From an uncultured Alphaproteobacteria bacterium (GTDB lineage Bacteria; Pseudomonadota; Alphaproteobacteria; CAWBKL01): 64,000 nt of DNA. The stretch is taken from contig CAWBKL010000005.1 of NCBI GenBank assembly GCA_963789405.1, positions 455,976 through 519,975 of the forward strand. The letters run 5' to 3'. This document shows positions 1-64,000 of the stretch, one piece after another (positions within the stretch are counted from its first letter, which is position 1; every line of letters begins with the position of its first letter). The notes under the pieces were generated by a model. The model saw only the letters and a list, made by a program, of their open reading frames with translations, searched no databases and was not told where the DNA came from. A program made the position numbers and the translations under genes.

Positions 1-996
1 AAAGATCGAAGCGATGGAGTTGGTCGAGGTCTGCTCGCCCTTTTGGTAATTGCGATAGTGGCGCGTGACGGTGCCGTGCGCGGCTTCCGCCTCCACGGTG
101 CGGCCATCCGGCGACATGAGAACGCTCGTCATCAGGCCCAGCGAGCCATAGCCCTGCGCGACAGTATCGGATTGCACATCGCCGTCGTAATTCTTGCACG
201 CCCAGACATAGCCGCCTTCCCATTTCAACGCGCGGCCACCATATCGTCGATCAGGCGGTGCTCATAAGTCAGCTTCTTCGCTGCGAACTTGTCCTTGAAT
301 TCCTTTTCGAAGATATCTGCAAAGATGTCCTTGAACCGCCCGTCATAGGCTTTGACGATCGTGTTCTTGGTCGAGAGATAAAGCGGATAGCCGCGACCCA
401 GCGCATAATTCATCGAGGCGCGCGCAAAATCCGTGATCGATTGATCGAGATTATACATCGCCATCAACACGCCCGCGCCCGGGAAAGTTGAAGATCTCGC
501 GCTCGATCACCTTGCCGTCTTCGCCTTCCCATTTGAGCGTCGCCTTACCCTTGCCGGGAACGAGAAAGTCCGTCGCCTTGTATTGATCGCCGAAAGCATG
601 GCGGCCGATGATGATCGGCTTGGTCCAGCCCGGCACGAGGCGCGGCACATTCTTGCAGATGATCGGCTCGCGAAAGATCACGCCGCCGAAAATGTTGCGG
701 ATCGTGCCGTTCGGCGAGGGGTACATGCGCTTGAGATCGAACTCTTTGACGCGCGCCTCGTCCGGCGTGATGGTCGCGCATTTGACGCCGACGCCGTATT
801 TCTTGATCGCATTCGCCGCCTCGACGGTGATCTTGTCGTCGGTCTCGTCGCGCTTCTCGATGCCGAGGTCATAATATTCGAGCTTGACGTCGACGAAGGG
901 CAGGATCAGCTTCTCTTTGATCAGTGCCCAGATGATTCGGGTCATCTCGTCGCCGTCGATCTCGACAACAGGGTTAGCCACCTTGATCTTGGCCAT
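1..996 (-). CDS. icd: NADP-dependent isocitrate dehydrogenase; 5' two-thirds only, gene runs off the window start; two apparent 1-nt frameshifts (~470 and ~240)
   Basis: ORF 451..1233 translates [23 protein letters not shown]...FNFPGRG; continuation [35 protein letters not shown]...[11 protein letters not shown] in a second frame (225..470) and [17 protein letters not shown] in a third. Classic prokaryotic monomer-type-I IDH sequence. Frame changes sit at cccggg and gccgcgcg runs. Confidence 0.85.
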
Positions 997-1088
997 GATC
1001 GGAAATCCCTTAGAAGGCAGGCGGAAATTGCCGGGAGGGAGCAAGCCTCTAACCACCATGCTATATCCTGCCCTTCGCGCGTCAAACA

Positions 1089-1911
1089 ATGGTGAACGCC
1101 GCCGCATGGGATAAGTCAGTGTCAGGTACCGATCGATCAAAGCCGGATTTAAGTAAAGAAGCGGAGGGCGAAGGCGCGCCCAAGCCGGTCGTCGTTCTGG
1201 TCGAGACGCAGCTTGGGGAAAACATCGGCGCATCCGCCCGCGCCATGGCGAATTTCGGGCTGGGTGCGCTCCGCCTGGTGCGCCCGCGCGATGGCTGGCC
1301 GAGCGAGAAGGCTGAAGCCACTTCGTCCGGCGCGCTTGGCGCGGTCAATCAGGTGGAGGTATTCGGAGACGAACGTGCAGCCATCGCCGATTGCCCGCGT
1401 GTCTATGCCACCACGGCTCGCCCGCGCGAGCTGACCAAGCCGGTGATCACGCCGGAGCGCGCGGCGGCCGAGATCAGGGAGCTTGCCGCCGCCGGAACGC
1501 GCTCGGCAATTATGTTCGGCGGTGAGCGCGCCGGCCTCACCAATGATCAGATCTCGCTCGCCGACCGGCTGATTTCAGTGCCGGTCAATCCCGGCTTTGC
1601 CTCACTCAACCTGGCTCAGGCGGTTCTGGTTGTGGCTTATGAGTGGTTCAAGCAGGGCGCGGACGCAGCGCCGGAACATATGCCGGTGGGCCCGCGCGGG
1701 ATGGCGAGCCGCGATGCTGTTCACGGGCTGCTTGATCATTTGGAGGCGGAACTTGAGAATGCGCATTTCTTTTTTCCGCCCGAGAAGAGAGCCCCATATG
1801 GTGCGCAATATCAGGTCGGTTGTTCTGCGGGCAGACATGTCGGACCAGGAAGTGCGCACTTGGCGCGGCATCGTCAAAGCGCTCGCCAATGGCCCAAAGC
1901 GGAAGAAGTGA
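1089..1911 (+). CDS. tRNA 2'-O-methyltransferase, SpoU/TrmH class (TrmJ-like); frameshift ~1780 in a ttcttttttcc run
   Basis: [33 protein letters not shown]...[44 protein letters not shown] matches TrmJ. True C-terminus ([38 protein letters not shown]) is in ORF 1597..1911. Confidence 0.7.
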
Positions 1912-2725
1912 TGAGCCGGCCGGTCTTGGTCTTCGACTCTGGTGTCGGCGGGCTGACCGTTCTCCGCGAAATTCATAAGCTGCTGCCGGAAGTCTCGACC
2001 GTGTTTGTTGCCGATACGGCGATGTTTCCCTATGGCGGCTGGCCCCTGAGGTCCTGGTTGCTCGGGTAGGGCGCGTGCTGGGTGAAATGATTGCGCGCTT
2101 TGATCCGGCCGTTGTGGTCATTGCATGCAACACTGCTTCGACGCTCGCGCTGCCTGCCTTGCGCGCGAAGAACGAAATTCCGTTTGTCGGAACGGTTCCA
2201 GCGATCAAGCCTGCGGCGGCAGCAACCAAGTCCGGGCTCATCAGCGTGCTTGCAACGCCCGGCACGGTGAAGCGTGATTACACGGCTGATCTCATCCGCC
2301 AATTCGCCGCCACTTGCGACGTCACCATGGTCGGCAGCGAAAACCTCGCCTCGCTGGCCGAAGCGCATCTGCGCGGCGAGCTTGTGAGCGATGAGGATAT
2401 CGCGCGCGAGACCGCGCCTTGCTTCGTCGAACGAAAGGGTAAGCGCACAGACACAGTCGTTCTTGCTTGCACGCATTACCCGCTCTTGCTCTCCGCTTTC
2501 GAGCGCTTAGCGCCGTGGCCTGTCGCATGGATCGACGCCGCGCCCGCCATCGCCCGCCGCGTCAAGGATGTTTTGCCGGAAGATGCGCGCGCGCAGGCGG
2601 AGGCGCCGCGCCATCGCGGCATCGTTACTTCGAACGGCCCTACCGTTGCGGCGCTTGTGCCGGCCTTTGCGCGCTTTGGGCTCGAAGCGCCTGAAATCGT
2701 GCCGGTTCCGGGCGAAACCTCCTGA
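1911..2725 (+). CDS. murI: glutamate racemase; frameshift ~2040
   Basis: [21 protein letters not shown]...[12 protein letters not shown] then [32 protein letters not shown]...[11 protein letters not shown] in ORF 2075..2725. ATGA overlap with the upstream gene's stop. Confidence 0.8.
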
Positions 2726-2785
2726 TCTTGATCAAATTCGCCCCGCGTCCCCGCTGTTAGGCTCACCAGAGCCAAGGAGGCAGCC

Positions 2786-3349
2786 ATGAAGATCCTCATT
2801 CTTTACGGCACAACCGAGGGCCAGACCCACAAGATTGCCGAGTTCGCTGCTGAGCGCCTACGGGCGCATGGTGATGAAGTTTCGCTCATCGACGCGTCGG
2901 CCGGACAGGCGCCGGACCCTGCCGCGTTCAATGCCGCGATCCTCGCCGCCTCGATTCACGTCGGCCAATATCAGAAGCCCGTAATCGCCTATGCGCGCGC
3001 GCACGCGAGCGCTCTCAATGCCATGCCGTCGATGTTTCTCTCAGTTTCGCTGGCGGCGGCGGGAACCGATCAGGAGGATCTCGACGGCATCGCCAAATGC
3101 GCTGCGGACTTCCTCGCCGAGACCGGCTGGCAAAAGGCCGAGATACACCATATTGCCGGGGCCTTCCGCTTCTCGGAATACGACTTCTTCAAGGCCTGGG
3201 TGATGCGTCTGATCGCGCGGTCGAAAAAGGTAAAGCTCAAGCCCGGCGAGGATCTTGAGCTCACCGATTGGGAGGCGCTCGGCGGCTTGGTTGAGGCCTT
3301 TCGGGCCCGCCTTGTGCCGCCCGGCTCAGGCCGGCTCAGGGCGGTTTGA
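2786..3349 (+). CDS. flavodoxin-like protein, HemG-type menaquinone-dependent protoporphyrinogen oxidase-like
   Basis: 187 aa. MKILILYGTTEGQTHKIAEF...ASIHVGQY...LNAMPSMFLSVSLAA...IAGAFRFSEYDFFKAWVMRLIA...LTDWEAL parallels E. coli HemG along its whole length. Confidence 0.6.
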   Translation: MKILILYGTTEGQTHKIAEFAAERLRAHGDEVSLIDASAGQAPDPAAFNAAILAASIHVGQYQKPVIAYARAHASALNAMPSMFLSVSLAAAGTDQEDLDGIAKCAADFLAETGWQKAEIHHIAGAFRFSEYDFFKAWVMRLIARSKKVKLKPGEDLELTDWEALGGLVEAFRARLVPPGSGRLRAV

Positions 3350-3511
3350 CACCGGCCCTGGCCCACCGCTAGAACACGCCCCTTCGCGGAAGGCTTGCCC
3401 ATCCGCGGCTTATTATAACCCGTGGCGCCGAATAAGGCGCCTGTCGGCCGGTTTCCGGCAGAGGAGGGGGCTTCAGGCAATTCCGCTTTGGGGCTCTGGA
3501 AAGGAAGAAAG

Positions 3512-4129
3512 ATGACGAAGCGCGCACCCGCGAAATACAAAATCGACCGCCGCCTTGGCGAAAATCTCTGGGGCCGCCCCAAGAGCCCGCACAACTCCCG
3601 TCAAACCCCGCCCGGCCAGCACGGCGCCCGGCGCCGGGGCAAGCTCTCCGACTTCGGTACGCAGCTCAAGGCCAAGCAGAAGCTGAAGGGCTATTACGGC
3701 AATATCGGCGAGCGGCAGTTCCGAAAATATTATGACGAGGCGCGCCGCCATCCCGGCGACACAGGCGAGAACATGATCGGCATCTTGGAGCGCCGGCTCG
3801 ATGCGATTGTCTATCGCGCGAAGTTCGCGCCGACTGTTTTCTCCTCGCGCCAGCTCGTGAACCACGGCCATGTTGCGGTTAATGGCCGGCGCGTGACCAT
3901 ACCGAGCTATCTTTGCAAGGCGGGCGACAAGATCGAGCTTCGCCAAAAAGCGCGCGAGATGGCGCTGGTAATCGAGGCGCTCGAACTGCCGGAGCGTGAC
4001 GCGCCTGATTATGTCGATGTCGACCGCGCAAAAATGACGGCGACATTCGTGCGCGTCCCGGCCTTTGGCGATGTGCCTTATCCGGTGCACATGGAACCCA
4101 ACCTCGTGGTCGAGTTCTATTCGCGCTAG
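3512..4129 (+). CDS. rpsD: 30S ribosomal protein S4
   Basis: [38 protein letters not shown]...[15 protein letters not shown]...[37 protein letters not shown], 205 aa. Confidence 0.95.
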
Positions 4130-4144
4130 TTTTGCGAATTTGTC

Positions 4145-4167
4145 ATGCTCGGACTTGTTCCGAGCAT
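4145..4167 (+). terminator. stem-loop downstream of rpsD (atgctcgga-cttgt-tccgagcat)
   Basis: Perfect 9-bp inverted repeat 15 bp after the rpsD stop. No clear T-tract, which is common in high-GC genomes. Confidence 0.45.
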
Positions 4168-4239
4168 CCAGGATAGGTCTCCTAAGTGACTGAATCTTCG
4201 GGACAGGCTCGAGGATGACGGGCAGGAGGTCCTCTGCAG

Positions 4240-4866
4240 ATGTACACGCTCTTCGGCGCCAAACGTTCCGGCTCGGCGATGGTCGAGGCGGCGCTTGCCG
4301 AAACCGGTGCGCCTTACGAGGTTACGGCCGTCAATCTCGAAACCGATGAGCAGCGCGGGCCGGCTTACCGCAAGCTCAATCCGACCGGGAAGATCCCGGC
4401 ACTGGTTCTGCCGTCCGGCGCGGTAATGTCGGAATCGGCGGCAATGTTGATTACGCTCGCCGAGCGTCATCCGGAGGCGCATCTGCTGCCGACGATGGGA
4501 TCGGATGAGCGCGCCCAGGCTTTGCGTTGGCTCGTCACGATCGTTGCGGAAATCTATCCGATGATCGAGATCCGCGATTATCCCAAGCGCTTCGCAATCG
4601 GCGAGAAGAACGAAGAAACAATCATCAATGTTGCGCGGAATCGCGCGCGCGAGCGCTGGCTTGCACTTGAAGCGGCGGTTGCCGGATCGCCTTGGCTCTT
4701 GCCGACGGGCTTTTCCATCACCGATCTTGCGATCGCTAACGTATCGCGTTGGACGATCGGCAAGGATTGGCGCATGGCCAATCTGCCGAAGATCGAGGCG
4801 ATCGATGCGGCGATTCTTGCGCGGCCCAAGGCTGGCAAAGTCTGGGCAAATCACTTCAATATTTGA
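4240..4866 (+). CDS. glutathione S-transferase family protein
   Basis: N-terminal thioredoxin-like GST fold (YTLFGAKRSGSAMVEAALAETGAPYEV...KLNPTGKIPALVLPSGAVMSESAAMLITL) and a C-terminal helical domain. Confidence 0.75.
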   Translation: MYTLFGAKRSGSAMVEAALAETGAPYEVTAVNLETDEQRGPAYRKLNPTGKIPALVLPSGAVMSESAAMLITLAERHPEAHLLPTMGSDERAQALRWLVTIVAEIYPMIEIRDYPKRFAIGEKNEETIINVARNRARERWLALEAAVAGSPWLLPTGFSITDLAIANVSRWTIGKDWRMANLPKIEAIDAAILARPKAGKVWANHFNI

Positions 4867-4869
4867 GTC

Positions 4870-5376
4870 TCAATCATTGTCGCCGCCTGCCACGAAGCAC
4901 GCGACATCTGCGGGATTAAGCTTGACGAATTTGCCCGTCGTGAGATCGACCTTATAGGCCCAATCGCTCGGGGCCTTGGCTTGCTCTGCGGGATCTTCCA
5001 CGACAGCCAGGACAGAAGAATCGAACTCACCTTTGAATATGCATGTCGACGCGATCAGCACGCGCCTCTCGCTCGTGCGTGGATAGGTGAGCACATCGGT
5101 GATGAGCCAGCGCGCGCGACCGGATTCATCCAACCCCTGATAGCGGCCGGCGCGAAGCAGAAGCGGTTTGCCGCTCGCATCCGACAGGGTGCCGACGGAA
5201 TATTCGCAAGCGTGCGAACCCCCAACGCATCCGCCGAAATTCTCCGACAGGCCTTGGGGGTAGGGTGGAACAATTGAGCCGGCCACCGTCGGCAGTGCTT
5301 CAGCCCGAGCGCACCATATGAGGCTGACCGCCGCCGCGAGCCAAGGCGTTCGCGGTGAGCTCCAGTGAAGCTTCAT
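4870..5376 (-). CDS. hypothetical secreted Cys-containing protein
   Basis: 168 aa ORF with an N-terminal signal peptide (MKLHWSSPRTPWLAAAVSLIWCARAEA). No recognisable domain. Confidence 0.4.
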   Translation of the reverse strand: MKLHWSSPRTPWLAAAVSLIWCARAEALPTVAGSIVPPYPQGLSENFGGCVGGSHACEYSVGTLSDASGKPLLLRAGRYQGLDESGRARWLITDVLTYPRTSERRVLIASTCIFKGEFDSSVLAVVEDPAEQAKAPSDWAYKVDLTTGKFVKLNPADVACFVAGGDND

Positions 5377-5379
5377 CGG

Positions 5380-5706
5380 CTAGGCTTCGACGGCGATGCC
5401 TTTTTCGGCGAGGAAGTCCTTGAGCTCGCCTTCTTCGAACATCTCGCGCACGATATCGCAGCCGCCGACAAACTCGCCTTTGACGTAAAGCTGCGGAATA
5501 GTCGGCCAGTTCGAGAAGGTCTTGATGCCCTGGCGAATCTCGTCGCTCGCCAGCACATTCACGCTCTTATAGGGCACACCCAGATAAGTCAGGATCTGCA
5601 CGACCGCATTGGAGAATCCGCACTGAGGAAATTGCGGCGTGCCCTTCATGAACAGGACGACCTCGTTGTCCTTGACGGTGTTGGCAATCTGCTCCTGAAC
5701 GCTCAT
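5380..5706 (-). CDS. grxD: monothiol glutaredoxin (CGFS-type, Grx4 family)
   Basis: [24 protein letters not shown]...[23 protein letters not shown], 108 aa. Confidence 0.9.
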
Positions 5707-5800
5707 TTCCGGCTCTCCTTGGCGGCGAGAGAACGGCCGCCCACCCAGCGAAAATGGGAGAGTGGCCCTTCAAGGTCAATGCCTGGCGGGGTGATGGCGG

Positions 5801-6862
5801 CTACGCGCGCACCTCGTAAACCAAGTTGAAGGGCGTCTCGGTGGCGCGCCGGAAGCTCTTGAAGCCAGCCTCTTCGGTCACTTTCCTCATGCGCGCTTCG
5901 CCGGCCTGGGCGCCAAGCGCAAGACCCACTTCCTGGGACTTGGACGCTGGCGTGCAGATCATTGTCGAGGCCGAGTAGAAGATGCGTCCGATGGGATTGA
6001 GATTGTCCCTTAGATCGTCATTGGCGAACGGCTCGACGATCATCCATGTTCCGCCCTCGCCGAGCGTCTCCTTCACGTGCTTGCCGGCGCCGACCGGATC
6101 GCCCATGTCGTGCAGGCAATCGAACATCGCAACGAGATCGTAGCTGTTCGACGGAAAATCCTTCGCGGCTGCACGCTCGAAACTGACGCGGTCCGCAACG
6201 CCGGCCTCTTGCGCAAGCTCTCGCGCACGCACGAGCGAAGGCTCGTGATAATCGAAGCCGTAGAATTTCGATTTCGGGAAGGCTTGCGCCATCACGATCG
6301 TTGATGCGCCATGACCGCAGCCGACATCGGCAACCGCGGCACCGCGCTCAAGCTTCTCCTTCACGCCATTGAGCGCAGGGATCCAGGACGGAACGAGATT
6401 GGCATTGTAGCCGGGGCGGAAGAAGCGCTCCGTGCCGCGAAACAGGCACTGATGATGTTCATGCCAGCCGACTCCCTCGCCGGTCTTGAAAGCCTCCTCG
6501 ATCTTCGGCTCGTCCAGCCAAATGGCGTGCGCTGATTCAAAAGCACCGCCGAAGAAAGCGGGGCTGCCTTCCTCCGCAAAGGCCATTGCCTGCTCGGCAT
6601 TGAGCGAAAAAGCCTTCTTCGCCGGATCGTAGTCGACATAACCGGCGGCCGCCTGCGCTGACAGCCATTCACGCAGATAGCGCGCATCAAGGCCGGTTTT
6701 CTCGGCGAGCGTCTCGGGCGTGTATTCCGTTCCGTCAGCCATCGCCTTATAGATACCGAGCCGGTCGCCGAGCACGACAAGCGCGCCGCTCATGACGGCG
6801 CCCATATCGCCTAACAGCCTGCCAACCAACGCATTGAGCTTGCCTTCGTCAGGTTTCCGCAT
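5801..6862 (-). CDS. class I SAM-dependent methyltransferase with N-terminal winged-helix dimerisation domain
   Basis: Motif I DVGCGHGASTIVMAQAFP. Acidic motif-II region FDYHEPSLVRARE. N-terminal helical/HTH-like segment as in O-MTase-type enzymes. Confidence 0.65.
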   Translation of the reverse strand: MRKPDEGKLNALVGRLLGDMGAVMSGALVVLGDRLGIYKAMADGTEYTPETLAEKTGLDARYLREWLSAQAAAGYVDYDPAKKAFSLNAEQAMAFAEEGSPAFFGGAFESAHAIWLDEPKIEEAFKTGEGVGWHEHHQCLFRGTERFFRPGYNANLVPSWIPALNGVKEKLERGAAVADVGCGHGASTIVMAQAFPKSKFYGFDYHEPSLVRARELAQEAGVADRVSFERAAAKDFPSNSYDLVAMFDCLHDMGDPVGAGKHVKETLGEGGTWMIVEPFANDDLRDNLNPIGRIFYSASTMICTPASKSQEVGLALGAQAGEARMRKVTEEAGFKSFRRATETPFNLVYEVRA

Positions 6863-6892
6863 GGTCGCTCTCCCTCTGTTGGAGCGCGGGAT

Positions 6893-7819
6893 CTATCGCG
6901 GGCCGCCTTGTTGCATATTTTGGATTGGTAGTCCGGCCATCTTCCACGACTCTATACCGCCGCGGTACCACAACACATTTGTGTAGCCCAGATTGATCGC
7001 GCGCAGGGACGCATTATACGACATCCAGCACTCTGGAGAGAGACAATACAGGACGAGCGGATAGTCCTTTTGGCCACGCGTTGCTTGTTGCAGAAATTGT
7101 CCGAACTGCTGCTCAGTTTGATCGTTGAATGTTCCCGGCTGAGACGCTGGCACGGCATATTGCGAGCCGGGGATCACCTCGGGTCCGCCGAGAATGTCGA
7201 GCAGCAGATACGGCGCCTGCTTGCCGTTCACAAGCGAGACGAGACCTTTCGTTGTGATCACTTGCCCGCCCGGGATTGAGGCCGGCGTTGGACCGTGCAT
7301 CTCGCCATCGTGAAGTTGCTTGGTCGGCTTCACGCCGAAATCCTTGCGTTCCAGCTGCATGAGCTGATCGAGATTCATGCCCCGAGCTTGCAGTCCTTGC
7401 TGTGGAAAGCCTTGCCCTGGGCCGCCCTGCTGCGGGGATCCGCCGCCCTGAGCTTGAGGATAGCCCTGCTGCGGCATTCCCTGCTGCGGATAGCCCTGTT
7501 GCGGGTATCCACCTTGCTGCTGAGGATATCCCTGCTGCGCTGGAGCTTGATATTCGCCTTGCTGTTGCGGATAGCCGCCCTGCTGCGGATAGCCGTTCTG
7601 CGGTGCATATCCACCTTGCTGCGGATATCCCTGCTGCGCTGGAGCTTGATATTCGCCTTGCTGCTGCTGCGGATATCCACCCTGTTGCGGAGGAGACTGC
7701 TGATAGTTTGGCTGTTGAGGAGGAGGCCCGCCGAAAGTGTTCTGCGCGAGCGCGGCGCCAACAAGGCACAAGCAAGCGCCTGCGCTCAGAAGGACAATTC
7801 TCAGTGGACGGATGTTCAT
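6893..7819 (-). CDS. secreted protein: signal peptide, long Q/G/Y/P-rich repeat region (GYPQQ units), C-terminal rhodanese-like domain with CLSPECW motif
   Basis: [25 protein letters not shown] signal. About 130 aa of low complexity. C-terminal ...[47 protein letters not shown] resembles the rhodanese fold. 4-nt overlap with the upstream lipoprotein gene. Confidence 0.6.
7510..7712. repeat. tandem duplication, about 101-bp unit x2, inside the Q-rich coding region; the broader low-complexity CAG/CTG-rich stretch spans 7380..7735
   Basis: ccaccttgctgc(t)gaggatatccctgctgcgctggagcttgatattcgccttgctg appears at 7510 and again at 7611. Confidence 0.75.
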
Positions 7820-9045
7820 TGTGTTGGCTCCAATTTCGTGCCGTCTTGGCCTGTAGCGGCGTAAGGATTGAATGACGGGTCGTCCGTCAAGACGTAGCTG
7901 CCATCATTGAGGCGGTAGGCATCGTTATATTGGTTCGAAAGCTCGACCGTGCCTGTCGTGCTCTGGGGATCGTTGTAGGTCTCGACGCCGCGGATCGCTT
8001 CGCTCGTCTCGCGTTGCATGTGATCCTGGATGGCATTTCTCTCTTCCCAGCCCTTCATCTGCATATCGCTGATCTCATTGCCGGTCTGAGCGATGATCTG
8101 CGAGCGCTTTCTCGATTCGCGCAACGCAGTGGCGTTCATTTGCGCCTGCGATTTGTTGATGCGCGCCTGCCATTGCGGGTCCAGCTTGAACGAGGAGCGG
8201 ATCAGCTCCGCGAGCTTGAAGTTGAGCTGGCCATTCGGGGCATGAAACGCATAGGCCGGCAGCGCTTGCGCCGATAGGGAATTCATTGTGCCGCCAGCCG
8301 GGTTCTGCATGTTGCTCGACGAGAAGACGACGACTGCGGCGATCGATTCGCGCTCGTCCGCGCCGTTATTGTTGTAGGCAATGAGCACTTCGCCGGCATC
8401 GACCCAGGTGCGCATGGAGCCCATCGCAGTCGGTGTGTTCTGCTCGAGCTGTTTGAGGCTTTTCAGAAGATCCGGGCGCGGACGAAAATCAAGGATGCGT
8501 GCGCCGGGCCGCTGCGTTTGCACGAGCCAGCCAAGATAATCATGCGCATTGTCCGCTCGGATCGGCGGGCAGCCGGGCGGGGTCGGCGCGCCGAAATTGT
8601 TCATCGACCAAGCGACGCCAGGAATAATTTGTGCGCCGGTCGCGCCATCGGGTGCTGTTGCGTTCCACTGAAACTGATAGCCCGAGCCGCATTGCGCCTG
8701 CACATTCCACACAACCCCGCCCTGCGCCTTCCAGCCGGCCGGAACGAGAATGGTCGCGGCCGTCATGGGCCGTTCGAAGCCGGAAGGGTCGACGATCTGC
8801 GCTGGGCGCAGCCTAATCGCGTCTTTTGGCAGGGCTTTGGCGCCGCCCTGCGGCGGCATCTGGCCCGGCGGCGCGCCGTTTGTGGCGTCCATCTGGGGCT
8901 CGCCATATTGCGCCCCGCCGTCGTCGGCGTCGTCCGCGTTCGATGAACTCTGGTTGCCGCATGCGGCAAGCAACAGTGCTGCCGCCGCCACAAGAAACTG
9001 TGCTCTCACGATAGCTCCCCCTTTCATTCGTGCCGCGCTTAGCAA
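7816..9045 (-). CDS. hypothetical lipoprotein (LAACG lipobox), 409 aa; first gene of a two-gene operon with the Q-rich rhodanese-like protein
   Basis: Signal peptide plus lipobox ([14 protein letters not shown]). Acidic, Gly-rich mature N-terminus. No recognisable domain. ATGA-type overlap with the downstream gene. Confidence 0.5.
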
Positions 9046-9089
9046 GCTTAGCCGATTGGCGCCCCCGCGAAAACAGCGGGAACGGGCGG

Positions 9090-9320
9090 CTAAGGCACGC
9101 TGGTCTGCAACGCCAGCGCGTGCAACTCGTTGCCCATACGCCCCTTGAGCGCGTCATAAACCATCTGATGCTGCTGAACCCGCGTCTTACCCTTGAACGC
9201 CGCCGAAACAACGACCGCGGCATAATGATCGCCGTCGCCCTGCAAATCCTCGATCGTCACCTGGGCATCCGGAATGCCTTCCTTGATGAGCTTTTCGATC
9301 TCGGCCGGGTTCATCGCCAT
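9090..9320 (-). CDS. BolA family protein
   Basis: 76 aa; ...VTIEDLQGDGDHYAAVVVSAAFKGKTRVQQHQMVYDAL... fits the BolA/YrbA fold. Confidence 0.8.
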   Translation of the reverse strand: MAMNPAEIEKLIKEGIPDAQVTIEDLQGDGDHYAAVVVSAAFKGKTRVQQHQMVYDALKGRMGNELHALALQTSVP

Positions 9321-9413
9321 TGGACACCCTCATATTGCGCCCGGCGGCCCGGGACCCTATGACCAACGCCTCAGATGATGGTGCGCGCACCGCGCTGCTG
9401 CAAGAGATGGCTC

Positions 9414-10007
9414 ATGCTCGATCAGTTGAAAGCCAACAACCGGGACTGGGCTTCGGGCAAGGTTTCGGCCGACCCGGATTTCTTCAAGCGGCTCGAGCGC
9501 CAGCAGGCGCCCGAATATCTCTGGATCGGCTGCGCCGATAGCCGCGTGCCGGCCAACGACATTGTCGGGCTCGACCCGGGCGAATTGTTCGTCCACCGCA
9601 ATGTCGCCAATCTCGCGCCGCCCCAGGATGCGAACTATCTTTCCGTGCTGCAATTCGCGGTCGATGTCTTGAAGGTCAAGCATGTCATCGTTGTCGGCCA
9701 TTATGGCTGCGGCGGCGTCGCTGCTGCCGTGGATGGGCAAAGGCGCGGCCTTGTCGATCACTGGCTGCATCCGATTCGCGAGATCTATCAGGACAATCGG
9801 GCGGCGCTCGAAGCAATCGCTGATCAGCACGCGCGGCTCAACCGGCTGTGCGAGCTTAATGTGATGCGGCAAGTGAGGAATGTCGCTTCAGACGTCTTCG
9901 TCCAGCAAGCGTGGGCGCGCGGTCAGCCGCTTTCGGTGCATGGCTGGGTTTATGCGCTCAAGGATGGCCTGGTGAACGATCTCGGCGTTACTGTCAGCGG
10001 ACCCTGA
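9414..10007 (+). CDS. beta-class carbonic anhydrase
   Basis: CADSRVPANDIVGLDPGELFVHRNVANL and HYGCGGV motifs. The ORF could start earlier at 9375. Confidence 0.85.
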   Translation: MLDQLKANNRDWASGKVSADPDFFKRLERQQAPEYLWIGCADSRVPANDIVGLDPGELFVHRNVANLAPPQDANYLSVLQFAVDVLKVKHVIVVGHYGCGGVAAAVDGQRRGLVDHWLHPIREIYQDNRAALEAIADQHARLNRLCELNVMRQVRNVASDVFVQQAWARGQPLSVHGWVYALKDGLVNDLGVTVSGP

Positions 10008-10305
10008 AGTTCATTGCCTTCATTCGTTTCGATGCTTCGTTGCCATTCGTTGTCATCCTCCACCAGATAGCGGTTAGATGGGATCGAGCGTCACGCTCTT
10101 CAAGATCTGATCGACAAATAACTCCGTAGGCTGAAGTTTTCCCCGGTCCACCCATGGCTCAGGGGCGACTTTGGGGTCCGTTTTCCCCGATGACTCCTCT
10201 ACAATACCGGACTGGTTCGGATGTCGAACGGATTCTAGAATATGTTCCCGTTCGAGTGGTCCGCGACCTAGAGTCGACCCTCTTGTGGAGTTGGAATGTC
10301 AATCG

Positions 10306-10702
10306 ATGGGCTTGCTTGATAGGCTGTTTATCTACTCTTACGCGCTCATGCTGAGATCGCCCGCCCGCAACCGTCCTCACGCTTCCGCGATCATAAACGT
10401 CGCCGTGTCCGTCGGGATAAACCTATGGTGCTTGCTATTGCTGATCGGCGTATTCAGCCATCACGACTACCTTAGGGAGCTTGGAAAGCTCAGGATCGTG
10501 GCTGCCGGAACGGTACTTTGATGTGGCGATTTGCTACTACTTCGTTCGGCATAACCACAGCATTCGGCTCGTTGAAAGCACGCCAGAAGTTTATTCGACA
10601 CATACGTTTCTAATTGGGTTGGCGTTGACGGTGTGGAGTTATAGCTCATCATTCTTGTGCATTGCGCTTATCGTCTCTTTGTCTGCTGTTCGCATGTTGT
10701 AG
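10306..10702 (+). pseudogene. possible small membrane protein gene in a lower-GC stretch, split over two frames (break ~10500)
   Basis: ORF 10171..10521 (MGLLDRLFIYSYALMLR...INLWCLLLLIGVF...) continues in ORF 10481..10702 (FLIGLALTVWSYSSSFLCIALIVSLSAV). Local GC is about 50%. Confidence 0.25.
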
Positions 10703-10729
10703 CAAGGGCTATCAGCGCGCGCTCTTGGT

Positions 10730-12925
10730 TTAGCCCATCAGCTTGGGCAGGAAGGCTTCATGCGCGGCGCGTAAATCGGCAAGCGAGACGCGGGCGCCGC
10801 CTTCAATGATGATATCGACGCCGCCGACAATGCCGATGCGCTCGGCGGGAACGCCAGCAGCTTCCGCCATCGCTCGAATGCGCGCAGTTGAATGCGGCGA
10901 GCAGGCGATGACATAGCGCCCTTGATCTTCGCCGAACCAATAGGAGGGCTCGGTGCCGGTGGTGATCTCGGTGTCGAGCAGGCATCCGATATTCGAGGCC
11001 AGCGCCATCTCGCCAATCGCAACCAGCAAGCCGCCATCGGAAACATCATGCGCGAAGGAGATCTCGCCTGAAGTGATCAGCTTGCGGACGAAATCGCCAT
11101 TGCGCTTTTCTTCGGCGAGATCGACCGGCGGCGGCGGGCCATGCTCGATGCCTTTGAAGTGACGCAGCAGCAAGGATTGTGCGAGATGGCCGCGCGTCTC
11201 GCCGATCACCACAATGTCGTTGCCGACCTGGCCGAAGCCGACGCGCGCGAAATGCGCAAGATCCTTGAGCAGGCCGACCGCGCCAATCGCCGGCGTCGGC
11301 AGGATCGCTCTGCCTTGCGTTTCGTTGTAGAGCGAGACATTGCCCGAGACGACGGGAAACCCAAGCGCGCGGCAAGCTTCCGCCATGCCCTCGATCGCGG
11401 CGCCGAACTGACCCATGATCTCGGGCCGTTCGGGGTTGCCGAAATTCATGCAGTCGGTCACGGCCAGCGGCGTTGCGCCGACCGCGGTGATATTGCGCCA
11501 CGCTTCGGCAATCGCCTGCTTGCCGCCTTCGAAGGCGTCGGCTTGGACATAGCGCGGCGTGCAATCGGTGGTGATGGCGAGCGCCTTGTTGGTGCCATGC
11601 ACGCGCACAAGCGCGGCGTCCGCGCCGGGCGAGCTCACCGTATCGCCCATGACGGTTGCGTCATATTGATCGGTGATCCAGCGCTTGGAGCAGAGATCGG
11701 CGGTGCCCATGAGCGCGATCAACGCTTCGCCGACATCGCAGTGAATCCATTCCTCTTGCTTGGTCAGCGGCGCGGGCCGCGCGGGCCGCGCGAACGGCCG
11801 CTCATAAACCGGCGAATTGTCTGCAAGCGCAGGCAGGGGGATATCGGCGACCGTCTCGCCCTGATGCTTCAAGACGATATGATTGGTGTCTGTGATCTTG
11901 CCGATCACGGCGACATCCAGGCCCCACTTCTTGAAGATGCGCTCGGCGACATGCGTCTTCTCGGGCTTCAAGACCATGAGCATGCGCTCTTGGCTTTCCG
12001 AGAGCATCATCTCATAGGCGGTCATGTGCGTTTCGCGCTGCGGCACGTGATCGAGATCAAGTTCGATGCCGACGCCGCCTTTGGCCGCCATCTCGACCGA
12101 AGAAGATGTGAGGCCCGCCGCGCCCATGTCTTGAATTGCGATAATCGCATCCTCGGCCATTAGCTCAAGGCACGCCTCGATGAGCAATTTCTCCGTAAAC
12201 GGATCACCCACTTGGACCGTCGGGCGCTTCTCCTCAGAGTTTTCGTCAAACTCGGCGGAAGCCATGGTCGCGCCATGGATGCCGTCGCGCCCGGTCTTGG
12301 AGCCGACATAGACGACCGGATTGCCGACACCTGCTGCGGCCGAATAGAAAATCTTGTCCTTGTCGATGAGGCCGACCGTCATCGCATTGACGAGAATATT
12401 GCCGTTATAGCTTGGATGAAAATTGACTTCGCCGCCGACAGTCGGCACGCCGACGCAATTGCCATAGCCGCCAATGCCGGCAACGACACCCGCCACGAGG
12501 TGGCGCGTCTTCTCATGATCGGGCGCGCCGAATCTGAGCGCATTCATATTGGCGATCGGCCGCGCGCCCATGGTGAAGACATCGCGCAAAATGCCGCCAA
12601 CGCCGGTGGCCGCACCTTGATAGGGCTCGATGAAGCTCGGGTGGTTGTGGCTTTCCATCTTGAAGACGGCAGCCTGGCCATCGCCGATATCGACAATGCC
12701 TGCATTCTCACCCGGACCCTGGATGACTTGCGGGCCCGTCGTCGGCAATTTCTTGAGCCACACTTTGGAAGATTTGTAGGAGCAGTGCTCGCTCCACATC
12801 ACCGAGAAAATGCCAAGCTCGGTCAGATTCGGCGCTCTATTCAGTGCACGGACGATGATCTGATATTCATCTTGGCTGAGACCATGATCTTTGATCAGCT
12901 CCAGCGTTATCTGAGTCATAACCAT
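10730..12925 (-). CDS. purL: phosphoribosylformylglycinamidine synthase subunit PurL
   Basis: 731 aa; [52 protein letters not shown]... Confidence 0.95.
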
Positions 12926-12940
12926 ACTTGGCCGCCTTTC

Positions 12941-13055
12941 TCCCCCTGTTTACGGGGGGAGTGGATGCGAAGCGGCCGAGGGGGACAGTTGCGGTGTGAC
13001 CAGCCCCCTCCATCACCTGCGGTGACACCTTCCCCGTAAACGGGGGAGGAAAGAA
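12941..13055. repeat. nested inverted-repeat structure in the purQ-purL spacer
   Basis: ctttctccccctgtttacggggggag (12944-12969) is inverted-complementary to ccttccccgtaaacgggggaggaaag (13028-13053). Each arm is itself a hairpin (ccccc-tgtttac-ggggg). A central gaggggg...ccccctc pair lies between them. Confidence 0.6.
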
Positions 13056-13067
13056 GTCGGTTCAAGC

Positions 13068-13733
13068 TCATGCCAGCGCCTCGACAGCGCTCTTGAAAAA
13101 GGCCTGTCCATCCTCGGAGCCGAGTAGAGTTTCAATCGCGCGCTCGGGATGCGGCATGAGGCCGACGACATTGCCGCGGTCATTGCGTATGCCGGCGATC
13201 GCGCGCTGTGAGCCATTCGGGTTGTCGCCGTGATAACGGAACACCACGCGGCCCTCCTGCTCCAGCCGGTCGAGCGTGCCGGTATCGGCGAAATAATTGC
13301 CGTCGCCATGCGCAACCGGAAAGCGCACGATCTGACCCGAGCGATAGCGCGACGTATAGGGCGTGTCGGTGGCGATCACTTCAAGCTCGACAAAGCGGTG
13401 GACGAATTTAAGCCCCGCGTTGCGCATCAGCGCGCCGGGCAGGAGATGCGCCTCGGTCAATGCCTGAAAACCGTTGCAGACGCCGAGCACATGCGTGCCC
13501 GCGTCGGCACGGCTTTTAACCTCGCGCATCACCGGTGAATGCGCGGCCATCGCGCCCGAGCGCAGATAATCGCCATAAGAAAACCCGCCCGGCAGAACGA
13601 TAAGGTCGAGCTTGGGCAGCTCGGTCTCGGCATGCCAGATCATTGCGGGCGCATTGCCCGAAATCTTCTCCAACGCAACGGCGATATCGCGGTCGCAGTT
13701 GGAACCGGGAAAAACGATGACTGCGGATTTCAT
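13068..13733 (-). CDS. purQ: phosphoribosylformylglycinamidine synthase glutaminase subunit PurQ
   Basis: [21 protein letters not shown]...[10 protein letters not shown]...MPHPER; start ATG checked at 13733. Confidence 0.95.
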
Positions 13734-13809
13734 GGTCGGGCGGCTCGTCGAATGAAATGGCGATTCGGCCCTTCGCCTCGCCACTCCTAACAGGATAGGT
13801 CGCGCGCGC

Positions 13810-15594
13810 CTAGGCGCCAGATGCCTCAGTCTTGGGCGGCCGCTGCAACAATCCACGTGTTCCGCCGGATGTGAGCAGCGCGATCTCGGCGAGCACGATC
13901 GGCATCGACCAGGAACCTGGCGCCGCGAGATAGCGCGGCTCCCATTGGGGGCCGAACTTTTCCTTGAAGCGCCTGAGCCCCTCGAAATTGTAGAACGCGC
14001 CGCCTTCCTCATAGAGGAGGCGCCCGAGCTTTTGAAACAAGGGCGCATGTCGCTCGGTGGCAAGCCCCGAAAGCGGCGCCATGCCGAGATCGAACTTTTG
14101 ATAGCCCTCGCGCTGCGCCCACAGAATGATCTCGCAAATGAGGAAATCCATCATACCGGGCGGCGAACGCGCTGGATCGTAACGCATGAGATCGATCGAG
14201 GCATAGTGCTTGTCCGGCGTCGTCAGGATATTGGCGAAGGCAATTGGTGCGCCGCCCATGCGCACAACGGCAAGCGGGAAATTCGCGAGATAAGCAGGAT
14301 CGAATCGGCCGAGCGAAAAGGCCTTCTCGCCGCCCGATTGCTTTGCCAGCCATGCCGCCGAGACAGGCTCAAGCGATTCGATGGTTTGCGCGGCGATCGG
14401 CGGATAAAGGATCTGCAGAATCGCGCCTTCGCGCTCGGCAATGCGGCGGCGGGCCGTGCGCAGATCCTGCCGATCCTTGCCGACGAGATTGAACGCATGA
14501 AGATCGACCACTGCGTTCTCGCCGATCTTCTCCATCCGAAAGCCGATCTCGATCAGCTCCGGCAGGAGATCAGGCGGCGCTGCATAGACCACCGGCCTGA
14601 GGCTGCCGCGCTCGGCGTAGGTGCGAAACGCCGAAAGCGTGCTGCGCCAAGCGGCATGTGCGCCGATCGGCCCACCCATGGCGACAAGGCTGGAGCCTGC
14701 GCGCGCAGCCATCATGAAGGCGCGCTTGTCCTCGCCGAAGATGAAGCTCTTATCACCCAGAAGCGCGAGCTGAATGTCGGGCCGCGCCTCCTCGGCGCTT
14801 TGCAGGAGCGCACGGGCTTGATCGTGCTCGTCTTGCGACGGCGCCAGCGGAGAGTGGCGCGACGGCGCGATCAGCGCATGCCATAAGGCCAAGACGCCCA
14901 AAACAGTCAGGCCAACCACGATTACGCGGCCGGGCCGGCCGATATGCGGACCGGTGATCAGTTTCCACCAGGGCGCATCGGCAAAGCCGGGCCGCTCAGA
15001 GGCCCACAGCACCCCGCCAATGGCAGCAATCATGAGAACTGCGGCGATTGCGAGATAGAGTGGCGGTGAGGGCGCGAGCGCCGCAAGCCCGGCCTTGCGG
15101 TAGAAGGCGTGCCGCACGGTGATCAGATAGACGATACCGAGCGTGCAGATAATCCCAGCCGGCACATGCTCCTTGCGTATGAAGGCGTAGAGCGCGAAGA
15201 AGCCTAGAAGCGCAATCGCGGCGATGAGCGCCGTATCAAGCCGGCGCCTTAGGCCAAAGGCGAGCGCCATCAGCGCAACGCCGGCAATGCTCGCTGCAAG
15301 CTCCGGCCATTCGCCGATAACGAGCTCAAGCGCATGAAAGCCTGGAATGCGCGGCACATTGGGCGTTGCCACATCGATCAGCGCCAGCGCGCCAATGACA
15401 AAGGCGACAATGCCTGCCAGCGAAGGCGCGCTGTCGAACGCGAAATCAAGGCCGCGCGCTACGAGGCGCCTTGGATTCTTGGAAAGCCTGGCCGGCCTTT
15501 GTGCCACCTTGGGGCCCGATGAAAATCGGCGTGGGGTTAGGATATCTCGACGGAATAGGTCTCGATTACAGTGTTGGCAAGAAGCTGCTTGCAC
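13810..15594 (-). CDS. MprF-like membrane protein: N-terminal TM helices plus C-terminal DUF2156 (lysyl/aminoacyl-phosphatidylglycerol synthase-type domain). Start uncertain; the annotated ORF start overlaps purS.
   Basis: About 6 predicted TM helices, then ...[44 protein letters not shown]...[29 protein letters not shown], characteristic of the MprF C-terminal domain. Confidence 0.65.
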
Positions 15595-15776
15595 ATGTCG
15601 GCGACGCGCGCTTCGGCCTTGGCGCGGTCCGTCTCATTGAGCTCGATCTCAATCACCTTGCCCTGGCGCACATCGCTGACCGAAGCGAAGCCGAGCGAGT
15701 GCAGAGCATTACCGATCGCCTTGCCTTGCGGGTCGAGCACGCCCGCTTTGAGCATGACGTGCACGCGCGCTTTCAT
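15537..15776 (-). CDS. purS: phosphoribosylformylglycinamidine synthase subunit PurS
   Basis: 79 aa; MKARVHVMLKAGVLDPQGKAIGNALHSLGF...[38 protein letters not shown]. Confidence 0.9.
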   Translation of the reverse strand: MKARVHVMLKAGVLDPQGKAIGNALHSLGFASVSDVRQGKVIEIELNETDRAKAEARVADMCKQLLANTVIETYSVEIS

Positions 15777-15793
15777 ATGCAAGGCTCCTGAAT

Positions 15794-15982
15794 TTAACGA
15801 TAGGCGATAACGGCAAGGACAATGCACGCCAGAATCGCGGTGACAATCAAGCCGAAGAAGAAAGTCTGCACGGCTCTTATGATCCCGCTCGGCTCGGTTT
15901 GTCGATGAGCCTTCTCGTCCGCCGGCGCGATGACATCGAGGGGCAAAACCTCTCCGCTCGTGCCGGGGTCTTCCGGTCTCAT
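15794..15982 (-). CDS. small hypothetical membrane protein between purC and purS
   Basis: 62 aa ORF with one hydrophobic helix ([21 protein letters not shown]). The position in the operon is its only support. Confidence 0.3.
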
Positions 15983-15989
15983 TTGACGA

Positions 15990-16760
15990 GCACGGGCCCG
16001 CGCGGTGCGGAAGGCGAGACTTCCGGCAGAATCCCGAAACGCCGCGCCACTTCCTGATAAGCATCGGTCAAGCCGCCGAGATCCTGGCGGAAACGGTCCT
16101 TATCAAGCTTCTCGCGCGTCTTGGCATCCCACAGCCGGCAGCTATCGGGGCTGATCTCATCGGCGAGCAGGATACGCGTTCATGATCGGTCTCCCAGATC
16201 CGGCCGAGCTCGATCTTGAAGTCGACGAGCAGAATGCCGATGCCGGTGAAGAGGCCGGACAAGAAGTCGTTCACCCGGATGGCGATTGCCATCATGTCGT
16301 CGATCTCTTGCGGCGTCGCCCAGCCCATTGCGGTGATATGCTCTTCAGAGACCAACGGGTCTCCCAGCGCATCGTTCTTGTAATAGAACTCGATGATTGA
16401 GCGCGGCAGAGCCGCGCCCTCTTCAAGGCCGATCCGCTTAACGAGCGAGCCCGCGCAGATATTGCGCACGACAACCTCGACCGGAATGATCTCAACCTCG
16501 CGAATGAGTTGCTCGCGCATGTTCAGCCGGCGAATGAAATGCGTCGGCACCCCAATGCCGTTGAGCCGCTCCATCATGTATTCGCTGATGCGATTGTTGA
16601 GCACGCCTTTGCCGTCAAATACCGCGTGCTTTTGGTTGTTGAAGGCGGTTGCGTCGTCCTTGAAATACTGCACCAGAGTGCCCGGTTCCGGACCCTCATA
16701 GAGGACCTTTGCCTTGCCCTCATAAACCAGTCTTCTGCGTCCGTTCATGGATCTTGCCAC
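15990..16760 (-). CDS. purC: phosphoribosylaminoimidazole-succinocarboxamide synthase; 1-nt frameshift ~16175
   Basis: [59 protein letters not shown]...[19 protein letters not shown] then [49 protein letters not shown] in the adjacent frame. Confidence 0.9.
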
Positions 16761-17046
16761 GCCTCAAAGTTCCTTAAATTCCAATACGTTATCCGTAGGG
16801 CCGAGGCCGAACCCGAAGCTTTCGGTGCTCACCCTCCACCACCCAAATCGCACATCCTCGCGAAGCAGGAGACAGTACCCCGAACGGTAGCCCAAAGGGG
16901 CCCTCTCGGCAATTGGCATCTCCTTTGCCGCGGCCCTCCGCCATTTTCGACTTGCCCCCATGAGCCCGAACCCCAAATGGTTTAGCATCATGTGATCCCG
17001 CGCTGTTCCGGCTTCAAGGCCGGCACCGGAGAAACCATCAAGGAGC

Positions 17047-17382
17047 TTGCCTATGGGTGTTTTTGACGATCGCGAAAAAGCTCAGGAAAACAAATACTTC
17101 CACGATGCGGAGCTGAAGTTTCGAGCGATTTCGCGTCGCAACAAGCTATTTGGCCAATGGGCGGCCAGAGAGCTCTCGGTTTCCGCGAGTGATGTCGATA
17201 ATTATGTACTAGAAGTTGTGCGCTCCGACTTCCAAGAGGCGGGTGACGCCGACGTGATCCGAAAGGTCATGGGCGACTTCAAAGCCAAGGGTAAGACGGT
17301 GAGCGAAGCCGACCTCAAGGCCAAACTCGAAGCAACGATGCTCGAGGCGATCAAGCAGCTCGAAGCCGAAGACAAGAAATAG
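17047..17382 (+). CDS. DUF1476 protein (alphaproteobacterial F1-ATPase inhibitor zeta-subunit family)
   Basis: 111 aa; MGVFDDREKAQENKYFHDAELKFRAISRRNKLFGQWAA... matches the zeta-subunit/DUF1476 family, which is commonly adjacent to purC in alphaproteobacteria. Confidence 0.7.
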   Translation: MPMGVFDDREKAQENKYFHDAELKFRAISRRNKLFGQWAARELSVSASDVDNYVLEVVRSDFQEAGDADVIRKVMGDFKAKGKTVSEADLKAKLEATMLEAIKQLEAEDKK

Positions 17383-17389
17383 CGCGCAC

Positions 17390-18412
17390 GTGACGGCAGC
17401 ATCGCCCGCGCGGCCCGTCTCTTCGCCAATTCCCTATTGGCCTTGGGGCTATATCGCCACCGGCACCATAGCTGTGACGGCTGCCTTGGCGGCGCCGCTC
17501 GCCGCCTACGTGTTCATGATCGCTCTGTTCGGCCTACCGCATGTGTTGAGCGAGCTGCGTTACATCGATGAGCGCTTCTCGGCACGCGCGCCACGGCGGG
17601 CGCTCTTAGCGATCTGCTCAATCCTTTCGGTGCTTGCCGGCCTTCGGATCGCCGAGGGGTTCGGGCTCGTCGCAGGTTCCATCGCTGTGCCGATGGAGTT
17701 GAGCCTCGGCGTTGCGCTTACGGCGAGCGCAACCTGGTGCATGCCGAAGCGATATGTGCTGGGCGCATTGGCTGGTGTGGTGATCACTTGCGGCGCCATC
17801 TTCGTGCCGATCACGACATTTCTGATCTTCGCGTGGCTTCACAATCTCACCCCACTTGCCTTCGTCAGCGAGATCTTGCCGAGGCGCGAGCGAATGCGGG
17901 CTCTTGTGACGTTGTCCGTCCCGTTCATCGCTTTGCCGGCGCTGGTTGCCAGCGGCGTGCTGCAAGATCTCGTACACAATCTGTTCGGCTATGCGGTTGC
18001 GAACGGGCCATCTTTGTTCGGCGCGGGTCACTCGCCAACTGGCGCGTTCCTTGCCGGCAATTTGCCGTTCCCAGATGCTGTGACGTTGTTCTCGGCGGCG
18101 CTGGTCGCGCAAGCCATGCACTACTTCTCGGTGATTGTGGTGATGCCGCGCCTTTTGCAGCGCAATGGCAAAGCGAGGGGGGCAAGTCTCGTCCGGTGGC
18201 CGAGCTGGCAGCGCTTCTATATCGCAATTGGCCTGTTCGGCGTGACCATGCTCGCTTTCAATGCGGTCAGTTATCAAAATGCACGCATGGTCTACAGCAC
18301 ATTTGCGGCGATCCATTCCTGGCTCGAATTGCCGATCTTCCTGATCGCTCTCGGTTTCGGCTTCAGCGAAACCCCTGCAATAGGAAGCCGGCCAGCCACG
18401 ATACGAAATTGA
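17390..18412 (+). CDS. hypothetical polytopic membrane protein
   Basis: 340 aa with about 8 hydrophobic segments. No recognisable motif. Confidence 0.45.
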   Translation: MTAASPARPVSSPIPYWPWGYIATGTIAVTAALAAPLAAYVFMIALFGLPHVLSELRYIDERFSARAPRRALLAICSILSVLAGLRIAEGFGLVAGSIAVPMELSLGVALTASATWCMPKRYVLGALAGVVITCGAIFVPITTFLIFAWLHNLTPLAFVSEILPRRERMRALVTLSVPFIALPALVASGVLQDLVHNLFGYAVANGPSLFGAGHSPTGAFLAGNLPFPDAVTLFSAALVAQAMHYFSVIVVMPRLLQRNGKARGASLVRWPSWQRFYIAIGLFGVTMLAFNAVSYQNARMVYSTFAAIHSWLELPIFLIALGFGFSETPAIGSRPATIRN

Positions 18413-18704
18413 CGATCGCCGAGAGCAAGAGCGCACTGCGCCAGCTCCTGGTGGCGATCAGTCTGTAGACAATACTCTCGAACAGCACGACGACGATCTC
18501 AAGCAGGGGCACGGTCATCGGCCCAAGCCGTGGATAGAGCGCGAGTGCGCTTGGCCAGAAGATCGGGTGCGAGATGGCGCTGCCGATCACGGCTGCGGCC
18601 GCGGCGCGCCATGATTTCACCCTAAAGCGAGGCGCCAATAGTGCGGCGGCTGCACCTTCGATCAGGAGTGTGAGCGCGAAGGCCGCGGCTTGCGTCAGGA
18701 CCAT
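18363..18704 (-). CDS. hypothetical small membrane protein
   Basis: 113 aa with 3 hydrophobic segments. Convergent with the preceding gene, overlapping it by 50 bp. Could be spurious. Confidence 0.25.
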   Translation of the reverse strand: MVLTQAAAFALTLLIEGAAAALLAPRFRVKSWRAAAAAVIGSAISHPIFWPSALALYPRLGPMTVPLLEIVVVLFESIVYRLIATRSWRSALLLSAIVNFVSWLAGFLLQGFR

Positions 18705-18721
18705 CGCAGCCGCGCGAAGGA

Positions 18722-19072
18722 ATGGAGACTCACATGATCAGGAGTGATCTCAGGCTCATCATTGCATTCGCGCTTGTGCTGCTCGTACCAGCAGTGAGCC
18801 AGGCCAATATGGCGCCGCCGCAAGGCTATCGCACCGGAATTGCCGTTGAGACAACGGAGGCGGGCCCGCGCGTGATCTCGATCGCCAAGGGCTCCGCCGC
18901 CGAGCGCGCAGGGCTCAAGACCGGCGACATCATACTCGGCATCGATGGGCGCTATGCGAAAACCCTTTCGGGCGGCGAACTCGATGCGTTCACGGGCGAA
19001 ATGCATTCCTGGCCGATCAAGCTCATCATTGCGCGCGATGATCAAGTGTTGAGCCTGCGCCTCGCCAGCTAA
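18722..19072 (+). CDS. periplasmic PDZ-domain protein
   Basis: Signal peptide (LIIAFALVLLVPAVSQA) then a PDZ-like GIAVETTEAGPRVISIAKGSAAERAGLKTGDIILGIDGRY. Confidence 0.55.
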   Translation: METHMIRSDLRLIIAFALVLLVPAVSQANMAPPQGYRTGIAVETTEAGPRVISIAKGSAAERAGLKTGDIILGIDGRYAKTLSGGELDAFTGEMHSWPIKLIIARDDQVLSLRLAS

Positions 19073-19770
19073 GGCGTGCCCGCGCTCGGGATGATGCCGT
19101 CCGGCATGCTCACACGCTCCGCCGTGACATTTCCGTCAATGCCCATGAAAGCGTAAAAGTCGACCTTATAAACCAGCTCACTTGCCGAGACGGCGCGCGC
19201 CATCGGTATCTGCCAAGTGACGGTCGAGCCGTTGACTTGCGGCGCGATCTGCTCATCGCCGATAACCAACGGGTAGGCTTTGCCGATCCAGCCCGGCAGA
19301 GAGACCTTGAACGTGTAAGTGCGGTCCGCAAACACCGTGCGCATCATGGTGGCGGAGCTTGAATTGGCGCCCGCATTTTCAACTGTGCGCGTGAGCGTCA
19401 GATCTTTCGGCCCGACGCCGAACAGCTCAGCGCCGTTGCTGACGATCGAGAGCGTCTCATTAGGCAATCTGAGCTCGGAGAGCGAGTTGAAGGTCACGCG
19501 CTCTTTCTGAACATACTGCCCGTTCTTGACCGTGCGCGTGACTTCGACCGGCGCCTTCTGTGCCCCGAGGATCGTTTCGTTCTGGAGCGCGTCCTTGAAG
19601 GCCGGATCGATGCGTAGCGTAACTTGGAACGCGCCTGCGCCCGAGCCCTTGATCGTCAAATCCTGTTCAAGATCGAAGCAGCCGGCAAGCGTGAGGCAAG
19701 CGAGCGCCGCAACTAGCCTCAAGCCGATGCCGCGGGCGCCGCGTGCAAATTTCGAGTGCAGCATGATCAT
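19069..19770 (-). CDS. hypothetical lipoprotein (LAGC lipobox)
   Basis: 233 aa; ...AALACLTLAGCFDLEQ; no known domain. Confidence 0.45.
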   Translation of the reverse strand: MIMLHSKFARGARGIGLRLVAALACLTLAGCFDLEQDLTIKGSGAGAFQVTLRIDPAFKDALQNETILGAQKAPVEVTRTVKNGQYVQKERVTFNSLSELRLPNETLSIVSNGAELFGVGPKDLTLTRTVENAGANSSSATMMRTVFADRTYTFKVSLPGWIGKAYPLVIGDEQIAPQVNGSTVTWQIPMARAVSASELVYKVDFYAFMGIDGNVTAERVSMPDGIIPSAGTP

Positions 19771-19820
19771 CCCCCCAACAATCCCGCGCGTAGGTTAGCT
19801 GGCCGGGGCGCGCACGTCAC

Positions 19821-20774
19821 CTACCGGGGCAGAATTCCGCGAAAACGGTCGGTTGCCGAGACGAGCTCCTTGACGATCCCCGGCTCAAACGCGGAGTGGC
19901 CGGCATCGGGAACGATGCGCAGCTCGGCCTCCGGCCAAGCCTTGTGAAGCGCGAAAGCGGTAACCGGTGGGCAGATGACATCATAGCGCCCCTGCACGAT
20001 CACGCCGGGAATGGCCTTCAGCTTGCCGGCATTTTCGATGAGGAAGTTGTCGCTGGTGAAGAAGCCGCGATTGACGAAGTAATGACACTCGATGCGCGCA
20101 AAGGCCTCGGCGAAGGCATTCTCATCGTGATGCGCTTTGAGCCGTGGATCGGGCAGGAGCTTTGAAGTGGACGCCTCCCATACCGACCAGGCGCGTGCGG
20201 CGCGGCGGCGAATTTGAGGATCGTCCGATGTCAGGCGCTTGTGATAGGCAGAGATAAGATCGCCGCGCTCGGCAACAGGAATCGGCTCGACAAAACCTTC
20301 GAACGCATCCGGATAGATGTCCGAGCAGCCGCGCTGATAGAACCATTGAAGCTCTTGGTGGCGCACGAGAAATATGCCGCGCAATGTAAGCGATGCGACG
20401 CGCTCGCTATGGGTTATCGCGTAGGCGAGCCCAAGCGTTGAGCCCCACGATCCGCCGAATACATGCCAGCGCTCGACACCGAGCCGTTCGCGCAAGCGTT
20501 CCATGTCCGCGACCAGATCCCAGGTCGTATTTTCACGCAGCTCGGCGTGCGGCGTCGATTTTCCGCAGCCGCGCTGATCGAACAGGATGATCCGATATGC
20601 AGACGGGTCGAAAAAGCGCCGATGCGCACCCTCGGTGCCGCCGCCCGGCCCGCCATGCACGAAAAGTACCGGCTCGCCTTCGCGGTTTCCCGATTGCTCC
20701 CAATAGATCGTGTGAAGATCCGAGACCTTGAGATTGCCGGTCTCGAACGGATCGATTGCAGGATAAAGCGGCAT
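19821..20774 (-). CDS. proline iminopeptidase (alpha/beta hydrolase)
   Basis: HGGPGGG oxyanion motif and GGSWGS nucleophile elbow; 317 aa, typical of Pip. Confidence 0.85.
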   Translation of the reverse strand: MPLYPAIDPFETGNLKVSDLHTIYWEQSGNREGEPVLFVHGGPGGGTEGAHRRFFDPSAYRIILFDQRGCGKSTPHAELRENTTWDLVADMERLRERLGVERWHVFGGSWGSTLGLAYAITHSERVASLTLRGIFLVRHQELQWFYQRGCSDIYPDAFEGFVEPIPVAERGDLISAYHKRLTSDDPQIRRRAARAWSVWEASTSKLLPDPRLKAHHDENAFAEAFARIECHYFVNRGFFTSDNFLIENAGKLKAIPGVIVQGRYDVICPPVTAFALHKAWPEAELRIVPDAGHSAFEPGIVKELVSATDRFRGILPR

Positions 20775-20927
20775 TACAAATCCAAATCATGAAGCCCGAT
20801 TGATTAGCGTCTCGCGCGCCCACACCTGACCGATATAGACATTGCGAAGCGCTATGGGAACGCCGATCTCACGCCTTTTGTGGGCGCTGCACCGCTAAAG
20901 GAGCTGCGGCCCTCTCAGCTGGGCGAT

Positions 20928-22287
20928 CTAATCGCGCGGATTGAGCCGGTCACGAGCCTTGATGAAGGGCGAGAACACGCGCTCGAAGATCTCATCGACA
21001 TGCTTGGTGTAGAAGCCAAAGTCGAAGAGTGGGCCGATCTCGTCGGGCCCGAGATATTCCAGCACCTCTTTGTCCGCAACGAGATTGGCGAGGAAGTCGC
21101 CTTGGCCGCGCCAGGCCGCCATCGCATTGCGCTGCACGAGCTCATAGGATTTCTCGCGCGAGGCACCTTTCTGCGTGAGCGCCAGCAATACGCGCTGCGA
21201 GAACACGAGCCCGCCCTGGCGTTCGAGATTGCGCTTCATGTTGTCGGGATAGACGATCAGCTTTTCGATGAGACCGGCGAGCCGATTAAGTGCAAAGTCG
21301 AGCGTGACGGTGGCGTCCGGTGCAATGCCGCGCTCGACTGATGAGTGCGAAATGTCGCGCTCATGCCAAAGCGTGACATTCTCGAGCGCGGGCGTCACCG
21401 CAGGAACGCACGAGGCGCGCAAGGCCACAAAGATTCTCCGACAGCACCGGGTTGCGCTTATGCGGCATGGAGGAGGAGCCTTTCTGGCCCGGCGAGAAAT
21501 ACTCCTCTGCCTCCAAGACTTCGGTGCGCTGCAGATGGCGGATCTCGGTTGCGAGATTCTCGATCGATGAGGCGACGACACCAAGCGTTGCGAAATACAT
21601 CGCGTGGCGGTCGCGCGGGATGATCTGCGTTGAGATCGGCTCGATCATCAGGCCCATCTTTTCCGCGACATGGGCTTCAATGCGCGGATCGACGGTCGCG
21701 AATGTGCCGACCGGGCCCGAAATCGCGCAGGTCTCGACCTCATGGCGGGCGAGGGCGAGACGCGAAAGCGCGCGCCCGAACGCAGCGAAGTGCGAGGCGA
21801 GCTTGAGCCCGAATGTCGTCGGCTCGGCGTGAATGCCATGGCTGCGTCCCACGCATACCGTCAGGCGGTGCTCGTTGGCGCGCTTGGCGAGCGCCGTCAT
21901 CACCCGCATCACGTCGTCCATCAGAATATCGGCGGCGCGCACCAGCTGGACATTGAAGCAGGTGTCGAGAATGTCCGAGGAGGTCATGCCCTGATGGACG
22001 AAGCGCGCCTCCGGCCCGACGATCTCACCCAGATGGGTGAGAAAGGCAATGACGTCGTGGCGGGTCTCGCGCTCGATCTCGTCGATCCGCTCGACATCGA
22101 ACGCCGCATCCTTGCCCTTCTCCCAGATCTTGGCGGCGGCCTCCTTGGGGATGATGCCAAGCTCGGCCATGGCGTCCGCCGCATGCGCCTCGATCTCGAA
22201 CCAGATGCGGAAGCGGGTCTCGGGCGACCAGATCGCCGCCATTTCAGGGCGGGTGTAGCGAGGGATCAAAACCGGGCCTCGGATCAA
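20928..22287 (-). CDS. purB: adenylosuccinate lyase; frameshift ~21400
   Basis: ORF 21361..22287 gives MIRGPVLIPRYTRPEMAAIWSPETRF...SSSMPHKRNPVLSENL. The continuation (ALENVTLWHERDISHSSVERGIAPDATVTLDFALNRL) lies in ORF 20928..21584. Confidence 0.9.
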
Positions 22288-22291
22288 TCAG

Positions 22292-23314
22292 TTGGGAGTC
22301 GAAAAACGCGTCGCGACCATAGCATATAGGCTGGGGTCGCGAAGGTGGCGGATGGACCTACCCAGGGAATTGCGGCTGGCGCTCGATGCGGCTCTGGCCA
22401 GTGTGAGCGCGGCGGAATTGCGGGCGGCGGCCGATCGGCTTTCGGCGCGCTACCGCGGCGAGGTCCATGACGGGCGCATGCATTTGGATAGTGAAGGCGC
22501 GGTTCTGGCCTATCTCGGCGTGCGGCTGCCCGCAACTTATGCGGCCGTCCGCGCGGCCCTCAGAGCTGTCGCGGCCGCACGCCCGGACCTTGCGCCGAAG
22601 AGTGCGCTCGATCTCGGTGCCGGGCCGGGCACCGGCCTCTGGGCGCTCGCCGATTGCTGGCCGGAGATCGAACGCGTCACCCTGATCGAGCAGAGCCAGC
22701 TGGCCCAGGCGTGGGGTGAGCGCCTGGCGGCGGAGGCCGGGATGCCGCGGGCGCTCTGGCGCTCGGGCAATCTGCAGCGCGCGCTTACACCGGAAAACGC
22801 CAGCGACCTCGTTCTTCTCAGCTATGTGCTCGGCGAGATTGCGCAAGGCCAAAGGCACACGCTCATTGAGGCGGCCTGGCCGCTCACCCGCGACACTCTT
22901 CTTATTGTCGAGCCCGGCACCTCGGCCGGCTGGGCGCGGTTGATGGCATGCCGAGAGCAATTGATCGCCTTGGGTGCCCACATTCTCGCGCCATGCCCAC
23001 ATGCCGAGCGCTGCCCACTCCAGCCGCCAGACTGGTGTCACTTCGCGGCGCGCGTTGCGCGCTCGCGGCTCCACCGCACGCTGAAGGATGGTGAGCTTGG
23101 CTGGGAGGATGAGAAATTCATCTATCTTGCCGCATCGCGGTACCCGTCCACCGAATCGCGTCCGCGACTCATTGCGCGCCCGCGCAACGCCAAGGGCCGC
23201 GTGATGCTCAAGCTCTGCATGCCCGATGGTCATGCGAATGAAACAATCATCAGCAAGCGCGACGGCGATCTTTATGCTCGCGCGCGCCGCGCCGATTGGG
23301 GCGACACGCTTTAG
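22292..23314 (+). CDS. Rsm22-family (COG5459) SAM-dependent methyltransferase
   Basis: DLGAGPGTG motif I and a Cys-rich C-terminal segment (APCPHAERCPL...WCHF), as in the Rsm22-like family. The likely true start is MDLPRELR at 22352. Confidence 0.6.
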   Translation: MGVEKRVATIAYRLGSRRWRMDLPRELRLALDAALASVSAAELRAAADRLSARYRGEVHDGRMHLDSEGAVLAYLGVRLPATYAAVRAALRAVAAARPDLAPKSALDLGAGPGTGLWALADCWPEIERVTLIEQSQLAQAWGERLAAEAGMPRALWRSGNLQRALTPENASDLVLLSYVLGEIAQGQRHTLIEAAWPLTRDTLLIVEPGTSAGWARLMACREQLIALGAHILAPCPHAERCPLQPPDWCHFAARVARSRLHRTLKDGELGWEDEKFIYLAASRYPSTESRPRLIARPRNAKGRVMLKLCMPDGHANETIISKRDGDLYARARRADWGDTL

Positions 23315-23452
23315 CCGCGATAGCTGCGCAACAACAGCATCAGCGCGCCATAGTTTCGTCGCCGTTTCGGATCAAAGCTGGTTGCGCTACACTGTATGCG
23401 GGGCCGCGCATATCGCTGATGAAGGCGGCGCGGACATTGGAGGGAGAACGCC

Positions 23453-26400
23453 ATGAATCGCTGGCTGCCGGCTGCCTTTCTTGCGGCACTATTGGTCATT
23501 GGCGGCATCGCCTATCTCGTGGTCGCAAAGCCGCATTTCGGCGGCACCAAGCCAACCAGTCAGACCACGGAGCAAACCGCATCGGGCAGACCCGCCGGTG
23601 CGGCCGGATCACAGCCGGCGGCGGTCAGCGCCTCGATGACATTCCAGCGATTGAATGTCGACACGTCTGGCGATCGCCCCGAAGCGTGCCTCGTCTTCTC
23701 GCAAAACCTCGATGCTTCCGGCAACACGAGCTATTCCGATTACGTCAAGCTCGATCCCGAGGTGCAGCATTCGGTGCGGGTGAACGGTAACGCGCTGTGC
23801 ATTGGCGGGCTTGAATACGCAAAAGATTACAGCGCCAAGATTCTCACCGGGCTGCCTTCAGTGACTGGGCAGAAGACGACCTACGAAGAGACGGTGCCGA
23901 TCTCGCTTTCGGACCGGCCGGCGGCGATCGCATTTTCCGGCGGAATCATTTTGCCGCGCGAGAGCGAAGGGAAGATCCCCGTCACATCAGTCAATGTCGC
24001 TTCGATGAAGATCAAAGTTCTGCGCGTGGGCGACCGCTTGCTTGCACGGCTCAGCGAAGGCTTGGTCGATTCAAGCGAGCTCTACGATTACGACGCCAGC
24101 CAGATCGAAGACGAAATGGGTTCGCTCGTTTGGCAAGGCACGATGGCGATCGAGGGCAAGAAGAACCAGACAGTCACGACGCTCATTCCGCTGCATGACG
24201 CGATCAAGAGCGAAAAGCCGGGCGTTTATCTCGTGCTCGCGAGCGATGCCAAAGAGAAGAACAAGATCGGCTACGACGAGAACGGCACAGCCGCACAGTG
24301 GGTCATCGACACCGATATCGGCCTCACAAGCTTCCAAGGCGCTGATGGGCTTCACATCTTTGCACGCAGCCTTTCGACGGCAAAGCCGATGTCAGGCGTC
24401 GAAATCGCGCTGGTTGCGCGCAACAATGAGGAGCTTGGGCGCGTCAAAACCGACGGCGACGGCGAAGCGAGCTTCAACGCGGATCTCCTCAAAGGCGCGG
24501 GCGGCGATACACCTGTCGTTGTGATGGCCTATGGCGGGCAGGATTTTGCCTATCTCGATTTGCGCCGGCCAGCTTTCGACTTGAGCGACCGCGGCGTTTC
24601 CGGCCGCGAGCAGCCGGGCCCGGTCGACGCTTATCTCTATCTCGATCGCGGCATCTACCGGCCCGGCGAGTCTGTCTATGTGACGACGCTCTTGCGCGAC
24701 GCATTCGTCAATTCGGTCACCGATTCACCTTTGACGCTGATCGCCAAGCGCCCGGACGGCGTCGAATATCGCCGCATCCAGCTCAATGGCGATCAAGCCA
24801 AAGCCGGCGCATATGCCGCATCGTTTCCGCTCAGCGTGACGGCGCCGCGCGGCCGCTGGCAGATCGCCGCCTATGTCGATCCAACCAGCGCTCCGATCGG
24901 CCGCGTCACGTTCGATGTGCAGGATTTCGTGCCTGAGCGCTTGAAGGTGACGCTGACGCCGAAAGCCGCATTCTACAAGCCGGGCGACATGGTTGAAGTC
25001 GGTGTTGAGGGCCGCTTTCTTTACGGCGCGCCGGCATCGAACCTGACCGGCGAGGGCGAGATGCGCGTCTCGGTCGATCCCAATCCTTTTCCGGACTTGA
25101 AAGGCTATCACTTCGGCCGCGAGGAGGAGCGCTTCCAGGATCAGGTCATCTCGTTGAAGATTGATCCGACCGATTCGAGCGGCCAGACGACAGCAACCGG
25201 CACGCTCGATCTGCCCAATGCAACAACACATCCGCTCCTTGCCATCATCAATGTCGGCTTGACCGAGCCGGGCGGGCGCCTGACGCGCCAAGAGACCAAA
25301 GTGCCGATCCGTACCGGTAATGTGATGGTCGGTATCCATCCCGATTTCAACGATGATTGGGTGCGCGAGAACACACCTGCCAATTTCGAAGTGCTCGCGG
25401 TCGATGCGAATGGCAAACAGCTCGACAAGACGAACATGAGCTATCGCATCGTGCGCGAGGTCGTGCACTATCAATGGTATCAAACGAACGGCAAATGGCA
25501 GTGGGAGCGCCAGACCCGCGATCTGCCTGTCTCCGATGGCAAGCTTGCAGTTGCACCGAACGCGCCCGGCAAGATCTCGGCGACGGAAGAGTGGGGTAGC
25601 TACCGCGTCATCGTTGCCGACAATGAAACAGGTGCCAGCTCATCCTACGAGTTCTTTGTTGGTTGGGGCGGCTCGGCGGCAAATGACCGGCCGGACCGCG
25701 TGGCCGTTTCGCTGGACAAGCAGACCTATAAGCCGGGTGAGAAGGCGACGCTCACCATTCATCCGCCGACGGACGGCAAGGCGCTGATCCTGATCGCTTC
25801 CGACCGCGTCTATCAGAAAGTGCTGATGGACGTGCCGGCATCGGGCGGAACTTATTCCTTCACCGTCGATAAGAAGTGGGGCACTGGCGTTTATGCGCTG
25901 GTCGAGCACTATCGCGGCACGGGTGAAGGCAATTCGCGCGCGCCTGTGCGCTCGATCGGGCTGGCCTGGCTGGGGGTCGATCAAAGCGATCGCAAGATCC
26001 GCGTCACGATCAAGGCACCCGACAAGGTGAAGCCGCAGACCACCGTCGACATTCCCGTGCAAGTCGATGGCGCGCACGGCAAGACCTACATAACGCTCGC
26101 CGCAGTCGATGAAGGCATCTTGCAACTCACTGATTTCGTCTCGCCGTCGCCGAGCGACTATTATTTTGGCAAGCGCAGGCTGGGCGTTGAGATCAGAGAT
26201 GCTTACGGCCGGCTAATTCAGGCGCAGGAAGGCGCGCTCGGCGCGTTGCGCTCAGGCGGCGATAATTTCGGCGGCGGCGAAGGCTTGACCGTCGTGCCGA
26301 CGCGCACGGTCGCGCTTTATTCCGGCCTCGTTGCGGTCAACGGGCAGGGCATTGCGCATGTCAAGCTCGACATCCCTGATTATGTCGGCTCACTCAGGTT

Positions 26401-28321
26401 GATGGCAGTCGCCTTCAACGACAGCCAAGTCGGCGAAGCGAACACGGATCTCATTGTACGCGATTCTGTGGTTGCCGATCTTACATTGCCGCGCTTTCTG
26501 GCGCCGAAAGACAAAGCGAGCGCGACCTTGCTCGTCGACAATGTCGAGGGACCCGCCGGCAATTACCATGTCGATGTCACGACGAGTGGCGCAGTGGTCA
26601 CGAACAAGACCAGCTTCTCGCTCAACCTTGCCGCCAAGGCGCGCCAGATCGTCAGCGTGCCGATCACCGGCGGCGAGCCCGGCATCGGGACCGTGACGCT
26701 CGACTTCCGGGGGCCGGGCAATATCCGCTTCACGCGGGCTTGGCCGATCGAAATCAGGCCCGGCCAGCGTCCGGCAACGACCGAGCAAGTGGCCGAGCTT
26801 GCGCCCGGCGCCACGCTCACGCTCGCGCGCTCCTTGTTCCAGGGCTACTACCCGGGCACGGCGAAGATGTCGGTCTCGCTGGCGTCGAACCGTGCTTATG
26901 ACGTGCCTGCGCTGCTCCGTTGGCTTGATCGCTATCCTTATGGCTGCATCGAGCAGACGACGAGCAGAGCCTATCCCTTGCTTGTCTATAACGATCTCGC
27001 GGCGCAAGCGGGCATTGCGCAGGATGTCGGCGTCAAAGTGCGCGAGCAGAACGCGATCGACAGCGTGCTCGACATGCAAAACGGCTACGGCAATTTCTCG
27101 ATGTGGGGCTGGGGCGGCAGCTCGGCCTATGACTGGCTCTCGGTCTATGCGCTCGACTTCCTGATGAACGCCAAGCAGGCGGGCTATGTCGTGCCGCAGG
27201 ATGCGTTGAACCGCGGCGACAGCTGGCTGCACGGAACGGCGGTGCAGAGCTGGGAGCCGCACGAGGTCCGCTCTTACGCAATGTATGTGCTGGCCAAGCA
27301 GGGCGCGATCAATCTCTCCGACTTGCGCTACTATCACGATACGCAGCTGGGCAAGATGGTCACGCCGATGGCGGCGGCGCATCTGGGTGCAGCGCTCGCG
27401 CAAATGGGCGATAGAAGCCGCGCGCATTCGGCCTTTCTCAAAGCCGTCGATCTTGCAAGCACGCCGATCACCGAAAAGAACATGCCGCCTTACGGCTCGG
27501 ATCTGCGTGAGGTCGCCGGCACAACCGCGCTTGTTGCGCAATCGGGCGAGACGGATTTGTTGCCGAAGCTGTTCGCCCGCACCCAGGAGCTGACGACGAA
27601 CATCGAGGACACATCGACGCAAGAAAAAGCGTGGATGTTGCTCGCAGCCTCGGCTTTGTCGAAGGCGCAAGGGCCTCTATCCGTTGCAGTCAAAGGCGTC
27701 GCCTCACTCGGCAAGGGTCCTATCTATCTCGCCGCGCTCACGCCGGATTCGGTAAATAACGTCGAGGTGAAGAACACCGGTAATGCCAAGGTCTGGTACA
27801 CGGTCGCGATCGATGGGACGCAGATCAACCCGCTGCCGGCGATGTCGCAAGGCGTCTCCATCACCAAGAGCTATTACACGATGGACGGCCAGCCGGTTTC
27901 GCTGTCGAGCCTCAAGCAAAGCCAGCGCGTGATCGTGGTGATCAGCGGGCACATGCCGGACGTAAAGCAGCGCACAATGGGCGTGATCGATCTGTTGCCT
28001 GCAGGGCTCGAGGTCGATGCGCCGCTCGGGCCGGGCGCCGAGGACACTTACAAGTTCTTGCCCGCGCTTACGCCGACCAGTATTGCGCAAAAGCGTGATG
28101 ACCGCTTCGTCGCCGCCTTCGACATTCGCGGCATGCGCCGTCTGACACCGGAGAAGAGGTGGGTCGAGATCATTCCCGACTATGCGGTGGCGTATATCGC
28201 GCGCGCCGTAACGCCGGGCTCATTCGTTCTGCCGGCGGCGACGATCGAGGACATGTACGCCCCGGGCGTGAAAGCACGCACCGACATCGGATCGATCACC
28301 GTCACCGGCCCGAATGGTTGA
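23453..28321 (+). CDS. bacterial alpha-2-macroglobulin family protein (YfhM-like), membrane-anchored, intact thioester motif
   Basis: 1622 aa. N-terminal TM anchor. Thioester site ...DRYPYGCIEQTTSRAYPLL (CxEQ). Followed directly by pbpC, as in the known yfhM-pbpC pairing. Confidence 0.9.
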   Translation: MNRWLPAAFLAALLVIGGIAYLVVAKPHFGGTKPTSQTTEQTASGRPAGAAGSQPAAVSASMTFQRLNVDTSGDRPEACLVFSQNLDASGNTSYSDYVKLDPEVQHSVRVNGNALCIGGLEYAKDYSAKILTGLPSVTGQKTTYEETVPISLSDRPAAIAFSGGIILPRESEGKIPVTSVNVASMKIKVLRVGDRLLARLSEGLVDSSELYDYDASQIEDEMGSLVWQGTMAIEGKKNQTVTTLIPLHDAIKSEKPGVYLVLASDAKEKNKIGYDENGTAAQWVIDTDIGLTSFQGADGLHIFARSLSTAKPMSGVEIALVARNNEELGRVKTDGDGEASFNADLLKGAGGDTPVVVMAYGGQDFAYLDLRRPAFDLSDRGVSGREQPGPVDAYLYLDRGIYRPGESVYVTTLLRDAFVNSVTDSPLTLIAKRPDGVEYRRIQLNGDQAKAGAYAASFPLSVTAPRGRWQIAAYVDPTSAPIGRVTFDVQDFVPERLKVTLTPKAAFYKPGDMVEVGVEGRFLYGAPASNLTGEGEMRVSVDPNPFPDLKGYHFGREEERFQDQVISLKIDPTDSSGQTTATGTLDLPNATTHPLLAIINVGLTEPGGRLTRQETKVPIRTGNVMVGIHPDFNDDWVRENTPANFEVLAVDANGKQLDKTNMSYRIVREVVHYQWYQTNGKWQWERQTRDLPVSDGKLAVAPNAPGKISATEEWGSYRVIVADNETGASSSYEFFVGWGGSAANDRPDRVAVSLDKQTYKPGEKATLTIHPPTDGKALILIASDRVYQKVLMDVPASGGTYSFTVDKKWGTGVYALVEHYRGTGEGNSRAPVRSIGLAWLGVDQSDRKIRVTIKAPDKVKPQTTVDIPVQVDGAHGKTYITLAAVDEGILQLTDFVSPSPSDYYFGKRRLGVEIRDAYGRLIQAQEGALGALRSGGDNFGGGEGLTVVPTRTVALYSGLVAVNGQGIAHVKLDIPDYVGSLRLMAVAFNDSQVGEANTDLIVRDSVVADLTLPRFLAPKDKASATLLVDNVEGPAGNYHVDVTTSGAVVTNKTSFSLNLAAKARQIVSVPITGGEPGIGTVTLDFRGPGNIRFTRAWPIEIRPGQRPATTEQVAELAPGATLTLARSLFQGYYPGTAKMSVSLASNRAYDVPALLRWLDRYPYGCIEQTTSRAYPLLVYNDLAAQAGIAQDVGVKVREQNAIDSVLDMQNGYGNFSMWGWGGSSAYDWLSVYALDFLMNAKQAGYVVPQDALNRGDSWLHGTAVQSWEPHEVRSYAMYVLAKQGAINLSDLRYYHDTQLGKMVTPMAAAHLGAALAQMGDRSRAHSAFLKAVDLASTPITEKNMPPYGSDLREVAGTTALVAQSGETDLLPKLFARTQELTTNIEDTSTQEKAWMLLAASALSKAQGPLSVAVKGVASLGKGPIYLAALTPDSVNNVEVKNTGNAKVWYTVAIDGTQINPLPAMSQGVSITKSYYTMDGQPVSLSSLKQSQRVIVVISGHMPDVKQRTMGVIDLLPAGLEVDAPLGPGAEDTYKFLPALTPTSIAQKRDDRFVAAFDIRGMRRLTPEKRWVEIIPDYAVAYIARAVTPGSFVLPAATIEDMYAPGVKARTDIGSITVTGPNG

Positions 28322-28335
28322 GCTGGCGTTGAACC

Positions 28336-30646
28336 ATGAGCGGCGAAACGCCCAAAGCTGGTTCAGCCAAAACTTCCGTCCCTGTGGGAGGGGAGAAAGG
28401 GCATGAGACTTCTAATTCACCGCCGCCTGAACTCTCTTCGTCACCCGGAGGCTCGGAGGGCCGCGGCGATCCAGTCTTCCTTTCTGGATTGCTTCCCCCG
28501 GCTCAGGACCGGGGTCGCAATGACGTCGCCAATTTGATCAAACGCTTGTTCACCAAGCCGCCGAAGAGGCGCTGGATCGAGATCGCGGCGGCCGTGTTCG
28601 CTGCGCTCACGCTGATCGTCACGCTTGATCTCGTCTTTCCGCCTGATCTCGGCCGCTACAAGGACCGCTCGGTTGAAGTGCGCGCCCAAGATGGTCATTT
28701 GATGCGTGCTTATCTTTCAAATGATGATCAATGGCGCCTGGTCACGCACCCGCAGGATGTCGATCCGCGCTATCTCGCATTTCTCAAAGCGATCGAAGAC
28801 AAGCGCTTCGATTCGCATTGGGGCGTCGATCCGCTCGCCGTGTTGCGCGCCGCCGGCCAATGGATCACTGCGGGTCACATCGTGTCGGGGGCATCGACGC
28901 TCACCATGCAGGCCGAGCGCTTGCTCGAGCCGCGCCCACGCGGGCTCGGTACCAAAGCGCTGCAGGCTTTGCGCGCGCTTCAGCTCGAGCGGCGCTATTC
29001 GAAGAGCAAGATCCTTTCGGTCTATCTCACGCTCGCGCCATTTGGCGGCAATCTCGAAGGCGTGCGCGCTGCGTCGCTTGCCTATTTCGGCAAGGGGCCG
29101 GCGCATCTGACGACGGCGCAAGCGGCGCTTCTTGTCGCTTTGCCGCAATCGCCCGAGCGCATGCGCCCCGATCGGCATCCGGCCAATGCGCGCCAAGGCC
29201 GCGACAAGGTGCTTCACCGCTTGGCCGATGATGGTGTCATCGATCAAGCAACGCTGAATGAAGCGCTGGCCGCGCCAATTCCTGATGCGCGCCGCCCCAT
29301 GCCGTTGATTGCGCCGCGTTTTGCCGATGATCTTTTTGCGACGGCCAAGCCCGGCGAGATCATCCGTACACCAATCGATTTCGAGCGCGAGAAGCAGATC
29401 GAGCGAATGGGCGCCGATGAGCAAAGATGGTTTCCCGATGGCGCCTCGATGGCAGCGATCGTGATTGAGAATCGAAACCGCGAGGTGCGCGCCTATATGG
29501 GCGGGCTCGATTATTGGGGCCGGGCGGGCCAGATCGATCTGGCGCGTGCGGTGCGCTCGCCTGGCTCGGCGCTCAAGCCGTTCATCTATGGCCTCGCTTT
29601 CGATGAGCTGCCGCTTCATCCCGAGACGATCATGCTCGATGAGCCGCTGGTGTTCGGCGATTACGCCCCGCAGAATTTCGATCACGGTTTTCAGGGTATG
29701 GTGAGCGTGCGCCAGGCGCTGCAGATGTCGCTGAACATTCCGGCCGTCGCCGTGCTCGATAAGCTTGGGCCGGTGCGCGTCGCCGAGCTCTTGAAGAGCG
29801 GCGGCGCCAAGCTGTCTTTCCCCTACACGCATGAGCTGCCTGGCCTGCCGATGGCGCTCGGCGGCGTTGGCATCAGCCTGCATCGATCTTGCACAGCTCT
29901 ACGTCGCGCTGGCTGACGAGGGCGTCTATCGCCCGCTGGTGATGAAGCTTGGGGAAAAGCAGCCTTTCGAGCAGCGGCTGATCTCGCGCCGCGCCGCGTG
30001 GTATCTCAAAGACATCCTACGCGGCTCACCGATGCCGGATGGCTGGGGGCGCGGCAGCCAAGTTCACCGGCCGCGTAAGATCGCCTTCAAGACCGGCACC
30101 TCCTACGGCTACCGCGACCAGTGGGCCGTCGGCTATTCGGACCGTTACACGGTGGCGGTTTGGGTTGGGCGCGCTGACGGCTCGGCGCGCCAGCAAGAGG
30201 TCGGACGTAACACCGCCGCGCCGATCGTCTTTAAGATTTTCGATCTCTTGCCGGCTGAGGAGAACACGCGGGACATTCCACCACCTGAGGCTGTTCTGGT
30301 TTCCGACAACACGCTGCTTCCCGAGGCAATGCAGAGGTTTTATGCGGGGCCGCAAAAGCCAGCTGGAAATGTCAGCATGCGGACAAGCGCGCCGCAAATC
30401 GCGTATCCGCCGAACGGCGCAACCTTGCAACTCGGCAACAAGCCTGCCGGCCGGCTGATTGAGCTCAAAGCGACAGGCGGCCAAGGGCCGTTGCGCTGGA
30501 TCGTTAACGGGGAGCTTTTGCCGTCCACGGACTTTCTGTCTCAGACTTTCTGGAAGGCGAAAGGTCCGGGCTTTGTGAAGTTCGTCGTCATCGATTCGGC
30601 CGGCCGTGCGGCGGCTGCGCGCGTGCGCATAAAATTCGACGGCTGA
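28336..30646 (+). CDS. pbpC: penicillin-binding protein 1C (transglycosylase/transpeptidase); frameshift ~29870
   Basis: GT51 transglycosylase motifs (EDKRFDSHWGVD, SGASTLTMQ). The transpeptidase portion continues in ORF 29831..30646 (KTGTSYGYRD). Confidence 0.85.
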
Positions 30647-31099
30647 CGTTCCGAATACGGAGCGTTTACCAAAACCTGCGCGCCGCATACCCACTGATAC
30701 TCCTTTGGTAGTTGTGCGATGCGATGTGCGCAGTAGCGCTCGCACAGGTGAAAGTCGTGAGTACGACGGCGCCATAAGGACAAAGAAGCTTCGTCGCGCT
30801 GGTGGGGAGTCAGGCTCAGCCACTTTAGGGGGCGTCTTCCCACAGCGGCCCGCCTGCAAAAGATGTGAGATTTTAGATTGATTTCTGCGGCTATCCCCTT
30901 TCTCCTGCTTGGTAAGACTTTTTGACGGCACGGGCGGGAGCGCGTACTACTTATGAGCGGCCGGGTAGGTAATGTTCGAACGATCCGGAAACCTCGCCCA
31001 GGCTGTCGTCCCGTCATTCGGGTGCCAATACTACGGCACCTCCTCCGAATGATTAGTCCGAATGTAGGTATGTAGGCGTTTCTTGTCGCGGCCCGCCCT

Positions 31100-31795
31100 T
31101 TGTCGGCCGATCCGGCGGGTATGGATGGAGCGAGAGGAATGGGGCAAGTGGATACGGTATTGGTGGGATCGAAGACCCTCATGCGCGAGGGCCTGAAGCA
31201 GTTGCTCGCTGGCTCGCTGATTCAGATCTCGGGGGAAGCGGCCCGCCTGTCGGATGTCGGTCAAACCATGAATGGCCATATGGCCGATCTGGTTTTGTTC
31301 GATGTCGCGGAGTTTCAGGACGAGGTCGCCCTGGGGGTCAAGGATCTCAAGCAGCGCTACCCGCGCCTCAAGCTGGTAATGCTCACCGATGTCTTGGACG
31401 CCGGTCAGCTCTCTGCGAGCCTAGCGGCCGGTGTCGATGGCTATCTGATGAAAGAGATCTCTTGCGAGGCGCTGCTCCAATCGCTTCAGCTGGTGATGCT
31501 GGGTGAGAAGGTTTTCCCGACCGATCTTGCAACACTCCTGGTCAACGGCACGCCGACCGCGCCGCGCAGCGGCAAGCGCGTCCTCAGCGACGAGGTTAGG
31601 AGCCGTGGTCTCTCAGAGCGGGAGATGCAAATTCTTCAGTGCTTGGCGCAGGGCGATTCCAACAAGACGATTGCCAACCGGCTCGACATCACCGAAGCGA
31701 CGGTGAAAGTTCACGTCAAGAGCCTGCTCAGGAAGATTCAGGCGAGCAACAGAACCCAGGCGGCGATCTGGGCCGTCAACCAGGGTCTGGCCTGA
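31100..31795 (+). CDS. LuxR/FixJ-family transcriptional regulator with an atypical (pseudo-)receiver domain
   Basis: C-terminal HTH: LSEREMQILQCLAQGDSNKTIANRLDITEATVKVHVKSLLRKI. The N-terminal receiver-like fold lacks the acidic DD pair (VLVGSKTL) but keeps D (LFDV), T and K. Confidence 0.7.
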   Translation: MSADPAGMDGARGMGQVDTVLVGSKTLMREGLKQLLAGSLIQISGEAARLSDVGQTMNGHMADLVLFDVAEFQDEVALGVKDLKQRYPRLKLVMLTDVLDAGQLSASLAAGVDGYLMKEISCEALLQSLQLVMLGEKVFPTDLATLLVNGTPTAPRSGKRVLSDEVRSRGLSEREMQILQCLAQGDSNKTIANRLDITEATVKVHVKSLLRKIQASNRTQAAIWAVNQGLA

Positions 31796-31842
31796 GCCCA
31801 AGCTCATCGGCCACCGAGGGAAACCAGGAACGAGGATTAATA

Positions 31843-32274
31843 ATGGGAACGATCCCGAAAAAAGTGCAGGGACTGATCAAGACCGCGTTTTCGGATGGAA
31901 GCTTCTGTCTCATCGGCAGCGTGCTGCCAGATGGCTATGCTCAAGTGACGCCGCGCGGCTCGACCTGGCCTTATGATGATGACCACATCATGCTTTGGGA
32001 GCGTGGCCGGGGCTCCACCCATAATCACATGAAGGACGGCGAGAAACTCACTGTCTTCTATATGAATTTAGGCAAGCGTGAAGTTCTGCCGATCGGCGGC
32101 CTTGCGCGTCTTTACGGCACGGCGAAGGTCTATAAATCGGGCCCGGTTTACGACAAGGTCTGGGATCTAACGATCGAGCCCGAGAAGAAGGGCGACCCCG
32201 AGAAGAAGGGCTATGCCGTTCTCATCAAGATCGAGCGCACCGAGGATTTGCTCGGCCAGTTGATCACGGACTGA
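31843..32274 (+). CDS. pyridoxamine 5'-phosphate oxidase-like FMN-binding split-barrel protein
   Basis: 143 aa; GSVLPDGYAQVTPRGSTWPYDDDHIMLWERG fits the PNPOx-like family. Contains an EPEKKGDPEKKG duplication. Confidence 0.6.
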   Translation: MGTIPKKVQGLIKTAFSDGSFCLIGSVLPDGYAQVTPRGSTWPYDDDHIMLWERGRGSTHNHMKDGEKLTVFYMNLGKREVLPIGGLARLYGTAKVYKSGPVYDKVWDLTIEPEKKGDPEKKGYAVLIKIERTEDLLGQLITD

Positions 32275-32283
32275 TCCGGCGGG

Positions 32284-32958
32284 TCAGTTCTGCGTCGCAA
32301 CGAGCGGCTTGATCTGACGCGCGATAAAGACTGCCGCCTGCGTCCGGTTCTGGAAGTGAAGCCGGGTGAGCCCCGATTTCACCAGCGCTTTTGTATGCGC
32401 TCCGGAAAGGCCGAGGCGTTCGGCAATCTCATGGTTACCAAAGCCTTGCGCAATCAGATCGATCACCTGCTTCTCAAGCTCGGGCAGGCGATCATATTCG
32501 GCGATCCTGAGCTTGTTGGCGGCCAGCCGCTCGATCACGGGCGCTGGCATGATCGAATAGCCTTGCTTTGATAATTCAATCACTTGCGGCAAATGGCTCA
32601 CGTTAAGGTCGACGAAGATCCAGCCGTCGGCATAGCTCATCGTGCCCGAAGCCTCAAGCAGCTCATCGGAGTTGAGCGCTATGATGACGCGCGCGCCGCG
32701 CCCGAGCTTGACGAAGCCGAGGGTGTCGGCCCCCCTGAGACGGGCCAGCGCCTGATGCGAAACGATGACCGCATCCATGGCTTCAAGATCGCCTGAGCCC
32801 AAAGCTTGAACATTTTCAAGAACAACGGCCTCGATATACGGATCGCGCTGAAGCACTTCGAGCAGCGCATTGCGCTCTGCCGGCTCCTTAACGACCAAAG
32901 CGACGCGTGTTCGCCGCGATGTCCCGTTAATTCCGCTCGTTTGTGGCGTCCCTAACAT
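32284..32958 (-). CDS. LuxR-family transcriptional regulator with degenerate receiver-like N-terminus
   Basis: C-terminal LPELEKQVIDLIAQGFGNHEIAERLGLSGAHTKALVKSGLTRL HTH. The N-terminal receiver-like domain lacks the canonical acidic residues. Confidence 0.7.
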   Translation of the reverse strand: MLGTPQTSGINGTSRRTRVALVVKEPAERNALLEVLQRDPYIEAVVLENVQALGSGDLEAMDAVIVSHQALARLRGADTLGFVKLGRGARVIIALNSDELLEASGTMSYADGWIFVDLNVSHLPQVIELSKQGYSIMPAPVIERLAANKLRIAEYDRLPELEKQVIDLIAQGFGNHEIAERLGLSGAHTKALVKSGLTRLHFQNRTQAAVFIARQIKPLVATQN

Positions 32959-33463
32959 GACAGAGACCTTGAGGACACAACGATCACGTTCAACTCAGGA
33001 TCCCGTCCCAGATCATAAGAATACTCCCTTCGTGCACCAATAACGAGGAGTGATGCACGCATCGAGTGAGCGTCATCCGGACCCGGATCTGAGTGTGCCG
33101 ATGGGAGCAAGCCGTCCTCCGTTGGAACACCCTAAGCGGTGTAATTTGGTTCAACCTGTCCCGAATTTCGCGACTCAACTGGGTAAGGGTAATCAATCCG
33201 GCGCCAATCGGCCTAAGGAATCGTTAATTCCTCACCGGATTATGCGTGGCTACCCGGAAACATATGATGCTTTCGCGGGTTAGAACGCTAATGCGCCGGA
33301 CTCTCTAAGCTTTAGGCATGCGCAGCCGAGCTAGCGACACGCGATTCTACCACCTTGAAACGCTACAAATTCGAGCTGTAGCCCGATCTAGTGGCTGATG
33401 CACACCGACAACGTAAATTTTGCTTAAGTGGATTCTCAGCCGCGCCATTCTCTGGCACGATGA

Positions 33464-34264
33464 TTGTATCCCGTCGGGCAGGGTTGGAGTGAGTTCGACG
33501 AGGGATTCAACATGCGATCGAGTGTTGTCTTGTTACGTGACGTGACGGCCGCTGAGGTTTCGCATTCGCATTACGCGGATCGGCTGGAGTTTGTCCGCCA
33601 TCGTGGGCTGCGTCAGGCTTTCCAGGCGCTTAACCCCGGCTTGCTGATCTGTCACCCCGATACTTTTCACATCCGTTATGCCAACGCCGCCGCGCGTGCA
33701 ATTCTGGATCTGGAAGAGGCCGCCTTTCCGGTTCGGCTTCCCGAGGCGATCACCATGACGCGTCAGGAAGAGTTCTGCGAAACCGAGCGCCGGACGGTTG
33801 CCTGCTATCAAACCAGCATCGAGAGCGCCACTCACGACGTGCGCGCCTTCCCGGTCTATGCCCCGGGATCCCAAAACAAGGTCGATTCGGTTCTTGTGGT
33901 CATCCGCGAGTATAATGATGTGAGCTGGTCGCTGTTCGAGATGCTCGACCGCTTGCCGATTGCGGTTGCCTCCGTCACCGGCGATGCCGACGACATTCGC
34001 TACATCAATCGCCGCGCCTTGACCGAGCTGCACGCTCTTAAGAACAAGCCGCTTCTGTGGCGCTCCTCGGTGCTTACGGCCGACACGCAGCTTACCGAAG
34101 CGCTCAAGGGCCTCTTGGCTCAGGCACCCGAGGGCGGTGAAGGACGGGGCGAGGTCATGGTTGGCCGGACGCGTGCCGATATGCATTTCGCCCGCCTGAG
34201 CGCCAATGACGACTCGCGGCTCATCTATTGGGATCCGCGCGGTTTCGATCCGACGCACCATTAA
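33464..34264 (+). CDS. hypothetical protein with two PAS-like segments and no output domain
   Basis: LLICHPDTFHIRYANAAARAILDLEE and LPIAVASVTGDADDIRYINRRALTEL resemble PAS S-box cores. Start uncertain (33464 or 33512). Confidence 0.4.
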   Translation: MYPVGQGWSEFDEGFNMRSSVVLLRDVTAAEVSHSHYADRLEFVRHRGLRQAFQALNPGLLICHPDTFHIRYANAAARAILDLEEAAFPVRLPEAITMTRQEEFCETERRTVACYQTSIESATHDVRAFPVYAPGSQNKVDSVLVVIREYNDVSWSLFEMLDRLPIAVASVTGDADDIRYINRRALTELHALKNKPLLWRSSVLTADTQLTEALKGLLAQAPEGGEGRGEVMVGRTRADMHFARLSANDDSRLIYWDPRGFDPTHH

Positions 34265-34320
34265 GCTCTGCTTGATCAAACACTGAAAGGCCCGCGCTCC
34301 CGTGCGGGCCCTTTGGTTTG

Positions 34321-35106
34321 TCAAATCAGTCCCATGGTGCGGAAGCTGGCGGGCTCGCCGCGCCCGATCACCAGATGATCATGCACCTCGATCTTCAAAG
34401 CTTTGGCGGCTTCGACGATCTCCTTGGTCATCTTCACGTCGGCGGCGGAGGGCGTGGGATCACCGGATGGGTGGTTGTGCACCAGGATGATCGCCGTTGA
34501 GCTGAGCTCCAAGGCGCGCTTGACGATCTCGCGCGGATAGACCGGCGTGTGATTGACCGTGCCGCGCTGCTGCACCTCGTCGGCGATCAGCCGGTTCTTG
34601 GAATCGAGATAGAGCACGCGAAACTGCTCGCTCGCCTCAAAGCTCATCGCCGCGCGGCAATATTGAACGAGCTGGTTCCACGAGCCGATCGCCGGGCGGT
34701 TCATCACGCGGCCTTGCGAAAGCTTGAGCGCCGCCGCTTGAATGATCTTGAGCTCGACAGCGACCGCTTCGCCCAGGCCCTTCACCTCGCGCAGGCGCTC
34801 GATATCGGCGGAGATCGCTTCGGCAAAACCGCCGAAGTGATCGATGATCTCCTTGGCCAGCGGCTTGACATCGCGTCGCGGGATCGCGCGAAACAGCACA
34901 AGCTCCATCAGCTCGTAATCTTGCAGCGCATCACTGCCGCCCCGCAGGAAGCGCTCACGCAAGCGCTCGCGGTGGCCGTGATAATGCGGCTCGTCTTTGT
35001 CTTTCTCTTTCGCTGAAGGCTTTGCAGCGGGATCATCCGCATCCTCGGTGAGGCGCTTGAACGGGGCGCGCGGATCGTCAAACCCTTCGCGGCTACCCCC
35101 CATCAC
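34321..35106 (-). CDS. radC: RadC-family JAB-domain protein (UPF0758)
   Basis: ...[17 protein letters not shown]...LELLLF... N-terminus and the C-terminal JAMM motif [21 protein letters not shown]. Confidence 0.85.
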
Positions 35107-35115
35107 GCCTCTCCG

Positions 35116-35941
35116 CTAGCGGATTTTGTATGGCGGCTTGTCGAGCCCGGCCGGCGACAGCGTGAAAATCTCGTTGCCGGTCCTCGGTGATGCCGATCGA
35201 ATGCTCGAACTGCGCCGACAGCGAACGGTCCTTCGTCACCGCCGTCCAGCCGTCGTTCAAAAGCTTCACATGCGGCTTGCCGAGATTGATCATCGGCTCG
35301 ACGGTGAAGAACATGCCCGGCTTCAATACCAAGCCTTCGCCGCGCTTGCCGTAATGCAAAATGTTGGGCGCGTCGTGGAAAATGCGCCCCAGCCCGTGGC
35401 CACAGAAATCGCGCACCACGCCGCAGCGCTCACCCTCGGCGAATTCCTGGATCGCGGCGCCGATATCGCCCAGCGTTGCGCCCGGCTTGGCGGTGGCGAT
35501 TCCGCGCATCATCGCTTCATAGGTGATGTCGACCAGGCGCTCGGCCTTCTTGGCGACTTCGCCGACCAGAAACATGCGGCTGGTGTCGCCATGCCATTCA
35601 TCGAGGATGACGGTGATGTCGATATTGAGGATGTCGCCTTCCTTCAAGACCTTGTCGCCGGGAATGCCATGGCAGACGACATGGTTGACGGAGGTGCAGA
35701 TCGAGCGCGGGAAGCCGCGATAATTGAGCGGGGCGGGGATGGCGCCATGGGCCAGGATGAAATCGTGGCACAGCGTATCCAGCTCCAGCGTGGCCGCACC
35801 GGGGATCACATGCGGCGTGATCATATCCAGCACTTCGGCGGCGAGCCGGCCGGCTTTGCGCATGCCCTCGAAGGCATCGGGCCCGTGCAGCTTCACAAGG
35901 CCGGTATTGCGCGATGGGGCTTGGGTTGCGTCCTGATACAT
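35116..35941 (-). CDS. map: type I methionine aminopeptidase; frameshift ~35185 near the 3' end
   Basis: ...ICTSVNHVVCHGIPG...ILNIDITVILDEWHGDTSRMF...DFCGHGLGRIFHDAPNILHY...FTVEPMIN...QFEHSIGITED. The true C-terminus (NEIFTLSPAGLDKPPYKIR) lies in the adjacent frame. Confidence 0.9.
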
Positions 35942-36353
35942 GGGTCCAGATTCTAGCGGCTGATCCCTCTATAAATAATATCTTGGCGGCCCGATGCAAA
36001 CGCGGAAAACGCGGCGCATTTGTTTGCTTCAAATCGCGCGGGGGGAGGCTAGGGGCCCCGTCTTCTCAAGCGCTTAGAGGGGCATTCCGCGCATTTAAGC
36101 ATTTCGCAAAACGGGGATAACCGCCACACCGCTTGCGGGCCCGCGCGTATGAGAGATGGGAGCCCGGTGGCCGGCCGGACAAGACCTCGTCATCACGAGG
36201 CCGGCGCGGCCCCCGGCGATCCAGCCTGGACTGCTTCGGCCTCCGGCCCCGCAATGACGGTTAGCGCCGGGCCAGCGCCCGCCGCGCCATGCTAAGCTCA
36301 GCTCGCGCCCAAGCGGCTCTCAAAGGGCCCTCGCGCGAAAGAGGGAGGACACC

Positions 36354-37250
36354 ATGGCACGCATTGCATCTGCGCTCGCGGTTTTGATCCTGGCGAGCTT
36401 CGCGTTCATCGGCGGTGCAAGCGCCAAGCAAAAGCCGCTCACATTCAAGGTGATCACATCGAGCGAAGGCAGCCTGTGGGCAAGCTCGACGCTGATCATG
36501 GGCGAGCACGATGCCGTTCTTGTCGATGTGCCATTCACGCGTGCCGATGGCTTACGCCTCGCCGCCGATGTCTTGGATTCCGGCAAGACGCTCAAGACGA
36601 TCTACATCACGCATGATCATCCGGACCATTATTTCAGCGTCGATGTGTTCACCGATGAGTTTCCCGGTGTAGAGGTGATCACCGCGCCGCAAGTCGTCGA
36701 TGACATCTGGAAATCCTATCCCTTGAAGATCAAGCGCTGGAGCCCGGGCCTGGGCACCAATGCGCCGCATCATCCGGTCGCCGTCAGCGCCGCGCCGGGC
36801 AAGAGTTTCATGCTTGAGGGCCAGAAGATCGAAATCCTGGGTCCCATGCAGGGCGATCATGTGCATGCCACCGCAATCTGGGTGCCGTCGATTAGCCTGC
36901 TCGTTTGCGGCGATCTCTGCTTCAATAAGATTCATCTTTGGCTCGGCGAGCATAAGCCTTCGCAATATGACGATTGGCTGAAATCGGTCGAGATGATGGC
37001 GGCGCTCAAGCCCAAGGCGGTCGTCGCCGGGCACAAGCAGCCGGGCATGGCCGATGATAGCAGCGCGCTCGATTTCACGCGGAGCTATCTCGTTGCGTTC
37101 AAAGCGGCGGCGGCGAATTCCAAAACCTCAGGCGAACTGATCGCGAAGATTAAAGCCGAATTTCCGGATACCAAGGATGTCTTGAATGATTTCATTCTGC
37201 CCAACTCGGCCAAGGTCGCAACAGGCGAAGAGCCGCTCTGGACGGAATAG
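36354..37250 (+). CDS. secreted MBL-fold metallo-hydrolase
   Basis: Signal peptide, then the THDHPDH (HxHxDH) motif plus downstream His/Asp ligands. 298 aa. Confidence 0.75.
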   Translation: MARIASALAVLILASFAFIGGASAKQKPLTFKVITSSEGSLWASSTLIMGEHDAVLVDVPFTRADGLRLAADVLDSGKTLKTIYITHDHPDHYFSVDVFTDEFPGVEVITAPQVVDDIWKSYPLKIKRWSPGLGTNAPHHPVAVSAAPGKSFMLEGQKIEILGPMQGDHVHATAIWVPSISLLVCGDLCFNKIHLWLGEHKPSQYDDWLKSVEMMAALKPKAVVAGHKQPGMADDSSALDFTRSYLVAFKAAAANSKTSGELIAKIKAEFPDTKDVLNDFILPNSAKVATGEEPLWTE

Positions 37251-37271
37251 GCGCGCCTTATCGCATCAAGT

Positions 37272-37394
37272 GTCGTCCCGGACGCGATGCAGCATGCAAT
37301 GATGCTTCGCAGATCCGGGATCCACAGTTCAAGATGTCTGGATCCCGTGTCAGCAGCGCGTCATTGCATGCCGCGCTGCGCACGAGATGACACG
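37272..37394. repeat. palindromic intergenic repeat element, copy 1 (second copy at 58346..58463)
   Basis: gtcgtcccggacgcgatgcagca...tgcttcgcagatccgg...ggatcccgtgtcagca...tgcgcacgagatgacacgg shares about 75% identity, in blocks, with copy 2. The termini are inverted (gtcatcccgg / ccggatgac). Confidence 0.7.
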
Positions 37395-37419
37395 GGGCAA
37401 GAGAGCAAAAGAGCAGGCA

Positions 37420-38130
37420 ATGGCAGAGCAAAAGACGGCGGGCGCGATCATCATCGGCGATGAGATCCTCTCCGGCCGAACGAAAGACACCAACCTCAAC
37501 ACGATTGCGCTCTACTGCGAGGACTGCGGCGTCGCGCTGAAAGAGGCGCGCACCGTGGGCGACACCGAGGCCGCAATCATCGAAGCGGTGAATGCGCTGC
37601 GCGCGCGCTATGACTATGTCTTCACCACCGGCGGCATCGGCCCCACGCATGATGACATCACGGCGGAATGCATCGCCAAGGCGTTCGGCGTTCCGCTGAT
37701 CCATCATCCCGATGCGATGGCGCAGCTCAAGGCGCAATTGGGCGCCAATTTCAACGAAGCCCGCGCGCGCATGGCGCGTGCACCGCAAGGCGCGGTGCTG
37801 ATCGACAATCCGGTCTCGGTCGGCCCCGGCTTCATGACCGGGAATGTCATCACCATGGCGGGCATTCCGCGCGTGATGACGGCGATGCTGGAGAGCGCGC
37901 GCCCGTTTATCGTCGGCGGGCCGAAAGTGTTGAGCGAAGTGATTTTCACCAGCGTGCCGGAAGGCGATTTGGCCGAGCCGCTGGGCGCAATTCAAAAGCG
38001 ATTTCCTGAGGTGTCGATCGGCTCTTATCCCGGCTACCGCGATGGGCGCATCACCAACCGCCTCGTCTTGCGCTCAACCGATGCTGCCTTGCTCGCCGAA
38101 GCCAAAGCCGCCGTTGAAGCAATTGTGTGA
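37420..38130 (+). CDS. CinA N-terminal-domain / MoCF-biosynthesis-domain (molybdopterin-binding fold) protein
   Basis: GAIIIGDEILSGRTKDTNLNTIALYCEDCGVAL...YDYVFTTGGIGPTHDDIT matches the CinA-N/MoaB-MogA fold. The ORF may start at 37387. Confidence 0.7.
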   Translation: MAEQKTAGAIIIGDEILSGRTKDTNLNTIALYCEDCGVALKEARTVGDTEAAIIEAVNALRARYDYVFTTGGIGPTHDDITAECIAKAFGVPLIHHPDAMAQLKAQLGANFNEARARMARAPQGAVLIDNPVSVGPGFMTGNVITMAGIPRVMTAMLESARPFIVGGPKVLSEVIFTSVPEGDLAEPLGAIQKRFPEVSIGSYPGYRDGRITNRLVLRSTDAALLAEAKAAVEAIV

Positions 38131-39973
38131 GCTTTCTCTGGGGCGACGTCGTTGGTGAATTACATCGCGCTCTTCTTGTTCATCGCCGCGCGAATTAGCT
38201 TGTTTAGGTCTGAGTGTCCTCCCCATACAGAGACGTTCTTGCGTTCGACGGGCGGAAAATAGCGAGAGGAAAAATAGACTGCTGCTTGAACATACGAAGA
38301 GCCGATGTTTGGATATGCCGAGACAAGAGACATTCTCCGTGGATGAGTTCCGAATTTCGCCACAAGAATCGCAGCAACGGCGCGAAGTGCGTCGTGTCGC
38401 CCAGCATCTCTAAGTATGTCCAGGCACAGCTTAACTAGCGAATCATCGGATTCAGGCATGCGCATCAGAGCTGCTAACACCCACATCCTCTGCCAATCAG
38501 CCATCGATGGGCTTGCCGCGAGTTCTATCAGGGTTTCAAGCACGTTCTTATGGTCTAAGAAGTTTGTGAGGTAAGAGCAATATATCTGCGTCATGGCAGG
38601 CTTGATCTTGAAGTTTTGAATCACGTAGTCGATCGCGTGATCGGAACCCGCCTTCATAAACAGCGGAAGACAAAAACGTTCAATGCTCTCGCTGTAGATG
38701 GGAAATTCGGAAATAGACGCGAAGAGCATCTTTGTCGCGGCCAATTCGATACTCTCGTCGTGGTCCTCATCGAAGTCGTCGTCGTTTTCCCAGTCAATTT
38801 GGAATCCGTAGTCTCCATCGGCGTAGGTTTCGTCAAGCGTGGCAGTGACTTCCTCAACGGCGTCCTGGAATAGCTCATCTAGATCGGGCTCATCTGCCAT
38901 AAGCGATATGCAGGTCGTAAGCGAAGACTTTGTTTCATTGAGCGACAAGTCGTACGTCCGCAAGAACGGGATCAGGTCGAGAAGAAGGTCATCTGCTTTA
39001 TCTGCCGTCGAGAGAAAGACGTAAATGTCGTCTACATACCGCGCAGAACTAAGGTTATTGTCCGACAGATATAGGTCGATCGGGGAGAGATAGAAGTTGC
39101 CGAACAGGTCAGACGGATACATCCCCTGCAAAATTCCGCGCGAGCTTCGTCCTCCGGCGTATACGAGAAGCAAAGCTTCAAGGACATTGAGAAAGCCCTT
39201 AGCATACCCCGCATCGGACAGCGTGTTTATCAAGGTATGCTGATTTATCGAGCCAAAACAATTCGCTATGTCGAGCTTCAAAATGTACTTATTGGCACTC
39301 GACAATGCATGCTTCTTTAGAGCGGTTTGAAGTTCACTCCAACAGAGCCTCGTTGGCTTGAACATAGCCGGGCTGTCAGGCGCCTCGAACTGATGACTGA
39401 ACGATCGTGTGTGATCGGTCTTCTTTTCAATGATGAATGCGGCGGAGTCTGCGAGAGCTTGATATAACAATCTGTCAGCCGGCATCAGTATGCTTCCCGG
39501 TCGCGAGTAGACCGGCCCTAGCCGTTTGGGTGTTGTTCGAACCCGATTGGATTTGGGAACTTCAATTGTTAGGGGTGTCCCTGGGTTGAAGATACCTGAC
39601 TTCAAGTCGCCAACTACGGAGGCGACCAGTTCGTCGTGCGCTTTATCGTAAATGAATCGGAGATGTGGGGCGAAGATAAAGTCAGAACGCGTATTGTAAG
39701 TAATCCTCGCAATTGCAAGGTTCCAGTCGATTTGCTTGAGCAGCGTACCATCCAGTCCAAATGACGGTTTGACCTCGGCAGAAGGCGGCATCTCAAAAAC
39801 TCTCAATCAAGCGAGCACAACGCTATCAGTATTCGCTTAGAACTCAAACTTGTTCTGCGCTCACAACTTGATGCACTCTAAGAGTGCTCCAGGGCTCAAA
39901 TGTCGGCGCAAAAATAAACTCTGGAGTTAAGGCGCGAAACGCTCTCCGGCATATCGAAGCAGGTTGGTGCGGC
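38131..39973. other. low-GC islet (about 48-50% GC versus about 65% in the flanks) carrying a single reverse-transcriptase gene, wedged between the 3' ends of two native genes
   Basis: Composition shifts exactly at the stop codons of the CinA-like gene (38130) and the GFA gene (39974). Confidence 0.7.
38160..39791 (-). CDS. standalone reverse transcriptase (RT domain plus about 250-aa C-terminal alpha-helical domain). Candidate Abi/UG-class defence RT.
   Basis: RT motifs in order: 1 LTIEVPKSNR, 2 SRPGSIL, A ILKLDIANCFGSI, B RGILQGMYPSDLFGNFYLSPID, C YVDDIYVF, D LIPFLRTYDLSLNETKS. No maturase/X or endonuclease domain. Acidic stretch DWENDDDFDEDHDE. ATG at 39791; the ORF track extends it to a TTG at 39806. 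Confidence 0.8.
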   Translation of the reverse strand: MPPSAEVKPSFGLDGTLLKQIDWNLAIARITYNTRSDFIFAPHLRFIYDKAHDELVASVVGDLKSGIFNPGTPLTIEVPKSNRVRTTPKRLGPVYSRPGSILMPADRLLYQALADSAAFIIEKKTDHTRSFSHQFEAPDSPAMFKPTRLCWSELQTALKKHALSSANKYILKLDIANCFGSINQHTLINTLSDAGYAKGFLNVLEALLLVYAGGRSSRGILQGMYPSDLFGNFYLSPIDLYLSDNNLSSARYVDDIYVFLSTADKADDLLLDLIPFLRTYDLSLNETKSSLTTCISLMADEPDLDELFQDAVEEVTATLDETYADGDYGFQIDWENDDDFDEDHDESIELAATKMLFASISEFPIYSESIERFCLPLFMKAGSDHAIDYVIQNFKIKPAMTQIYCSYLTNFLDHKNVLETLIELAASPSMADWQRMWVLAALMRMPESDDSLVKLCLDILRDAGRHDALRAVAAILVAKFGTHPRRMSLVSAYPNIGSSYVQAAVYFSSRYFPPVERKNVSVWGGHSDLNKLIRAAMNKKSAM

Positions 39974-40360
39974 TTACTCAAAGCGGCTGGTGGCGTCGCG
40001 ATCGCGCTCATAGTGTCTGAGCAGAAATGGCGGCAACCAGGATTCGCGGCGGATGGTCCAGAGTTCGTAAGTCGGCATCAGTTGATCGGGCGCATCGAGT
40101 GATCCCAGATTCACTTCGATCTCGTCTTCGCTGCGTGAGAAAACCGGCGAGCCGCAGCGCGGGCAGAAGAAGCGCCCAGCATAATCGCGCATTTCGCCGG
40201 TGATCGTCACCGCATCCTGAGGGAAGACCGCGGATGCGTGAAACAGCGCGCCATGATGTTTGCGGCAATCGAGGCAATGACAAAGGCCGACCCGATATGG
40301 CCGCCCCGACGCTACAATTCGCACGCTGCCGCACAAGCAACCGCCGGTGAAACGCTCCAT
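39974..40360 (-). CDS. GFA-family (CENP-V-like) zinc-binding protein
   Basis: MERFTGGCLCGSVRIVASG...GLCHCLDCRKHHGA...FFCPRCGSPVF cysteine pattern. Confidence 0.7.
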   Translation of the reverse strand: MERFTGGCLCGSVRIVASGRPYRVGLCHCLDCRKHHGALFHASAVFPQDAVTITGEMRDYAGRFFCPRCGSPVFSRSEDEIEVNLGSLDAPDQLMPTYELWTIRRESWLPPFLLRHYERDRDATSRFE

Positions 40361-40406
40361 GCCCGCGTCTCCTCCAAAATCAGGCGGCCGGAGCAGCTAA
40401 ACGAGA

Positions 40407-41390
40407 TCAGCCGCCGCGCAGCTCGATCTCGATGTGGCCGGGCGCGGGCACATCGCTGCCGTCCGTCCCGTCGATCACCTCATAGCCGCGATGACGCCCA
40501 TGTGAATCTTTCACATCGCTCGCCAGCGCATCCAGCTTGTCGGCCACCGCCTTGTCGCCCGCATGGAAGAACTTCACTTGGTTGTGCTCCAAGCGACCCT
40601 TGACCGGATTTTTCTCGATATTGGTGATGCCGTGCTTGTTCAAAGCCTCGATCAGCTCTTGCGCGCTTGCCGCGGCATTGGGTGAGCCTTTGGCATAGGT
40701 GATCTTGATCATCGCCGCTGCCATGCCGGTCGATGCGGTTACGCCTTCGCCTGGCTTTGATTTCGCGGGCGTTGATGCCGCGCCTGCATGCGCATCGCTT
40801 GCCTGCGCTTTTGACGGCTTGGTCGCGCCGGTGAGCCCCGCCGGCGCCGGCTTTGTTGATGGCCCTGCCAGCGCCGCAGCAATTTCGGCTTTTGCGTTCG
40901 ATTGTGGCGTAAGCGGGTTCTTCGCCGTCGCAGATGCCGGTGTGACCTGCTCTGCGAGCTTTGCATTGGGCTTGGCTGAAGGCGCCGCGATCACCGGCCG
41001 CTGATGCGGCACAGGCGGCCCGCCCGCTGTCGTGGATGCGGGCCCGGCCGGCGGCGTTACGGGCGCGGCCGATGCCACGACATCATGCGTTCCGGTTGGC
41101 GCAGGCGCTGTTGCGGCGCTCGGCGAAGCCGGCAGCTGCACATTCGGCATGGCCTTGGGGCGGGGCGGTGAGCTGATCGCGCCGGGCTTTTTGGCCGGCT
41201 GCGCCTGAGGCGGCATTTCGAGCAGCCCGCTCCGGCCCGAAGTTTTCTCAGGCGAATCGAGCACGAAAGGCGGCGTTGTCAGGGCGGGCAGAACATTGAG
41301 CATCATCAGCGCGCCCGTCAGCAGCACCGCGGCGACGGTGCCGCAGATAATGCCGATCATCTCCTTCTGCGAAACTTTAAGCGCGTTCAT
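40407..41390 (-). CDS. membrane-anchored protein: long Pro/Ala-rich linker and small C-terminal globular domain (LytR_C-like?)
   Basis: MNALKVSQKEMIGIICGTVAAVLLTGALMMLNV TM anchor. About 200 aa of P/A/T/S-rich sequence. C-terminal ...MIKITYAKGSPNAAASAQELIEALNKHGITNIEKNPVKGRLEHNQVKFF... Confidence 0.45.
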   Translation of the reverse strand: MNALKVSQKEMIGIICGTVAAVLLTGALMMLNVLPALTTPPFVLDSPEKTSGRSGLLEMPPQAQPAKKPGAISSPPRPKAMPNVQLPASPSAATAPAPTGTHDVVASAAPVTPPAGPASTTAGGPPVPHQRPVIAAPSAKPNAKLAEQVTPASATAKNPLTPQSNAKAEIAAALAGPSTKPAPAGLTGATKPSKAQASDAHAGAASTPAKSKPGEGVTASTGMAAAMIKITYAKGSPNAAASAQELIEALNKHGITNIEKNPVKGRLEHNQVKFFHAGDKAVADKLDALASDVKDSHGRHRGYEVIDGTDGSDVPAPGHIEIELRGG

Positions 41391-41514
41391 CTTCAAATCT
41401 CGTGGGCTGCCGTCGGGCCGCCAGGTCTGGGACGGGTGCCGGGCGCCCAGTTTTGCGATTTGCAGGGGCCGGTGACAAGCGCGCCGCGAGCGTGCAATAG
41501 AGCAACTCCCCCCA

Positions 41515-41599
41515 GCGGACGTGGTGGAACCGGTAGACACATGGGACTTAAAATCCCAAGCCGCAAGGCGTGAGGGTTCGAGTCCCTCCGTCCGCACCA
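41515..41599 (+). tRNA. tRNA-Leu (anticodon TAA), class II with long variable arm
   Basis: GCGGACG acceptor stem pairing with CGTCCGC-ACCA. Anticodon loop CTTAAAA (TAA at 34-36). Long variable arm. T-arm GGTTCGAGTCC. Confidence 0.85.
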
Positions 41600-41672
41600 A
41601 TCGCCGCCTCCAGGTTCCTCGAACCCTCACGCTTCATGTGATCAGGAGCGAGCAAGCGCCCGCTCCCTCTGC

Positions 41673-41708
41673 GGGTTCGAGTCCCTCCGTCCGCACCAAT
41701 CGCCGCCT
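41673..41708 (+). repeat. direct repeat of the tRNA-Leu 3' end (36 bp: T-arm, acceptor 3' half and 10 nt of trailer), 99 bp downstream of the original (41574..41609). An inverted 13-nt T-arm fragment lies between the copies.
   Basis: gggttcgagtccctccgtccgcaccaatcgccgcct occurs twice. cgaaccctcacgc at 41621 is the reverse complement of tRNA positions gcgtgagggttcg. Confidence 0.8.
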
Positions 41709-41723
41709 GCGACCGTACCAGCC

Positions 41724-42899
41724 TTACATCGGGCCCGACCCGTCGTGCAGGCTCCGCTTGGAGACGCCGTGCGCGAAGAATTTAGAGTCCCTGCTTGCCG
41801 GGGACGTCTGCGTTGCGCGCGCACCAGCCCGAAGCTGCTCCGCCATCTCGGCGGCAAACAAGTCAACGCTGGAATTCTCCGCTGCCCACGCCCGCGCGTT
41901 TTGCCCAAGGCGCATGCGCAATTGCGCGTCGCTTGCCAAGCGCTGGATTGCCGCTCTCCACCCCGCCACATCGCCCGGAGCGACCAACAAGCCGGTTTCG
42001 CCCTCGATGATGTAATCGGAAAGCCCCTTTGTGCGTGTCGCGATGACCGCCTTGCCCATCGCCATCGCTTCCAGCAGGCTGGTCAAGCCATAGGGCGAAA
42101 TGTTCTCGCTGACGGACACACAGAGAATGTCGCAGCCAGCGTAAAAGCTGCGCAGGCCCCCCATCTCGAATTCGAGGACTTTAACGCCCGCCGGAATTGG
42201 AATGCCCGAAATTGCTGTCCGGTTGAAATTCGGTACTAAGCCGGTTGGGACAATCTCAACCGAGATGTTGGCAGGCAGACCAGCCGCCGCGCTCAAGAAT
42301 GTTCGATAGTCTCTTTCTTCCGATCCCACAGATCCAACGATGATCGAGCTGGCCTCGCGCGCGGCCGGCACCGGCCGGTAGAAATTCGTGTCCACAAAGC
42401 ACCGCGAGATGAAAATCTTTCGCGGCGGCATCTTGAATTGCTCAATTCCGTACGCGCGCAGGGCTTGGCTGTAGACTGCAAGCGCATCGATCGCCCGCTG
42501 GGGGCGCAGCCAGCCGAACGAGAACCGGAGCTTTCGGCTCCTCATCAGATGAAACGCCAGGCAGACATGGCGCGGCCGGCGCGGCAGCAGCCGCATCAGC
42601 AAGGCGAGCCGAATGCCAATGCTGTCTCCGGCCGAAAACACGGAGTCAACGCTTCTCAGGCGAAAGAACGCGCAGATCGCTCCCGCAGTCGCCGGGTCGC
42701 AAAAGCGCCGCGCGAGCCTGACAAACAGATTGCGGTCAGCCTGGATTGCCTTGTCGTCTAGGATCTCGACGTCGGTGCCGAGCCTTGTTCGAATTTCATT
42801 GGCAAGCACGACATAGGCATTACGCGAGCGCTCGTCGGCTTTCACGCGCGCTTCGTCCTGAACCACAGGAGCCGCAATCACAAGAAGTGTCCGCCCCAT
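41724..42899 (-). CDS. glycosyltransferase family 1 (GT4-type)
   Basis: C-terminal GT1 signature ...LEAMAMGKAVIATRTKGLSDYIIEGETGLLVAPGD...; 391 aa from the ATG at 42899. Confidence 0.8.
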   Translation of the reverse strand: MGRTLLVIAAPVVQDEARVKADERSRNAYVVLANEIRTRLGTDVEILDDKAIQADRNLFVRLARRFCDPATAGAICAFFRLRSVDSVFSAGDSIGIRLALLMRLLPRRPRHVCLAFHLMRSRKLRFSFGWLRPQRAIDALAVYSQALRAYGIEQFKMPPRKIFISRCFVDTNFYRPVPAAREASSIIVGSVGSEERDYRTFLSAAAGLPANISVEIVPTGLVPNFNRTAISGIPIPAGVKVLEFEMGGLRSFYAGCDILCVSVSENISPYGLTSLLEAMAMGKAVIATRTKGLSDYIIEGETGLLVAPGDVAGWRAAIQRLASDAQLRMRLGQNARAWAAENSSVDLFAAEMAEQLRAGARATQTSPASRDSKFFAHGVSKRSLHDGSGPM

Positions 42900-43039
42900 A
42901 TCACACCTTGGTTTGCTCTCGGTGGGGGTTATGATTCCGCTGTTTGCTTCTCGGCTCCAGGCGGAAATGACACCTCGAGACGCGATGAGCAAAAGGGTCC
43001 CCAGAATTCTAGCGCCCTTTGCGCGATCTTCGTCAACGG

Positions 43040-44438
43040 CTAACGCGTCCGCCGCATCCTGATCAATGCACGCGCCTTGTTCAGCCACAAGATAAGCCGC
43101 TCGTCATCGATCGCCGCGCCGCTCACGCCCGTCCTCCGGTAGGCGAACCAGGCATAGAACAGCGCCTGCAAGGCGGTGCTGATGGCGGTGGCGATGGCCG
43201 AGCCGGCCATGCCCAGAAACGGGATCAGCGCCAGATTGAGCACGAGATTGCTCGCCGCCGAGGCACCGACGCTCCAGGCGCCGTTGCGCTCGCCATTTGT
43301 CATGAGCACCAAGGCCGGCGCCGAGGACATCAGCGACGTGATGACTTGGCCGAGACCCAAGATGACGAGCGGCAGGCCTATGTCCCGATATTCCTTGCCT
43401 AAAATGCTGATGAACACCGGCAGTGCGATCAAAACGGCGATATAGATGGAAAGCGTAAGCAGAAACGAGATCCGCGACATCCTGCGCGCTGCATCGGCAA
43501 GCTCCGCTTTGCGTCCCGCCGCCCATGTGCTCGCCGCGAGCGGGCCGAGGCTCGAATTGGCGATCGACGCCGCGAAGGTGAGGATGAAGCTGAGATTGGC
43601 GGCCATGCGATAAACGCCGACATCGGCCATCGGGCGCATGAAGCCCAGTATCAGAATATCGATCTGCAGATAGATGAGATACATGGCCTCGATGGCCATG
43701 AAGCCCAGTTGGCCCTGCCGCCATGTCTTGACCTCGAAGGCGGCGGCAGTCGTTTTTAGATCGGCGGGCAAGAGCCGCATGACCCAAAGAAGCACAAACG
43801 CGGCTCCCAAGGCTTCCGCGATGAGGCGCAGAATGATCGCCGTACTCGCGGTCATGTGGCCTAAGACCAGAAAGCCGCAAACGATGAGCACGAGATAGAG
43901 CGCCGAGCGGATCGTTGCTGTGGCGTGGCCGGTGGCGACTCGGTGAAGGCCGCGCAATGCACCGGCCCCCACATCAGAGATCGGTGTAACGAAGAGCATT
44001 GGCAAGGAAAGCAGGATGAGGCTGCCGGTCCGCCCAAAGGGATGCGGCATGAAAATAAGAACAACCGCCGCCGTTACCAGCGCAGTCAGGGCGCCCATGC
44101 CCAGGCTCATCTTTAGCGCGTATTGCAGCAGCCCCTTCAAGTGCGCCCAGTTCTGTGTCTCGCCATAGACTGCGAGGCTTCTCGTCAGCGTTAGCGGCAG
44201 GCCGGAATTTGCGAGCAGCCGCAGAACCAGCACCAGAGTGATCGCGAAGGAGTAAAAGCCATAGGAACTCCGGCTTCAGCCACCGGGCGAGCAAAATGCC
44301 GTAAATGAACATCACGCCTGCACCGGCCACCTGCGCGAGGAAAACGGCGGAAGCGCGTTTTAGGAGCAGCTGCATTTGCGCGCCGCTCGCCTGATGGGCA
44401 AGCCAGTCGGCGACACGGACGGCAAAACGCGAGCGCAT
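43040..44438 (-). CDS. polysaccharide flippase (Wzx / MOP superfamily); frameshift ~44270
   Basis: 12-TM-type hydrophobic profile. N-terminal part (ORF 43974..44438, MRSRFAVRVADWLAHQASGAQMQLLLKRA...) and the remainder (43040..44233) are in different frames. Confidence 0.7.
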
Positions 44439-44947
44439 GAGGGTCCGACTCAGATTTAAGAATTTCTCACCCGGAAGGCTGATTTGCGCCCGAGCATACC
44501 GATTTCACCGTTTCGGATTTCCGCATCCATGCCCGACAAATCGAAACGATCCGCTTTTCCACAGTTCCGTTCCTGCGCCGAAAAAGCCCATCTGCGCGAA
44601 ATTTTCTCAAATTTCGTCGCGTGTTGGTTGCAAGTCTTAAGTTAAATGGCGAGCTAACTCTCACAAGCTGATTACCACCAAGTGTCAGCTAACTGATTGA
44701 GACAACCAATCGCCTATGATAACGTCTTTTAGAGTTAAGCGCTTGTGCGGCAGCGGGGATATCTCGTTGCTGTTTTGTGCCGTTAAACCAGGGTGTGGGT
44801 GAACGGCAAAGGCGGGTGACAGTCGGTCACATGGGTGTCGGCTCACTGTTTGCACGCTGTATGCAAAGGCAAGCGCGGGCGTTGGCCGGGTGAATGCCCG
44901 GCGGTAGGTCTTGGACGCGTGACCGCAGACCGCGTGGGGCTAAGCAT

Positions 44948-45187
44948 ATGCAGACTGTTTTCGATTGGGTGACCGTCGCCATTTTTATTGCGACAGCCGG
45001 AACGTTCTTCTACCGCACACAGCGTGAGTGGCCGCCGCTTCACCGATATCTCGCGGTGGCTATTGGCTGCATGATTGCCAATCAGCTTGGCAATCTCGGG
45101 TATTTCGCGCCGGCGCTCGCGATGATCGGCGCCTTAATTGCGGCAGTCATCTGGCTCGGCTCGCGTCCTTATAAGGTGGGGCAGTAA
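44948..45187 (+). CDS. small hypothetical membrane protein
   Basis: MQTVFDWVTVAIFIATAGTFFY...IGALIAAVIWL; two hydrophobic helices. Weak support. Confidence 0.25.
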   Translation: MQTVFDWVTVAIFIATAGTFFYRTQREWPPLHRYLAVAIGCMIANQLGNLGYFAPALAMIGALIAAVIWLGSRPYKVGQ

Positions 45188-45295
45188 CGTTATTTTTGGG
45201 TGCTTGCCGTGGTTTGCCTGGGTGTGAGGCAAGGGCGCGGCGATGAGAAGACTTAAGGGCCTGTTTGGTGCATTTGGTTCTGAAAGCGATTTTAA

Positions 45296-46267
45296 ATGGG
45301 TAAGAGCGAGTTGGAAGCCCCCCGGCCCGAGGCCGGTGAGATTGAGCGCACCGAGCCTTTGGTGCCGAATGACGAGATGGCTGCGGAAAACGCGCCAGAC
45401 CGCCCGCAGGCCGAGCGCGAAAGCAAGGTGGTTTCTCTCAATCTGATGCTCAACCGGGTCACCTCGGGCGTTCGTTTTCTTGGGCTCACTTTCGACGTGC
45501 TAAAGATCACCGATGCCGCGCGCCTCGTCGTTGAACGTGGCCGCCGCAATCTTCCCTTTGCCTATGTCGTTACGCCCAATGTTGATCATCGCGTGCGTCT
45601 GGCGCAGGAGCCGGCGCTGATGCCGCTCTATTCCTCGGCTTGGATGACGCTTTGCGATAGCCGGATCATCGAGCTTATGGCGCGCTTGGATGGCATTGGC
45701 GTGCGTGCCTCGCCGGGCGCCGACCTGGTCGATCACCTGTTCAGGCATGAGGTGGATACTGCTGGCCCCCTTAATGTGATCGGCTCGACTGCGGACGTTG
45801 TTGAAACTTTGAAGGAGCGCTTCGGTCTCGGCAATGTGCGTTGGCATCAGTGCCCGCAGGGCTTGCGCTCGTCCCCCGAGGCGATCGCAGCCGCCGCGCA
45901 ATTCGTGGTTGAGAACCCCGCGCCGCTGACATTCATTTGCGTGGGCTCGCCGCAGCAGGAGCTGGTGGCGCGCGCGATTGCCGAGCGGGGCGATGCCCAG
46001 GGCGTCGGCCTATGCTGTGGCGCGAGCCTTGAGTTTCTGTCAGGTAAGGTTCCCCGCGCGCCGCGCTGGATGCGCGATGTCGCGCTCGAGTGGTTGCATC
46101 GCTTGGCGACCAACCCAATTCGGTTCGGCCGCCGCTATCTCATTGAGGGGCCGAAAATCTTCCCGATATGGCTGAAGTCGCGGCGAGAAGAGCCGCCAGG
46201 CGATGATGGGCCGAACGCTTCGGCGCGCGCGCGCGTCGGTGCTGTTCCTGTTCATCCGGCCGCCTGA
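45296..46267 (+). CDS. WecB/TagA/CpsF-family glycosyltransferase
   Basis: ...YVVTPNVDHRVRL...ICVGSPQQELVAR...GVGLCCGASLEFLSG... is characteristic of the family. Confidence 0.8.
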   Translation: MGKSELEAPRPEAGEIERTEPLVPNDEMAAENAPDRPQAERESKVVSLNLMLNRVTSGVRFLGLTFDVLKITDAARLVVERGRRNLPFAYVVTPNVDHRVRLAQEPALMPLYSSAWMTLCDSRIIELMARLDGIGVRASPGADLVDHLFRHEVDTAGPLNVIGSTADVVETLKERFGLGNVRWHQCPQGLRSSPEAIAAAAQFVVENPAPLTFICVGSPQQELVARAIAERGDAQGVGLCCGASLEFLSGKVPRAPRWMRDVALEWLHRLATNPIRFGRRYLIEGPKIFPIWLKSRREEPPGDDGPNASARARVGAVPVHPAA

Positions 46268-46481
46268 CATGGGGGCAGGGCCCCATGACCCAAAAAAGGG
46301 CTACTCCGGAATGTCGCTGTGAAGGAATTGTGCCCAGAGATTAAATCGCAGAAAGCCCTGTGGTCCTGTGATTTCGTCGCGGGAATCCGGCGCCGGGCCG
46401 TGGTACCTTGCCGCGTCATTCTATAATCGAACGGCGAGTTGGCGCATCGGTCGACCGAACGATTGCAGGTGGGGATTTTCG

Positions 46482-47718
46482 ATGTTTGCCCTTAAGGGAA
46501 TTTCACCCGCGCTTGCGAGCGTCGGTCTAGGGCTGGGGCTGATCGGTGTGGGCGCTGCGCATGCCGAGGATAATCCCGGTCGCGTCGGTGCATTTCGTAC
46601 CCAGCTCGGCCAGCTCACCGAGGGGCTGACGATCTCTCTCTCGCAGGGCGTCCGCTATGAAAGCAATCTTGTACGCACCGCAAACAACGCTGAAACGCTC
46701 GCCTTCTACGGCACCACCAATTCCTCGGACGTGATCTCGCAGACCAGCCTCAATGTCGCGTTCCAAAAGAACACATCCAAGATGCAGTTCAAGTTTTTGG
46801 GCGATCTCGGCTACTGGAATTACTCGAATTTCGATCAGTTTTCCGGGCTGGTTGCGGGCGGTGCCGGCACTGCTTCGTGGCAGTTCTCCAACCGCTGCTC
46901 GACGGGCGGCAATGGCCGCGTTGAGCGACGCGTCGCCGCCTTTCAGGATGTTCTTTCGAATGTCTCCGACTTCCAGGTCGAATATGGCGGCGACTACAGT
47001 GTTTCGTGCTTTGTCCTCAACCGTGTACGCGTGACCGGCGAGGTCTTCGGCGATGCGGTCAGGAACGACAGCAGCGTGCTGAAGATCACCGACGTAGACT
47101 ATTGGGGCTGGGATGGCTCCGTTGCCTTTGTGAGCGCGCGTCGCAACGAGCTGGGCGTACGCTATCGCCGTTCGCACACAACGCGCCCGAACGATCCCTT
47201 CACCACGCAGATCAACAACGACCGCATCGAAGGTTACACCACCTTTCGTATCGGCAATTACCTGGTTGCAACGTTGAGCGGCGGCGCTGAGCGCGAGCAT
47301 CGTCAAGGTGTTGGGACCAAGACTCCACGGCACCGGCCAAGTCGATCTTGTCTGGACGCCTAATAGCCGCCTGACGACGCATGTCGGCTATGTGAACCGG
47401 ACCGAGGATGCCACCGATCTTCTCAACACCACGAGCCAAACCAATCGAGTCTTCGCAAGCACGGATTGGCGTCTAACTCAGCATGTCACCATTGGTGGCA
47501 CTTCGAGCTATGAGCATGACAAGCTTGATGCCGGGCCGGGCGCCGTGCTGACTGGGATCAGTGAAGATCTGTTCTCGGTGTCGGCCTATGTGCAGCACCC
47601 GTTCTTCCACACAGTTAATGTGCGTTGGGAAGCCGGCTACGAGAAACGCAATTCGGACAATCCACTGAGGCGCTATGATGACGCCTTTGTCGGCGTTTCG
47701 ATCGGCCTTGGGTTTTGA
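46482..47718 (+). CDS. outer-membrane beta-barrel protein of the exosortase/EPS locus (EpsL-like); frameshift ~47310
   Basis: Signal peptide (ALASVGLGLGLIGVGAAHA). Alternating amphipathic strands. C-terminal ...FVGVSIGLGF ends in an aromatic residue. Continues across frames 46368..47363 and 47308..47718. Confidence 0.6.
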
Positions 47719-47898
47719 ACAAATTCTCTTCAAGAATGTGAGGTTGGGTCTCTTAGGCACTGAATTCTTGGTACATTCTGGGCTTATTGCCTAAGTGAGG
47801 GGCGCGGCTTCGCCGGGCCCGAATTGGCTGGCGCCAAGAAACGATTTTGATCGGCGGATGCGATTGCTCCGATGCGTCTTGAGGCGCGAGAAAGCGTG

Positions 47899-48958
47899 AT
47901 GACAAGGTTGAAGCCTTGGCCCCTTCTGATGCTTTCGGGCCTGCTGGTCCTGGGTGCATGCGGCGGGCATGGCTCGTCCAGCGGGGGCGATGCGCTCGGT
48001 CAGGTTGTGGCGCGTGTGAATGGTGAGGAGATCACGGTATCGCAGGTCAACGCCGAGCTCGCTTCGGTCGGGGCCAATGGTCAGGACACCAAGGCTGTCC
48101 AAGAGGACGTTCTGCGGGCCATTGTCTTGCGCACGCTGATGCGCCAAGCGGCCACCAAGCACAAGCTCGACCGCAAGCCGGAGGTTCGACTTTTAATGGA
48201 TGCGGCGCGCGATAAGGTGCTGGCTGAATTCCTACATAGATGCCGTGGCCGGCACGGCTAAGAAGCCGACGGCACAGCAGGTTGCGAAATACATCGCCGA
48301 CCATCCGCAAGCCTTCGGTGAGCGGCGCATCTATCACTTTCAGCGTCTGATACTTCCAACCGACAGGTATTCGGACAACATGCAGCCGATGTTTGATAAG
48401 AAGCCCCAGGTGCAGAGCTTTGATCCGCTCGTCGACTATCTGAAGGGCCAAGGCATTAGTTACAAGCTCGCCGACGTGCAGCTGCCATCGACCGACTTTC
48501 CCGAGCAGATTCAGAAGCGGCTGGAGCAGTTTGGTGTCGGCGATAATGTCGTCGTGCGCGGCCCGCAGTCCATTATCATCCTTAAGATCAAGGGCTGGAC
48601 GGCAATGGCGGTGCAGGACGCCGATGCGCAGCGTGTTGCGGTGGCGGCAATTCAGCAGGAAGAGCTCGCCCAACGCACCGCGGCGCTCCGCAAGCAGGTG
48701 ATCCATGACGCCAAGATCACGTTTAGCGGCGCGTTTGCCGGAATGAACGCCGATCAGCCTGGGCCGTCGGTGCCCGCGGCCAAAGTGTCTTCGGCGCCCG
48801 CGACCGCCACGCCTCATGAGGCCGGTGTGACCGGGGCGGCGGCGGTGGCAGATGGCGTCGCGCTGATGAACGCACCGGATATGTCACTGCCGGAAGGCGT
48901 GATGCCGGCACCGCCAAGCGGCACTTCAACAAACCCAGAGGAAGGAACCGTTCAATGA
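47899..48958 (+). CDS. SurA-like peptidyl-prolyl isomerase lipoprotein (EpsD family of exosortase-type EPS loci); frameshift ~48230
   Basis: Lipobox LVLGACGG. SurA_N-like segment ARVNGEEITVSQVNAEL...DVLRAIVLRTLMRQAATK. Continuation in ORF 48200..48958. Confidence 0.55.
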
Positions 48959-49770
48959 TCAAGCGGGTGATCTCGGCTCTCGCGGCAGCGCTGTTTGTAG
49001 CGCTGATGGCCGTGTCGTTGGGAGCCACTGCGGCGGCTGCGCAGGAGGGTTATCGGCTCGGCCAAGGCGATATCGTAAAGCTCACCGTGTTCCAGCGCCC
49101 CGATTTGTCGAGTGAGGAGCGCCTGGGCGCCCAGGGGCGGCTGTTTGTTCCCGGTGGCGGCAAGCTCAATGTCGGCGGCATGACCATCCCCGAGGCGGAG
49201 GATCAGATCAGGGACCTCTTGGCGAAGGCCGGGGCGGTGCCCCACCCGCAGGTCAGCCTGCAGGTCACGACCTTCGGCAGCCAGAAGGTCTCGGTGTTCG
49301 GCTATGTGAAGACGCCGGGCTCTTATGCACTCGATCGCCCGACACGGGTGAGCGAGATCCTGGCCGAGGCGGGCGGCATCCTTGCCGATGGCTCGCAGCG
49401 CGTCACCTTGATCCGGGAGGGCAGCAGCGGGCAGGTCTCGCACAGCATCATCGACATGAAAGATGTGCTCGACGGCTCCAATGCGGGCGAGGACGCCGAG
49501 GTGCACGGCGGCGATATTGTCAACGTGCCGCGCGCCCCCCGGGTCTACGTTTATGGCGCGGTCAACAAGCCTGGGCCGTATATCTTGGAAGACGGCATGA
49601 CGGCGCTGCAGATGATCTCGCTTGCCGGCGGCCTGACTTCGACAGGCTCCGATGGCCGTCTGGAAGTGGTGCGCCACAGTGAGAACGGAAAGGCCCAATC
49701 CTTGAAGGTTGGGCTGCAGGACAAGCTGCGGCCGGAAGATGTGCTGATTGTGCACGAAAGTATCTTTTGA
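48955..49770 (+). CDS. polysaccharide export outer-membrane protein (Wza / EpsE-like)
   Basis: Poly_export/SLBB-type sequence: YRLGQGDIVKLTVFQRPDLS...GDIVNVPRAPRVYVYGAVNKPGPYIL... Confidence 0.85.
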   Translation: MIKRVISALAAALFVALMAVSLGATAAAAQEGYRLGQGDIVKLTVFQRPDLSSEERLGAQGRLFVPGGGKLNVGGMTIPEAEDQIRDLLAKAGAVPHPQVSLQVTTFGSQKVSVFGYVKTPGSYALDRPTRVSEILAEAGGILADGSQRVTLIREGSSGQVSHSIIDMKDVLDGSNAGEDAEVHGGDIVNVPRAPRVYVYGAVNKPGPYILEDGMTALQMISLAGGLTSTGSDGRLEVVRHSENGKAQSLKVGLQDKLRPEDVLIVHESIF

Positions 49771-49824
49771 GGCGGCATTACGCGCCTTGAAAACACGCGC
49801 TGGTTGAAGGTTCGAGGGCTTTAA

Positions 49825-51186
49825 ATGGGTGTCTTGCAAGTGCTCGCGATCTTGTGGGCGAGGCGATCGGTCGTCATCGGCTGCTTCGTCTCAACTGTCG
49901 TGCTTGCGGTGGGTGTCACGCTGATCCTGCCCAAATCCTATCAGGCGAAAGTGACCGTGCTTGTCGATAACGAGGCGCGCAACGCCTACACCAACGATTT
50001 CGAGACGCGCGAATTCTCGAACGATTTTCTCGGCAAGCAGATGGCGATCGTCACCTCGAACCGGACCGCCAAGCAGGTCGTTGCGGATTTGAACCTCACC
50101 GAGAACAAGCTGTTCGAGAAGGCCTATGCGCGCGGGCGCCGCAACGTGCCGATCGAGGACTGGGTCGCGGCTTACCTCACCAAGGGCGTCAAGGTCACCT
50201 CGGTTCCGGAGCAGAGCTCGATCGAGATTGCCTACCGCTCCCGCGATGCGCGCACGGCTGCGCGTGTCGCCAACGCATTTGCCGATGCTTACATGCGTAC
50301 CGGAACCGACATTCGCGTTGTCAACGCAGAGCAGACGGCGGTTCAGCTCAAACGGCAAGCCAAGACGTTGCAGGGCGAGCTCGCCGACGCTGAGAAGGCG
50401 CTGCACGAATATCAGGAGCGCACGGGCATTGTCGAAACCGAGAACGGCCTCGACACCGAAATGCGCAAGCTTGATTCCCTGCAAAAGCTGCAGGCCGATA
50501 CCAACACGGCGACTGAGACCGCGCGTACCCAACTCTCGGCGTTTCGCAGCGCCAAGGCTGCCGGCCAGTCGCTCGACCAGCTGGACGGTGTCGCAAATGA
50601 TCAGCTCTTGAAGAGCTTGCGCGCGCAGATCGCGGATGTGAATGCCAATCTCGCGGAGGTCGGACGCAAGTTCGGTACGCAGTATCCGGACTATACCGCC
50701 GGGCTCGCCAAAAAGGCGGCACTCCAGCGCGAGGTCAAGGCTGAGCTCGACAACATTAAATCAGGGTTCGCCACCGCGGTTGAGACCGGCCAGCAGAAGG
50801 CCGCCGACCTCGATAAGGCGATCGCCGACCAGAAGCTCAAGGTAGTCAAGCTTCAGACGCACTGGGACCAGTATCAGATCCTGATCAACCAGGTGAAAAC
50901 CAAGCGCAAGGAGCTCGATCAGACGGTCTCGCGCTCAGGCCAGGAGGCCATCGAGAGCCGCGTTTCGACCGTGAGCGCCGTCGTCCTTTCGCCGGCCGAC
51001 CCTCCAACCAGGGCCAACTTTCCGAACCTGTTGCTCAATACCGCTCTCGCGATAGGATTTGGCATGTTTTTCGGCCTGGTGATGGCCGTTTTGGTGGAGC
51101 TGTTCGATCGGCGGATCCGCAGCGCCGAAGATTTCGAAGATGCCGCCGGCGCGCCGGTGATTGTTGTCATGCCGAAGCGGGCCTGA
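49825..51186 (+). CDS. chain-length-determinant protein (Wzz/GumC / EpsF-like) with long coiled-coil periplasmic region
   Basis: N-terminal TM plus Wzz motif. About 250 aa coiled coil. C-terminal TM (LLNTALAIGFGMFFGLVMAVLVELF). Confidence 0.8.
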   Translation: MGVLQVLAILWARRSVVIGCFVSTVVLAVGVTLILPKSYQAKVTVLVDNEARNAYTNDFETREFSNDFLGKQMAIVTSNRTAKQVVADLNLTENKLFEKAYARGRRNVPIEDWVAAYLTKGVKVTSVPEQSSIEIAYRSRDARTAARVANAFADAYMRTGTDIRVVNAEQTAVQLKRQAKTLQGELADAEKALHEYQERTGIVETENGLDTEMRKLDSLQKLQADTNTATETARTQLSAFRSAKAAGQSLDQLDGVANDQLLKSLRAQIADVNANLAEVGRKFGTQYPDYTAGLAKKAALQREVKAELDNIKSGFATAVETGQQKAADLDKAIADQKLKVVKLQTHWDQYQILINQVKTKRKELDQTVSRSGQEAIESRVSTVSAVVLSPADPPTRANFPNLLLNTALAIGFGMFFGLVMAVLVELFDRRIRSAEDFEDAAGAPVIVVMPKRA

Positions 51187-51220
51187 AGTCATGGCATCTT
51201 TGGCCCCAGGCAGCAGAGGT

Positions 51221-52096
51221 ATGAACTTGGCCGATAATCGGTCCCAGGACGATCAGTTCGATGACATGCCGAACCGTCTCGGCGACATTCTCGTCGAGAT
51301 GGGCGCCTTGCAGCCGGCCGATGTCGACAAGATCGTGCAATTGCAGCAGGCGAGCGGCGCGGCCTTTGGCCAGATCGCGGTCGAACGCCGCTTCGTTTCC
51401 CAGCACGATGTGCAAGTGGCGCTCTCGCGTCAGTTCAATTACACCCAGCTTTTGGATGGCGATTGGCCGAATGTCTCCAAGGAGCTGGTAATCGCGCTCA
51501 GGCCGTTTGAGCGCGATGCCGAAGTCTTTCGTTTCTTGCGCGGCAGGCTCATCAACACCTTGTTCGACAAGGGGCAGGGCGGGCTCGCGATTACTGGCGC
51601 AGAAGGCAAAGTGGGCGCTTCTTACGTCGCCGCAAACCTTGCTGTGTCGCTCGCGCAGCTCGGCCGGCGCACCCTTCTGATCGACGCCAATCTTCGCCGC
51701 CCGCGTATCCGCCGCATCTTTGCGATCGACAACAAGTTTGGGCTTTCCGAAGCGCTTGCGGGCCGCGTCTCGGCGCGCAACGTGATCATGTCGAATCTGG
51801 TTGAAAATCTTTCGGTGCTGTGCGCCGGCAATGTGCCGCCGAATCCGCAGGAGCTGCTTGGCGGACGCCAGTTTAAAGAGCTCTATGAAGAGCTTTCGGC
51901 AAGCTACGAGACCATCATTCTGGATACGACCGGCGGCCCGCAGATTGCCGATTCCGCGTTCGTGTGGTCGCAAGCCAAGAACATCTTGTTGATCGCCCGG
52001 CGCAACAGCTCGCAATTTGAAAACGTCGAGGGCGTTGCCGATATGGCCGAGGAATGCGGCGCCAAGATTGTCGGCTGCGTGCTCAATGACTTTTGA
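51221..52096 (+). CDS. BY-kinase-like ATPase (ParA/MinD fold, EpsG-like chain-length-determinant kinase component)
   Basis: LAITGAEGKVGASYVAANLAVSLAQLGRRTLLIDANLRRP (Walker A'). ILDTTG (Walker B). The ORF track starts it at 51161. Confidence 0.8.
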   Translation: MNLADNRSQDDQFDDMPNRLGDILVEMGALQPADVDKIVQLQQASGAAFGQIAVERRFVSQHDVQVALSRQFNYTQLLDGDWPNVSKELVIALRPFERDAEVFRFLRGRLINTLFDKGQGGLAITGAEGKVGASYVAANLAVSLAQLGRRTLLIDANLRRPRIRRIFAIDNKFGLSEALAGRVSARNVIMSNLVENLSVLCAGNVPPNPQELLGGRQFKELYEELSASYETIILDTTGGPQIADSAFVWSQAKNILLIARRNSSQFENVEGVADMAEECGAKIVGCVLNDF

Positions 52097-52105
52097 GATT
52101 GAGAA

Positions 52106-53032
52106 ATGGCCGACACTTACGAGGGCGTCACCATAGGAGAAGCGGCAACAGGCGCGCGCCCCGCGCATAGCGTAACGGCCAGCGATGGCGCTTGGGAATT
52201 TGCGATCGCCGCAATAGGCCTTTTGGCGCTCTACCTGCCAACCTATTTCGATCTCGCGCGCACGACTTGGACCGATCCGTACGAGGCGCACGGGCCCTTC
52301 ATCATCGCGATCGCAATTGCCACCGGCGTGGCGCGTTGGCGGCAGTTTCTCGCCGCGCGGGGAAGCGCGCCTATCGCAGGCTTCAGCGCGCTGTCGTTTG
52401 GATTGCTGCTTTATGTGTTCGGCCGCTCGCAGGAGTTTCTCGTGCTCGAGACGGGCTCGCAGCTGCCGGTTATCGCTGGGGTCATTCTCCTGCTCAAAGG
52501 CTGGCAAGGCTTGCGCGTCTATTGGTTCGCGGTTGCGTTTCTGTTCTTTTCGGTGGTCTGGCCGGGCTGGCTGATCGATAAGCTGACGGTGCCGCTCAAA
52601 ACCGGAGCGACCAATCTTACGGTGAACACGCTCGACAGCTTCGGTTATCCGATCGCCTCGACCGGCGTGATCATTCAAATCGGGCGTTATCAGCTTCTGG
52701 TTGCCGATGCGTGCTCGGGCCTCAACACGATGATCAGCCTGCTCTCGGTCGGCGTTCTGTTTCTTTACATGATGCAGCGCGCGGCGTTGTTGTGGAACGC
52801 AGCCATCATCGCGGCGATGCCCTTCATTGCTTTCTTCGCCAATGTGCTGCGCGTGATGGCGCTCGCGCTCATCACTTATCATTTCGGCGATAAAGCAGGG
52901 CAAAGCTTTATCCATGAGTTCGCCGGCATCTTCCTCTTCAGTGTTGCGCTGGCCTTCGTGTTCTTGATCGACTTCTTGATCGAAAAAGGCGTTGCGCTTG
53001 CTAAGCAGGCGCGCACCGAGGGCCATGCATGA
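52106..53032 (+). CDS. exosortase (EpsH family; the separate EpsI gene suggests XrtB-like)
   Basis: 308 aa polytopic membrane protein with the conserved LLVADACSGLNTMISL and ANVLRVMALAL motifs of the exosortase/archaeosortase family. Confidence 0.85.
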   Translation: MADTYEGVTIGEAATGARPAHSVTASDGAWEFAIAAIGLLALYLPTYFDLARTTWTDPYEAHGPFIIAIAIATGVARWRQFLAARGSAPIAGFSALSFGLLLYVFGRSQEFLVLETGSQLPVIAGVILLLKGWQGLRVYWFAVAFLFFSVVWPGWLIDKLTVPLKTGATNLTVNTLDSFGYPIASTGVIIQIGRYQLLVADACSGLNTMISLLSVGVLFLYMMQRAALLWNAAIIAAMPFIAFFANVLRVMALALITYHFGDKAGQSFIHEFAGIFLFSVALAFVFLIDFLIEKGVALAKQARTEGHA

Positions 53033-53781
53033 GCGCGCTCCCCGCCAGTATCGAACGCGCGATGGGCCCGTTTCGCTTGCGTCCTCTGGCGCTGATCGTT
53101 CTTGGTCTGCTGCTTGCGGCCGCGCTCGCGACGATCGCGATGACCCCGCGTATTCATATGTCGGACTCGCGAAATCGCGATCTTGAGACCCTGGTGCCTA
53201 AAGCCTTCGGCGGCTGGACCATGATAAAGACCGATGGTCTTGTCATGCCCGACCCGGACCAAGAGCGCATGGTCAATGAGCTCTACAACACGGTGCTCAC
53301 GCGCATCTATCGCGACAGCGCGGGCCATGAGATCGAGTTCTTGATCGCCTATGGCGGCGATCAGTCGGATGCCTTGCAGCTGCACCGGCCGGAGACCTGC
53401 TATCTCTCGAACGGCTATGCCGTTTCGCCGCCCTATTACCAAGACAAGACCTATGCGGGGCACGAAATTCACATCGCGCGCGTGCGCACGCATGATGCGA
53501 TGGCGCGCGAGCCGGTATCCTATTGGATGCGCGTCGGCAATCGGCAGGTGACGACCAATTTGGACCGCCAGCTTGCCAAGCTTATGGATGGCTTGCGCGG
53601 CATCATTCCCGATGGCGTGCTTGTGCGTGTATCGAGCCGTACGACAGGCGATGTGGCAACCGCTTACAAAATGCAGGATCGATTCATTGCCGCCATGCTC
53701 GCAAGCCTCGATCCAAAGACCCAAGAGCTGCTGGTGGGGCCGGGCACTGGTCCCAAAGCCGTGGCGCGGGCTGGCGGATGA
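53029..53781 (+). CDS. EpsI-family exosortase-associated protein
   Basis: N-terminal anchor, then a periplasmic domain (...HRPETCYLSNGYAV...). 4-nt overlap with the exosortase gene. Confidence 0.75.
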   Translation: MSALPASIERAMGPFRLRPLALIVLGLLLAAALATIAMTPRIHMSDSRNRDLETLVPKAFGGWTMIKTDGLVMPDPDQERMVNELYNTVLTRIYRDSAGHEIEFLIAYGGDQSDALQLHRPETCYLSNGYAVSPPYYQDKTYAGHEIHIARVRTHDAMAREPVSYWMRVGNRQVTTNLDRQLAKLMDGLRGIIPDGVLVRVSSRTTGDVATAYKMQDRFIAAMLASLDPKTQELLVGPGTGPKAVARAGG

Positions 53782-53791
53782 TCGAGGCGTG

Positions 53792-55411
53792 ATGGCGCGG
53801 CGCGACATTCAGTTCGATGAGACCTTGAAACGGCCCGATCGTGCGCGGTCGCAAGGCGCGCTGATCATGGCTGCGCTCATTGGCACCGCCATTCTCGTGC
53901 CGCTCGGCATTGCGCGCGCAATTGCGGCGATGCAGCCAGAGCAGGCCTTCGGCATTGTTGCGCTCGTCGCCGCCGTCGTTGCCGTGCTCATGCCGGCGCG
54001 CGAGCGCGAGATCAACACGCGGCCATTTCTCTACATGCTGGTCGCGTTTTTCGCCGCCTATGTCGTCTGGCCGCCTTATGTCGCGATAACCTTGCCGGCT
54101 TTGCCTTTCATCACGCCCGGGCGCGCGCTGCTCTTTGCTTTGCTCGTGGGATGGATATTCACCGCCGCAACCGCGCGCTCAATTCACCGGCGCTTGTTTG
54201 AGCGGCTCAGTCTTGCCAAGACGCTCTGGATATCCATTCTCATCCTCATCGTGTTTGAGGGCCTCGCGATCCCTTATTCGCCGGAACCCGCGATGGCAGC
54301 GAAGGCGTTCCTTGATCAGGGCCTCTCGCTGTTCTTGCCGCTTGTCGTTGCGGTGACGCTGATTGATTCAGAGCGCGATATCGACCTTATTGCGCGAGTC
54401 TTGCTGATTGCCGCGGTGTTCATCGGCCTCACCGTGGTCTACGAGGCCTTCACGCGGCACAACATCTTCGTGACTTACCTGTCGAAGCTTGTGAGCTACC
54501 GCGCGCCATGGCTTGACGAGATTCTAAGGCCCTCGGTGCGCATGAATGGCACCTTCCGCACGCAGGGGCCGTTTACCGTGCCGCTCAGCCAAGCCGAGTT
54601 CTTCACGCTGCTTATCCCCTTTGCGCTCAACGCTTTCGATAGCGCGAAAAATGGATTTGCACGTCTGGGCGCGGTCCTGATGGCTGCGCTCTTTGAGTTC
54701 GCGATCATCTCCGCGGATTCGCGCACGGCGATGGTCACGAGCGTCTTCTTGATCGGCCTCTACGCCATCTTGCGCGGTGCGATGTTTCTGCGCGCGAATC
54801 CCAAGGCCGACCTGAAACCGCTAATGATGCTGTTCGTTGCGTTCGTCGTCCTATGCGTGCCTGTGGCGCTTGTCGTCATGCTCATCAAGCTTGGGCTGGG
54901 CGAGACGCTGGGCGAGCACGGCACGCGCGGCGCCCAGCTTGCGCTCGGCATTCCGAAAATCCTCATCCGGCCGTTCATCGGCTATGGCCCGGACTTGGGT
55001 GGGCTTGTGCTCGGCTATCGCCCGGACGGCGTCAATCTCACAATCGATAACTACTATCTCAGCATCGCGCTCGATGCCGGCCTGCCGGCGCTGTTGGCGT
55101 TCATCGTTCTGCTCAGCTGGATGATGATAACGGCGTTGATTGGCGCCCTTCGCGCGCCGATTGAGCGTGGCCGGATCTATCTTCTGTTCCTTCTGTATTT
55201 CATCGGCTTTGCCTTGGTGCGCACGACCCTGTCGCAGAGCGACAATCTCAGCCTCTCCTACATTATGATGGGCGTGTTTGCGGCCTATCATGGCATCGCC
55301 TCTAGGGCGGCAAAGCAAGAAGCGGCAGAGGCCGGCCTGGGCGATGCTGGCGGCGGCAAGCGCCGCCGCTCGCGGGCTTGGCGTGTTGCTCGTCCCTTGG
55401 GCAGCGTCTGA
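53792..55411 (+). CDS. O-antigen ligase-like (Wzy_C) polytopic membrane protein, exosortase-locus-associated
   Basis: About 12 TM segments with a central periplasmic loop. 539 aa from the ATG at 53792. Confidence 0.65.
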   Translation: MARRDIQFDETLKRPDRARSQGALIMAALIGTAILVPLGIARAIAAMQPEQAFGIVALVAAVVAVLMPAREREINTRPFLYMLVAFFAAYVVWPPYVAITLPALPFITPGRALLFALLVGWIFTAATARSIHRRLFERLSLAKTLWISILILIVFEGLAIPYSPEPAMAAKAFLDQGLSLFLPLVVAVTLIDSERDIDLIARVLLIAAVFIGLTVVYEAFTRHNIFVTYLSKLVSYRAPWLDEILRPSVRMNGTFRTQGPFTVPLSQAEFFTLLIPFALNAFDSAKNGFARLGAVLMAALFEFAIISADSRTAMVTSVFLIGLYAILRGAMFLRANPKADLKPLMMLFVAFVVLCVPVALVVMLIKLGLGETLGEHGTRGAQLALGIPKILIRPFIGYGPDLGGLVLGYRPDGVNLTIDNYYLSIALDAGLPALLAFIVLLSWMMITALIGALRAPIERGRIYLLFLLYFIGFALVRTTLSQSDNLSLSYIMMGVFAAYHGIASRAAKQEAAEAGLGDAGGGKRRRSRAWRVARPLGSV

Positions 55412-56488
55412 TGATGGACGCCCTGAGCCAGCGCGGCCGCGTCATCGTCATCGTGCTCACCTATTGCGGCGCGGACATCGCGATCGAATGTCTGTCGAGC
55501 ATCTTGGCATCCGACTATCCGGACTTTCGCGTCATCCTGCTCGATAACGCTTCGCCCGACGGCACTTTTGAGCACATCAAAGCCTGGGCGCGTGGCGCCG
55601 CGCCGCCGCAGGTCTCTCAAAGCCCGATTGGCGCTATAGAAAATGCTAAGGGACCGCTCGATTTTGCCGAGCGCAGGCCGCTTGATGCGCCGCGCGATAC
55701 CGCGTCACTGCCGTGCCTGACGCTGGTTCAGACCGGCGCCAATCTCGGCTATGCCGGCGGCAACAATGTTGCGCTTAGATGGCTGCAGAGTCTCTCGGAC
55801 TGGGATTACGCCTGGATCCTCAACCCCGATACGGTGATCGCGAGCGATGCCATGTCGGCGCTCGCTGCGCAAATGTCTGGCCGATCCTTCGCTGGGCGTC
55901 GTCGGCGCGCGTATCGCCTTCTACGACCGGCCTGCGATCATTCAGCAATGGGGTGGTGCTAAGCATCGGCCGTTGCGCGGGACAGGGCGCCTGCTCGGCC
56001 TCGGCCATTCAGCCGACGAATCCGTCGATGAAGCGCAGATCGCCGCGCAGATGAATTTCGTCAGCGGCGCTTCGATGTTCTTCACGCCCTCATTCTTGCG
56101 GCGCGCCGGAACAATGGATGAGGATTACTTCCTCTATTTCGAGGAGGCCGATTGGTGCCGCAACCGCGGCGATCTGCGCCTTGGTTATGCGCATGATGCG
56201 CGCGTTTACCATCGCCACGGCAGCTCGATCGGCTCCTCGAACTCCTATCGGACGATGTCGCCGCTTTCGATCAGCTGGTCGCTGCGTAATCGCTTCCGCT
56301 TCGCACGCAAGTTTCACCCCAAGGCGCTGCCGGCGATCTATCTCTCAAGCTACATCGATATCGCGCGCATGTTGTCCCAAGGCGCTTTCTCCAATGCATG
56401 GCTTGAATTCAAGCTTTTGAATGGTTTCGCGCCTTTCCCAAAGCCGCCTGCCCACGATGACGCGAAGGGCGGCATCGCCGCGGGTTGA
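55411..56488 (+). CDS. family 2 glycosyltransferase; frameshift ~55880
   Basis: VIVIVLTYCGADIAIECLSSILASDYPDFRVILLDNASPDGT. DxD-region continuation in ORF 55847..56488 (NFVSGASMFF...YFEEADWCRN). Confidence 0.75.
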
Positions 56489-56546
56489 GCATGGGCGGCA
56501 CATGGCCATATAAACGCGCCGGCGATCTGGATCGGCTTGAACGGAT

Positions 56547-58316
56547 TTGGCAATGAGTGTGCGCAAGGAGCTGGGAGCGGCCGTGGCGCAAGCGTTTGCG
56601 GCGCTTGGGCTCGACCCCGCGTTGGCGACTGTACGCCGCTCCGACCGGCCCGACCTCGCTGATTATCAATCGAGCGGCGCGCTGGGCGCAGCAAAAGCGG
56701 AAAAGCGCAATCCGCGTGAGCTGGCTGAAGCATTGCGCGGCGCGCTTGCGGCGGCTTTGCCGGGCGTTGAGATCAGCGTTGCGGGGCCGGGCTTTCTCAA
56801 TTTCCGCTTGAGCGCCGAGCGGATGACGGCGCTGCTCACGGCGATGGCGGGCGCGCCGCGCCATGGCCTTGAGCAGAGCGAGCCCCAGCGCATCACCATC
56901 GATTATGGCGGGCCGAATATCGCCAAGCCGATGCATGTCGGCCATCTGCGCTCGAGCCTGATTGGTGAATCGATCAAGCGAATTGCGCGCGCCGTGGGTC
57001 ACCAAGTCACCAGCGACATTCATCTCGGTGACTGGGGCCGCCAGATGGGAATGATCATTTTCGGCGTGCGCGAGCGCTCGCCCGATCTGCCTTATTTCGA
57101 TGAGAGCTTCAAAGGTCCGTACCCGGAAAGCTCGCCGGTCACGCTCGCCGATCTTGAAGCGATCTATCCCGATGTCTCAGCGCGCTCCGAGAAGGATCCC
57201 GCTGTGCTCGATGAGGTGCGCCGCATCACTTATGAGCTGCAGCAGGGGCGGGCTGGTTATCGTGCATTATGGGCGCATATTGACCGCATCTCGATCGATG
57301 AGATCAAACAGGATCTCGGCCGGCTCGGCGTCTCGTTCGATCAATGGTTCGGCGAAAGCCGCTATCAAGATCGTCTGGCAGGATTGATCGCCGAGCTTGA
57401 AAGCCAAGGCATTGCGCGCGAAAGCGAAGGCGCAATCGTCATTCCGGTTGCCAGGAATGACGACAAAAAGGAGATGCCGCCGGTGATCTTGCGCAGCTCC
57501 GAAGGCGCCGCGCTCTACCACACGACTGATCTTGCGACGATCGAGGAGCGCATCGACAAATTCCGCGCCCGAGGCGATCCTTTATATGGTCGACAACCGC
57601 CAGGCCTTGCATTTCGAGCAATTATTTCGCGCGGTGCGCATGGCGGGGTGGGGCAAGGATGCTGATCTTGAGCATCTTGGCTTCGGCACGATGAACGGGC
57701 CCGACCGCAAGCCGTTCAAGACACGCGCCGGCGGCACGGTGAAGCTGAAGGATCTGATCGACACATTGATCGAGGAAGCACGCGCCCGCCTTGGGGAGTC
57801 GGAGCACATCTCCGATTTGTCGGAGGCGGAGACGCAGCGCGTGGCCGAGCTTGTTGGCGTTGCAACACTCAAATTCGCCGATCTCCAGCACGACCGGAAG
57901 TCCGACTATATCTTCGATCTGAAGAAATTCTCGCGCTTCGAAGGCAAGACGGGCCCCTATCTGCTTTACTCGGCCGTGCGGATCAAATCGATCTTGGCGA
58001 AGGCGAAAGAGCAGCGGCTTATGCCCGGCGCGCTTGCGCTTGGCGCGGGCGCTGAGGAACGCGCGCTTGGCGTGGCGCTACTGCGCTGGTCGGATGAAGT
58101 ATGGGCTGCGTGGGAGGCCCGCGCGCCGCACATTCTTGCCGGATTATGTGTTCGAGCTCGCGCAAACCTTCAGCCAGTTCTATCACGCGCAACCACATCT
58201 TGAGCGAAAGCGATGAAGCGCGCCGCGACTCGCATCTTGCGCTCGCCGAGCTGACTTTGCGTGTGCTTGAAAGCGGGCTCGACCTTCTCGGCATTCAAAC
58301 GCCGGAACGCATGTAA
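56547..58316 (+). CDS. argS: arginine--tRNA ligase; two frameshifts (~57585, ~58140)
   Basis: HIGH-type motif PNIAKPMHVGHLRSSLIGESI. ...LYMVDNRQALHFEQLF...FGTMNG...KTRAGGTVKL in a second frame. C-terminal ...HLALAELTLRVLESGLDLLGIQTPERM in a third. Confidence 0.9.
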
Positions 58317-58345
58317 CCTGTGGATCGAAGCCGGTTGCTTAAACC

Positions 58346-58463
58346 GTCATCCCGGACGCGATGCGGCACAAAGTGTTGCTTCGCAGGTCCGGAGACCTGC
58401 ATAGCGGAGATCCCGTGTCAGCACAGCATTGCTGCGCGTTGCAGTGCGCACCGGATGACGCAG
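58346..58463. repeat. palindromic intergenic repeat element, copy 2
   Basis: gtcatcccggacgcgatgcggcac...tgcttcgcaggtccgg...gatcccgtgtcagca...tgcgcaccggatgacgcag; the termini are inverted complements. Confidence 0.7.
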
Positions 58464-58487
58464 ACGCATCAACCCGACTTCGTGTGA

Positions 58488-59234
58488 TCAATTGAATGCG
58501 TGCGACAGCGTCACCCACACTTCGTCATCGCTGGCGTGCGCACGGTCGGTGTTGCCGTAAGTCAGGCCGAGGGTTACCGGCCCGGCATCCACCTGGCCGC
58601 CGATGCGCCAATCGGTGTAGTCGGGCCCGGCGGCGAGGTTATTGCTGAACTTGTAATGGCCGATATGGCCGATGAGCGCGGCATTCTTCACGAGCGAAAC
58701 CTGCAGCGGTATCGGCACCACGCCATTGCCTTCGTAATACCAGGCCGACCTAGTGCCCAGCGTGTTGTCGGGCGTGTAGAAAATCTTGCCGCCCAGCTGC
58801 ACGATATGAAAATCCTCGGTGACGCCGCCGTAAAACTCGTAATAGTCGAGCTTATAGCGGCTGCTGACATTGGGATATTTGTAATAGATGAAGCCGAGAT
58901 CGAACGTGGTCGAGCCGATCACCGGCCTGAGGCCGCCATAGAGGTCGAGCTCGAGATCGGCATTGGGCACGGCGGTGCCGAAGTCGACGTTGGAGGCCCA
59001 GCCGCCGGCATAAAGCCAGCCATCGGTCACGTCGAAGCCGCCTTGAATTGCCGCGCCGCTGTTGGTTTGCGAGATGCCGCGAAAGATGTAGTCGGATGTG
59101 ATGGCGACATTGGCGGAGATCTTGAATTGCGATGCGCTCATCGGCGCATTATCGGCAAACGCGCCGCCGGATGTGAGCGCAAGGCTGGCCGTAAGAAGAA
59201 ATGCCGCGAAACGCGAATCGAGCTTGGTCGCCAT
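58488..59234 (-). CDS. predicted outer-membrane beta-barrel protein (proteobacterial conserved hypothetical family, paralog 1)
   Basis: Signal peptide, then ...ISANVAITSDYIFRGISQTNSGAAIQGGFDV... and alternating beta-strand pattern. C-terminal ...VTLSHAF-N. Confidence 0.55.
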   Translation of the reverse strand: MATKLDSRFAAFLLTASLALTSGGAFADNAPMSASQFKISANVAITSDYIFRGISQTNSGAAIQGGFDVTDGWLYAGGWASNVDFGTAVPNADLELDLYGGLRPVIGSTTFDLGFIYYKYPNVSSRYKLDYYEFYGGVTEDFHIVQLGGKIFYTPDNTLGTRSAWYYEGNGVVPIPLQVSLVKNAALIGHIGHYKFSNNLAAGPDYTDWRIGGQVDAGPVTLGLTYGNTDRAHASDDEVWVTLSHAFN

Positions 59235-59340
59235 GGATACCTCCCATGGCGCAACGCTATGCGATTCGTGAGCAAGGTGCGCCGGAGCGCGCAAGCATTC
59301 TCACTGGAGAACTGGCTGGGCGTTCGGGCTCAAAAGCAAA

Positions 59341-59366
59341 CGGCCGGCCCCGAAGGGCCGGCCGCC
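59341..59366 (-). terminator. GC-rich hairpin (cggccggcccc-gaag-gggccggccg) downstream of the beta-barrel gene at 59392..60147
   Basis: Perfect 11-bp stem, 25 bp after the stop codon, between the two tandem paralogs. Confidence 0.5.
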
Positions 59367-59391
59367 GAGATTGATAAGGAGCTACGTCTCG

Positions 59392-60147
59392 TTACATCGC
59401 GCGTTTAATCGAGAACACGGCGCGTGCCTTGGTCTCCTGCTTGGCACCGGCAAAACCAGCGACCGCATCCGTCAGGCCGATATTGGTGTCGATGTAGCGC
59501 AGGTCGAGGTCGAAGCCGGCGATTGAATAAGTCGCACCGGCATTCCACGTCACGTAGTCGGCCGACGGCGTGCCCGGCAGCGGGCCGTTGATATCGTCAA
59601 TATACTGATACCCAACGGCACCCGAGAGCGAGAAGTCCTTGGTCAGATTGATCGAGCCATTACCTTCGATGTAGTGCGCCTCACCGGTCTCACCGAAGAA
59701 GTCGGGCGAGACATAGAATGCGAGGCCAAGGCTCGTGTTGGAAGTCGGCGAGATACTCGGCTTGATATACCCTTCCATATAGGTGAAGGAGTTGCCGTCA
59801 TCATGCGCGCCCGGATAGATGTAGCCGATCGCGCCAATGTCCCAGGAGACAGGGCCGGTGGTCGGCGTGATGCCGCCATAAACGTCCCACTCCATCGGTG
59901 CAAAGCTGATGCTCGAAGCCCAGGTGCCGAGATAGAACTCGCCGGCCGAGGCATCGAAGCCGCCCTGGACGGCAGGCCCGGAATCCGATTGCGAAATGCC
60001 GCGGAACACATAGTCCGTGGTCATTGCAATGTTGCCGCTAAACGTGACCGCTGGGGCTGGCGCATCGTCCGCGAATGCAGCTCCCCCGCAGAGGGCCGTG
60101 ACACTCAATGCCGTCCCCAGCATCGCGGCCTTCGTCAATTTCTTCAT
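59392..60147 (-). CDS. predicted outer-membrane beta-barrel protein (paralog 2 of 58488..59234)
   Basis: MKKLTKAAMLGTALSVTALCGGAAFA signal. ...FSGNIAMTTDYVFRGISQSDSGPAVQGGFDA... parallels the neighbouring paralog. Confidence 0.55.
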   Translation of the reverse strand: MKKLTKAAMLGTALSVTALCGGAAFADDAPAPAVTFSGNIAMTTDYVFRGISQSDSGPAVQGGFDASAGEFYLGTWASSISFAPMEWDVYGGITPTTGPVSWDIGAIGYIYPGAHDDGNSFTYMEGYIKPSISPTSNTSLGLAFYVSPDFFGETGEAHYIEGNGSINLTKDFSLSGAVGYQYIDDINGPLPGTPSADYVTWNAGATYSIAGFDLDLRYIDTNIGLTDAVAGFAGAKQETKARAVFSIKRAM

Positions 60148-60375
60148 TTCAACGCCTCCATAGGTTTTGGGTCGCCCCAGCGCGTGTGCAGTTCGTTAAC
60201 GCAGGGGCAAGTTTGGTGCCAACCGTGATTCGGCCGCGCAACACATTCGTCACTTTCGTCTAAGTGCTTGACGATAAACAGGATTGTTGGATTACGATGA
60301 GCCGCTGCTGGGCTCTTGGGACCGTGCGGTCCATCACGCGAACCATAGCATTGCCCGCAAGCTCAGCAAGCTGCT

Positions 60376-60406
60376 GAAGTGTTGCTCAATCGCTGAGCAA
60401 CACTTC
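60376..60406 (-). terminator. perfect 13-bp hairpin (gaagtgttgctca-atcgc-tgagcaacacttc) downstream of the L,D-transpeptidase gene
   Basis: Inverted repeat about 40 bp past the stop at 60443. Confidence 0.5.
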
Positions 60407-60442
60407 TCTGTTGCTCTCCTGCAACAGCAGATGCGGCATAAA

Positions 60443-61180
60443 TCAGTCGGCGGTCACGACATATTGGCCATCTGACACAATGATATGCGGTGGCCGGCCG
60501 GTCGTTTCGAAGGCATCGTAACCGGCCTTCAGCTCCGACCAGAAGCCGTACCAGGGCGAATTCAGATGCGCGGCCAAGTTGGCCGCGGTCATGCGGAATG
60601 GAAAAATGCTCACCGGCACGGTCGGCTCGCCCTCGCTCAGTGCGGAGTAGACGAGCGCATAGATCTCTTCAATTTGCGCATCGGTCATCGCATAGCAGCC
60701 GGTCGAAAGGCAGCTGCCATGGATCATCAAGGCCGAGCCGGTGCGCTCATGCGCCCTGTCATAGGCATTCGGATAGCCGATATTGAGCGCGAGATCGAAT
60801 TCGCTGTTCGGATTCAGATGGTCGCGCGTGATGCCGTAAAAGCCTTCCGGCGCCTGATCATCACCTTCGGCCACTTTAGGGCCGAGCCCGCCGGACATAT
60901 CGCAGATGCGGTAGCTCTTGAAGAGCTTGAAGGTGCCGCCACCCGCTTCTGACCAAAGCTCCAACCGGCGCTCGGCCTTGTAGATCGCGATATAGACCGG
61001 CGCCCCGAGCTTGAGCCCCTTGTCGGCGAGCACCGGCGCAAGCTTCGTGAACTCGGCGCTGACAATCACCGTTGAGCGATAAGTGGCTGGCATTTCGTCC
61101 GGCGCCGCATTGCCCGCAAGGGGCGCGAGCGTGATAACAGCAACCAGAAGCTGGGCGGCGATGGCTTTGATCAAACTCAT
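60443..61180 (-). CDS. L,D-transpeptidase (YkuD/ErfK domain, YafK-like)
   Basis: Signal peptide; catalytic ...[19 protein letters not shown]... (H-G-x-C-S-x-G-C). Confidence 0.8.
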
Positions 61181-61192
61181 TTCTCCGCCGCC

Positions 61193-61675
61193 ATGTTACG
61201 GGAGACTCAGGTGGCAAAGAAGCCTGACAAAGCGATCCGCGCGCTCGGCCGCAAAACCAAGCTACCGGCATCGCCCAAGGCTGCCAAGCTTGACCTCGTG
61301 CCCGCCCCGAACGCCGGCACCCTCTATCTCGTGCGTTTCACCTGCCCGGAGTTTACCTCGCTATGCCCGGTGACTGGCCAGCCCGATTTTGCGCACCTGG
61401 TCATCGACTATGTCCCCAGGGCGCTTATCCTCGAAAGCAAATCGCTCAAGCTTTATCTTGCAAGCTTCCGTAATCACGCGGCGTTTCACGAAGCGTGCAC
61501 GACCGATATCGGCTTGCGCCTTGTGCGCGAGCTGAAGCCCCATTGGCTGCGCATCTGCGGTTTTTGGTATCCGCGCGGCGGCATACCAATCGACGTTGTT
61601 TTCCAATCCGGCGCGCCGCCGGACGGGGTCTTCGTCCCCGACCCGGGCGTCTCGCCCTATAGGGGGCGCGGCTAA
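61193..61675 (+). CDS. queF: NADPH-dependent 7-cyano-7-deazaguanine reductase (type I QueF)
   Basis: ...[31 protein letters not shown]...; 160 aa. Confidence 0.85.
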
Positions 61676-61847
61676 GTGGGTGCGGCTGGGGCGCTCGCCA
61701 GAGGGCGCCCTCCACATAAGCAAAGGCTGCCGAACAGCCGGCTGGCTGAACGGCAGCCTAAACGCTCACGAAAACAAACAATCTCGTGATCGGCTCCGGC
61801 CGGGTTTCGATCCATGACCGGCTCAAGAGCGGGCTATTTGAACTGGT

Positions 61848-62183
61848 TCAGATATCGAGAGCCTTTCTCGTATCCTTGTTCAAGCGGCCGGTTGGCTTCA
61901 GCTTGTGGTCTGTCTGAAACGCCTTGAGCGATTTGACGAATGCGGCATTGCGCGTCCCGTCGACCGCGCCATCATATTTGCCGAGCTTCTTGAGCTTCTC
62001 TTGGGCCTTTGTGTAAAGCGCTGCAATGCGGGTCTGGTGGGCGGCTGGCTTGGCCGGCTTAGCGGGCTTTGCCGGCGCTTCGGTCGTGGCGGGCGGCGCG
62101 CTTGATGTGCTGCCTGCGGCAAGCGCCGGCACGGCCAAGAGAAGCGTCGACGCTAGCGCGGTCGCAATGAGCGAAGATTTCAT
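61848..62183 (-). CDS. secreted peptidoglycan-binding-domain protein
   Basis: Signal peptide MKSSLIATALASTLLLAVPALA. PAKPAKPAKP linker. C-terminal PG_binding_1-like ...LKKLGKYDGAVDGTRNAAFVKSLKAFQTDHKLKPTGRLNKDTRKAL. Confidence 0.55.
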   Translation of the reverse strand: MKSSLIATALASTLLLAVPALAAGSTSSAPPATTEAPAKPAKPAKPAAHQTRIAALYTKAQEKLKKLGKYDGAVDGTRNAAFVKSLKAFQTDHKLKPTGRLNKDTRKALDI

Positions 62184-62360
62184 TGATGTCGTCCTCTGTT
62201 TTGTTCCGCCATTGATTCGAAGTGGCGGCAATGCCCAATTTGCCGCGTCAGAATTGCAGCGTCCTGACACAATGCTTACATCTGTGAAGGCCGAATTTTC
62301 GCCACAATCGAGCCGCCATGAATTCCGCAACAATAGAGATCGTGAGCGGGCGCAACGCCG

Positions 62361-63044
62361 ATGCCTTTAAGGATCCTGGTTGTTGAGGACGATGCCAGCA
62401 CGGCAGACTTTGTTACCAAAGGCTTGCGCCAGGACGGATACACCGTCGAAACCGTGTCGACCGGTCCTGAGGCACTGCACATAGCAACGAGCCAGCCGCC
62501 CGATGCCATCGTGCTCGACCGCAATCTTCCCGGTATCGACGGGCTCTCGGTTCTCAAAGCCTTGCGCGCGGCGCGCATTGAGACACCCATCCTCATTCTG
62601 TCGGCGCTTGCACATTCCGATGAACGCGTGATTGGGCTGAGAGCCGGCGCAGACGATTATCTCGGTAAGCCTTTCTCGCTCTCCGAGCTGGAGTTAAGGC
62701 TGGAGAATCTTCTCAAGCGACACGGCAAAGCACCGGCGGAAACGGTGCTAAAATGCGGCGATCTGGAGATCGATCTTCTGACGCGCCGCGTAAGCCGCGT
62801 TAATCACAATCTCGATTTGCTGCAGCGTGAATTTCAAATCCTTGAGTATCTGTTGCGGCACAAGGATCGCATCGTCACGCGGACCATGCTGCTCGATCAG
62901 ATTTGGGACTACAGGTTCGATCCGCACACAAGCCTCATCGACACACATATGAGCCGGCTGAGAAAGAAACTCGATGAAGGCTTCGAGCGGCCATTGCTTC
63001 ACACAATTCGTGGCGTTGGTTATCGATTGTCAGAGATGCCTTGA
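62361..63044 (+). CDS. OmpR-family two-component response regulator
   Basis: ILVVEDD...DAIVLDRNLPGIDG...ILSAL...DDYLGKPF receiver, plus C-terminal winged-helix ...TRTMLLDQIWDYRFDPHTSLIDTHMSRLRKKL... Confidence 0.85.
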   Translation: MPLRILVVEDDASTADFVTKGLRQDGYTVETVSTGPEALHIATSQPPDAIVLDRNLPGIDGLSVLKALRAARIETPILILSALAHSDERVIGLRAGADDYLGKPFSLSELELRLENLLKRHGKAPAETVLKCGDLEIDLLTRRVSRVNHNLDLLQREFQILEYLLRHKDRIVTRTMLLDQIWDYRFDPHTSLIDTHMSRLRKKLDEGFERPLLHTIRGVGYRLSEMP

Positions 63045-64000
63045 TGCCGGACGCAGGGCGCCAGGGCTTCCCCTGGTGGATCAGGTGGAATCTCCTCATC
63101 GTTGCGACAATGGCTCTTGTCGTCTTGGCGGCGTGCTCTGTCGCTCTGTGGCTGGTCGATTCCGAGGGCCGGCACCTCATTATGGCGCTCGATCATGACC
63201 GGCTGGTCGATAAGCTCGATCTCTTGTCCGAGCTTCAGCGCGAAGAAGGACGCGAAGGCCTTATTCGCTCGGTGAACCTGCGCGCTCGGCTCGAGGACGA
63301 GCATCAAGTCTATGCGCTCAAGGATGATGCGGGCCGGATTCTTGCCGGCAATGTGCAAGCTTGGCCTGCGGGTGTGGGCGAGGCCGAGAACTGGCGCGTC
63401 ATGCAGGACACACAGGGACGCGGCACGTTGCATGTCTCCACGCGAAGGCTGCTGAATGGTCTTGTCGTTCTGGTCGGGACCGACAGCGATGACATAGAAA
63501 CCTTCCAAGACGACGTGAATGACGCATTGTGGATCGCAATCGCGATCGTTGCGGCGGCGTGTCTATCGAGCGCTGCCGTGATTACGAGCTTTCTAACGGC
63601 GCGCGTGCGGGCGCTTGCCGGAACCGCCCAGCGGGTCTCGGAGGGAGATTTCTCCGCACGCGCCTCTGGTGCGGGAAGAGGCGGACCCTTCGGCACGATC
63701 GCAGCGGCTCAGAACGCGATGCTTGATCGAATAGAGCACTTGATCGTTGGGCTTCGCACGGTGACGGATAGCCTCGCGCACGATTTGCGAACGCCTCTAG
63801 CGCAAGTGCGCCGCCATATCGAAGAGGCGATCGCCAGCACCGGCGCCAATGAGAAAGAGCAAGCGCTTGAGGCTGCCCTTGCGGCGGCTGACCAGACGAT
63901 CGGCGCATTTACGAGCCTTATCGACATTGCACGCGCAGAGGAGGGCTTTCTCGTGAGGCGATGTCGGAGATCGACCTCGCCAAGCTGGTCACCGACGTTT
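63044..64000 (+). CDS. sensor histidine kinase (partial, runs off window); probable frameshift ~63945
   Basis: Starts by TGATG overlap with the regulator. Two TM segments. HAMP-like region. H-box ...LAHDLRTPLAQVRRHIEEA... Confidence 0.75.
   Translation, partial: MPDAGRQGFPWWIRWNLLIVATMALVVLAACSVALWLVDSEGRHLIMALDHDRLVDKLDLLSELQREEGREGLIRSVNLRARLEDEHQVYALKDDAGRILAGNVQAWPAGVGEAENWRVMQDTQGRGTLHVSTRRLLNGLVVLVGTDSDDIETFQDDVNDALWIAIAIVAAACLSSAAVITSFLTARVRALAGTAQRVSEGDFSARASGAGRGGPFGTIAAAQNAMLDRIEHLIVGLRTVTDSLAHDLRTPLAQVRRHIEEAIASTGANEKEQALEAALAAADQTIGAFTSLIDIARAEEGFLVRRCRRSTSPSWSPTF

Follow-up and report, generated by a model that had tools for sequence, protein, structure and literature searches.

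Two overlapping genes on the minus strand of the window (the whole 64-kb stretch of DNA analysed here) encode a lipoprotein and an exported protein with a rhodanese-like domain. The locus raises the question of what such a pair does in the cell envelope, and of whether it is connected with PQQ-dependent dehydrogenases, as a preliminary description had proposed by analogy with CXXCW-type proteins. The observations made on both genes in that description are confirmed, and its interpretation as a whole is partly supported: the pair is probably a thiol or sulfur module of the cell envelope, and no connection with PQQ enzymes was detected. On the present evidence it constitutes a conserved module without an assigned function, not a field-changing surprise. 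A survey of the literature on either family (CXXCW, TIGR03865, and periplasmic rhodanese) returned no functional study and a single review, in which PP_2666 is called uncharacterised.

Gene structure and co-conservation of the pair

The lipoprotein gene (7816..9009, minus strand) codes for 397 amino acids from a GTG codon at 9009. The mechanical open reading frame is longer (7816..9045, 409 aa from TTG 9045) and had been taken as the size of the protein; the frame stands, the length probably does not, as GTG 9009 is the likely start; it is preceded by a GGGGAG ribosome-binding site (9020-9015) and coincides with the start of the database call P0001 (397 aa). The gene for the exported rhodanese-like protein (6893..7819, minus strand; 308 aa) is delimited by its open reading frame, homologue alignment, and a Pfam match. 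Stop and start codons of the two genes overlap in the tetranucleotide ATGA (7816..7819, minus strand), read in the sequence as ...ACA CAA TGA, with the ATG at 7819-7817 and a GGAG 8 nt upstream of that ATG, an arrangement that points to translational coupling. Both frames and the 4-nt overlap on which the two-gene operon had been proposed are real, and the identical ATGA overlap occurs in 26 of 84 loci. The public gene call for the rhodanese (P0122, 161 aa) begins at the internal Met148 and is truncated.

A rhodanese gene follows that of the lipoprotein in about 60 of the 80 loci that leave room for a downstream gene. Under strict criteria, 51 loci have it directly downstream in the same orientation, while about nine further pairs (L016, L018, L020, L021, L023, L032, L038, L044, L078, and L080; L026 at 320 nt) escape these criteria only through over-long ORF start calls. 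The pair is represented in Alpha-, Beta-, and Gammaproteobacteria as well as in Gemmatimonadota. All four loci that were reached from the rhodanese side have a lipoprotein-family gene next door, so the two genes, first grouped on the strength of their overlap, prove to be co-conserved from either direction. About 18 of the 80 loci, partly falling into separate subclades, carry the lipoprotein gene with no adjacent rhodanese; for this reason the lipoprotein can evidently work by itself or with a partner whose gene lies at another site.

All-against-all ORF clustering of the 84 loci yielded no other neighbour conserved in more than 10 loci, the next clusters after the pair being antisense shadow ORFs or synteny in at most 10 loci. 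A methyltransferase gene follows the pair directly in the window without being conserved across loci, and adjacency to grxD is confined to four alphaproteobacterial loci.

The exported rhodanese-like protein and its relatives

Residues 1-25 of the rhodanese-like protein read as a Sec signal peptide (7745..7819, minus strand), with cleavage after A-L-A at the junction ALA/QNTFG, and signal peptides of 40 homologues align with it. The mature N-terminus, QNTFG (7730..7744, minus strand), conforms to a family consensus, Q-[DN]-[ST]-F-G, in which Q26, F29, and G30 show little or no variation (alignment A3). This motif is present in 104 of 120 database homologues and in 51 of the 60 partner rhodaneses of the loci (with four more near variants); neither the S. 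meliloti TIGR03865 member nor an Azospirillum relative has it. Judged by these alignments, the pentapeptide is specific to the lipoprotein-linked rhodanese clade.

Residues 31-146 (116 aa; 7382..7729, minus strand) form a low-complexity stretch of Gln (35%), Gly (22%), Pro (18%), and Tyr (10%), in which 3 of the 116 residues are charged. It is predicted to be disordered (AlphaFold2 pLDDT of 41-50), as had been anticipated for the Q/G/Y/P region of a secreted protein. Within it, Tandem Repeats Finder detects a tandem duplication of a 99-nt (33-codon) unit (7479..7691, minus strand; 2.1 copies, 87% matches, score 311). The corresponding stretch in homologues spans 23-99 aa (median 54) and is Tyr-rich in some of them only; the 116-residue version of the window is unusually rich in Tyr and Gly. 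The role of a spacer, suggested earlier beside a hypothetical matrix-binding one, is refined and not refuted: composition and model indicate a variable-length disordered tether between the conserved mature pentapeptide and the rhodanese domain. Low-complexity tails are found repeatedly among homologues, both N- and C-terminally. The near-invariant Q-[DN]-[ST]-F-G, the variable-length disordered tether, and the truncation of the public gene call are new here.

Variable-length segments rich in Pro or Gln, by which a folded domain can extend across the periplasm, are known from other proteins, such as the Q-rich linker of FtsN, the Pro-rich region of TonB, and the linker of LpoB. These connect a membrane anchor to a domain, whereas the window tether links a short conserved N-terminal peptide to a domain and, unlike them, can also be C-terminal in homologues. 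A tether held between two conserved elements offers a simple natural system for how linker length tunes periplasmic reach. Where a locus carries an additional lipoprotein paralogue in tandem, the rhodanese has an extra C-terminal Q/P tail ending in GGWP[NQ]Q in seven of eight cases, compared with 7 of 50 (Fisher p=8e-5). These counts stem largely from one related clade of Parvularculaceae-type loci, and the correlation may reflect one single event.

The remainder of the protein (residues 147-305; 6905..7381, minus strand) comprises a rhodanese-like domain with a conserved N-terminal extension, delineated by Pfam, AlphaFold2, and Foldseek. Pfam PF00581 matches residues 215-294 (E=4e-8; 34.1 bits against a gathering threshold of 22.2), the model reaches pLDDT values of 87-97 in most 10-residue blocks (74 in one block), and a comparison with solved rhodaneses retrieves 35 PDB entries at E<=1e-3 with a Foldseek probability of 1.00 (best E=5e-6). 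The fold previously surmised, with its Cys...Cys-Trp loop, is therefore borne out by fold recognition. Across phyla, the domain is 60-82% identical among homologues.

The active-site loop, C259-L-S-P-E-C264-W (residues 259-265; 7025..7045, minus strand), follows a pattern, C-x-S-x-x-C-W, which every one of 120 homologues retains, both cysteines and the tryptophan included. C259 aligns with the first cysteine of the C-x4-C loop of BH2092 at equal spacing and, via a 2-residue gap, with the cysteine of the rhodanese-like protein 6MXV; we take it to occupy the catalytic position of rhodanese. The loop contains neither Arg nor Lys. Basic residues are common in the loops of classical thiosulfate sulfurtransferases (PspE, GlpE, and bovine rhodanese), and because of this difference sulfur transfer is not assured; in the oxidising environment of the periplasm, the two loop cysteines may amount to no more than a static disulfide. 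Cdc25/Acr2-type rhodanese phosphatases and arsenate reductases are defined by a C-x5-R loop; position +6 is Trp and not Arg in the window protein and likewise in all 120 homologues.

Solved proteins with the same fold include BH2092 of Bacillus halodurans (PDB 3NHV/3O3W; equal C-x4-C spacing, with Pro at +3), 6MXV, YgaP, and TSTD1 (Foldseek probability 1.00, TM 0.6-0.7 relative to target), at 16-22% identity to the window rhodanese. To our knowledge, these are cytoplasmic or membrane proteins with no tether or lipoprotein partner, and BH2092 is uncharacterised. Residues 185-304 also align with the N-terminal rhodanese module of TsoB ('rhodanese/DsbD fusion-like selenoprotein', NF045694; E=5e-8 for the window protein and as low as 1e-11 among its homologues). 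The TsoB model is 572 residues long and includes a DsbD-like membrane module, and since the window protein scores 32 bits against a cut-off of 805, only the rhodanese domain is shared.

Among curated NCBIfam families, the best match is TIGR03865 (PQQ_CXXCW, 'PQQ-dependent catabolism-associated CXXCW motif protein'; E=9e-27), represented by Pseudomonas putida PP_2666 and S. meliloti pSymB WKL25107, so the kinship to PQQ-associated CXXCW proteins invoked in the preliminary description is genuine at the level of the nearest curated family. Members of this family resemble the window protein in being exported, in having a single rhodanese domain, and in their Cys...Cys-Trp loop, which is followed in each by [ML]S[YW]NA..RA...GY..V.WY..G..W..AG. 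However, the window rhodanese scores 94 bits, below the curated cut-off of 128.05, and five other members of its clade score 92-100 bits, against 244.6 for a genuine Sinorhizobium meliloti member. The latter is 30-34% identical to the window protein, carries a 17-residue insertion relative to it, and has a C-x3-C-W loop (CLDGCW) in place of C-x4-C-W, being the one genuine member compared. Neither a QDSFG N-terminus nor a Q/P tether is found in TIGR03865, and the conserved neighbours differ: a lipoprotein here, xoxF/ABC/SoxYZ-like, beta-propeller, and cytochrome genes there. Sequence comparison places the window rhodanese in the sister clade of TIGR03865. As this clade is widely mislabelled 'PQQ-dependent catabolism-associated' by automatic pipelines, its separation as a lipoprotein-linked sister clade corrects the annotation. 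TIGR03865 genes are located together with SoxYZ-like, SoxH-like, and thioredoxin-like genes, and their products are suspected of acting in periplasmic redox control or enzyme maturation (PMC12997753). The comparison may also shed light on what true TIGR03865 proteins do in lanthanide/PQQ alcohol oxidation.

WP_012975489 from Azospirillum (plasmid pAB510e, 'rhodanese-like domain-containing protein') is 44% identical to the window protein, has the loop C-L-S-A-E-C-W, and also stays below the TIGR03865 cut-off (108 bits). Unlike the window rhodanese, it is itself a lipoprotein (LAAC lipobox) and lacks a tether. The same operon contains the gene for an exported WCVPC thioredoxin-fold protein and, upstream of the rhodanese, that for a 427-aa protein, which was considered as an analogous partner and found by hhalign to be unrelated to the window lipoprotein. 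The DUF3280 lipoprotein encoded beside the S. meliloti TIGR03865 gene was likewise unrelated by hhalign.

The lipoprotein family

The N-terminal 17 residues of the lipoprotein (8959..9009, minus strand) comprise a signal peptide and lipobox, with Cys17 as the putative site of lipidation and Gly at +2. The lipobox, L-A-A-C17, was read by eye from the sequence and fits [LVI][ASTVI][GAS]C; because of the +2 Gly rule, the protein probably sits in the outer membrane. Only about half of the family members (29 of 48 and 58 of 120) show a lipobox-like motif. In the AlphaFold2 model, an alpha/beta domain with a beta-sheet is accompanied by a helix some 63 residues long and, at the C-terminus, by a small beta domain. 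The family has two invariant cysteines, which probably form a structural disulfide. They had been considered as a client of the rhodanese, which is unlikely: the cysteine pair is equally conserved at loci with and without an adjacent rhodanese, and for that reason its role is probably structural.

The family comprises 2,211 representative clusters (50% identity clusters; E<=1e-3) from several phyla, with 40-66% identity among homologues across phyla. The earlier observation that the lipoprotein contains no recognisable domain agrees with the database searches: apart from weak matches to lipoprotein signal regions (LptM models), Pfam gave nothing for it or for any of 48 aligned family members, NCBIfam matched the signal-peptide region alone, PADLOC returned nothing, and a profile search of PDB sequences produced 0 matches at E<=10. 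No match of the model to the PDB fell below E=1e-3 in Foldseek, and the viral library gave noise alone (TM ~0.1, e.g., levivirus maturation proteins). As the family has so many clusters but neither a model in Pfam or NCBIfam nor a relative of solved structure, a functional handle on the lipoprotein would annotate thousands of genes.

The top Foldseek matches of the N-terminal alpha/beta domain are Mog1/PsbP-like proteins (SciW, Mtc28, and LpqN; probability 0.84-1.00), although these matches are weak (E=3e-3 to 2e-2; TM 0.33-0.46 relative to target). The group compared includes the DUF1795 Eag/SciW chaperones and the mycobacterial lipoproteins LpqN and Mtc28. A 'vP.GW' strand motif is common to them and the window lipoprotein, whereas nothing in them corresponds to the long helix or to the C-terminal beta domain of the latter. 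Some distant family members bear an additional, genuine PsbP-like domain; hhalign between the lipoprotein and these fused domains matched 14 columns at a probability of 2%. More generally, the fusion partners seen in remote relatives of the lipoprotein core are protein-binding modules (PDZ, Sel1, and PsbP-like) and not enzymes.

Possible functions of the pair

There is, in our judgement, an even chance that the pair constitutes a self-contained cell-envelope module made up of a membrane-anchored docking lipoprotein and a tethered dithiol or persulfide rhodanese. The lipoprotein would be the dedicated docking or scaffolding partner, held in the membrane, of a single-domain rhodanese that is translationally coupled to it and exported by Sec; we infer that the two interact physically. 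The first loop cysteine would occupy the canonical catalytic position, and the second, five residues on, could act as the resolving cysteine. The domain might then cycle between dithiol and disulfide, or persulfide, and hand reducing equivalents or sulfane sulfur to a putative envelope client. The disordered and evolutionarily elastic Q/P/G-rich tether would join this catalytic domain to the pentapeptide Q-D/N-S/T-F-G, a candidate docking motif.

Gene structure, co-conservation, fold, conserved motifs, and predicted disorder are what the analysis shows directly; the contact between the proteins, the redox or sulfur chemistry, the membrane location, and the part played by the pentapeptide are inferred. 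The co-conservation of the two genes, with its recurrent ATGA overlap, and the conservation of the rhodanese loop were the main points in favour of a joint module. Likeness to the TsoB rhodanese module, the Azospirillum WCVPC neighbour, and the Sox- and thioredoxin-like neighbours of TIGR03865 were counted in favour of thiol chemistry. For docking, the clade-specific pentapeptide, the variable linker with conserved ends, the correlation between paralogue and C-terminal tail, and the fusions to binding modules were considered. The loci in which no rhodanese adjoins the lipoprotein (about 18 of 80) and the restriction of the lipobox-like motif to about half of the family were counted against a joint module.

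A more ambitious version would make the pair an undescribed periplasmic thiol/sulfane-sulfur relay, independent of Dsb and Sox, in which a new-fold lipoprotein captures the rhodanese pentapeptide. In some lineages, the second paralogue would capture the C-terminal GGWPxQ tail; the length of the Q/P/G/Y leash would set the periplasmic reach of the catalytic domain, the leash would evolve fast by repeat expansion, and the module would move between phyla as a unit. That all of these elements should hold together is rather unlikely.

The pair could instead be a non-catalytic structural or adhesive element of the envelope, with the rhodanese fold serving as a binding module stabilized by a static disulfide and the Q/G/P/Y region as the functional part. 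That region would span the peptidoglycan or act as an elastic or self-associating matrix element, with the lipoprotein as its anchor. Its composition resembles that of elastomeric proteins such as glutenin and silk and of Q-rich periplasmic linkers of the FtsN type. The recurrence of low-complexity tails at either end, the recent tandem duplication that expands them in the window protein, the fusion of lipoprotein-core relatives to binding modules, and the loop devoid of basic residues would fit such a role as well. However, the length (23-116 aa), sequence, and position of the tails are poorly conserved, and Tyr-richness is limited to some of them, whereas the rhodanese domain and both cysteines (120 of 120) are among the most conserved features. 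A two-cysteine loop kept at the catalytic position across phyla is hard to explain as purely structural, and we regard this alternative as unlikely.

An ordinary periplasmic thiosulfate or cyanide sulfurtransferase of the PspE type, engaged in detoxification or sulfur scavenging beside a lipoprotein that is unrelated or a mere chaperone, would equally be exported, have the rhodanese fold, and place a cysteine at the catalytic position. Nevertheless, the tight reciprocal pairing across phyla and the translational coupling argue for a joint function, the C-x4-C-W loop differs from those of PspE, GlpE, and bovine rhodanese in having no Arg or Lys, and the closest curated relatives are found in thiol-relay contexts and are not thiosulfate sulfurtransferases. 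Such an enzyme is quite improbable here.

The proposal that the rhodanese is a TIGR03865-type accessory servicing a periplasmic PQQ-dependent dehydrogenase (quinoprotein) draws on the best NCBIfam match, on the names given to many homologues by JGI pipelines, and on a few neighbourhoods. A PQQ dehydrogenase, an SBP_bac_3 protein, and a cytochrome c are encoded about 7 kb away in locus L001, and tblastn with S. meliloti XoxF detected a PQQ-dehydrogenase homologue within 6 kb in L020 and L038. These last two are, however, the only such cases among 83 loci, and the same search found no PQQ dehydrogenase gene in the 64-kb window. A cluster of PQQ dehydrogenase, ABC transporter, cytochrome, and relay genes is absent among the conserved neighbours of the loci, the constant partner being the lipoprotein and not the ABC-transporter, beta-propeller, or cytochrome genes of the TIGR03865 neighbourhood. 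The score below the family cut-off, shared by the clade, and the low identity to the genuine member, with its different loop length and insertion, speak against membership as well. Because PQQ dehydrogenase genes are close to so few loci and missing from the window, the link to quinoprotein systems made in the preliminary description is not supported, and a role of this kind is very improbable.

Finally, a fortuitous adjacency, with an untranslated low-complexity N-terminal half and a correct public call of 161 aa, could appeal to the start of P0122 at Met148 and to the ORFs that the repeats create in several frames of the tether region, but is already contradicted and deserves next to no credence: the frame runs unbroken from ATG 7819 with its GGAG site and ATGA overlap, the signal peptide and QNTFG align with those of 40 homologues in frame with the domain, the pair is co-conserved in about 60 of 80 loci, and the 161-aa product would have no export signal, whereas most homologues have one.

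Conservation of the two-gene module

The lipoprotein gene and the gene of the exported rhodanese-like protein constitute a conserved, putatively horizontally mobile two-gene module, in which a known domain is represented by a new clade and its partner by an undescribed family. Among 185,579 species-representative genomes scanned, 169 relatives were identified, and 80 loci were retrieved. These come from Parvularculaceae, Hyphococcus, Marinicaulis, Nitrococcus mobilis (the closest, 57%), Competibacteraceae, Steroidobacteraceae, Burkholderiaceae, Limnobacter, Lautropia and Gemmatimonadota, with a few Planctomycetota and 'Delta' MAGs. Under strict criteria, a local iterative HMM search placed the rhodanese gene immediately downstream of, and codirectional with, the lipoprotein gene in 51 loci; in about nine more the mechanical ORF start is merely over-extended, which brings the count to about 60 of the 80 loci having enough downstream sequence. 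The 4-nt overlap present in the window recurs in 26 of these. Clustering of all ORFs in the loci revealed no other neighbor common to more than 10 of them. From the rhodanese side, starting with four homologs, all on long contigs, a lipoprotein-family gene was found adjoining in every case (three immediately upstream, one divergent). The preliminary description had named a lack of co-conservation of the two genes as one outcome that would refute its reading; the association was recovered from both directions.

Loci lacking an adjacent rhodanese in part form separate subclades in the tree of the lipoprotein (Pseudomonadales, Planctomycetota, 'Delta'). The tree is patchy with respect to taxonomy (e.g., Limnobacter within a Parvularculaceae clade), which is consistent with transfer of the pair as a unit.

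The two-gene arrangement itself is as previously described: the lipoprotein ORF (7816..9045, reverse strand, 409 codons from a TTG) and the rhodanese-like ORF (6893..7819, reverse strand, 308-aa product) share an ATGA at 7819-7816, in which the TGA stop of the former overlaps the ATG of the latter. The likely lipoprotein start is the GTG at 9009, five bases past a GGGGAG; translation from it yields 397 aa, the same sequence as database protein P0001. The N-terminus of this product (17 residues followed by GNQ) is, as read by eye, a signal peptide with a lipobox. The public call for the rhodanese gene, P0122, has 161 aa and begins at the internal Met148, so that the conserved QNTFG N-terminus is lost along with the signal peptide and the entire repeat region; about 10 of 120 homologs (150-175 aa) look truncated in the same manner. 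Three points mark the 308-aa form as the correct one: its frame is uninterrupted, its ATG has a ribosome-binding site (GGAG, 8 bases upstream) as well as the ATGA coupling, and 40 homologs align with it in both signal peptide and mature N-terminus.

The rhodanese-like protein and its relation to TIGR03865

The precursor consists of a Sec signal peptide ending in Ala-Leu-Ala, the QNTFG motif, a 116-residue low-complexity stretch and a C-terminal domain of about 160 residues. The rhodanese fold proposed for this domain is confirmed by Pfam (PF00581, residues 215-294, E=4e-8, above threshold) and by Foldseek, which matched 35 solved rhodaneses (E<=1e-3, probability 1.00, TM 0.6-0.7 as normalized to single-domain targets). 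The AlphaFold2 model, built with a 40-sequence alignment, has pLDDT 87-97 over most of residues 147-305, with one 10-residue block at 74. Since C259, in sequence alignments to solved rhodaneses, aligns with the first cysteine of the BH2092 loop and, across a 2-residue gap, with the cysteine of 6MXV, it is taken as the putative catalytic position. BH2092 shares the C-x4-C spacing and the proline at +3 with the C-L-S-P-E-C loop, and C-x-S-x-x-C-W is carried by all 120 listed homologs. A Cdc25/Acr2-type loop is ruled out, as position +6 is Trp instead of Arg. The C259 loop is devoid of basic residues; classical thiosulfate sulfurtransferases, by contrast, commonly carry them there.

The best NCBIfam match is TIGR03865, the 'PQQ-dependent catabolism-associated CXXCW motif protein' family, at 94 bits against a curated cut-off of 128.05. 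Five more members of the clade score 92-100 bits and an Azospirillum relative (44% identical) 108 bits, whereas the PGAP-annotated member from S. meliloti reaches 244.6 bits. The latter is 30-34% identical, has a loop one residue shorter (CLDGCW) and a 17-residue insertion, lacks the QDSFG N-terminus and the tether, and is encoded next to xoxF-like, cytochrome c, ABC-transporter and DUF3280 genes. In tblastn searches with its XoxF-like neighbor, a homolog was located within 6 kb in only 2 of 83 lipoprotein loci, and none was found in the 64-kb window. The window rhodanese is thus more closely related to TIGR03865 than to any other family, without belonging to it. The association with PQQ does not extend to this clade, and the suggested link to PQQ systems is wrong or at least unsupported; many JGI records of the clade nevertheless bear the PQQ name.

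Three independent contexts tie this rhodanese subtype to periplasmic thiol chemistry: its resemblance to the rhodanese module of TsoB (a rhodanese/DsbD fusion-like family), an operon encoding an exported WCVPC thioredoxin-fold protein in the Azospirillum relative, and the neighbors of true TIGR03865 genes, which are SoxYZ-like, SoxH-like and thioredoxin-like. Redox control or maturation of enzymes has been put forward as the role of the true TIGR03865 genes, as a hypothesis only (PMC12997753). Together with the loop and its two invariant cysteines, these contexts are most simply read as pointing to a dithiol/disulfide or persulfide-carrying domain, which would work with its lipoprotein partner at the membrane. 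We infer interaction, chemistry and client alike, and the model as a whole has about an even chance of being right. What stands of the preliminary description is the architecture (both ORFs, the fold and the low-complexity stretch) and the general notion of a periplasmic redox or sulfur accessory pair, without PQQ.

In the tether (residues 31-146), glutamine accounts for 35% of positions, glycine for 22%, proline for 18% and tyrosine for 10%, and just three residues are charged; pLDDT is 41-50 for residues 21-145. Part of the tether is a recent duplication, as a 99-nt unit is present in 2.1 copies at 87% identity. In homologs the Q/P/G-rich segment measures 23-99 aa (median 54), so that the window tether is the longest seen; tyrosine enrichment is confined to the window protein and some other members. 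The preceding motif Q-[DN]-[ST]-F-G is nearly invariant (104 of 120 database homologs; among 60 locus partners, 51 have it and four more have a near variant). Signal peptidase requires only the -3 and -1 positions, and from the conservation of the motif we infer that it may have a function of its own.

About one sixth of the homologs additionally possess a C-terminal Q/P tail, often ending in GGWP[NQ]Q. Such tails occur in 7 of 8 loci with a tandem second lipoprotein paralog versus 7 of 50 others (Fisher p=8e-5), the loci being mutually related, so the association may reflect a single evolutionary event. The pattern hints at a 'one tail, one lipoprotein' rule, which would agree with a role of the tails as leashes for docking; this is a lead. 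Two to three tandem lipoprotein paralogs precede a rhodanese with the extra GGWP[NQ]Q-ending tail in L055, L057, L062, L066, L070-L072, L075 and L082. In a Steroidobacteraceae MAG (L064), three rhodanese paralogs (4019-4978, reverse; 7011-7910 and 7666-8544, forward) surround one lipoprotein gene; one lacks both loop cysteines (GRSLNEW), and two have long C-terminal GYPQQ/GYGQQ tails.

The lipoprotein family

The lipoprotein has no match in Pfam, NCBIfam or PADLOC, a profile search of PDB sequences found nothing, and none of 48 diverse family members matches Pfam. Searched exhaustively with an HMM, a set of 1.84 billion representatives gave 2,211 clusters at E<=1e-3, with 1,320 of them at <=1e-10. 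The alignment contains 26 invariant positions, including C107 and C147 (397-aa numbering), and a strongly conserved C-terminal block of 31 residues. The cysteine pair probably forms a structural disulfide rather than being the client of the rhodanese, since it is kept whether or not a rhodanese adjoins.

In the AlphaFold2 model (mean pLDDT 85.5), residues 67-272 form a beta-rich alpha/beta domain, 278-340 a single helix and 342-395 a small beta domain. No PDB structure matched in Foldseek at E below 1e-3; SciW/EagT6 (DUF1795), Mtc28 and LpqN, which ranked best, have Mog1/PsbP-like folds, and the likeness is weak (TM 0.33-0.46 relative to target). Profile-profile comparison with PsbP-like domains was not significant, and a Mog1/PsbP-like fold, suggested by the model, is a lead. 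Some distant relatives have extra N-terminal modules (PsbP-like, PDZ, Sel1 repeats or SHOCT, as in the metagenomic fusions P0291, P0367, P0372, P0385 and P0369); these are binding, not catalytic, modules.

Genomic surroundings

Housekeeping genes surround the pair: rpsD, GST, grxD (5380-5706, reverse), bolA (76 aa, 9090-9320, reverse, just upstream of the lipoprotein gene), beta-carbonic anhydrase and purL (10730-12925, reverse). The arrangement looks like the purL-bolA-grxD neighborhood typical of Alphaproteobacteria, and the pair sits within it together with an Rv2258c-like SAM-dependent methyltransferase with an N-terminal winged-helix domain (5801-6862, reverse). Located 31 nt downstream of the rhodanese gene, the latter may be co-transcribed with it; it is not conserved beside the pair in other loci. 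In L003, L011 and L017, the gene directly upstream of the lipoprotein gene is grxD. Directly downstream of grxD, the window encodes an exported 168-aa protein without a Pfam family (4870-5376, reverse).

Farther along are a polysaccharide cluster and, at 23453-29916 (forward), the known periplasmic 'innate defence' gene pair, in which a PBP1c-like transglycosylase/transpeptidase comes after a bacterial alpha-2-macroglobulin of 1622 aa. A 548-aa ORF at 38160-39806 (reverse) contains a reverse-transcriptase domain (RVT_1, E=4e-14). On plasmid pAB510e of Azospirillum sp. B510 (L085, 4829-7881), a four-gene operon beside an HTH regulator and an IS1380 element encodes the exported WCVPC protein, a protein of 427 aa in which 'YL..N.DL..AFG.D...A..HY...G..EGR' units recur, a lipidated rhodanese of the C-x4-C-W type and an unknown protein of 114 aa.

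Follow-up and report, generated by a model that had tools for sequence, protein, structure and literature searches.

Within the window, by which we mean the whole 64,000-nt stretch of DNA analysed, from a host in a poorly sampled alphaproteobacterial lineage, one low-GC islet holds a single gene, for a reverse transcriptase (RT). To which kind of RT does it belong, how did it arrive, and what does it do? Our main reading, which as a whole we put at a probability of roughly 0.6, is that the gene encodes a member of group UG20 and that its product would act by a single-gene abortive-infection mechanism; the mechanism is inferred from the solved or assayed Class 1 relatives AbiK, Abi-P2, AbiA, DRT4, DRT6 and DRT3b. 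The gene and its spacers lie as follows:

38160..39791, minus strand: intact RT gene, encoding a 543-aa Class 1 UG/Abi RT assigned to group UG20 (ORF, PADLOC RT_UG20 and Pfam RVT_1)
39792..39973, minus strand: low-GC upstream spacer of 182 nt, part of the putatively acquired block and presumably holding the promoter and 5' UTR
38131..38159, no strand: 29-nt spacer between the convergent stops of the RT and CinA-like genes, left edge of the block (from coordinates and the end of homology in relatives)

The ORF has an ATG start and covers 1632 nt, i.e. 543 aa and a stop. The first-pass annotation had its coordinates, minus strand and intactness right, and gave 544 aa for this length. The ATG-form protein lines up with residue 1 of its homologues, and an identical 543-aa protein is recorded in NCBI/ENA (on a 710-kb contig). 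A TTG at 39806 is a mechanical alternative start that would yield 548 aa. Pfam detects RVT_1 alone in the protein (residues 143-293, E 4e-14), in agreement with the earlier statement that maturase/X, endonuclease and integrase domains are absent, and the RT motifs quoted at that stage all occur in the translation, within family-invariant blocks. The PADLOC model for UG20 (PDLC03758 RT_UG20) aligns protein residues 11-537 with profile positions 2-511 of 511 (E 2e-208, 691.6 bits); the runner-up models are UG21 (185.5 bits) and UG22 (158 bits), and Drt4 reaches 65 bits vs 692 for UG20. Named NCBIfam equivalogs all score below their cut-offs: Drt5 (79 bits vs 550), Drt4 (58 vs 450), Drt3a (51 vs 200), Drt3b (36 vs 350), AbiA (32 vs 250) and Drt2 (15 vs 390).

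UG20 is a Class 1 UG/Abi group defined by Mestre et al. 2022 (PMC9226505), where it stands among the Class 1 groups with HEAT-like C-termini. Judged from sequence, the RT protein is almost certainly a member. The likeness lies in the end-to-end profile match, the length, the combination of RT and HEAT-like alphaRep domains and the stand-alone gene, and we see no defining difference; the window copy diverges from the rest, with no more than 60% identity to any other and 56% on average. The suggestion that the RT might be unclassified falls away, since the group was already defined and its PADLOC model matches at full length, while the broader call (an RT of UG/Abi type, standing alone, its C-terminal domain helical) is borne out by that match and by the whole-length superposition of the model described below. 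The gene is an ordinary member of a catalogued group, and annotation should label it a UG20 (Class 1 UG/Abi, 'DRT class I') RT, not a generic RT.

That the RT belongs to a group II intron, a retron or a DGR has a negligible probability. For the intron, group_II_RT_mat (TIGR04416) scores 62 bits vs a cut-off of 300, the X/endonuclease domain is absent, and only 29 nt lie downstream of the gene. This gap, put at 30 bp in the first-pass annotation, is indeed very short, and the exclusion of an intron that was built on it holds. An Rfam scan of 36-42 kb at E up to 1 returned zero matches, whether to an intron RNA, msr/msd or any other RNA family. As to retrons, the St85 RT model gives 32 bits vs a cut-off of 235, the fold of the upstream spacer does not exceed shuffles, and inverted repeats are limited to a single 15-nt pair at 87%, 1.6 kb apart; as an insertion scar this pair was likewise rejected, being at chance level. 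A DGR would need features that are missing from 37600-40500, where there is no direct repeat >16 nt and no template/variable pair; the Avd domain is absent, and the neighbours are the CinA-like and GFA genes. The profile comparison that had been proposed against RTs of these three kinds thus returns UG20 as best match, with cognate RNA elements and accessory genes absent. In structure comparison, RTs of group II introns, retrons or DGRs match only as far as the palm; with Class 1 RTs the match covers the full length.

The AF2 model behind these comparisons is confident (pLDDT 86) and shows RT fingers and palm joined to a HEAT-like alphaRep domain by an acidic, disordered linker:

38844..39791, minus strand: RT-like fingers and palm, residues 1-316
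39027..39038, minus strand: catalytic motif YVDD, Y252-D255, from sequence; D174 is the third catalytic aspartate
38766..38843, minus strand: acidic linker, disordered, residues 317-342, joining the RT and alphaRep domains and carrying DYGFQxxW (pLDDT and family alignment)
38808..38810, minus strand: codon TAC of Tyr328, predicted priming residue, read at 38810-38808
38178..38765, minus strand: HEAT-like alphaRep C-terminal domain, residues 343-538, 12 helices (model)

By analogy with solved Class 1 RTs, the RT domain appears to lack a canonical thumb. Linker residues 318-333 and 335-341 have pLDDT <50 in the model, and across the family the linker is 23-41 residues long and about 50% Asp/Glu. 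The 12 helices of residues 343-538 are modelled at pLDDT 90-98; taken alone, the domain matches HEAT and alphaRep proteins, and its fusion to the RT in the model is what UG20 membership calls for. The structure prediction that had been proposed to tell alphaRep/HEAT from HEPN comes out for a HEAT-like alphaRep, with no match to a HEPN fold such as that of the HEPN-containing RTs (AbiA-large, UG22-associated). An acidic block and the stretch RDAGRH had been singled out in this region; both are present, but R-x4-H is not a conserved motif, because its first position varies among the 121 family members (K in 78, R in 21, Q in 18). A HEPN reading of RDAGRH was rejected on this variability and on the HEAT-like fold. 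Along its entire length the model can be superposed on DRT6, DRT4, AbiA, AbiK and Abi-P2.

UG20 homologues number at least 775, all of about 537-545 aa, the best being 59-60% identical to the window protein. Conservation was counted in 121 homologues and, separately, in 54 representatives (window included) reaching down to 21% identity. (A supposed representative of the RT's 90% cluster, P0392, 49 aa, proved to be a clustering artefact: an unrelated DUF3388 fragment whose assembly is riddled with frameshifts.) In the 121 sequences D174 and D254 never vary and Y252, V253 and D255 are conserved at ≥90%; D174, D254 and D255 remain conserved at ≥90% in the 54 representatives. The window protein thus has both the motif A Asp (D174) and the YxDD of motif C (Y252, V253, D254, D255). 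Mean pairwise identity in the family is 68% over several phyla, which is high for a defence gene.

Could the window gene be a UG20 relic, in decay or with its function impaired? Its protein is an outlier, with a mean of 56% identity to the others vs the 68% family mean, and departs at 30 positions that are ≥90% conserved elsewhere, including Y40F, G52H, R203V, R271L and W512F. Disrupted copies are moreover common at other UG20 loci (L011, L033, L038, L041, L042). Against this, the ORF is full-length, all 92 of 92 family-invariant residues are kept, the catalytic triad and Tyr328 among them, the AF2 model is confident, and other intact members too can have F, W, L or I at position 40. A relic is therefore very improbable, whereas reduced or altered activity of this copy is possible, given the low mean identity and the 30 changed positions.

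How would such an enzyme start synthesis? The Class 1 systems studied make DNA without a template, several of them protein-primed (PMC13174585), and template-independent, protein-primed synthesis with a covalently bound product has been described for AbiK, Abi-P2, AbiA, DRT4, DRT6 and DRT3b (PMC13174585, PMC12783706, PMC11077055). By analogy, untemplated, protein-primed DNA synthesis is probable for the window RT. The position of the priming tyrosine differs between families, that of AbiA being in the linker between RT and helical domains (PMC12783706, PMC11077055). Tyr328, in the motif DYGFQxxW, is our candidate, with about an even chance of being the priming residue. It is invariant in 121/121 homologues, its column is Tyr in 52 of the 54 representatives, and that column is among only 28 positions conserved at ≥90% in this deep set. 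A Tyr somewhere in the linker occurs in 53/54 representatives vs about 64% expected from composition, and of the deeply conserved tyrosines Tyr328 alone lies in a disordered loop. Two other positions were rejected: an AbiK-like N-terminal priming Tyr (Y40, 'SDFIYAPH') is Phe in the window protein and F, W, L, I, H, A, P or V in others, and a DRT3b-like C-terminal one finds no conserved Tyr in the C-terminal tail.

The RT might otherwise copy an RNA template, as do Class 2 DRTs, retrons and DRT9, from an ncRNA in the 182-nt spacer or elsewhere. DRT2, DRT3a, DRT9 and DRT10 depend on a cis-encoded ncRNA, the spacer offers room for one, and in our comparison of the window with 37 fetched UG20 loci (38 in all) members of one subclade (L006, L008, L010, L032) are about 80% identical over some 120 upstream nt. 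That conservation is no more than such closely related genes would be expected to show. The window spacer folds no better than shuffles (z = -0.04), matches no Rfam family and resembles none of the flanks of the 37 other loci; no non-coding sequence, upstream or downstream, is common to window and loci, and spacing to the upstream gene ranges from <20 to >300 nt. On these grounds an upstream ncRNA was dropped as a candidate. Neither a terminator-like site in 38131-38159 nor a sigma-70-like site in the upstream spacer was found, the latter by a weakly informative scan. The protein also falls in Class 1, whose studied members are template-independent, and its alphaRep architecture is closer to the untemplated enzymes (TM 0.50-0.60) than to DRT9 or DRT2 (0.32-0.37). 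An RNA template is thus improbable, and we keep to untemplated, protein-primed synthesis.

The composition of the locus speaks to its origin. The islet 38131-39973 has 50.1% GC, with flanks at 60.4% and 61.0% and the 64-kb window at 60.3%; it is the lowest-GC 1.8-kb stretch of the 64 kb, 4.8 SD under the mean. In a greedy ORF set of 68, the RT gene has the lowest GC (0.50), with a GC3 of 0.57 against a typical value of about 0.72. The drop described in the first-pass annotation is thus real, and the windowed GC and ORF composition computed here confirm it, although its flanks of 65% were overstated (60-62%). When two change points are fitted by likelihood, the low-GC block comes out at 38121-39930 (0.496 inside vs 0.619 outside). 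The stop codons of the neighbouring genes, given earlier as the edges, are compatible with this fit, but 'exactly' is finer than the resolution, because the 2-lnL intervals span 38066-38256 and 39915-40030.

Relatives tell a similar story on the left side. In the closest (L073 and L074, 1-kb contigs whose CinA gene is 82-84% identical in DNA), the alignment breaks off 5-15 nt short of the CinA stop. Among four relatives, what follows CinA (a sequence or a gene) is different in each; relatives further off (60-63% CinA identity) carry other genes at this point and lack GFA there. UG20 genes have a GC under their host's in nearly all of the 37 loci. Composition together with the loss of homology at the CinA stop upholds the horizontal acquisition proposed at first, and from sequence comparison the islet was very probably acquired as one gene with short flanks. 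No vehicle is apparent: UG20 homologues were found in 0 of 50,697 phage records and in only 3 of 72,556 plasmids, and no recombinase was found at the RT locus. As insertion scar we also discarded a 16-nt, 81% direct repeat at 38164 and 40001 (9 exact bases, ATCGCGCTC), which is at chance level, and as integration site a tRNA-Leu gene (41515-41599), which lies 1.5 kb off with native-GC genes between and without an integrase. The locus illustrates cleanly how a single gene can be acquired at a variable site on the downstream side of a CinA-like gene.

The neighbours named earlier, a CinA-like MoCF_biosynth/FLAD1_M protein and a GFA protein, are as reported. The window copy stands by itself within a core region whose genes include those for purine synthesis, map, and those for alpha-2-macroglobulin and PBP1C, and PADLOC gave no other match among the 35 larger ORFs scanned over 10.7-55.4 kb. 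UG20 behaves as a stand-alone gene elsewhere too: no cluster of neighbours is common to more than 6 of the 38 loci, none holds a fixed position, and the neighbours are heterogeneous. In 30 loci most are housekeeping genes, e.g. ThiC, SHMT, GatB and ribonucleotide reductase. Defence neighbours occur at a minority of UG20 loci and not in the window: Lamassu LmuA/LmuB adjoin the RT at one locus (L015), pAgo and Gabija/PARIS-like ATPases are found among the neighbours, one homologue sits within a plasmid toxin-antitoxin island, and a 36%-identical relative adjoins DarT/macro-domain and SIR2 genes.

These surroundings bear on whether a UG20 RT, enzymatically as described here, serves immunity at all, or has another cellular role (DNA damage or stress) or is a selfish, often-transferred gene. 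The housekeeping neighbourhoods, the solitary window copy and the high family identity fit a role outside immunity; Mestre et al. 2022 left the defence prediction for UG20, one of 16 such UG groups, inconclusive (PMC9226505); and a PrimPol-RT defence protein has been reported to contribute to an oxidative DNA damage response too (PMC12439943). We found no literature after Mestre et al. 2022 that names UG20. Yet every experimentally characterised UG/Abi RT in the literature searched acts in phage defence, some UG20 loci do lie beside Lamassu, pAgo, Gabija-like or toxin-antitoxin genes, and the patchy distribution, the low GC in almost all hosts and the many disrupted copies are what one typically sees in accessory conflict genes. 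We therefore regard a non-immune role as unlikely. Some Class 1 enzymes make defined, not random, products (poly-dCdA by DRT3b, poly-dT by DRT7). It is quite doubtful that UG20 is a distinct Class 1 functional type, a highly conserved and self-sufficient enzyme, primed from the linker Tyr, with a defined, protein-specified DNA product and a role outside defence-island immunity; the last element is suggested by the way it lies alone amid housekeeping genes in many hosts and has spread across phyla with no recombinase to be seen.

An anti-phage role for the window RT is the likelier reading by analogy, and the single-gene mechanism we favour would run as follows. The alphaRep domain would replace the thumb and mediate oligomerisation; the hydroxyl of Tyr328 would swing from the linker into the active site and take the first dNMP; and the protein-bound primer would then be extended without a nucleic-acid template. 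The resulting ssDNA may accumulate, or be unmasked, when a phage factor disturbs its turnover, leading to abortive infection. Neither a partner gene nor an ncRNA would be needed. The prediction of Tyr328, with no RNA or partner expected, offers a sharp and cheap test for the whole UG20 group, and DRT4 and DRT6, related single-gene enzymes of Class 1, proved to be immune proteins of an unusual, DNA-writing sort.

These two are among the nearest known systems. DRT6 (UG12, PDB 9wy8) and DRT4 (UG15, PDB 9vdo) are single-gene hexameric antiviral RTs that attach random ssDNA covalently and cause abortive infection (PMC12783706). The model superposes on both over the whole length, but they belong to different UG groups, with only 13-17% sequence identity to the window RT, and DRT4 primes from Tyr125 in the palm, whereas the UG20 candidate is in the linker. 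AbiK and Abi-P2 (PDB 7r06, 7r08), 12-14% identical, prime from Tyr44 and Tyr61 in a fingers loop, where the UG20 counterpart, Y40, is Phe here and variable in the family. DRT3b (UG8), the Class 1 partner in DRT3, likewise joins an RT-like domain to an alphaRep and is hexameric and protein-primed (PMC13174585); unlike UG20, which has no partner, it needs a second RT and an ncRNA, and it makes its protein-templated poly-dCdA from a penultimate C-terminal Tyr for which UG20 has no conserved equivalent. AbiA (Lactococcus, PDB 8oz7, PMC11077055) differs in that AbiA-large forms dimers with an extra C-terminal HEPN domain, which UG20 lacks, but its loop 290-310, which holds the AbiA priming tyrosines (PMC11077055), matches topologically the position of the UG20 linker.

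The open reading frame proposed in the first-pass annotation is real: it runs from ATG to TAA on the minus strand, encodes 543 aa, and starts where residue 1 aligns in all homologues; an identical protein is already recorded on a 710-kb NCBI/ENA contig. The reverse transcriptase (RT) motifs listed there were all found, and coincide with family-invariant blocks. The locus reads:

38160-39791, minus strand: RT gene
Neighbour of the RT gene: CinA-like MoCF_biosynth/FLAD1_M gene
Neighbour on the other side: GFA gene

The convergent stops of the RT and CinA-like genes are 29 nt apart. GC content of the islet (38131-39973) is 50.1%, the minimum among all 1.8-kb stretches of the window and 4.8 SD under the mean; the drop described earlier exists but is milder than claimed, the flanks standing at 60.4% and 61.0% (window 60.3%). 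Among the 68 ORFs in a greedy set for the window, none is lower in GC than the RT gene (0.50), whose GC3 is 0.57 versus a typical 0.72. A change-point fit placed the low-GC block at 38121-39930 (2-lnL intervals 38066-38256 and 39915-40030), compatible with edges at the neighbouring stop codons, while exactness to the codon is beyond the resolution of the fit.

RVT_1 is the sole Pfam domain of the protein. It aligns along its full length with the PADLOC profile RT_UG20 (positions 2-511 of 511; 691.6 bits, E 2e-208), and the sister models are much weaker (UG21 186 bits, UG22 158, Drt8 136, UG19 130). This full-length match bears out the earlier assignment to stand-alone UG/Abi RTs, but not the label 'possibly unclassified', since Mestre et al. 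had already defined UG20 in 2022 as a Class 1 UG/Abi group, with remote HEAT-repeat homology at the C-terminus (PMC9226505); no other paper was found that treats UG20 together with reverse transcriptase. That the enzyme is instead a group II intron, retron or DGR RT is refuted by the RVT_1-only architecture, an NCBIfam search in which no family reached cut-off (group II intron, retron, AbiA and Drt2-5 included), the lack of an Rfam match, and a repeat search at the islet that gave nothing pointing to retron, DGR or insertion scar. The only repeat flanking the insert is a direct one of 16 nt at 38164-38179 and 40001-40016, with 81% identity and 9 bases matching exactly (ATCGCGCTC); its copies lie in the final codons of the RT and GFA genes, and it is probably due to chance.

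At least 775 proteins are UG20 homologues at E < 1e-5, nearly all 537-545 aa long, and those at E < 1e-30 form 184 clusters at 50% identity. Members are mostly Alphaproteobacteria (Bradyrhizobium, Rhodopseudomonas, Mesorhizobium, Sphingomonas), with others in Nitrospirota, Binatia and Burkholderiales and distant ones in Bacteroidota and Dehalococcoidia. Judged by sequence, the window copy is divergent, with at most 60% and on average 56% identity to other members; the others average 68%. It adds a new and divergent member to a group that is known but uncharacterised. Divergence might be read as decay, a very unlikely reading of this uninterrupted frame. Five other loci (L011, L033, L038, L041, L042) have an RT frame split by frameshift or stop, and are pseudogenes or MAG assembly errors. 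The 90%-identity cluster holding the window RT (P0391, P0392) is listed under a 'representative' that is an unrelated DUF3388 fragment of 49 aa (L078:8001-8150), taken from a Firmicutes assembly full of frameshifts; this is a clustering artefact of the protein collection.

In nearly all of 37 loci the UG20 gene lies under host GC, which fits repeated horizontal transfer. The host lineage is poorly sampled: apart from a single 100% match, which is its own contig, the CinA-like protein is matched at 85-86% on 1-kb contigs and otherwise at no more than 71%. For the two closest relatives (L073, L074; 82-84% DNA identity), homology to the window stops 5-15 nt before the CinA stop, and the 125 nt next in L073 lack the RT 3' end; what follows in them (L073:976-1100, L074:898-934) is unrelated non-coding sequence. 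Two distant relatives carry at the same place a BrnT toxin and HTH antitoxin pair with a patatin-like gene (L071, Azospirillaceae, 6763-9029) and an unknown gene with a response regulator (L075, 1248-2337), and the sequence just downstream differs in every relative examined. Thus, on these short contigs, the site after the CinA-like gene is apparently variable, with the RT no conserved resident, and looks like a small variable hotspot. Together with islet composition, this upholds the horizontal acquisition suggested earlier. The comparative support covers the left (CinA) edge; the GFA-side edge is placed by composition. No recombinase or integrase is encoded near the islet. A tRNA-Leu(TAA) gene (41515-41599, plus strand) lies 1.5 kb off, with native-GC genes between; it is overlapped by a mechanically called, Pro/Ala-rich 407-aa ORF without Pfam match (40407-41630, minus strand), whose real start must therefore be further downstream.

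PADLOC matched none of the 35 larger ORFs scanned (window 10.7-55.4 kb), which are housekeeping genes for purine synthesis, methionine aminopeptidase, RadC, alpha-2-macroglobulin with PBP1C, and glycosyltransferases. At 23453-29916, a gene of the penicillin-binding protein 1C type (Transgly, BiPBP_C matches) comes after the gene for a bacterial alpha-2-macroglobulin of 1622 aa; this is the usual pair, with no relation to the RT. In the 30 UG20 loci that are intact, the nearest two genes to either side of the RT are likewise mostly housekeeping, with defence genes a minority, as a non-defence role would have it; we hold such a role unlikely. Among the defence neighbours, a complete Lamassu pair (LmuA E 4.5e-138, LmuB E 2.4e-171) lies directly downstream of the RT in Pseudaminobacter sp. 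(L015, 7775-11614), and elsewhere a pAgo, Gabija/PARIS/OLD-like ATPases and 'mad' genes occur. Homologues are present in 3 of 72,556 plasmids and in none of 50,697 phage records. Plasmid-borne relatives are placed in conflict islands: a 53%-identical RT amid VapC, MazE/PIN, RES/DUF2384 and Uma2 genes (L076, Ca. Manganitrophus, 5642-12621), and a 36%-identical, apparently truncated one beside DarT, macro-domain, SIR2 and ATPase genes (L077, Rhizobium acidisoli pRapFH23c, 2113-9546). This gene context is suggestive of defence, not decisive, in agreement with the 'inconclusive' rating by Mestre et al. (PMC9226505).

No conserved neighbour emerged when all ORFs lying up to 4 kb from the RT were clustered over 37 loci and the window. 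Upstream of the RT is a spacer of 182 nt whose folding does not exceed that of shuffled sequence (z = -0.04); no Rfam family matches it at E up to 1, and it is unlike the flanks of every other UG20 locus compared. A Bradyrhizobium/Rhodopseudomonas subclade (L006, L008, L010, L032) has ~80% identical non-coding flanks in common, of about 120 nt on the upstream side of the RT gene and 50-150 nt on the downstream side; they contain '...CGCCAACTAGGGGTTGAA...GCCGCATC...GATACGGAGCGGTCAGC ATG' and are not shared with the window. Such conservation is about as expected among close relatives, and may mark a transferred unit, or a promoter and 5' UTR. An RNA-templated mode for the UG20 RT is distinctly unlikely; Class 1 enzymes studied make DNA without a nucleic-acid template, several from a protein primer (PMC13174585).

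The AlphaFold2 model, for which 121 sequences were aligned, has high confidence (pLDDT 86.4, pTM 0.88) and three parts:

Residues about 1-316: RT-like core
Residues 318-341: acidic disordered linker, pLDDT < 50
Residues 343-538: twelve helices

Structure comparison of the model (entry, system, two comparison values)
9wy8, DRT6, 20.3, 431
9vdo, DRT4, 18.7, 427
8oz7, AbiA, 17.1, 376
7r06, AbiK, 15.8, 434
7r08, Abi-P2, 15.2, 371

The R-x4-H spacing taken as a HEPN hint was mistaken: the first Arg of RDAGRH is not conserved (Lys in 78, Arg in 21 and Gln in 18 of the 121).

DRT4 and DRT6 are single-gene hexamers that constitutively produce random ssDNA covalently attached to protein, and kill the infected cell once a phage DNA-binding protein protects that ssDNA from host exonucleases (PMC12783706). 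The UG20 enzyme would be an oligomeric, constitutively active, protein-primed and untemplated polymerase, whose DNA product, either random or defined, would itself be the effector. The priming residue is family-specific among Class 1 RTs (PMC13174585, PMC12783706, PMC11077055): Tyr44 in AbiK and Tyr61 in Abi-P2, both in the fingers (same sources), Tyr125 of the DRT4 palm (PMC12783706), and a C-terminal Tyr in DRT3b (PMC13174585). AbiK-like priming at position 40 was rejected (Phe in the window RT, variable in other UG20 members), as was DRT3b-like priming (no conserved Tyr in the UG20 C-terminal tail).

Tyr328 sits mid-linker in the motif DYGFQxxW, the rest of the linker being variable, 50% acidic and disordered. 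It is invariant in 121/121 homologues; the aligned column is Tyr in 52 of 54 representatives (window included), down to 21% identity, and is among only 28 positions conserved at ≥90%, along with the catalytic D174, D254 and D255. A linker Tyr occurs in 53/54 representatives, versus about 64% expected from composition. By analogy with AbiA, we propose Tyr328 as the predicted priming residue of UG20, and this precise, testable prediction is the chief value of the analysis: AbiA primes from Tyr298/Tyr303 in the flexible RT-helical loop (PMC11077055), the same arrangement as Tyr328 in the UG20 linker.

Follow-up and report, generated by a model that had tools for sequence, protein, structure and literature searches.

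A duplicated tRNA-Leu(TAA) 3′ end beside a native exosortase-type EPS locus, possibly a decayed att-flanked remnant

The 64-kb window analysed here, i.e. the whole stretch of DNA under study, carries a single tRNA gene, a tRNA-Leu(TAA), whose 3′ end is followed by an exact second copy in the same orientation and, between the two, by a shorter inverted copy of part of the same gene. We give about an even chance to the reading that this arrangement is the decayed footprint of a site-specific integration at the 3′ half of the tRNA gene, an att-flanked remnant that is probably without present function. A repeat of this kind accompanied by an inverted copy is not expected by chance. The exosortase-type exopolysaccharide (EPS) locus that begins immediately to the right is native DNA and was not part of the duplication event.

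The tRNA-Leu(TAA) gene was identified by ARAGORN at 41515-41599 on the + strand, with an encoded CCA, and scored 63.1 bits against the Rfam tRNA model (RF00005); its T-stem (GAGGG/CCCTC) is fully paired, and it forms the attL-like side of the arrangement. A 36-mer composed of the last 26 nt of this tRNA and a 10-nt trailer, GGGTTCGAGTCCCTCCGTCCGCACCAATCGCCGCCT, occurs exactly twice in the window, at 41574-41609 (copy 1) and 41673-41708 (copy 2), both on the + strand, while no match to it was obtained in 100 shuffled sequences (0/100). The two copies start 99 bp apart, as the first-pass annotation had described, and enclose a 63-bp spacer (41610-41672) that is unique in the window and includes no ORF, promoter-like or terminator-like site. 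Copy 1 takes in the last 3 nt of the 5′ T-stem, then the T-loop and the 3′ T-stem, and continues through the 3′ strand of the acceptor stem, ACCA and the 10-nt trailer (ATCGCCGCCT), such that the block of identity begins at 41574, 3 nt upstream of the T-loop TTCGAGT, and ends beyond the CCA. With one mismatch (A to C), the direct repeat stretches to 39 nt, starting at 41571 and 41670, and this mismatch leaves the T-stem associated with copy 2 mispaired (GCGGG/CCCTC). Copy 2 has the appearance of a displaced, attR-like 3′ tRNA fragment, and neither a tRNA nor a pseudo-tRNA was called at this position using relaxed ARAGORN settings or an Rfam E-value scan, which returned noise only. These same results led us to reject the spacer and copy 2 as a combined pseudo-tRNA. 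Within the spacer, RNA folding identified a GC-rich hairpin at 41645-41666 (GGAGCG/CGCTCC, without a U-tract), which was considered as a relic variable arm and rejected, as it performed no better than shuffled sequences.

Between the two direct copies, a perfect 15-mer at 41618-41632 on the - strand is the reverse complement of 41568-41582 (100% complementary repeat pair), a source segment that covers the end of the variable arm, the 5′ T-stem and 6 nt of the T-loop. An inverted T-arm fragment had been noted here at first pass, and while its presence stands, its length is 15 nt without mismatch rather than 13 nt. A tandem site duplication had been offered in the same annotation as one possible origin of the repeat, but the simple, slippage-type form of this process is ruled out: the repeat accounts for just 39 nt of the 99-nt period, and the 60 nt downstream of copy 1 (41610-41669) are unrelated to the 60 nt downstream of copy 2 (41709-41768). 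These unrelated flanks instead indicate an insertion bounded by repeats.

Under the integration reading that we favour, a circular element would have carried an attP site that matched the tRNA gene from its T-stem through the first 10 nt after the CCA, and a tyrosine integrase would have recombined this attP with the tRNA gene by strand exchange in or beside the T-loop. The outcome would have been a regenerated intact tRNA (attL, 41515-41609) and an original 3′ end displaced downstream (attR, 41673-41708), and the element body, including its integrase gene, would later have been lost through internal deletion, which left 63 bp between the att repeats. Integrase action, deletion and the identity of the native copy are the steps that we infer. 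What argues for them is that the exact 36-bp repeat is a 3′ end fragment located downstream of the tRNA and co-oriented with it, that the identity starts by the T-loop, and that the mispaired T-stem of copy 2 is the outcome expected from a junction beside this loop. In addition, the closest relative in which the locus was recovered, an ENA contig hereafter designated L005, carries a single tRNA 3′ end followed directly by a flippase gene, as an unoccupied site would.

Part of this evidence matches the way in which tRNA-integrated islands are recognised elsewhere. Islander requires a tDNA and a co-oriented end fragment, downstream in the case of a 3′ fragment, with an integrase between them and a length of 2-200 kb, and the crossover sublocations it recognises are the anticodon loop, the T-loop and the T/acceptor junction (PMC4383910). 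Here, an intact tDNA (41515-41599) and a fragment (41673-41708) lie on the same replicon, the fragment is a 3′ end that runs through the CCA 99 bp downstream on the + strand, and its identity from 41574, 3 nt before the T-loop, places the putative crossover at a recognised sublocation. The structure thus resembles Islander islands and prophages, specifically those of the T-loop sublocation of Williams 2002, in having an intact tRNA with a co-oriented downstream 3′ fragment and an identity that extends from the T-arm past the 3′ end. The 36-bp length is also in the usual range, and falls inside the 12-98 bp reported for the repeats of tRNA-integrated elements in Sinorhizobium meliloti (Hyphomicrobiales/Rhizobiales; PMC11476347). 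It differs from these islands in having neither integrase nor cargo: the 63-bp interval includes no ORF and is far under the 2-kb minimum, the copies are spaced by 99 bp with no further copy within 64 kb, and an extra inverted tRNA fragment is present, which is neither an end fragment nor in the required orientation. As for the comparison of occupied and unoccupied sites, the single 3′ end was found in L005, which is a distant relative (cinA 61% identical), and the adjacent EPS locus is native and syntenic.

Two further kinds of tRNA-associated remnants are comparable in part. CIMEs are att-flanked remnants that keep attL and attR and have lost the integrase (PMC5704250), and the present arrangement formally corresponds to this definition if the repeats are taken as att sites, with two att-like repeats at a tRNA 3′ end and no integration, transfer or recombination genes. 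The CIMEs described so far are, in contrast, kilobase-sized and derive from identifiable ICE families, and incoming elements have been shown to mobilize them in cis, whereas only 63 bp is enclosed here, which would make this an extreme example, and no parent element was found in plasmid, phage and viral collections. One account of tRNA fragments ascribes them either to genetic elements that have integrated or to the activity of CRISPR-Cas systems (PMC9897764); the fragments considered there are like copy 2 in that a partial, non-functional tRNA 3′ copy lies beside a real gene, and unlike it in that no element body is present here.

The integration reading is confronted with a series of negative results. 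The first-pass annotation had suggested searching for an integrase and for a third copy of the 36-mer, and neither was detected in the 64-kb window: no integrase, transposase or other recombinase domain (including Phage_integrase) was identified in its 57 ORFs and the RT gene, and no third copy of the repeat was found at up to 3 mismatches. Local alignments for a degenerate repeat in the gap between the family-1 glycosyltransferase (GT1) gene and the flippase gene, in the flippase-WecG gap and at the end of the EPS locus did not score above shuffled controls. The 63-bp spacer had no other significant blastn-short match in the window or in the loci of relatives, and the spacer and junction sequences retrieved only generic tRNA ends from viral, phage and plasmid collections, in which no related element, spacer relative or attP was found. 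The 26-nt tRNA end did match viral contigs, and these matches were rejected as attP candidates because all correspond to complete phage-encoded tRNAs in tRNA arrays. The exact 57-nt 3′ part of the tRNA had no match in genome and metagenome contig collections, which do not include the source genome or its close relatives. Beyond these searches, the shared 10-nt trailer requires that attP matched the host sequence beyond the tRNA, the tiny remnant requires that both deletion ends fell just inside the att sites, and the inverted 15-mer is not predicted by a simple integration. Of the past integration/excision footprint proposed at first pass, the positional att signature holds up, while the window has no integrase, the repeats enclose no cargo, and no parent element was found in the collections searched.

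The inverted 15-mer also bears on the main rival explanation. Six of its 15 nt lie outside the block of direct-repeat identity, across the 5′ boundary of this block, and the source of the fragment was therefore the full tRNA sequence and not the 36-mer. This is better accommodated by a local rearrangement that is not site-specific, i.e. break repair or replication template switching downstream of the tRNA without any mobile element, in which the insertion would be filler DNA with templated copies (a direct one of 36 nt and an inverted one of 15 nt, of snap-back type). Consistent with such a process, both extra pieces map to one 42-nt stretch of the tRNA (41568-41609) in which their sources partly coincide, that of the inverted piece reaching into the beginning of that of the direct piece, and a 9-bp stem is possible between the inverted fragment and copy 2, which makes the inserted segment hairpin-like. 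The lack of an integrase, cargo or third copy in the window, the lack of a related element in the viral, phage and plasmid collections, and the private nature of the duplication (0/37 related loci) are likewise compatible with repair. Microhomologies and fill-ins usual in end joining are, however, much shorter than a 36-nt repeat, and an exact repeat of this length from the T-loop to beyond the CCA is a typical integrase signature. In addition, the window offers no template for the 48 spacer nt outside the inverted fragment, which resemble the tRNA no more than shuffled controls do, and a plain tandem duplication is excluded. We regard repair or template switching as a possible but rather unlikely origin.

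We also considered whether the 99-bp insertion may be absent from the organism itself and have been created by assembly or consensus errors in a noisy metagenome-assembled genome. At least six genes in the 28-58 kb range are split by frameshifts, pointing to uncorrected indel errors as in long-read assemblies, and proteins identical to those of two window genes are recorded on one 710-kb contig only. Indel noise, however, does not create exact direct (36-nt) and inverted (15-nt) copies along with 63 bp of new sequence, the junction between spacer and T-arm (41672/41673) must have been in reads, and the feature is located in the middle of a long contig and not at an end; we consequently judge an artefact to be improbable. 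The split genes themselves appear as overlapping ORFs in different frames at 29.8, 44.0-44.2, 47.3, 48.2, 55.9 and 57.6 kb, and encode a PBP1-type transglycosylase/transpeptidase (class A penicillin-binding protein), the flippase, a porin-like protein, a SurA-like protein, a GT2 and the arginyl-tRNA synthetase. Their structure suggests long-read metagenome indel errors rather than real pseudogenes.

The inverted repeat also has consequences for RNA folding, and a selected RNA-level element would provide another type of explanation, in which the inverted 15-mer would pair with the T-arm in the primary transcript, with an effect on the maturation of tRNA-Leu(UAA), or the hairpin in the spacer would stop convergent transcription and insulate the tRNA from the neighbouring GT1 gene. 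The tRNA and this gene are indeed convergent and 124 bp apart without a canonical terminator, and the tRNA with its downstream region folds far beyond shuffled sequences: for 41515-41632 (+), a transcript extending past 41632 is predicted to lock the T-arm into a long helix with about 17 pairs in an uninterrupted run (MFE -90 kcal/mol, z = -4.6). This strong fold is, however, a trivial effect of the inverted repeat, and the region without the tRNA (41600-41725) is only slightly above shuffles (z = -1.2 on the + strand and -2.05 on the - strand). Sequestration of the T-arm would also harm tRNA folding, such that the predicted helix would represent a potential cost to tRNA maturation in a read-through transcript. 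No terminator was detected on either strand of 41200-42000, the hairpin fails as an intrinsic (Rho-independent) terminator since it lacks a U-tract, and no Rfam family was matched. As the structure is moreover absent from L005 and 37 other relatives, we consider a selected RNA element very improbable.

Immediately past copy 2, the window continues with the GT1 gene (41724-42899, - strand, Pfam Glycos_transf_1), the stop codon of which lies 16 nt beyond the repeat. The presence of an EPS locus directly to the right of the tRNA, as reported at first pass, was confirmed: this exosortase-type locus extends from 41724 to about 56.5 kb, where it is limited by an arginyl-tRNA synthetase gene, and includes, beyond GT1, genes for a flippase, WecG, Poly_export, Wzz, a P-loop protein, EpsH (52106-53032), Wzy_C and a GT2. 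On the left of the tRNA are a CinA-like gene (37387-38130, +), a reverse transcriptase of the UG20 class (38160-39806, -; PADLOC RT_UG20, 2e-208), a GFA-family protein (39974-40360, -) and a Pro/Ala-rich membrane protein (40407-41390, -), while core chromosomal DNA, with rpsD, purL, purS and purC among its genes, makes up the remainder of the window. The reverse transcriptase gene, which had also been pointed out earlier at a distance of 1.5 kb, lies 1.7 kb from the tRNA between cinA and the GFA gene, and with a GC content of 0.50 and a dinucleotide delta* of 126, this islet is the sole compositionally foreign piece near the tRNA. It represents an insertion of its own, located 5′ of the tRNA. 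The UG20 reverse transcriptase is missing from the same interval in L005 and in another relative (L006).

Two other readings of the 99-bp segment, which we jointly regard as highly improbable, would give it or its neighbours an active role. The segment may be a still-active miniature att-flanked unit that provides a second attachment site for tRNA-Leu-specific integrases, with the tRNA itself spared, and that may be excisable or mobilizable in cis. Alternatively, it may result from a retro-duplication of the pre-tRNA 3′ end, made with snap-back priming by the UG20 reverse transcriptase, an orphan enzyme whose gene lies 1.7 kb upstream of the tRNA.

The first-pass annotation had placed the scar at a hotspot of island integration and had pointed to the EPS locus on its right, and neither a hotspot nor an EPS island is borne out. 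To compare tRNA-Leu(TAA) loci between relatives, a degenerate 43-nt pattern based on the 5′ half of the gene was used for their retrieval, which yielded 25 genome and 14 metagenome loci, mostly from Hyphomicrobiaceae MAGs. None of the 37 related loci with a complete tRNA had a second copy of its last 24 nt in the available flanks, even at up to 3 mismatches, which counts against the integration reading as well. The downstream regions were checked for integrases through a family summary and a direct scan: no integrase family was among the 25 most frequent families listed for 54 ORFs within about 4.5 kb, and the 10 integrase-sized ORFs beside the tRNA that were scanned directly are ordinary metabolic or transport genes. 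Given the lack of a duplicate in 37 loci and of an adjacent integrase in the ORFs checked, tRNA-Leu(TAA) is not visibly an integration target in this clade. Nor is the duplication a fixed, ancient feature shared by all relatives, as the earlier annotation had envisaged as a possible counter-argument: compared with L005 and these 37 related loci, it is specific to this lineage.

Other variation around this tRNA was observed in individual relatives. The GT1 gene lies between the tRNA and the flippase gene in this genome only, and its closest homologue (72% aa and 76% nt identity) is a stand-alone gene in an unrelated context in another relative (L046, 1747-2913), between a tRNA-Val and a TetR/RND operon; GT1 hence looks like a relocated or acquired single gene. 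In a relative from the same sample as L046 (L047; Logan SRR28211907, 1-200), tRNA-Leu(TAA) is reduced at the orthologous locus to nt 1-34, with a U8-to-C change and a break after U33 in the anticodon loop. Beyond this fragment, the contig runs on for 113 nt in unrelated DNA and terminates in the 3′ end of another tRNA, which is convergent with the fragment and of a different kind. A group I intron was considered as the cause of this broken tRNA, and rejected given the break after U33 and the mere 113 nt that precede the convergent tRNA. Taken together, the GT1 insertion and the L047 truncation may be read as weak hints of local instability, and such rearrangements at the locus count in favour of the integration reading. 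Finally, two Hyphomicrobiaceae contigs of a single MAG (HKST-UBA48; L012 and L013, JAGRKV010000043 and JAGRKV010000054) both include the same tRNA-Leu(TAA), and one of them stops exactly at the CCA while the other stops 39 nt upstream of the tRNA, with an apparent overlap of about k-1. This suggests an assembly-graph branch at the tRNA, possibly reflecting strain variation downstream.

Composition and synteny both led us to reject the EPS locus as an inserted island. Compositional measures, which the first-pass annotation had recommended, are in line with the rest of the window, with a GC of 0.603, a dinucleotide delta* of 27 across 14.8 kb and GC3 values of 0.64-0.80. The lineage is isolated and close to Hyphomicrobiales, and the best non-self relatives of its CinA protein (86% identical) are found on 1-kb contigs, with the next ones at most 71% identical; the most informative relative is L005 (CinA 61% identical). 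The gene order of L005 matches that of the window, with cinA, a membrane protein (BLASTP 5e-7), tRNA-Leu(TAA), a flippase (43% identical over 375 aa) and a segment conserved with window positions 44.9-45.2 kb, and its flippase stop codon lies 10 nt past the tRNA. The duplication, GT1, the reverse transcriptase and the GFA gene are lacking from L005. This shared order indicates that the linkage of the EPS locus to tRNA-Leu is ancestral. GT1 was also ruled out as a repeat-flanked cargo, since both repeats lie on the tRNA side of this gene and no att remnant is present in the GT1-flippase gap.

Overall, if the att reading of the duplicated tRNA end is right, this locus would represent one more displaced tRNA-fragment scar, set apart by its small size and its inverted fragment. 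Island finders that need an integrase and at least 2 kb correctly skip such scars. The scar itself is of little importance, and the useful result is instead the negative one on its neighbour: annotating the exosortase EPS locus by tRNA-Leu as an island gained through horizontal transfer would be unwarranted.
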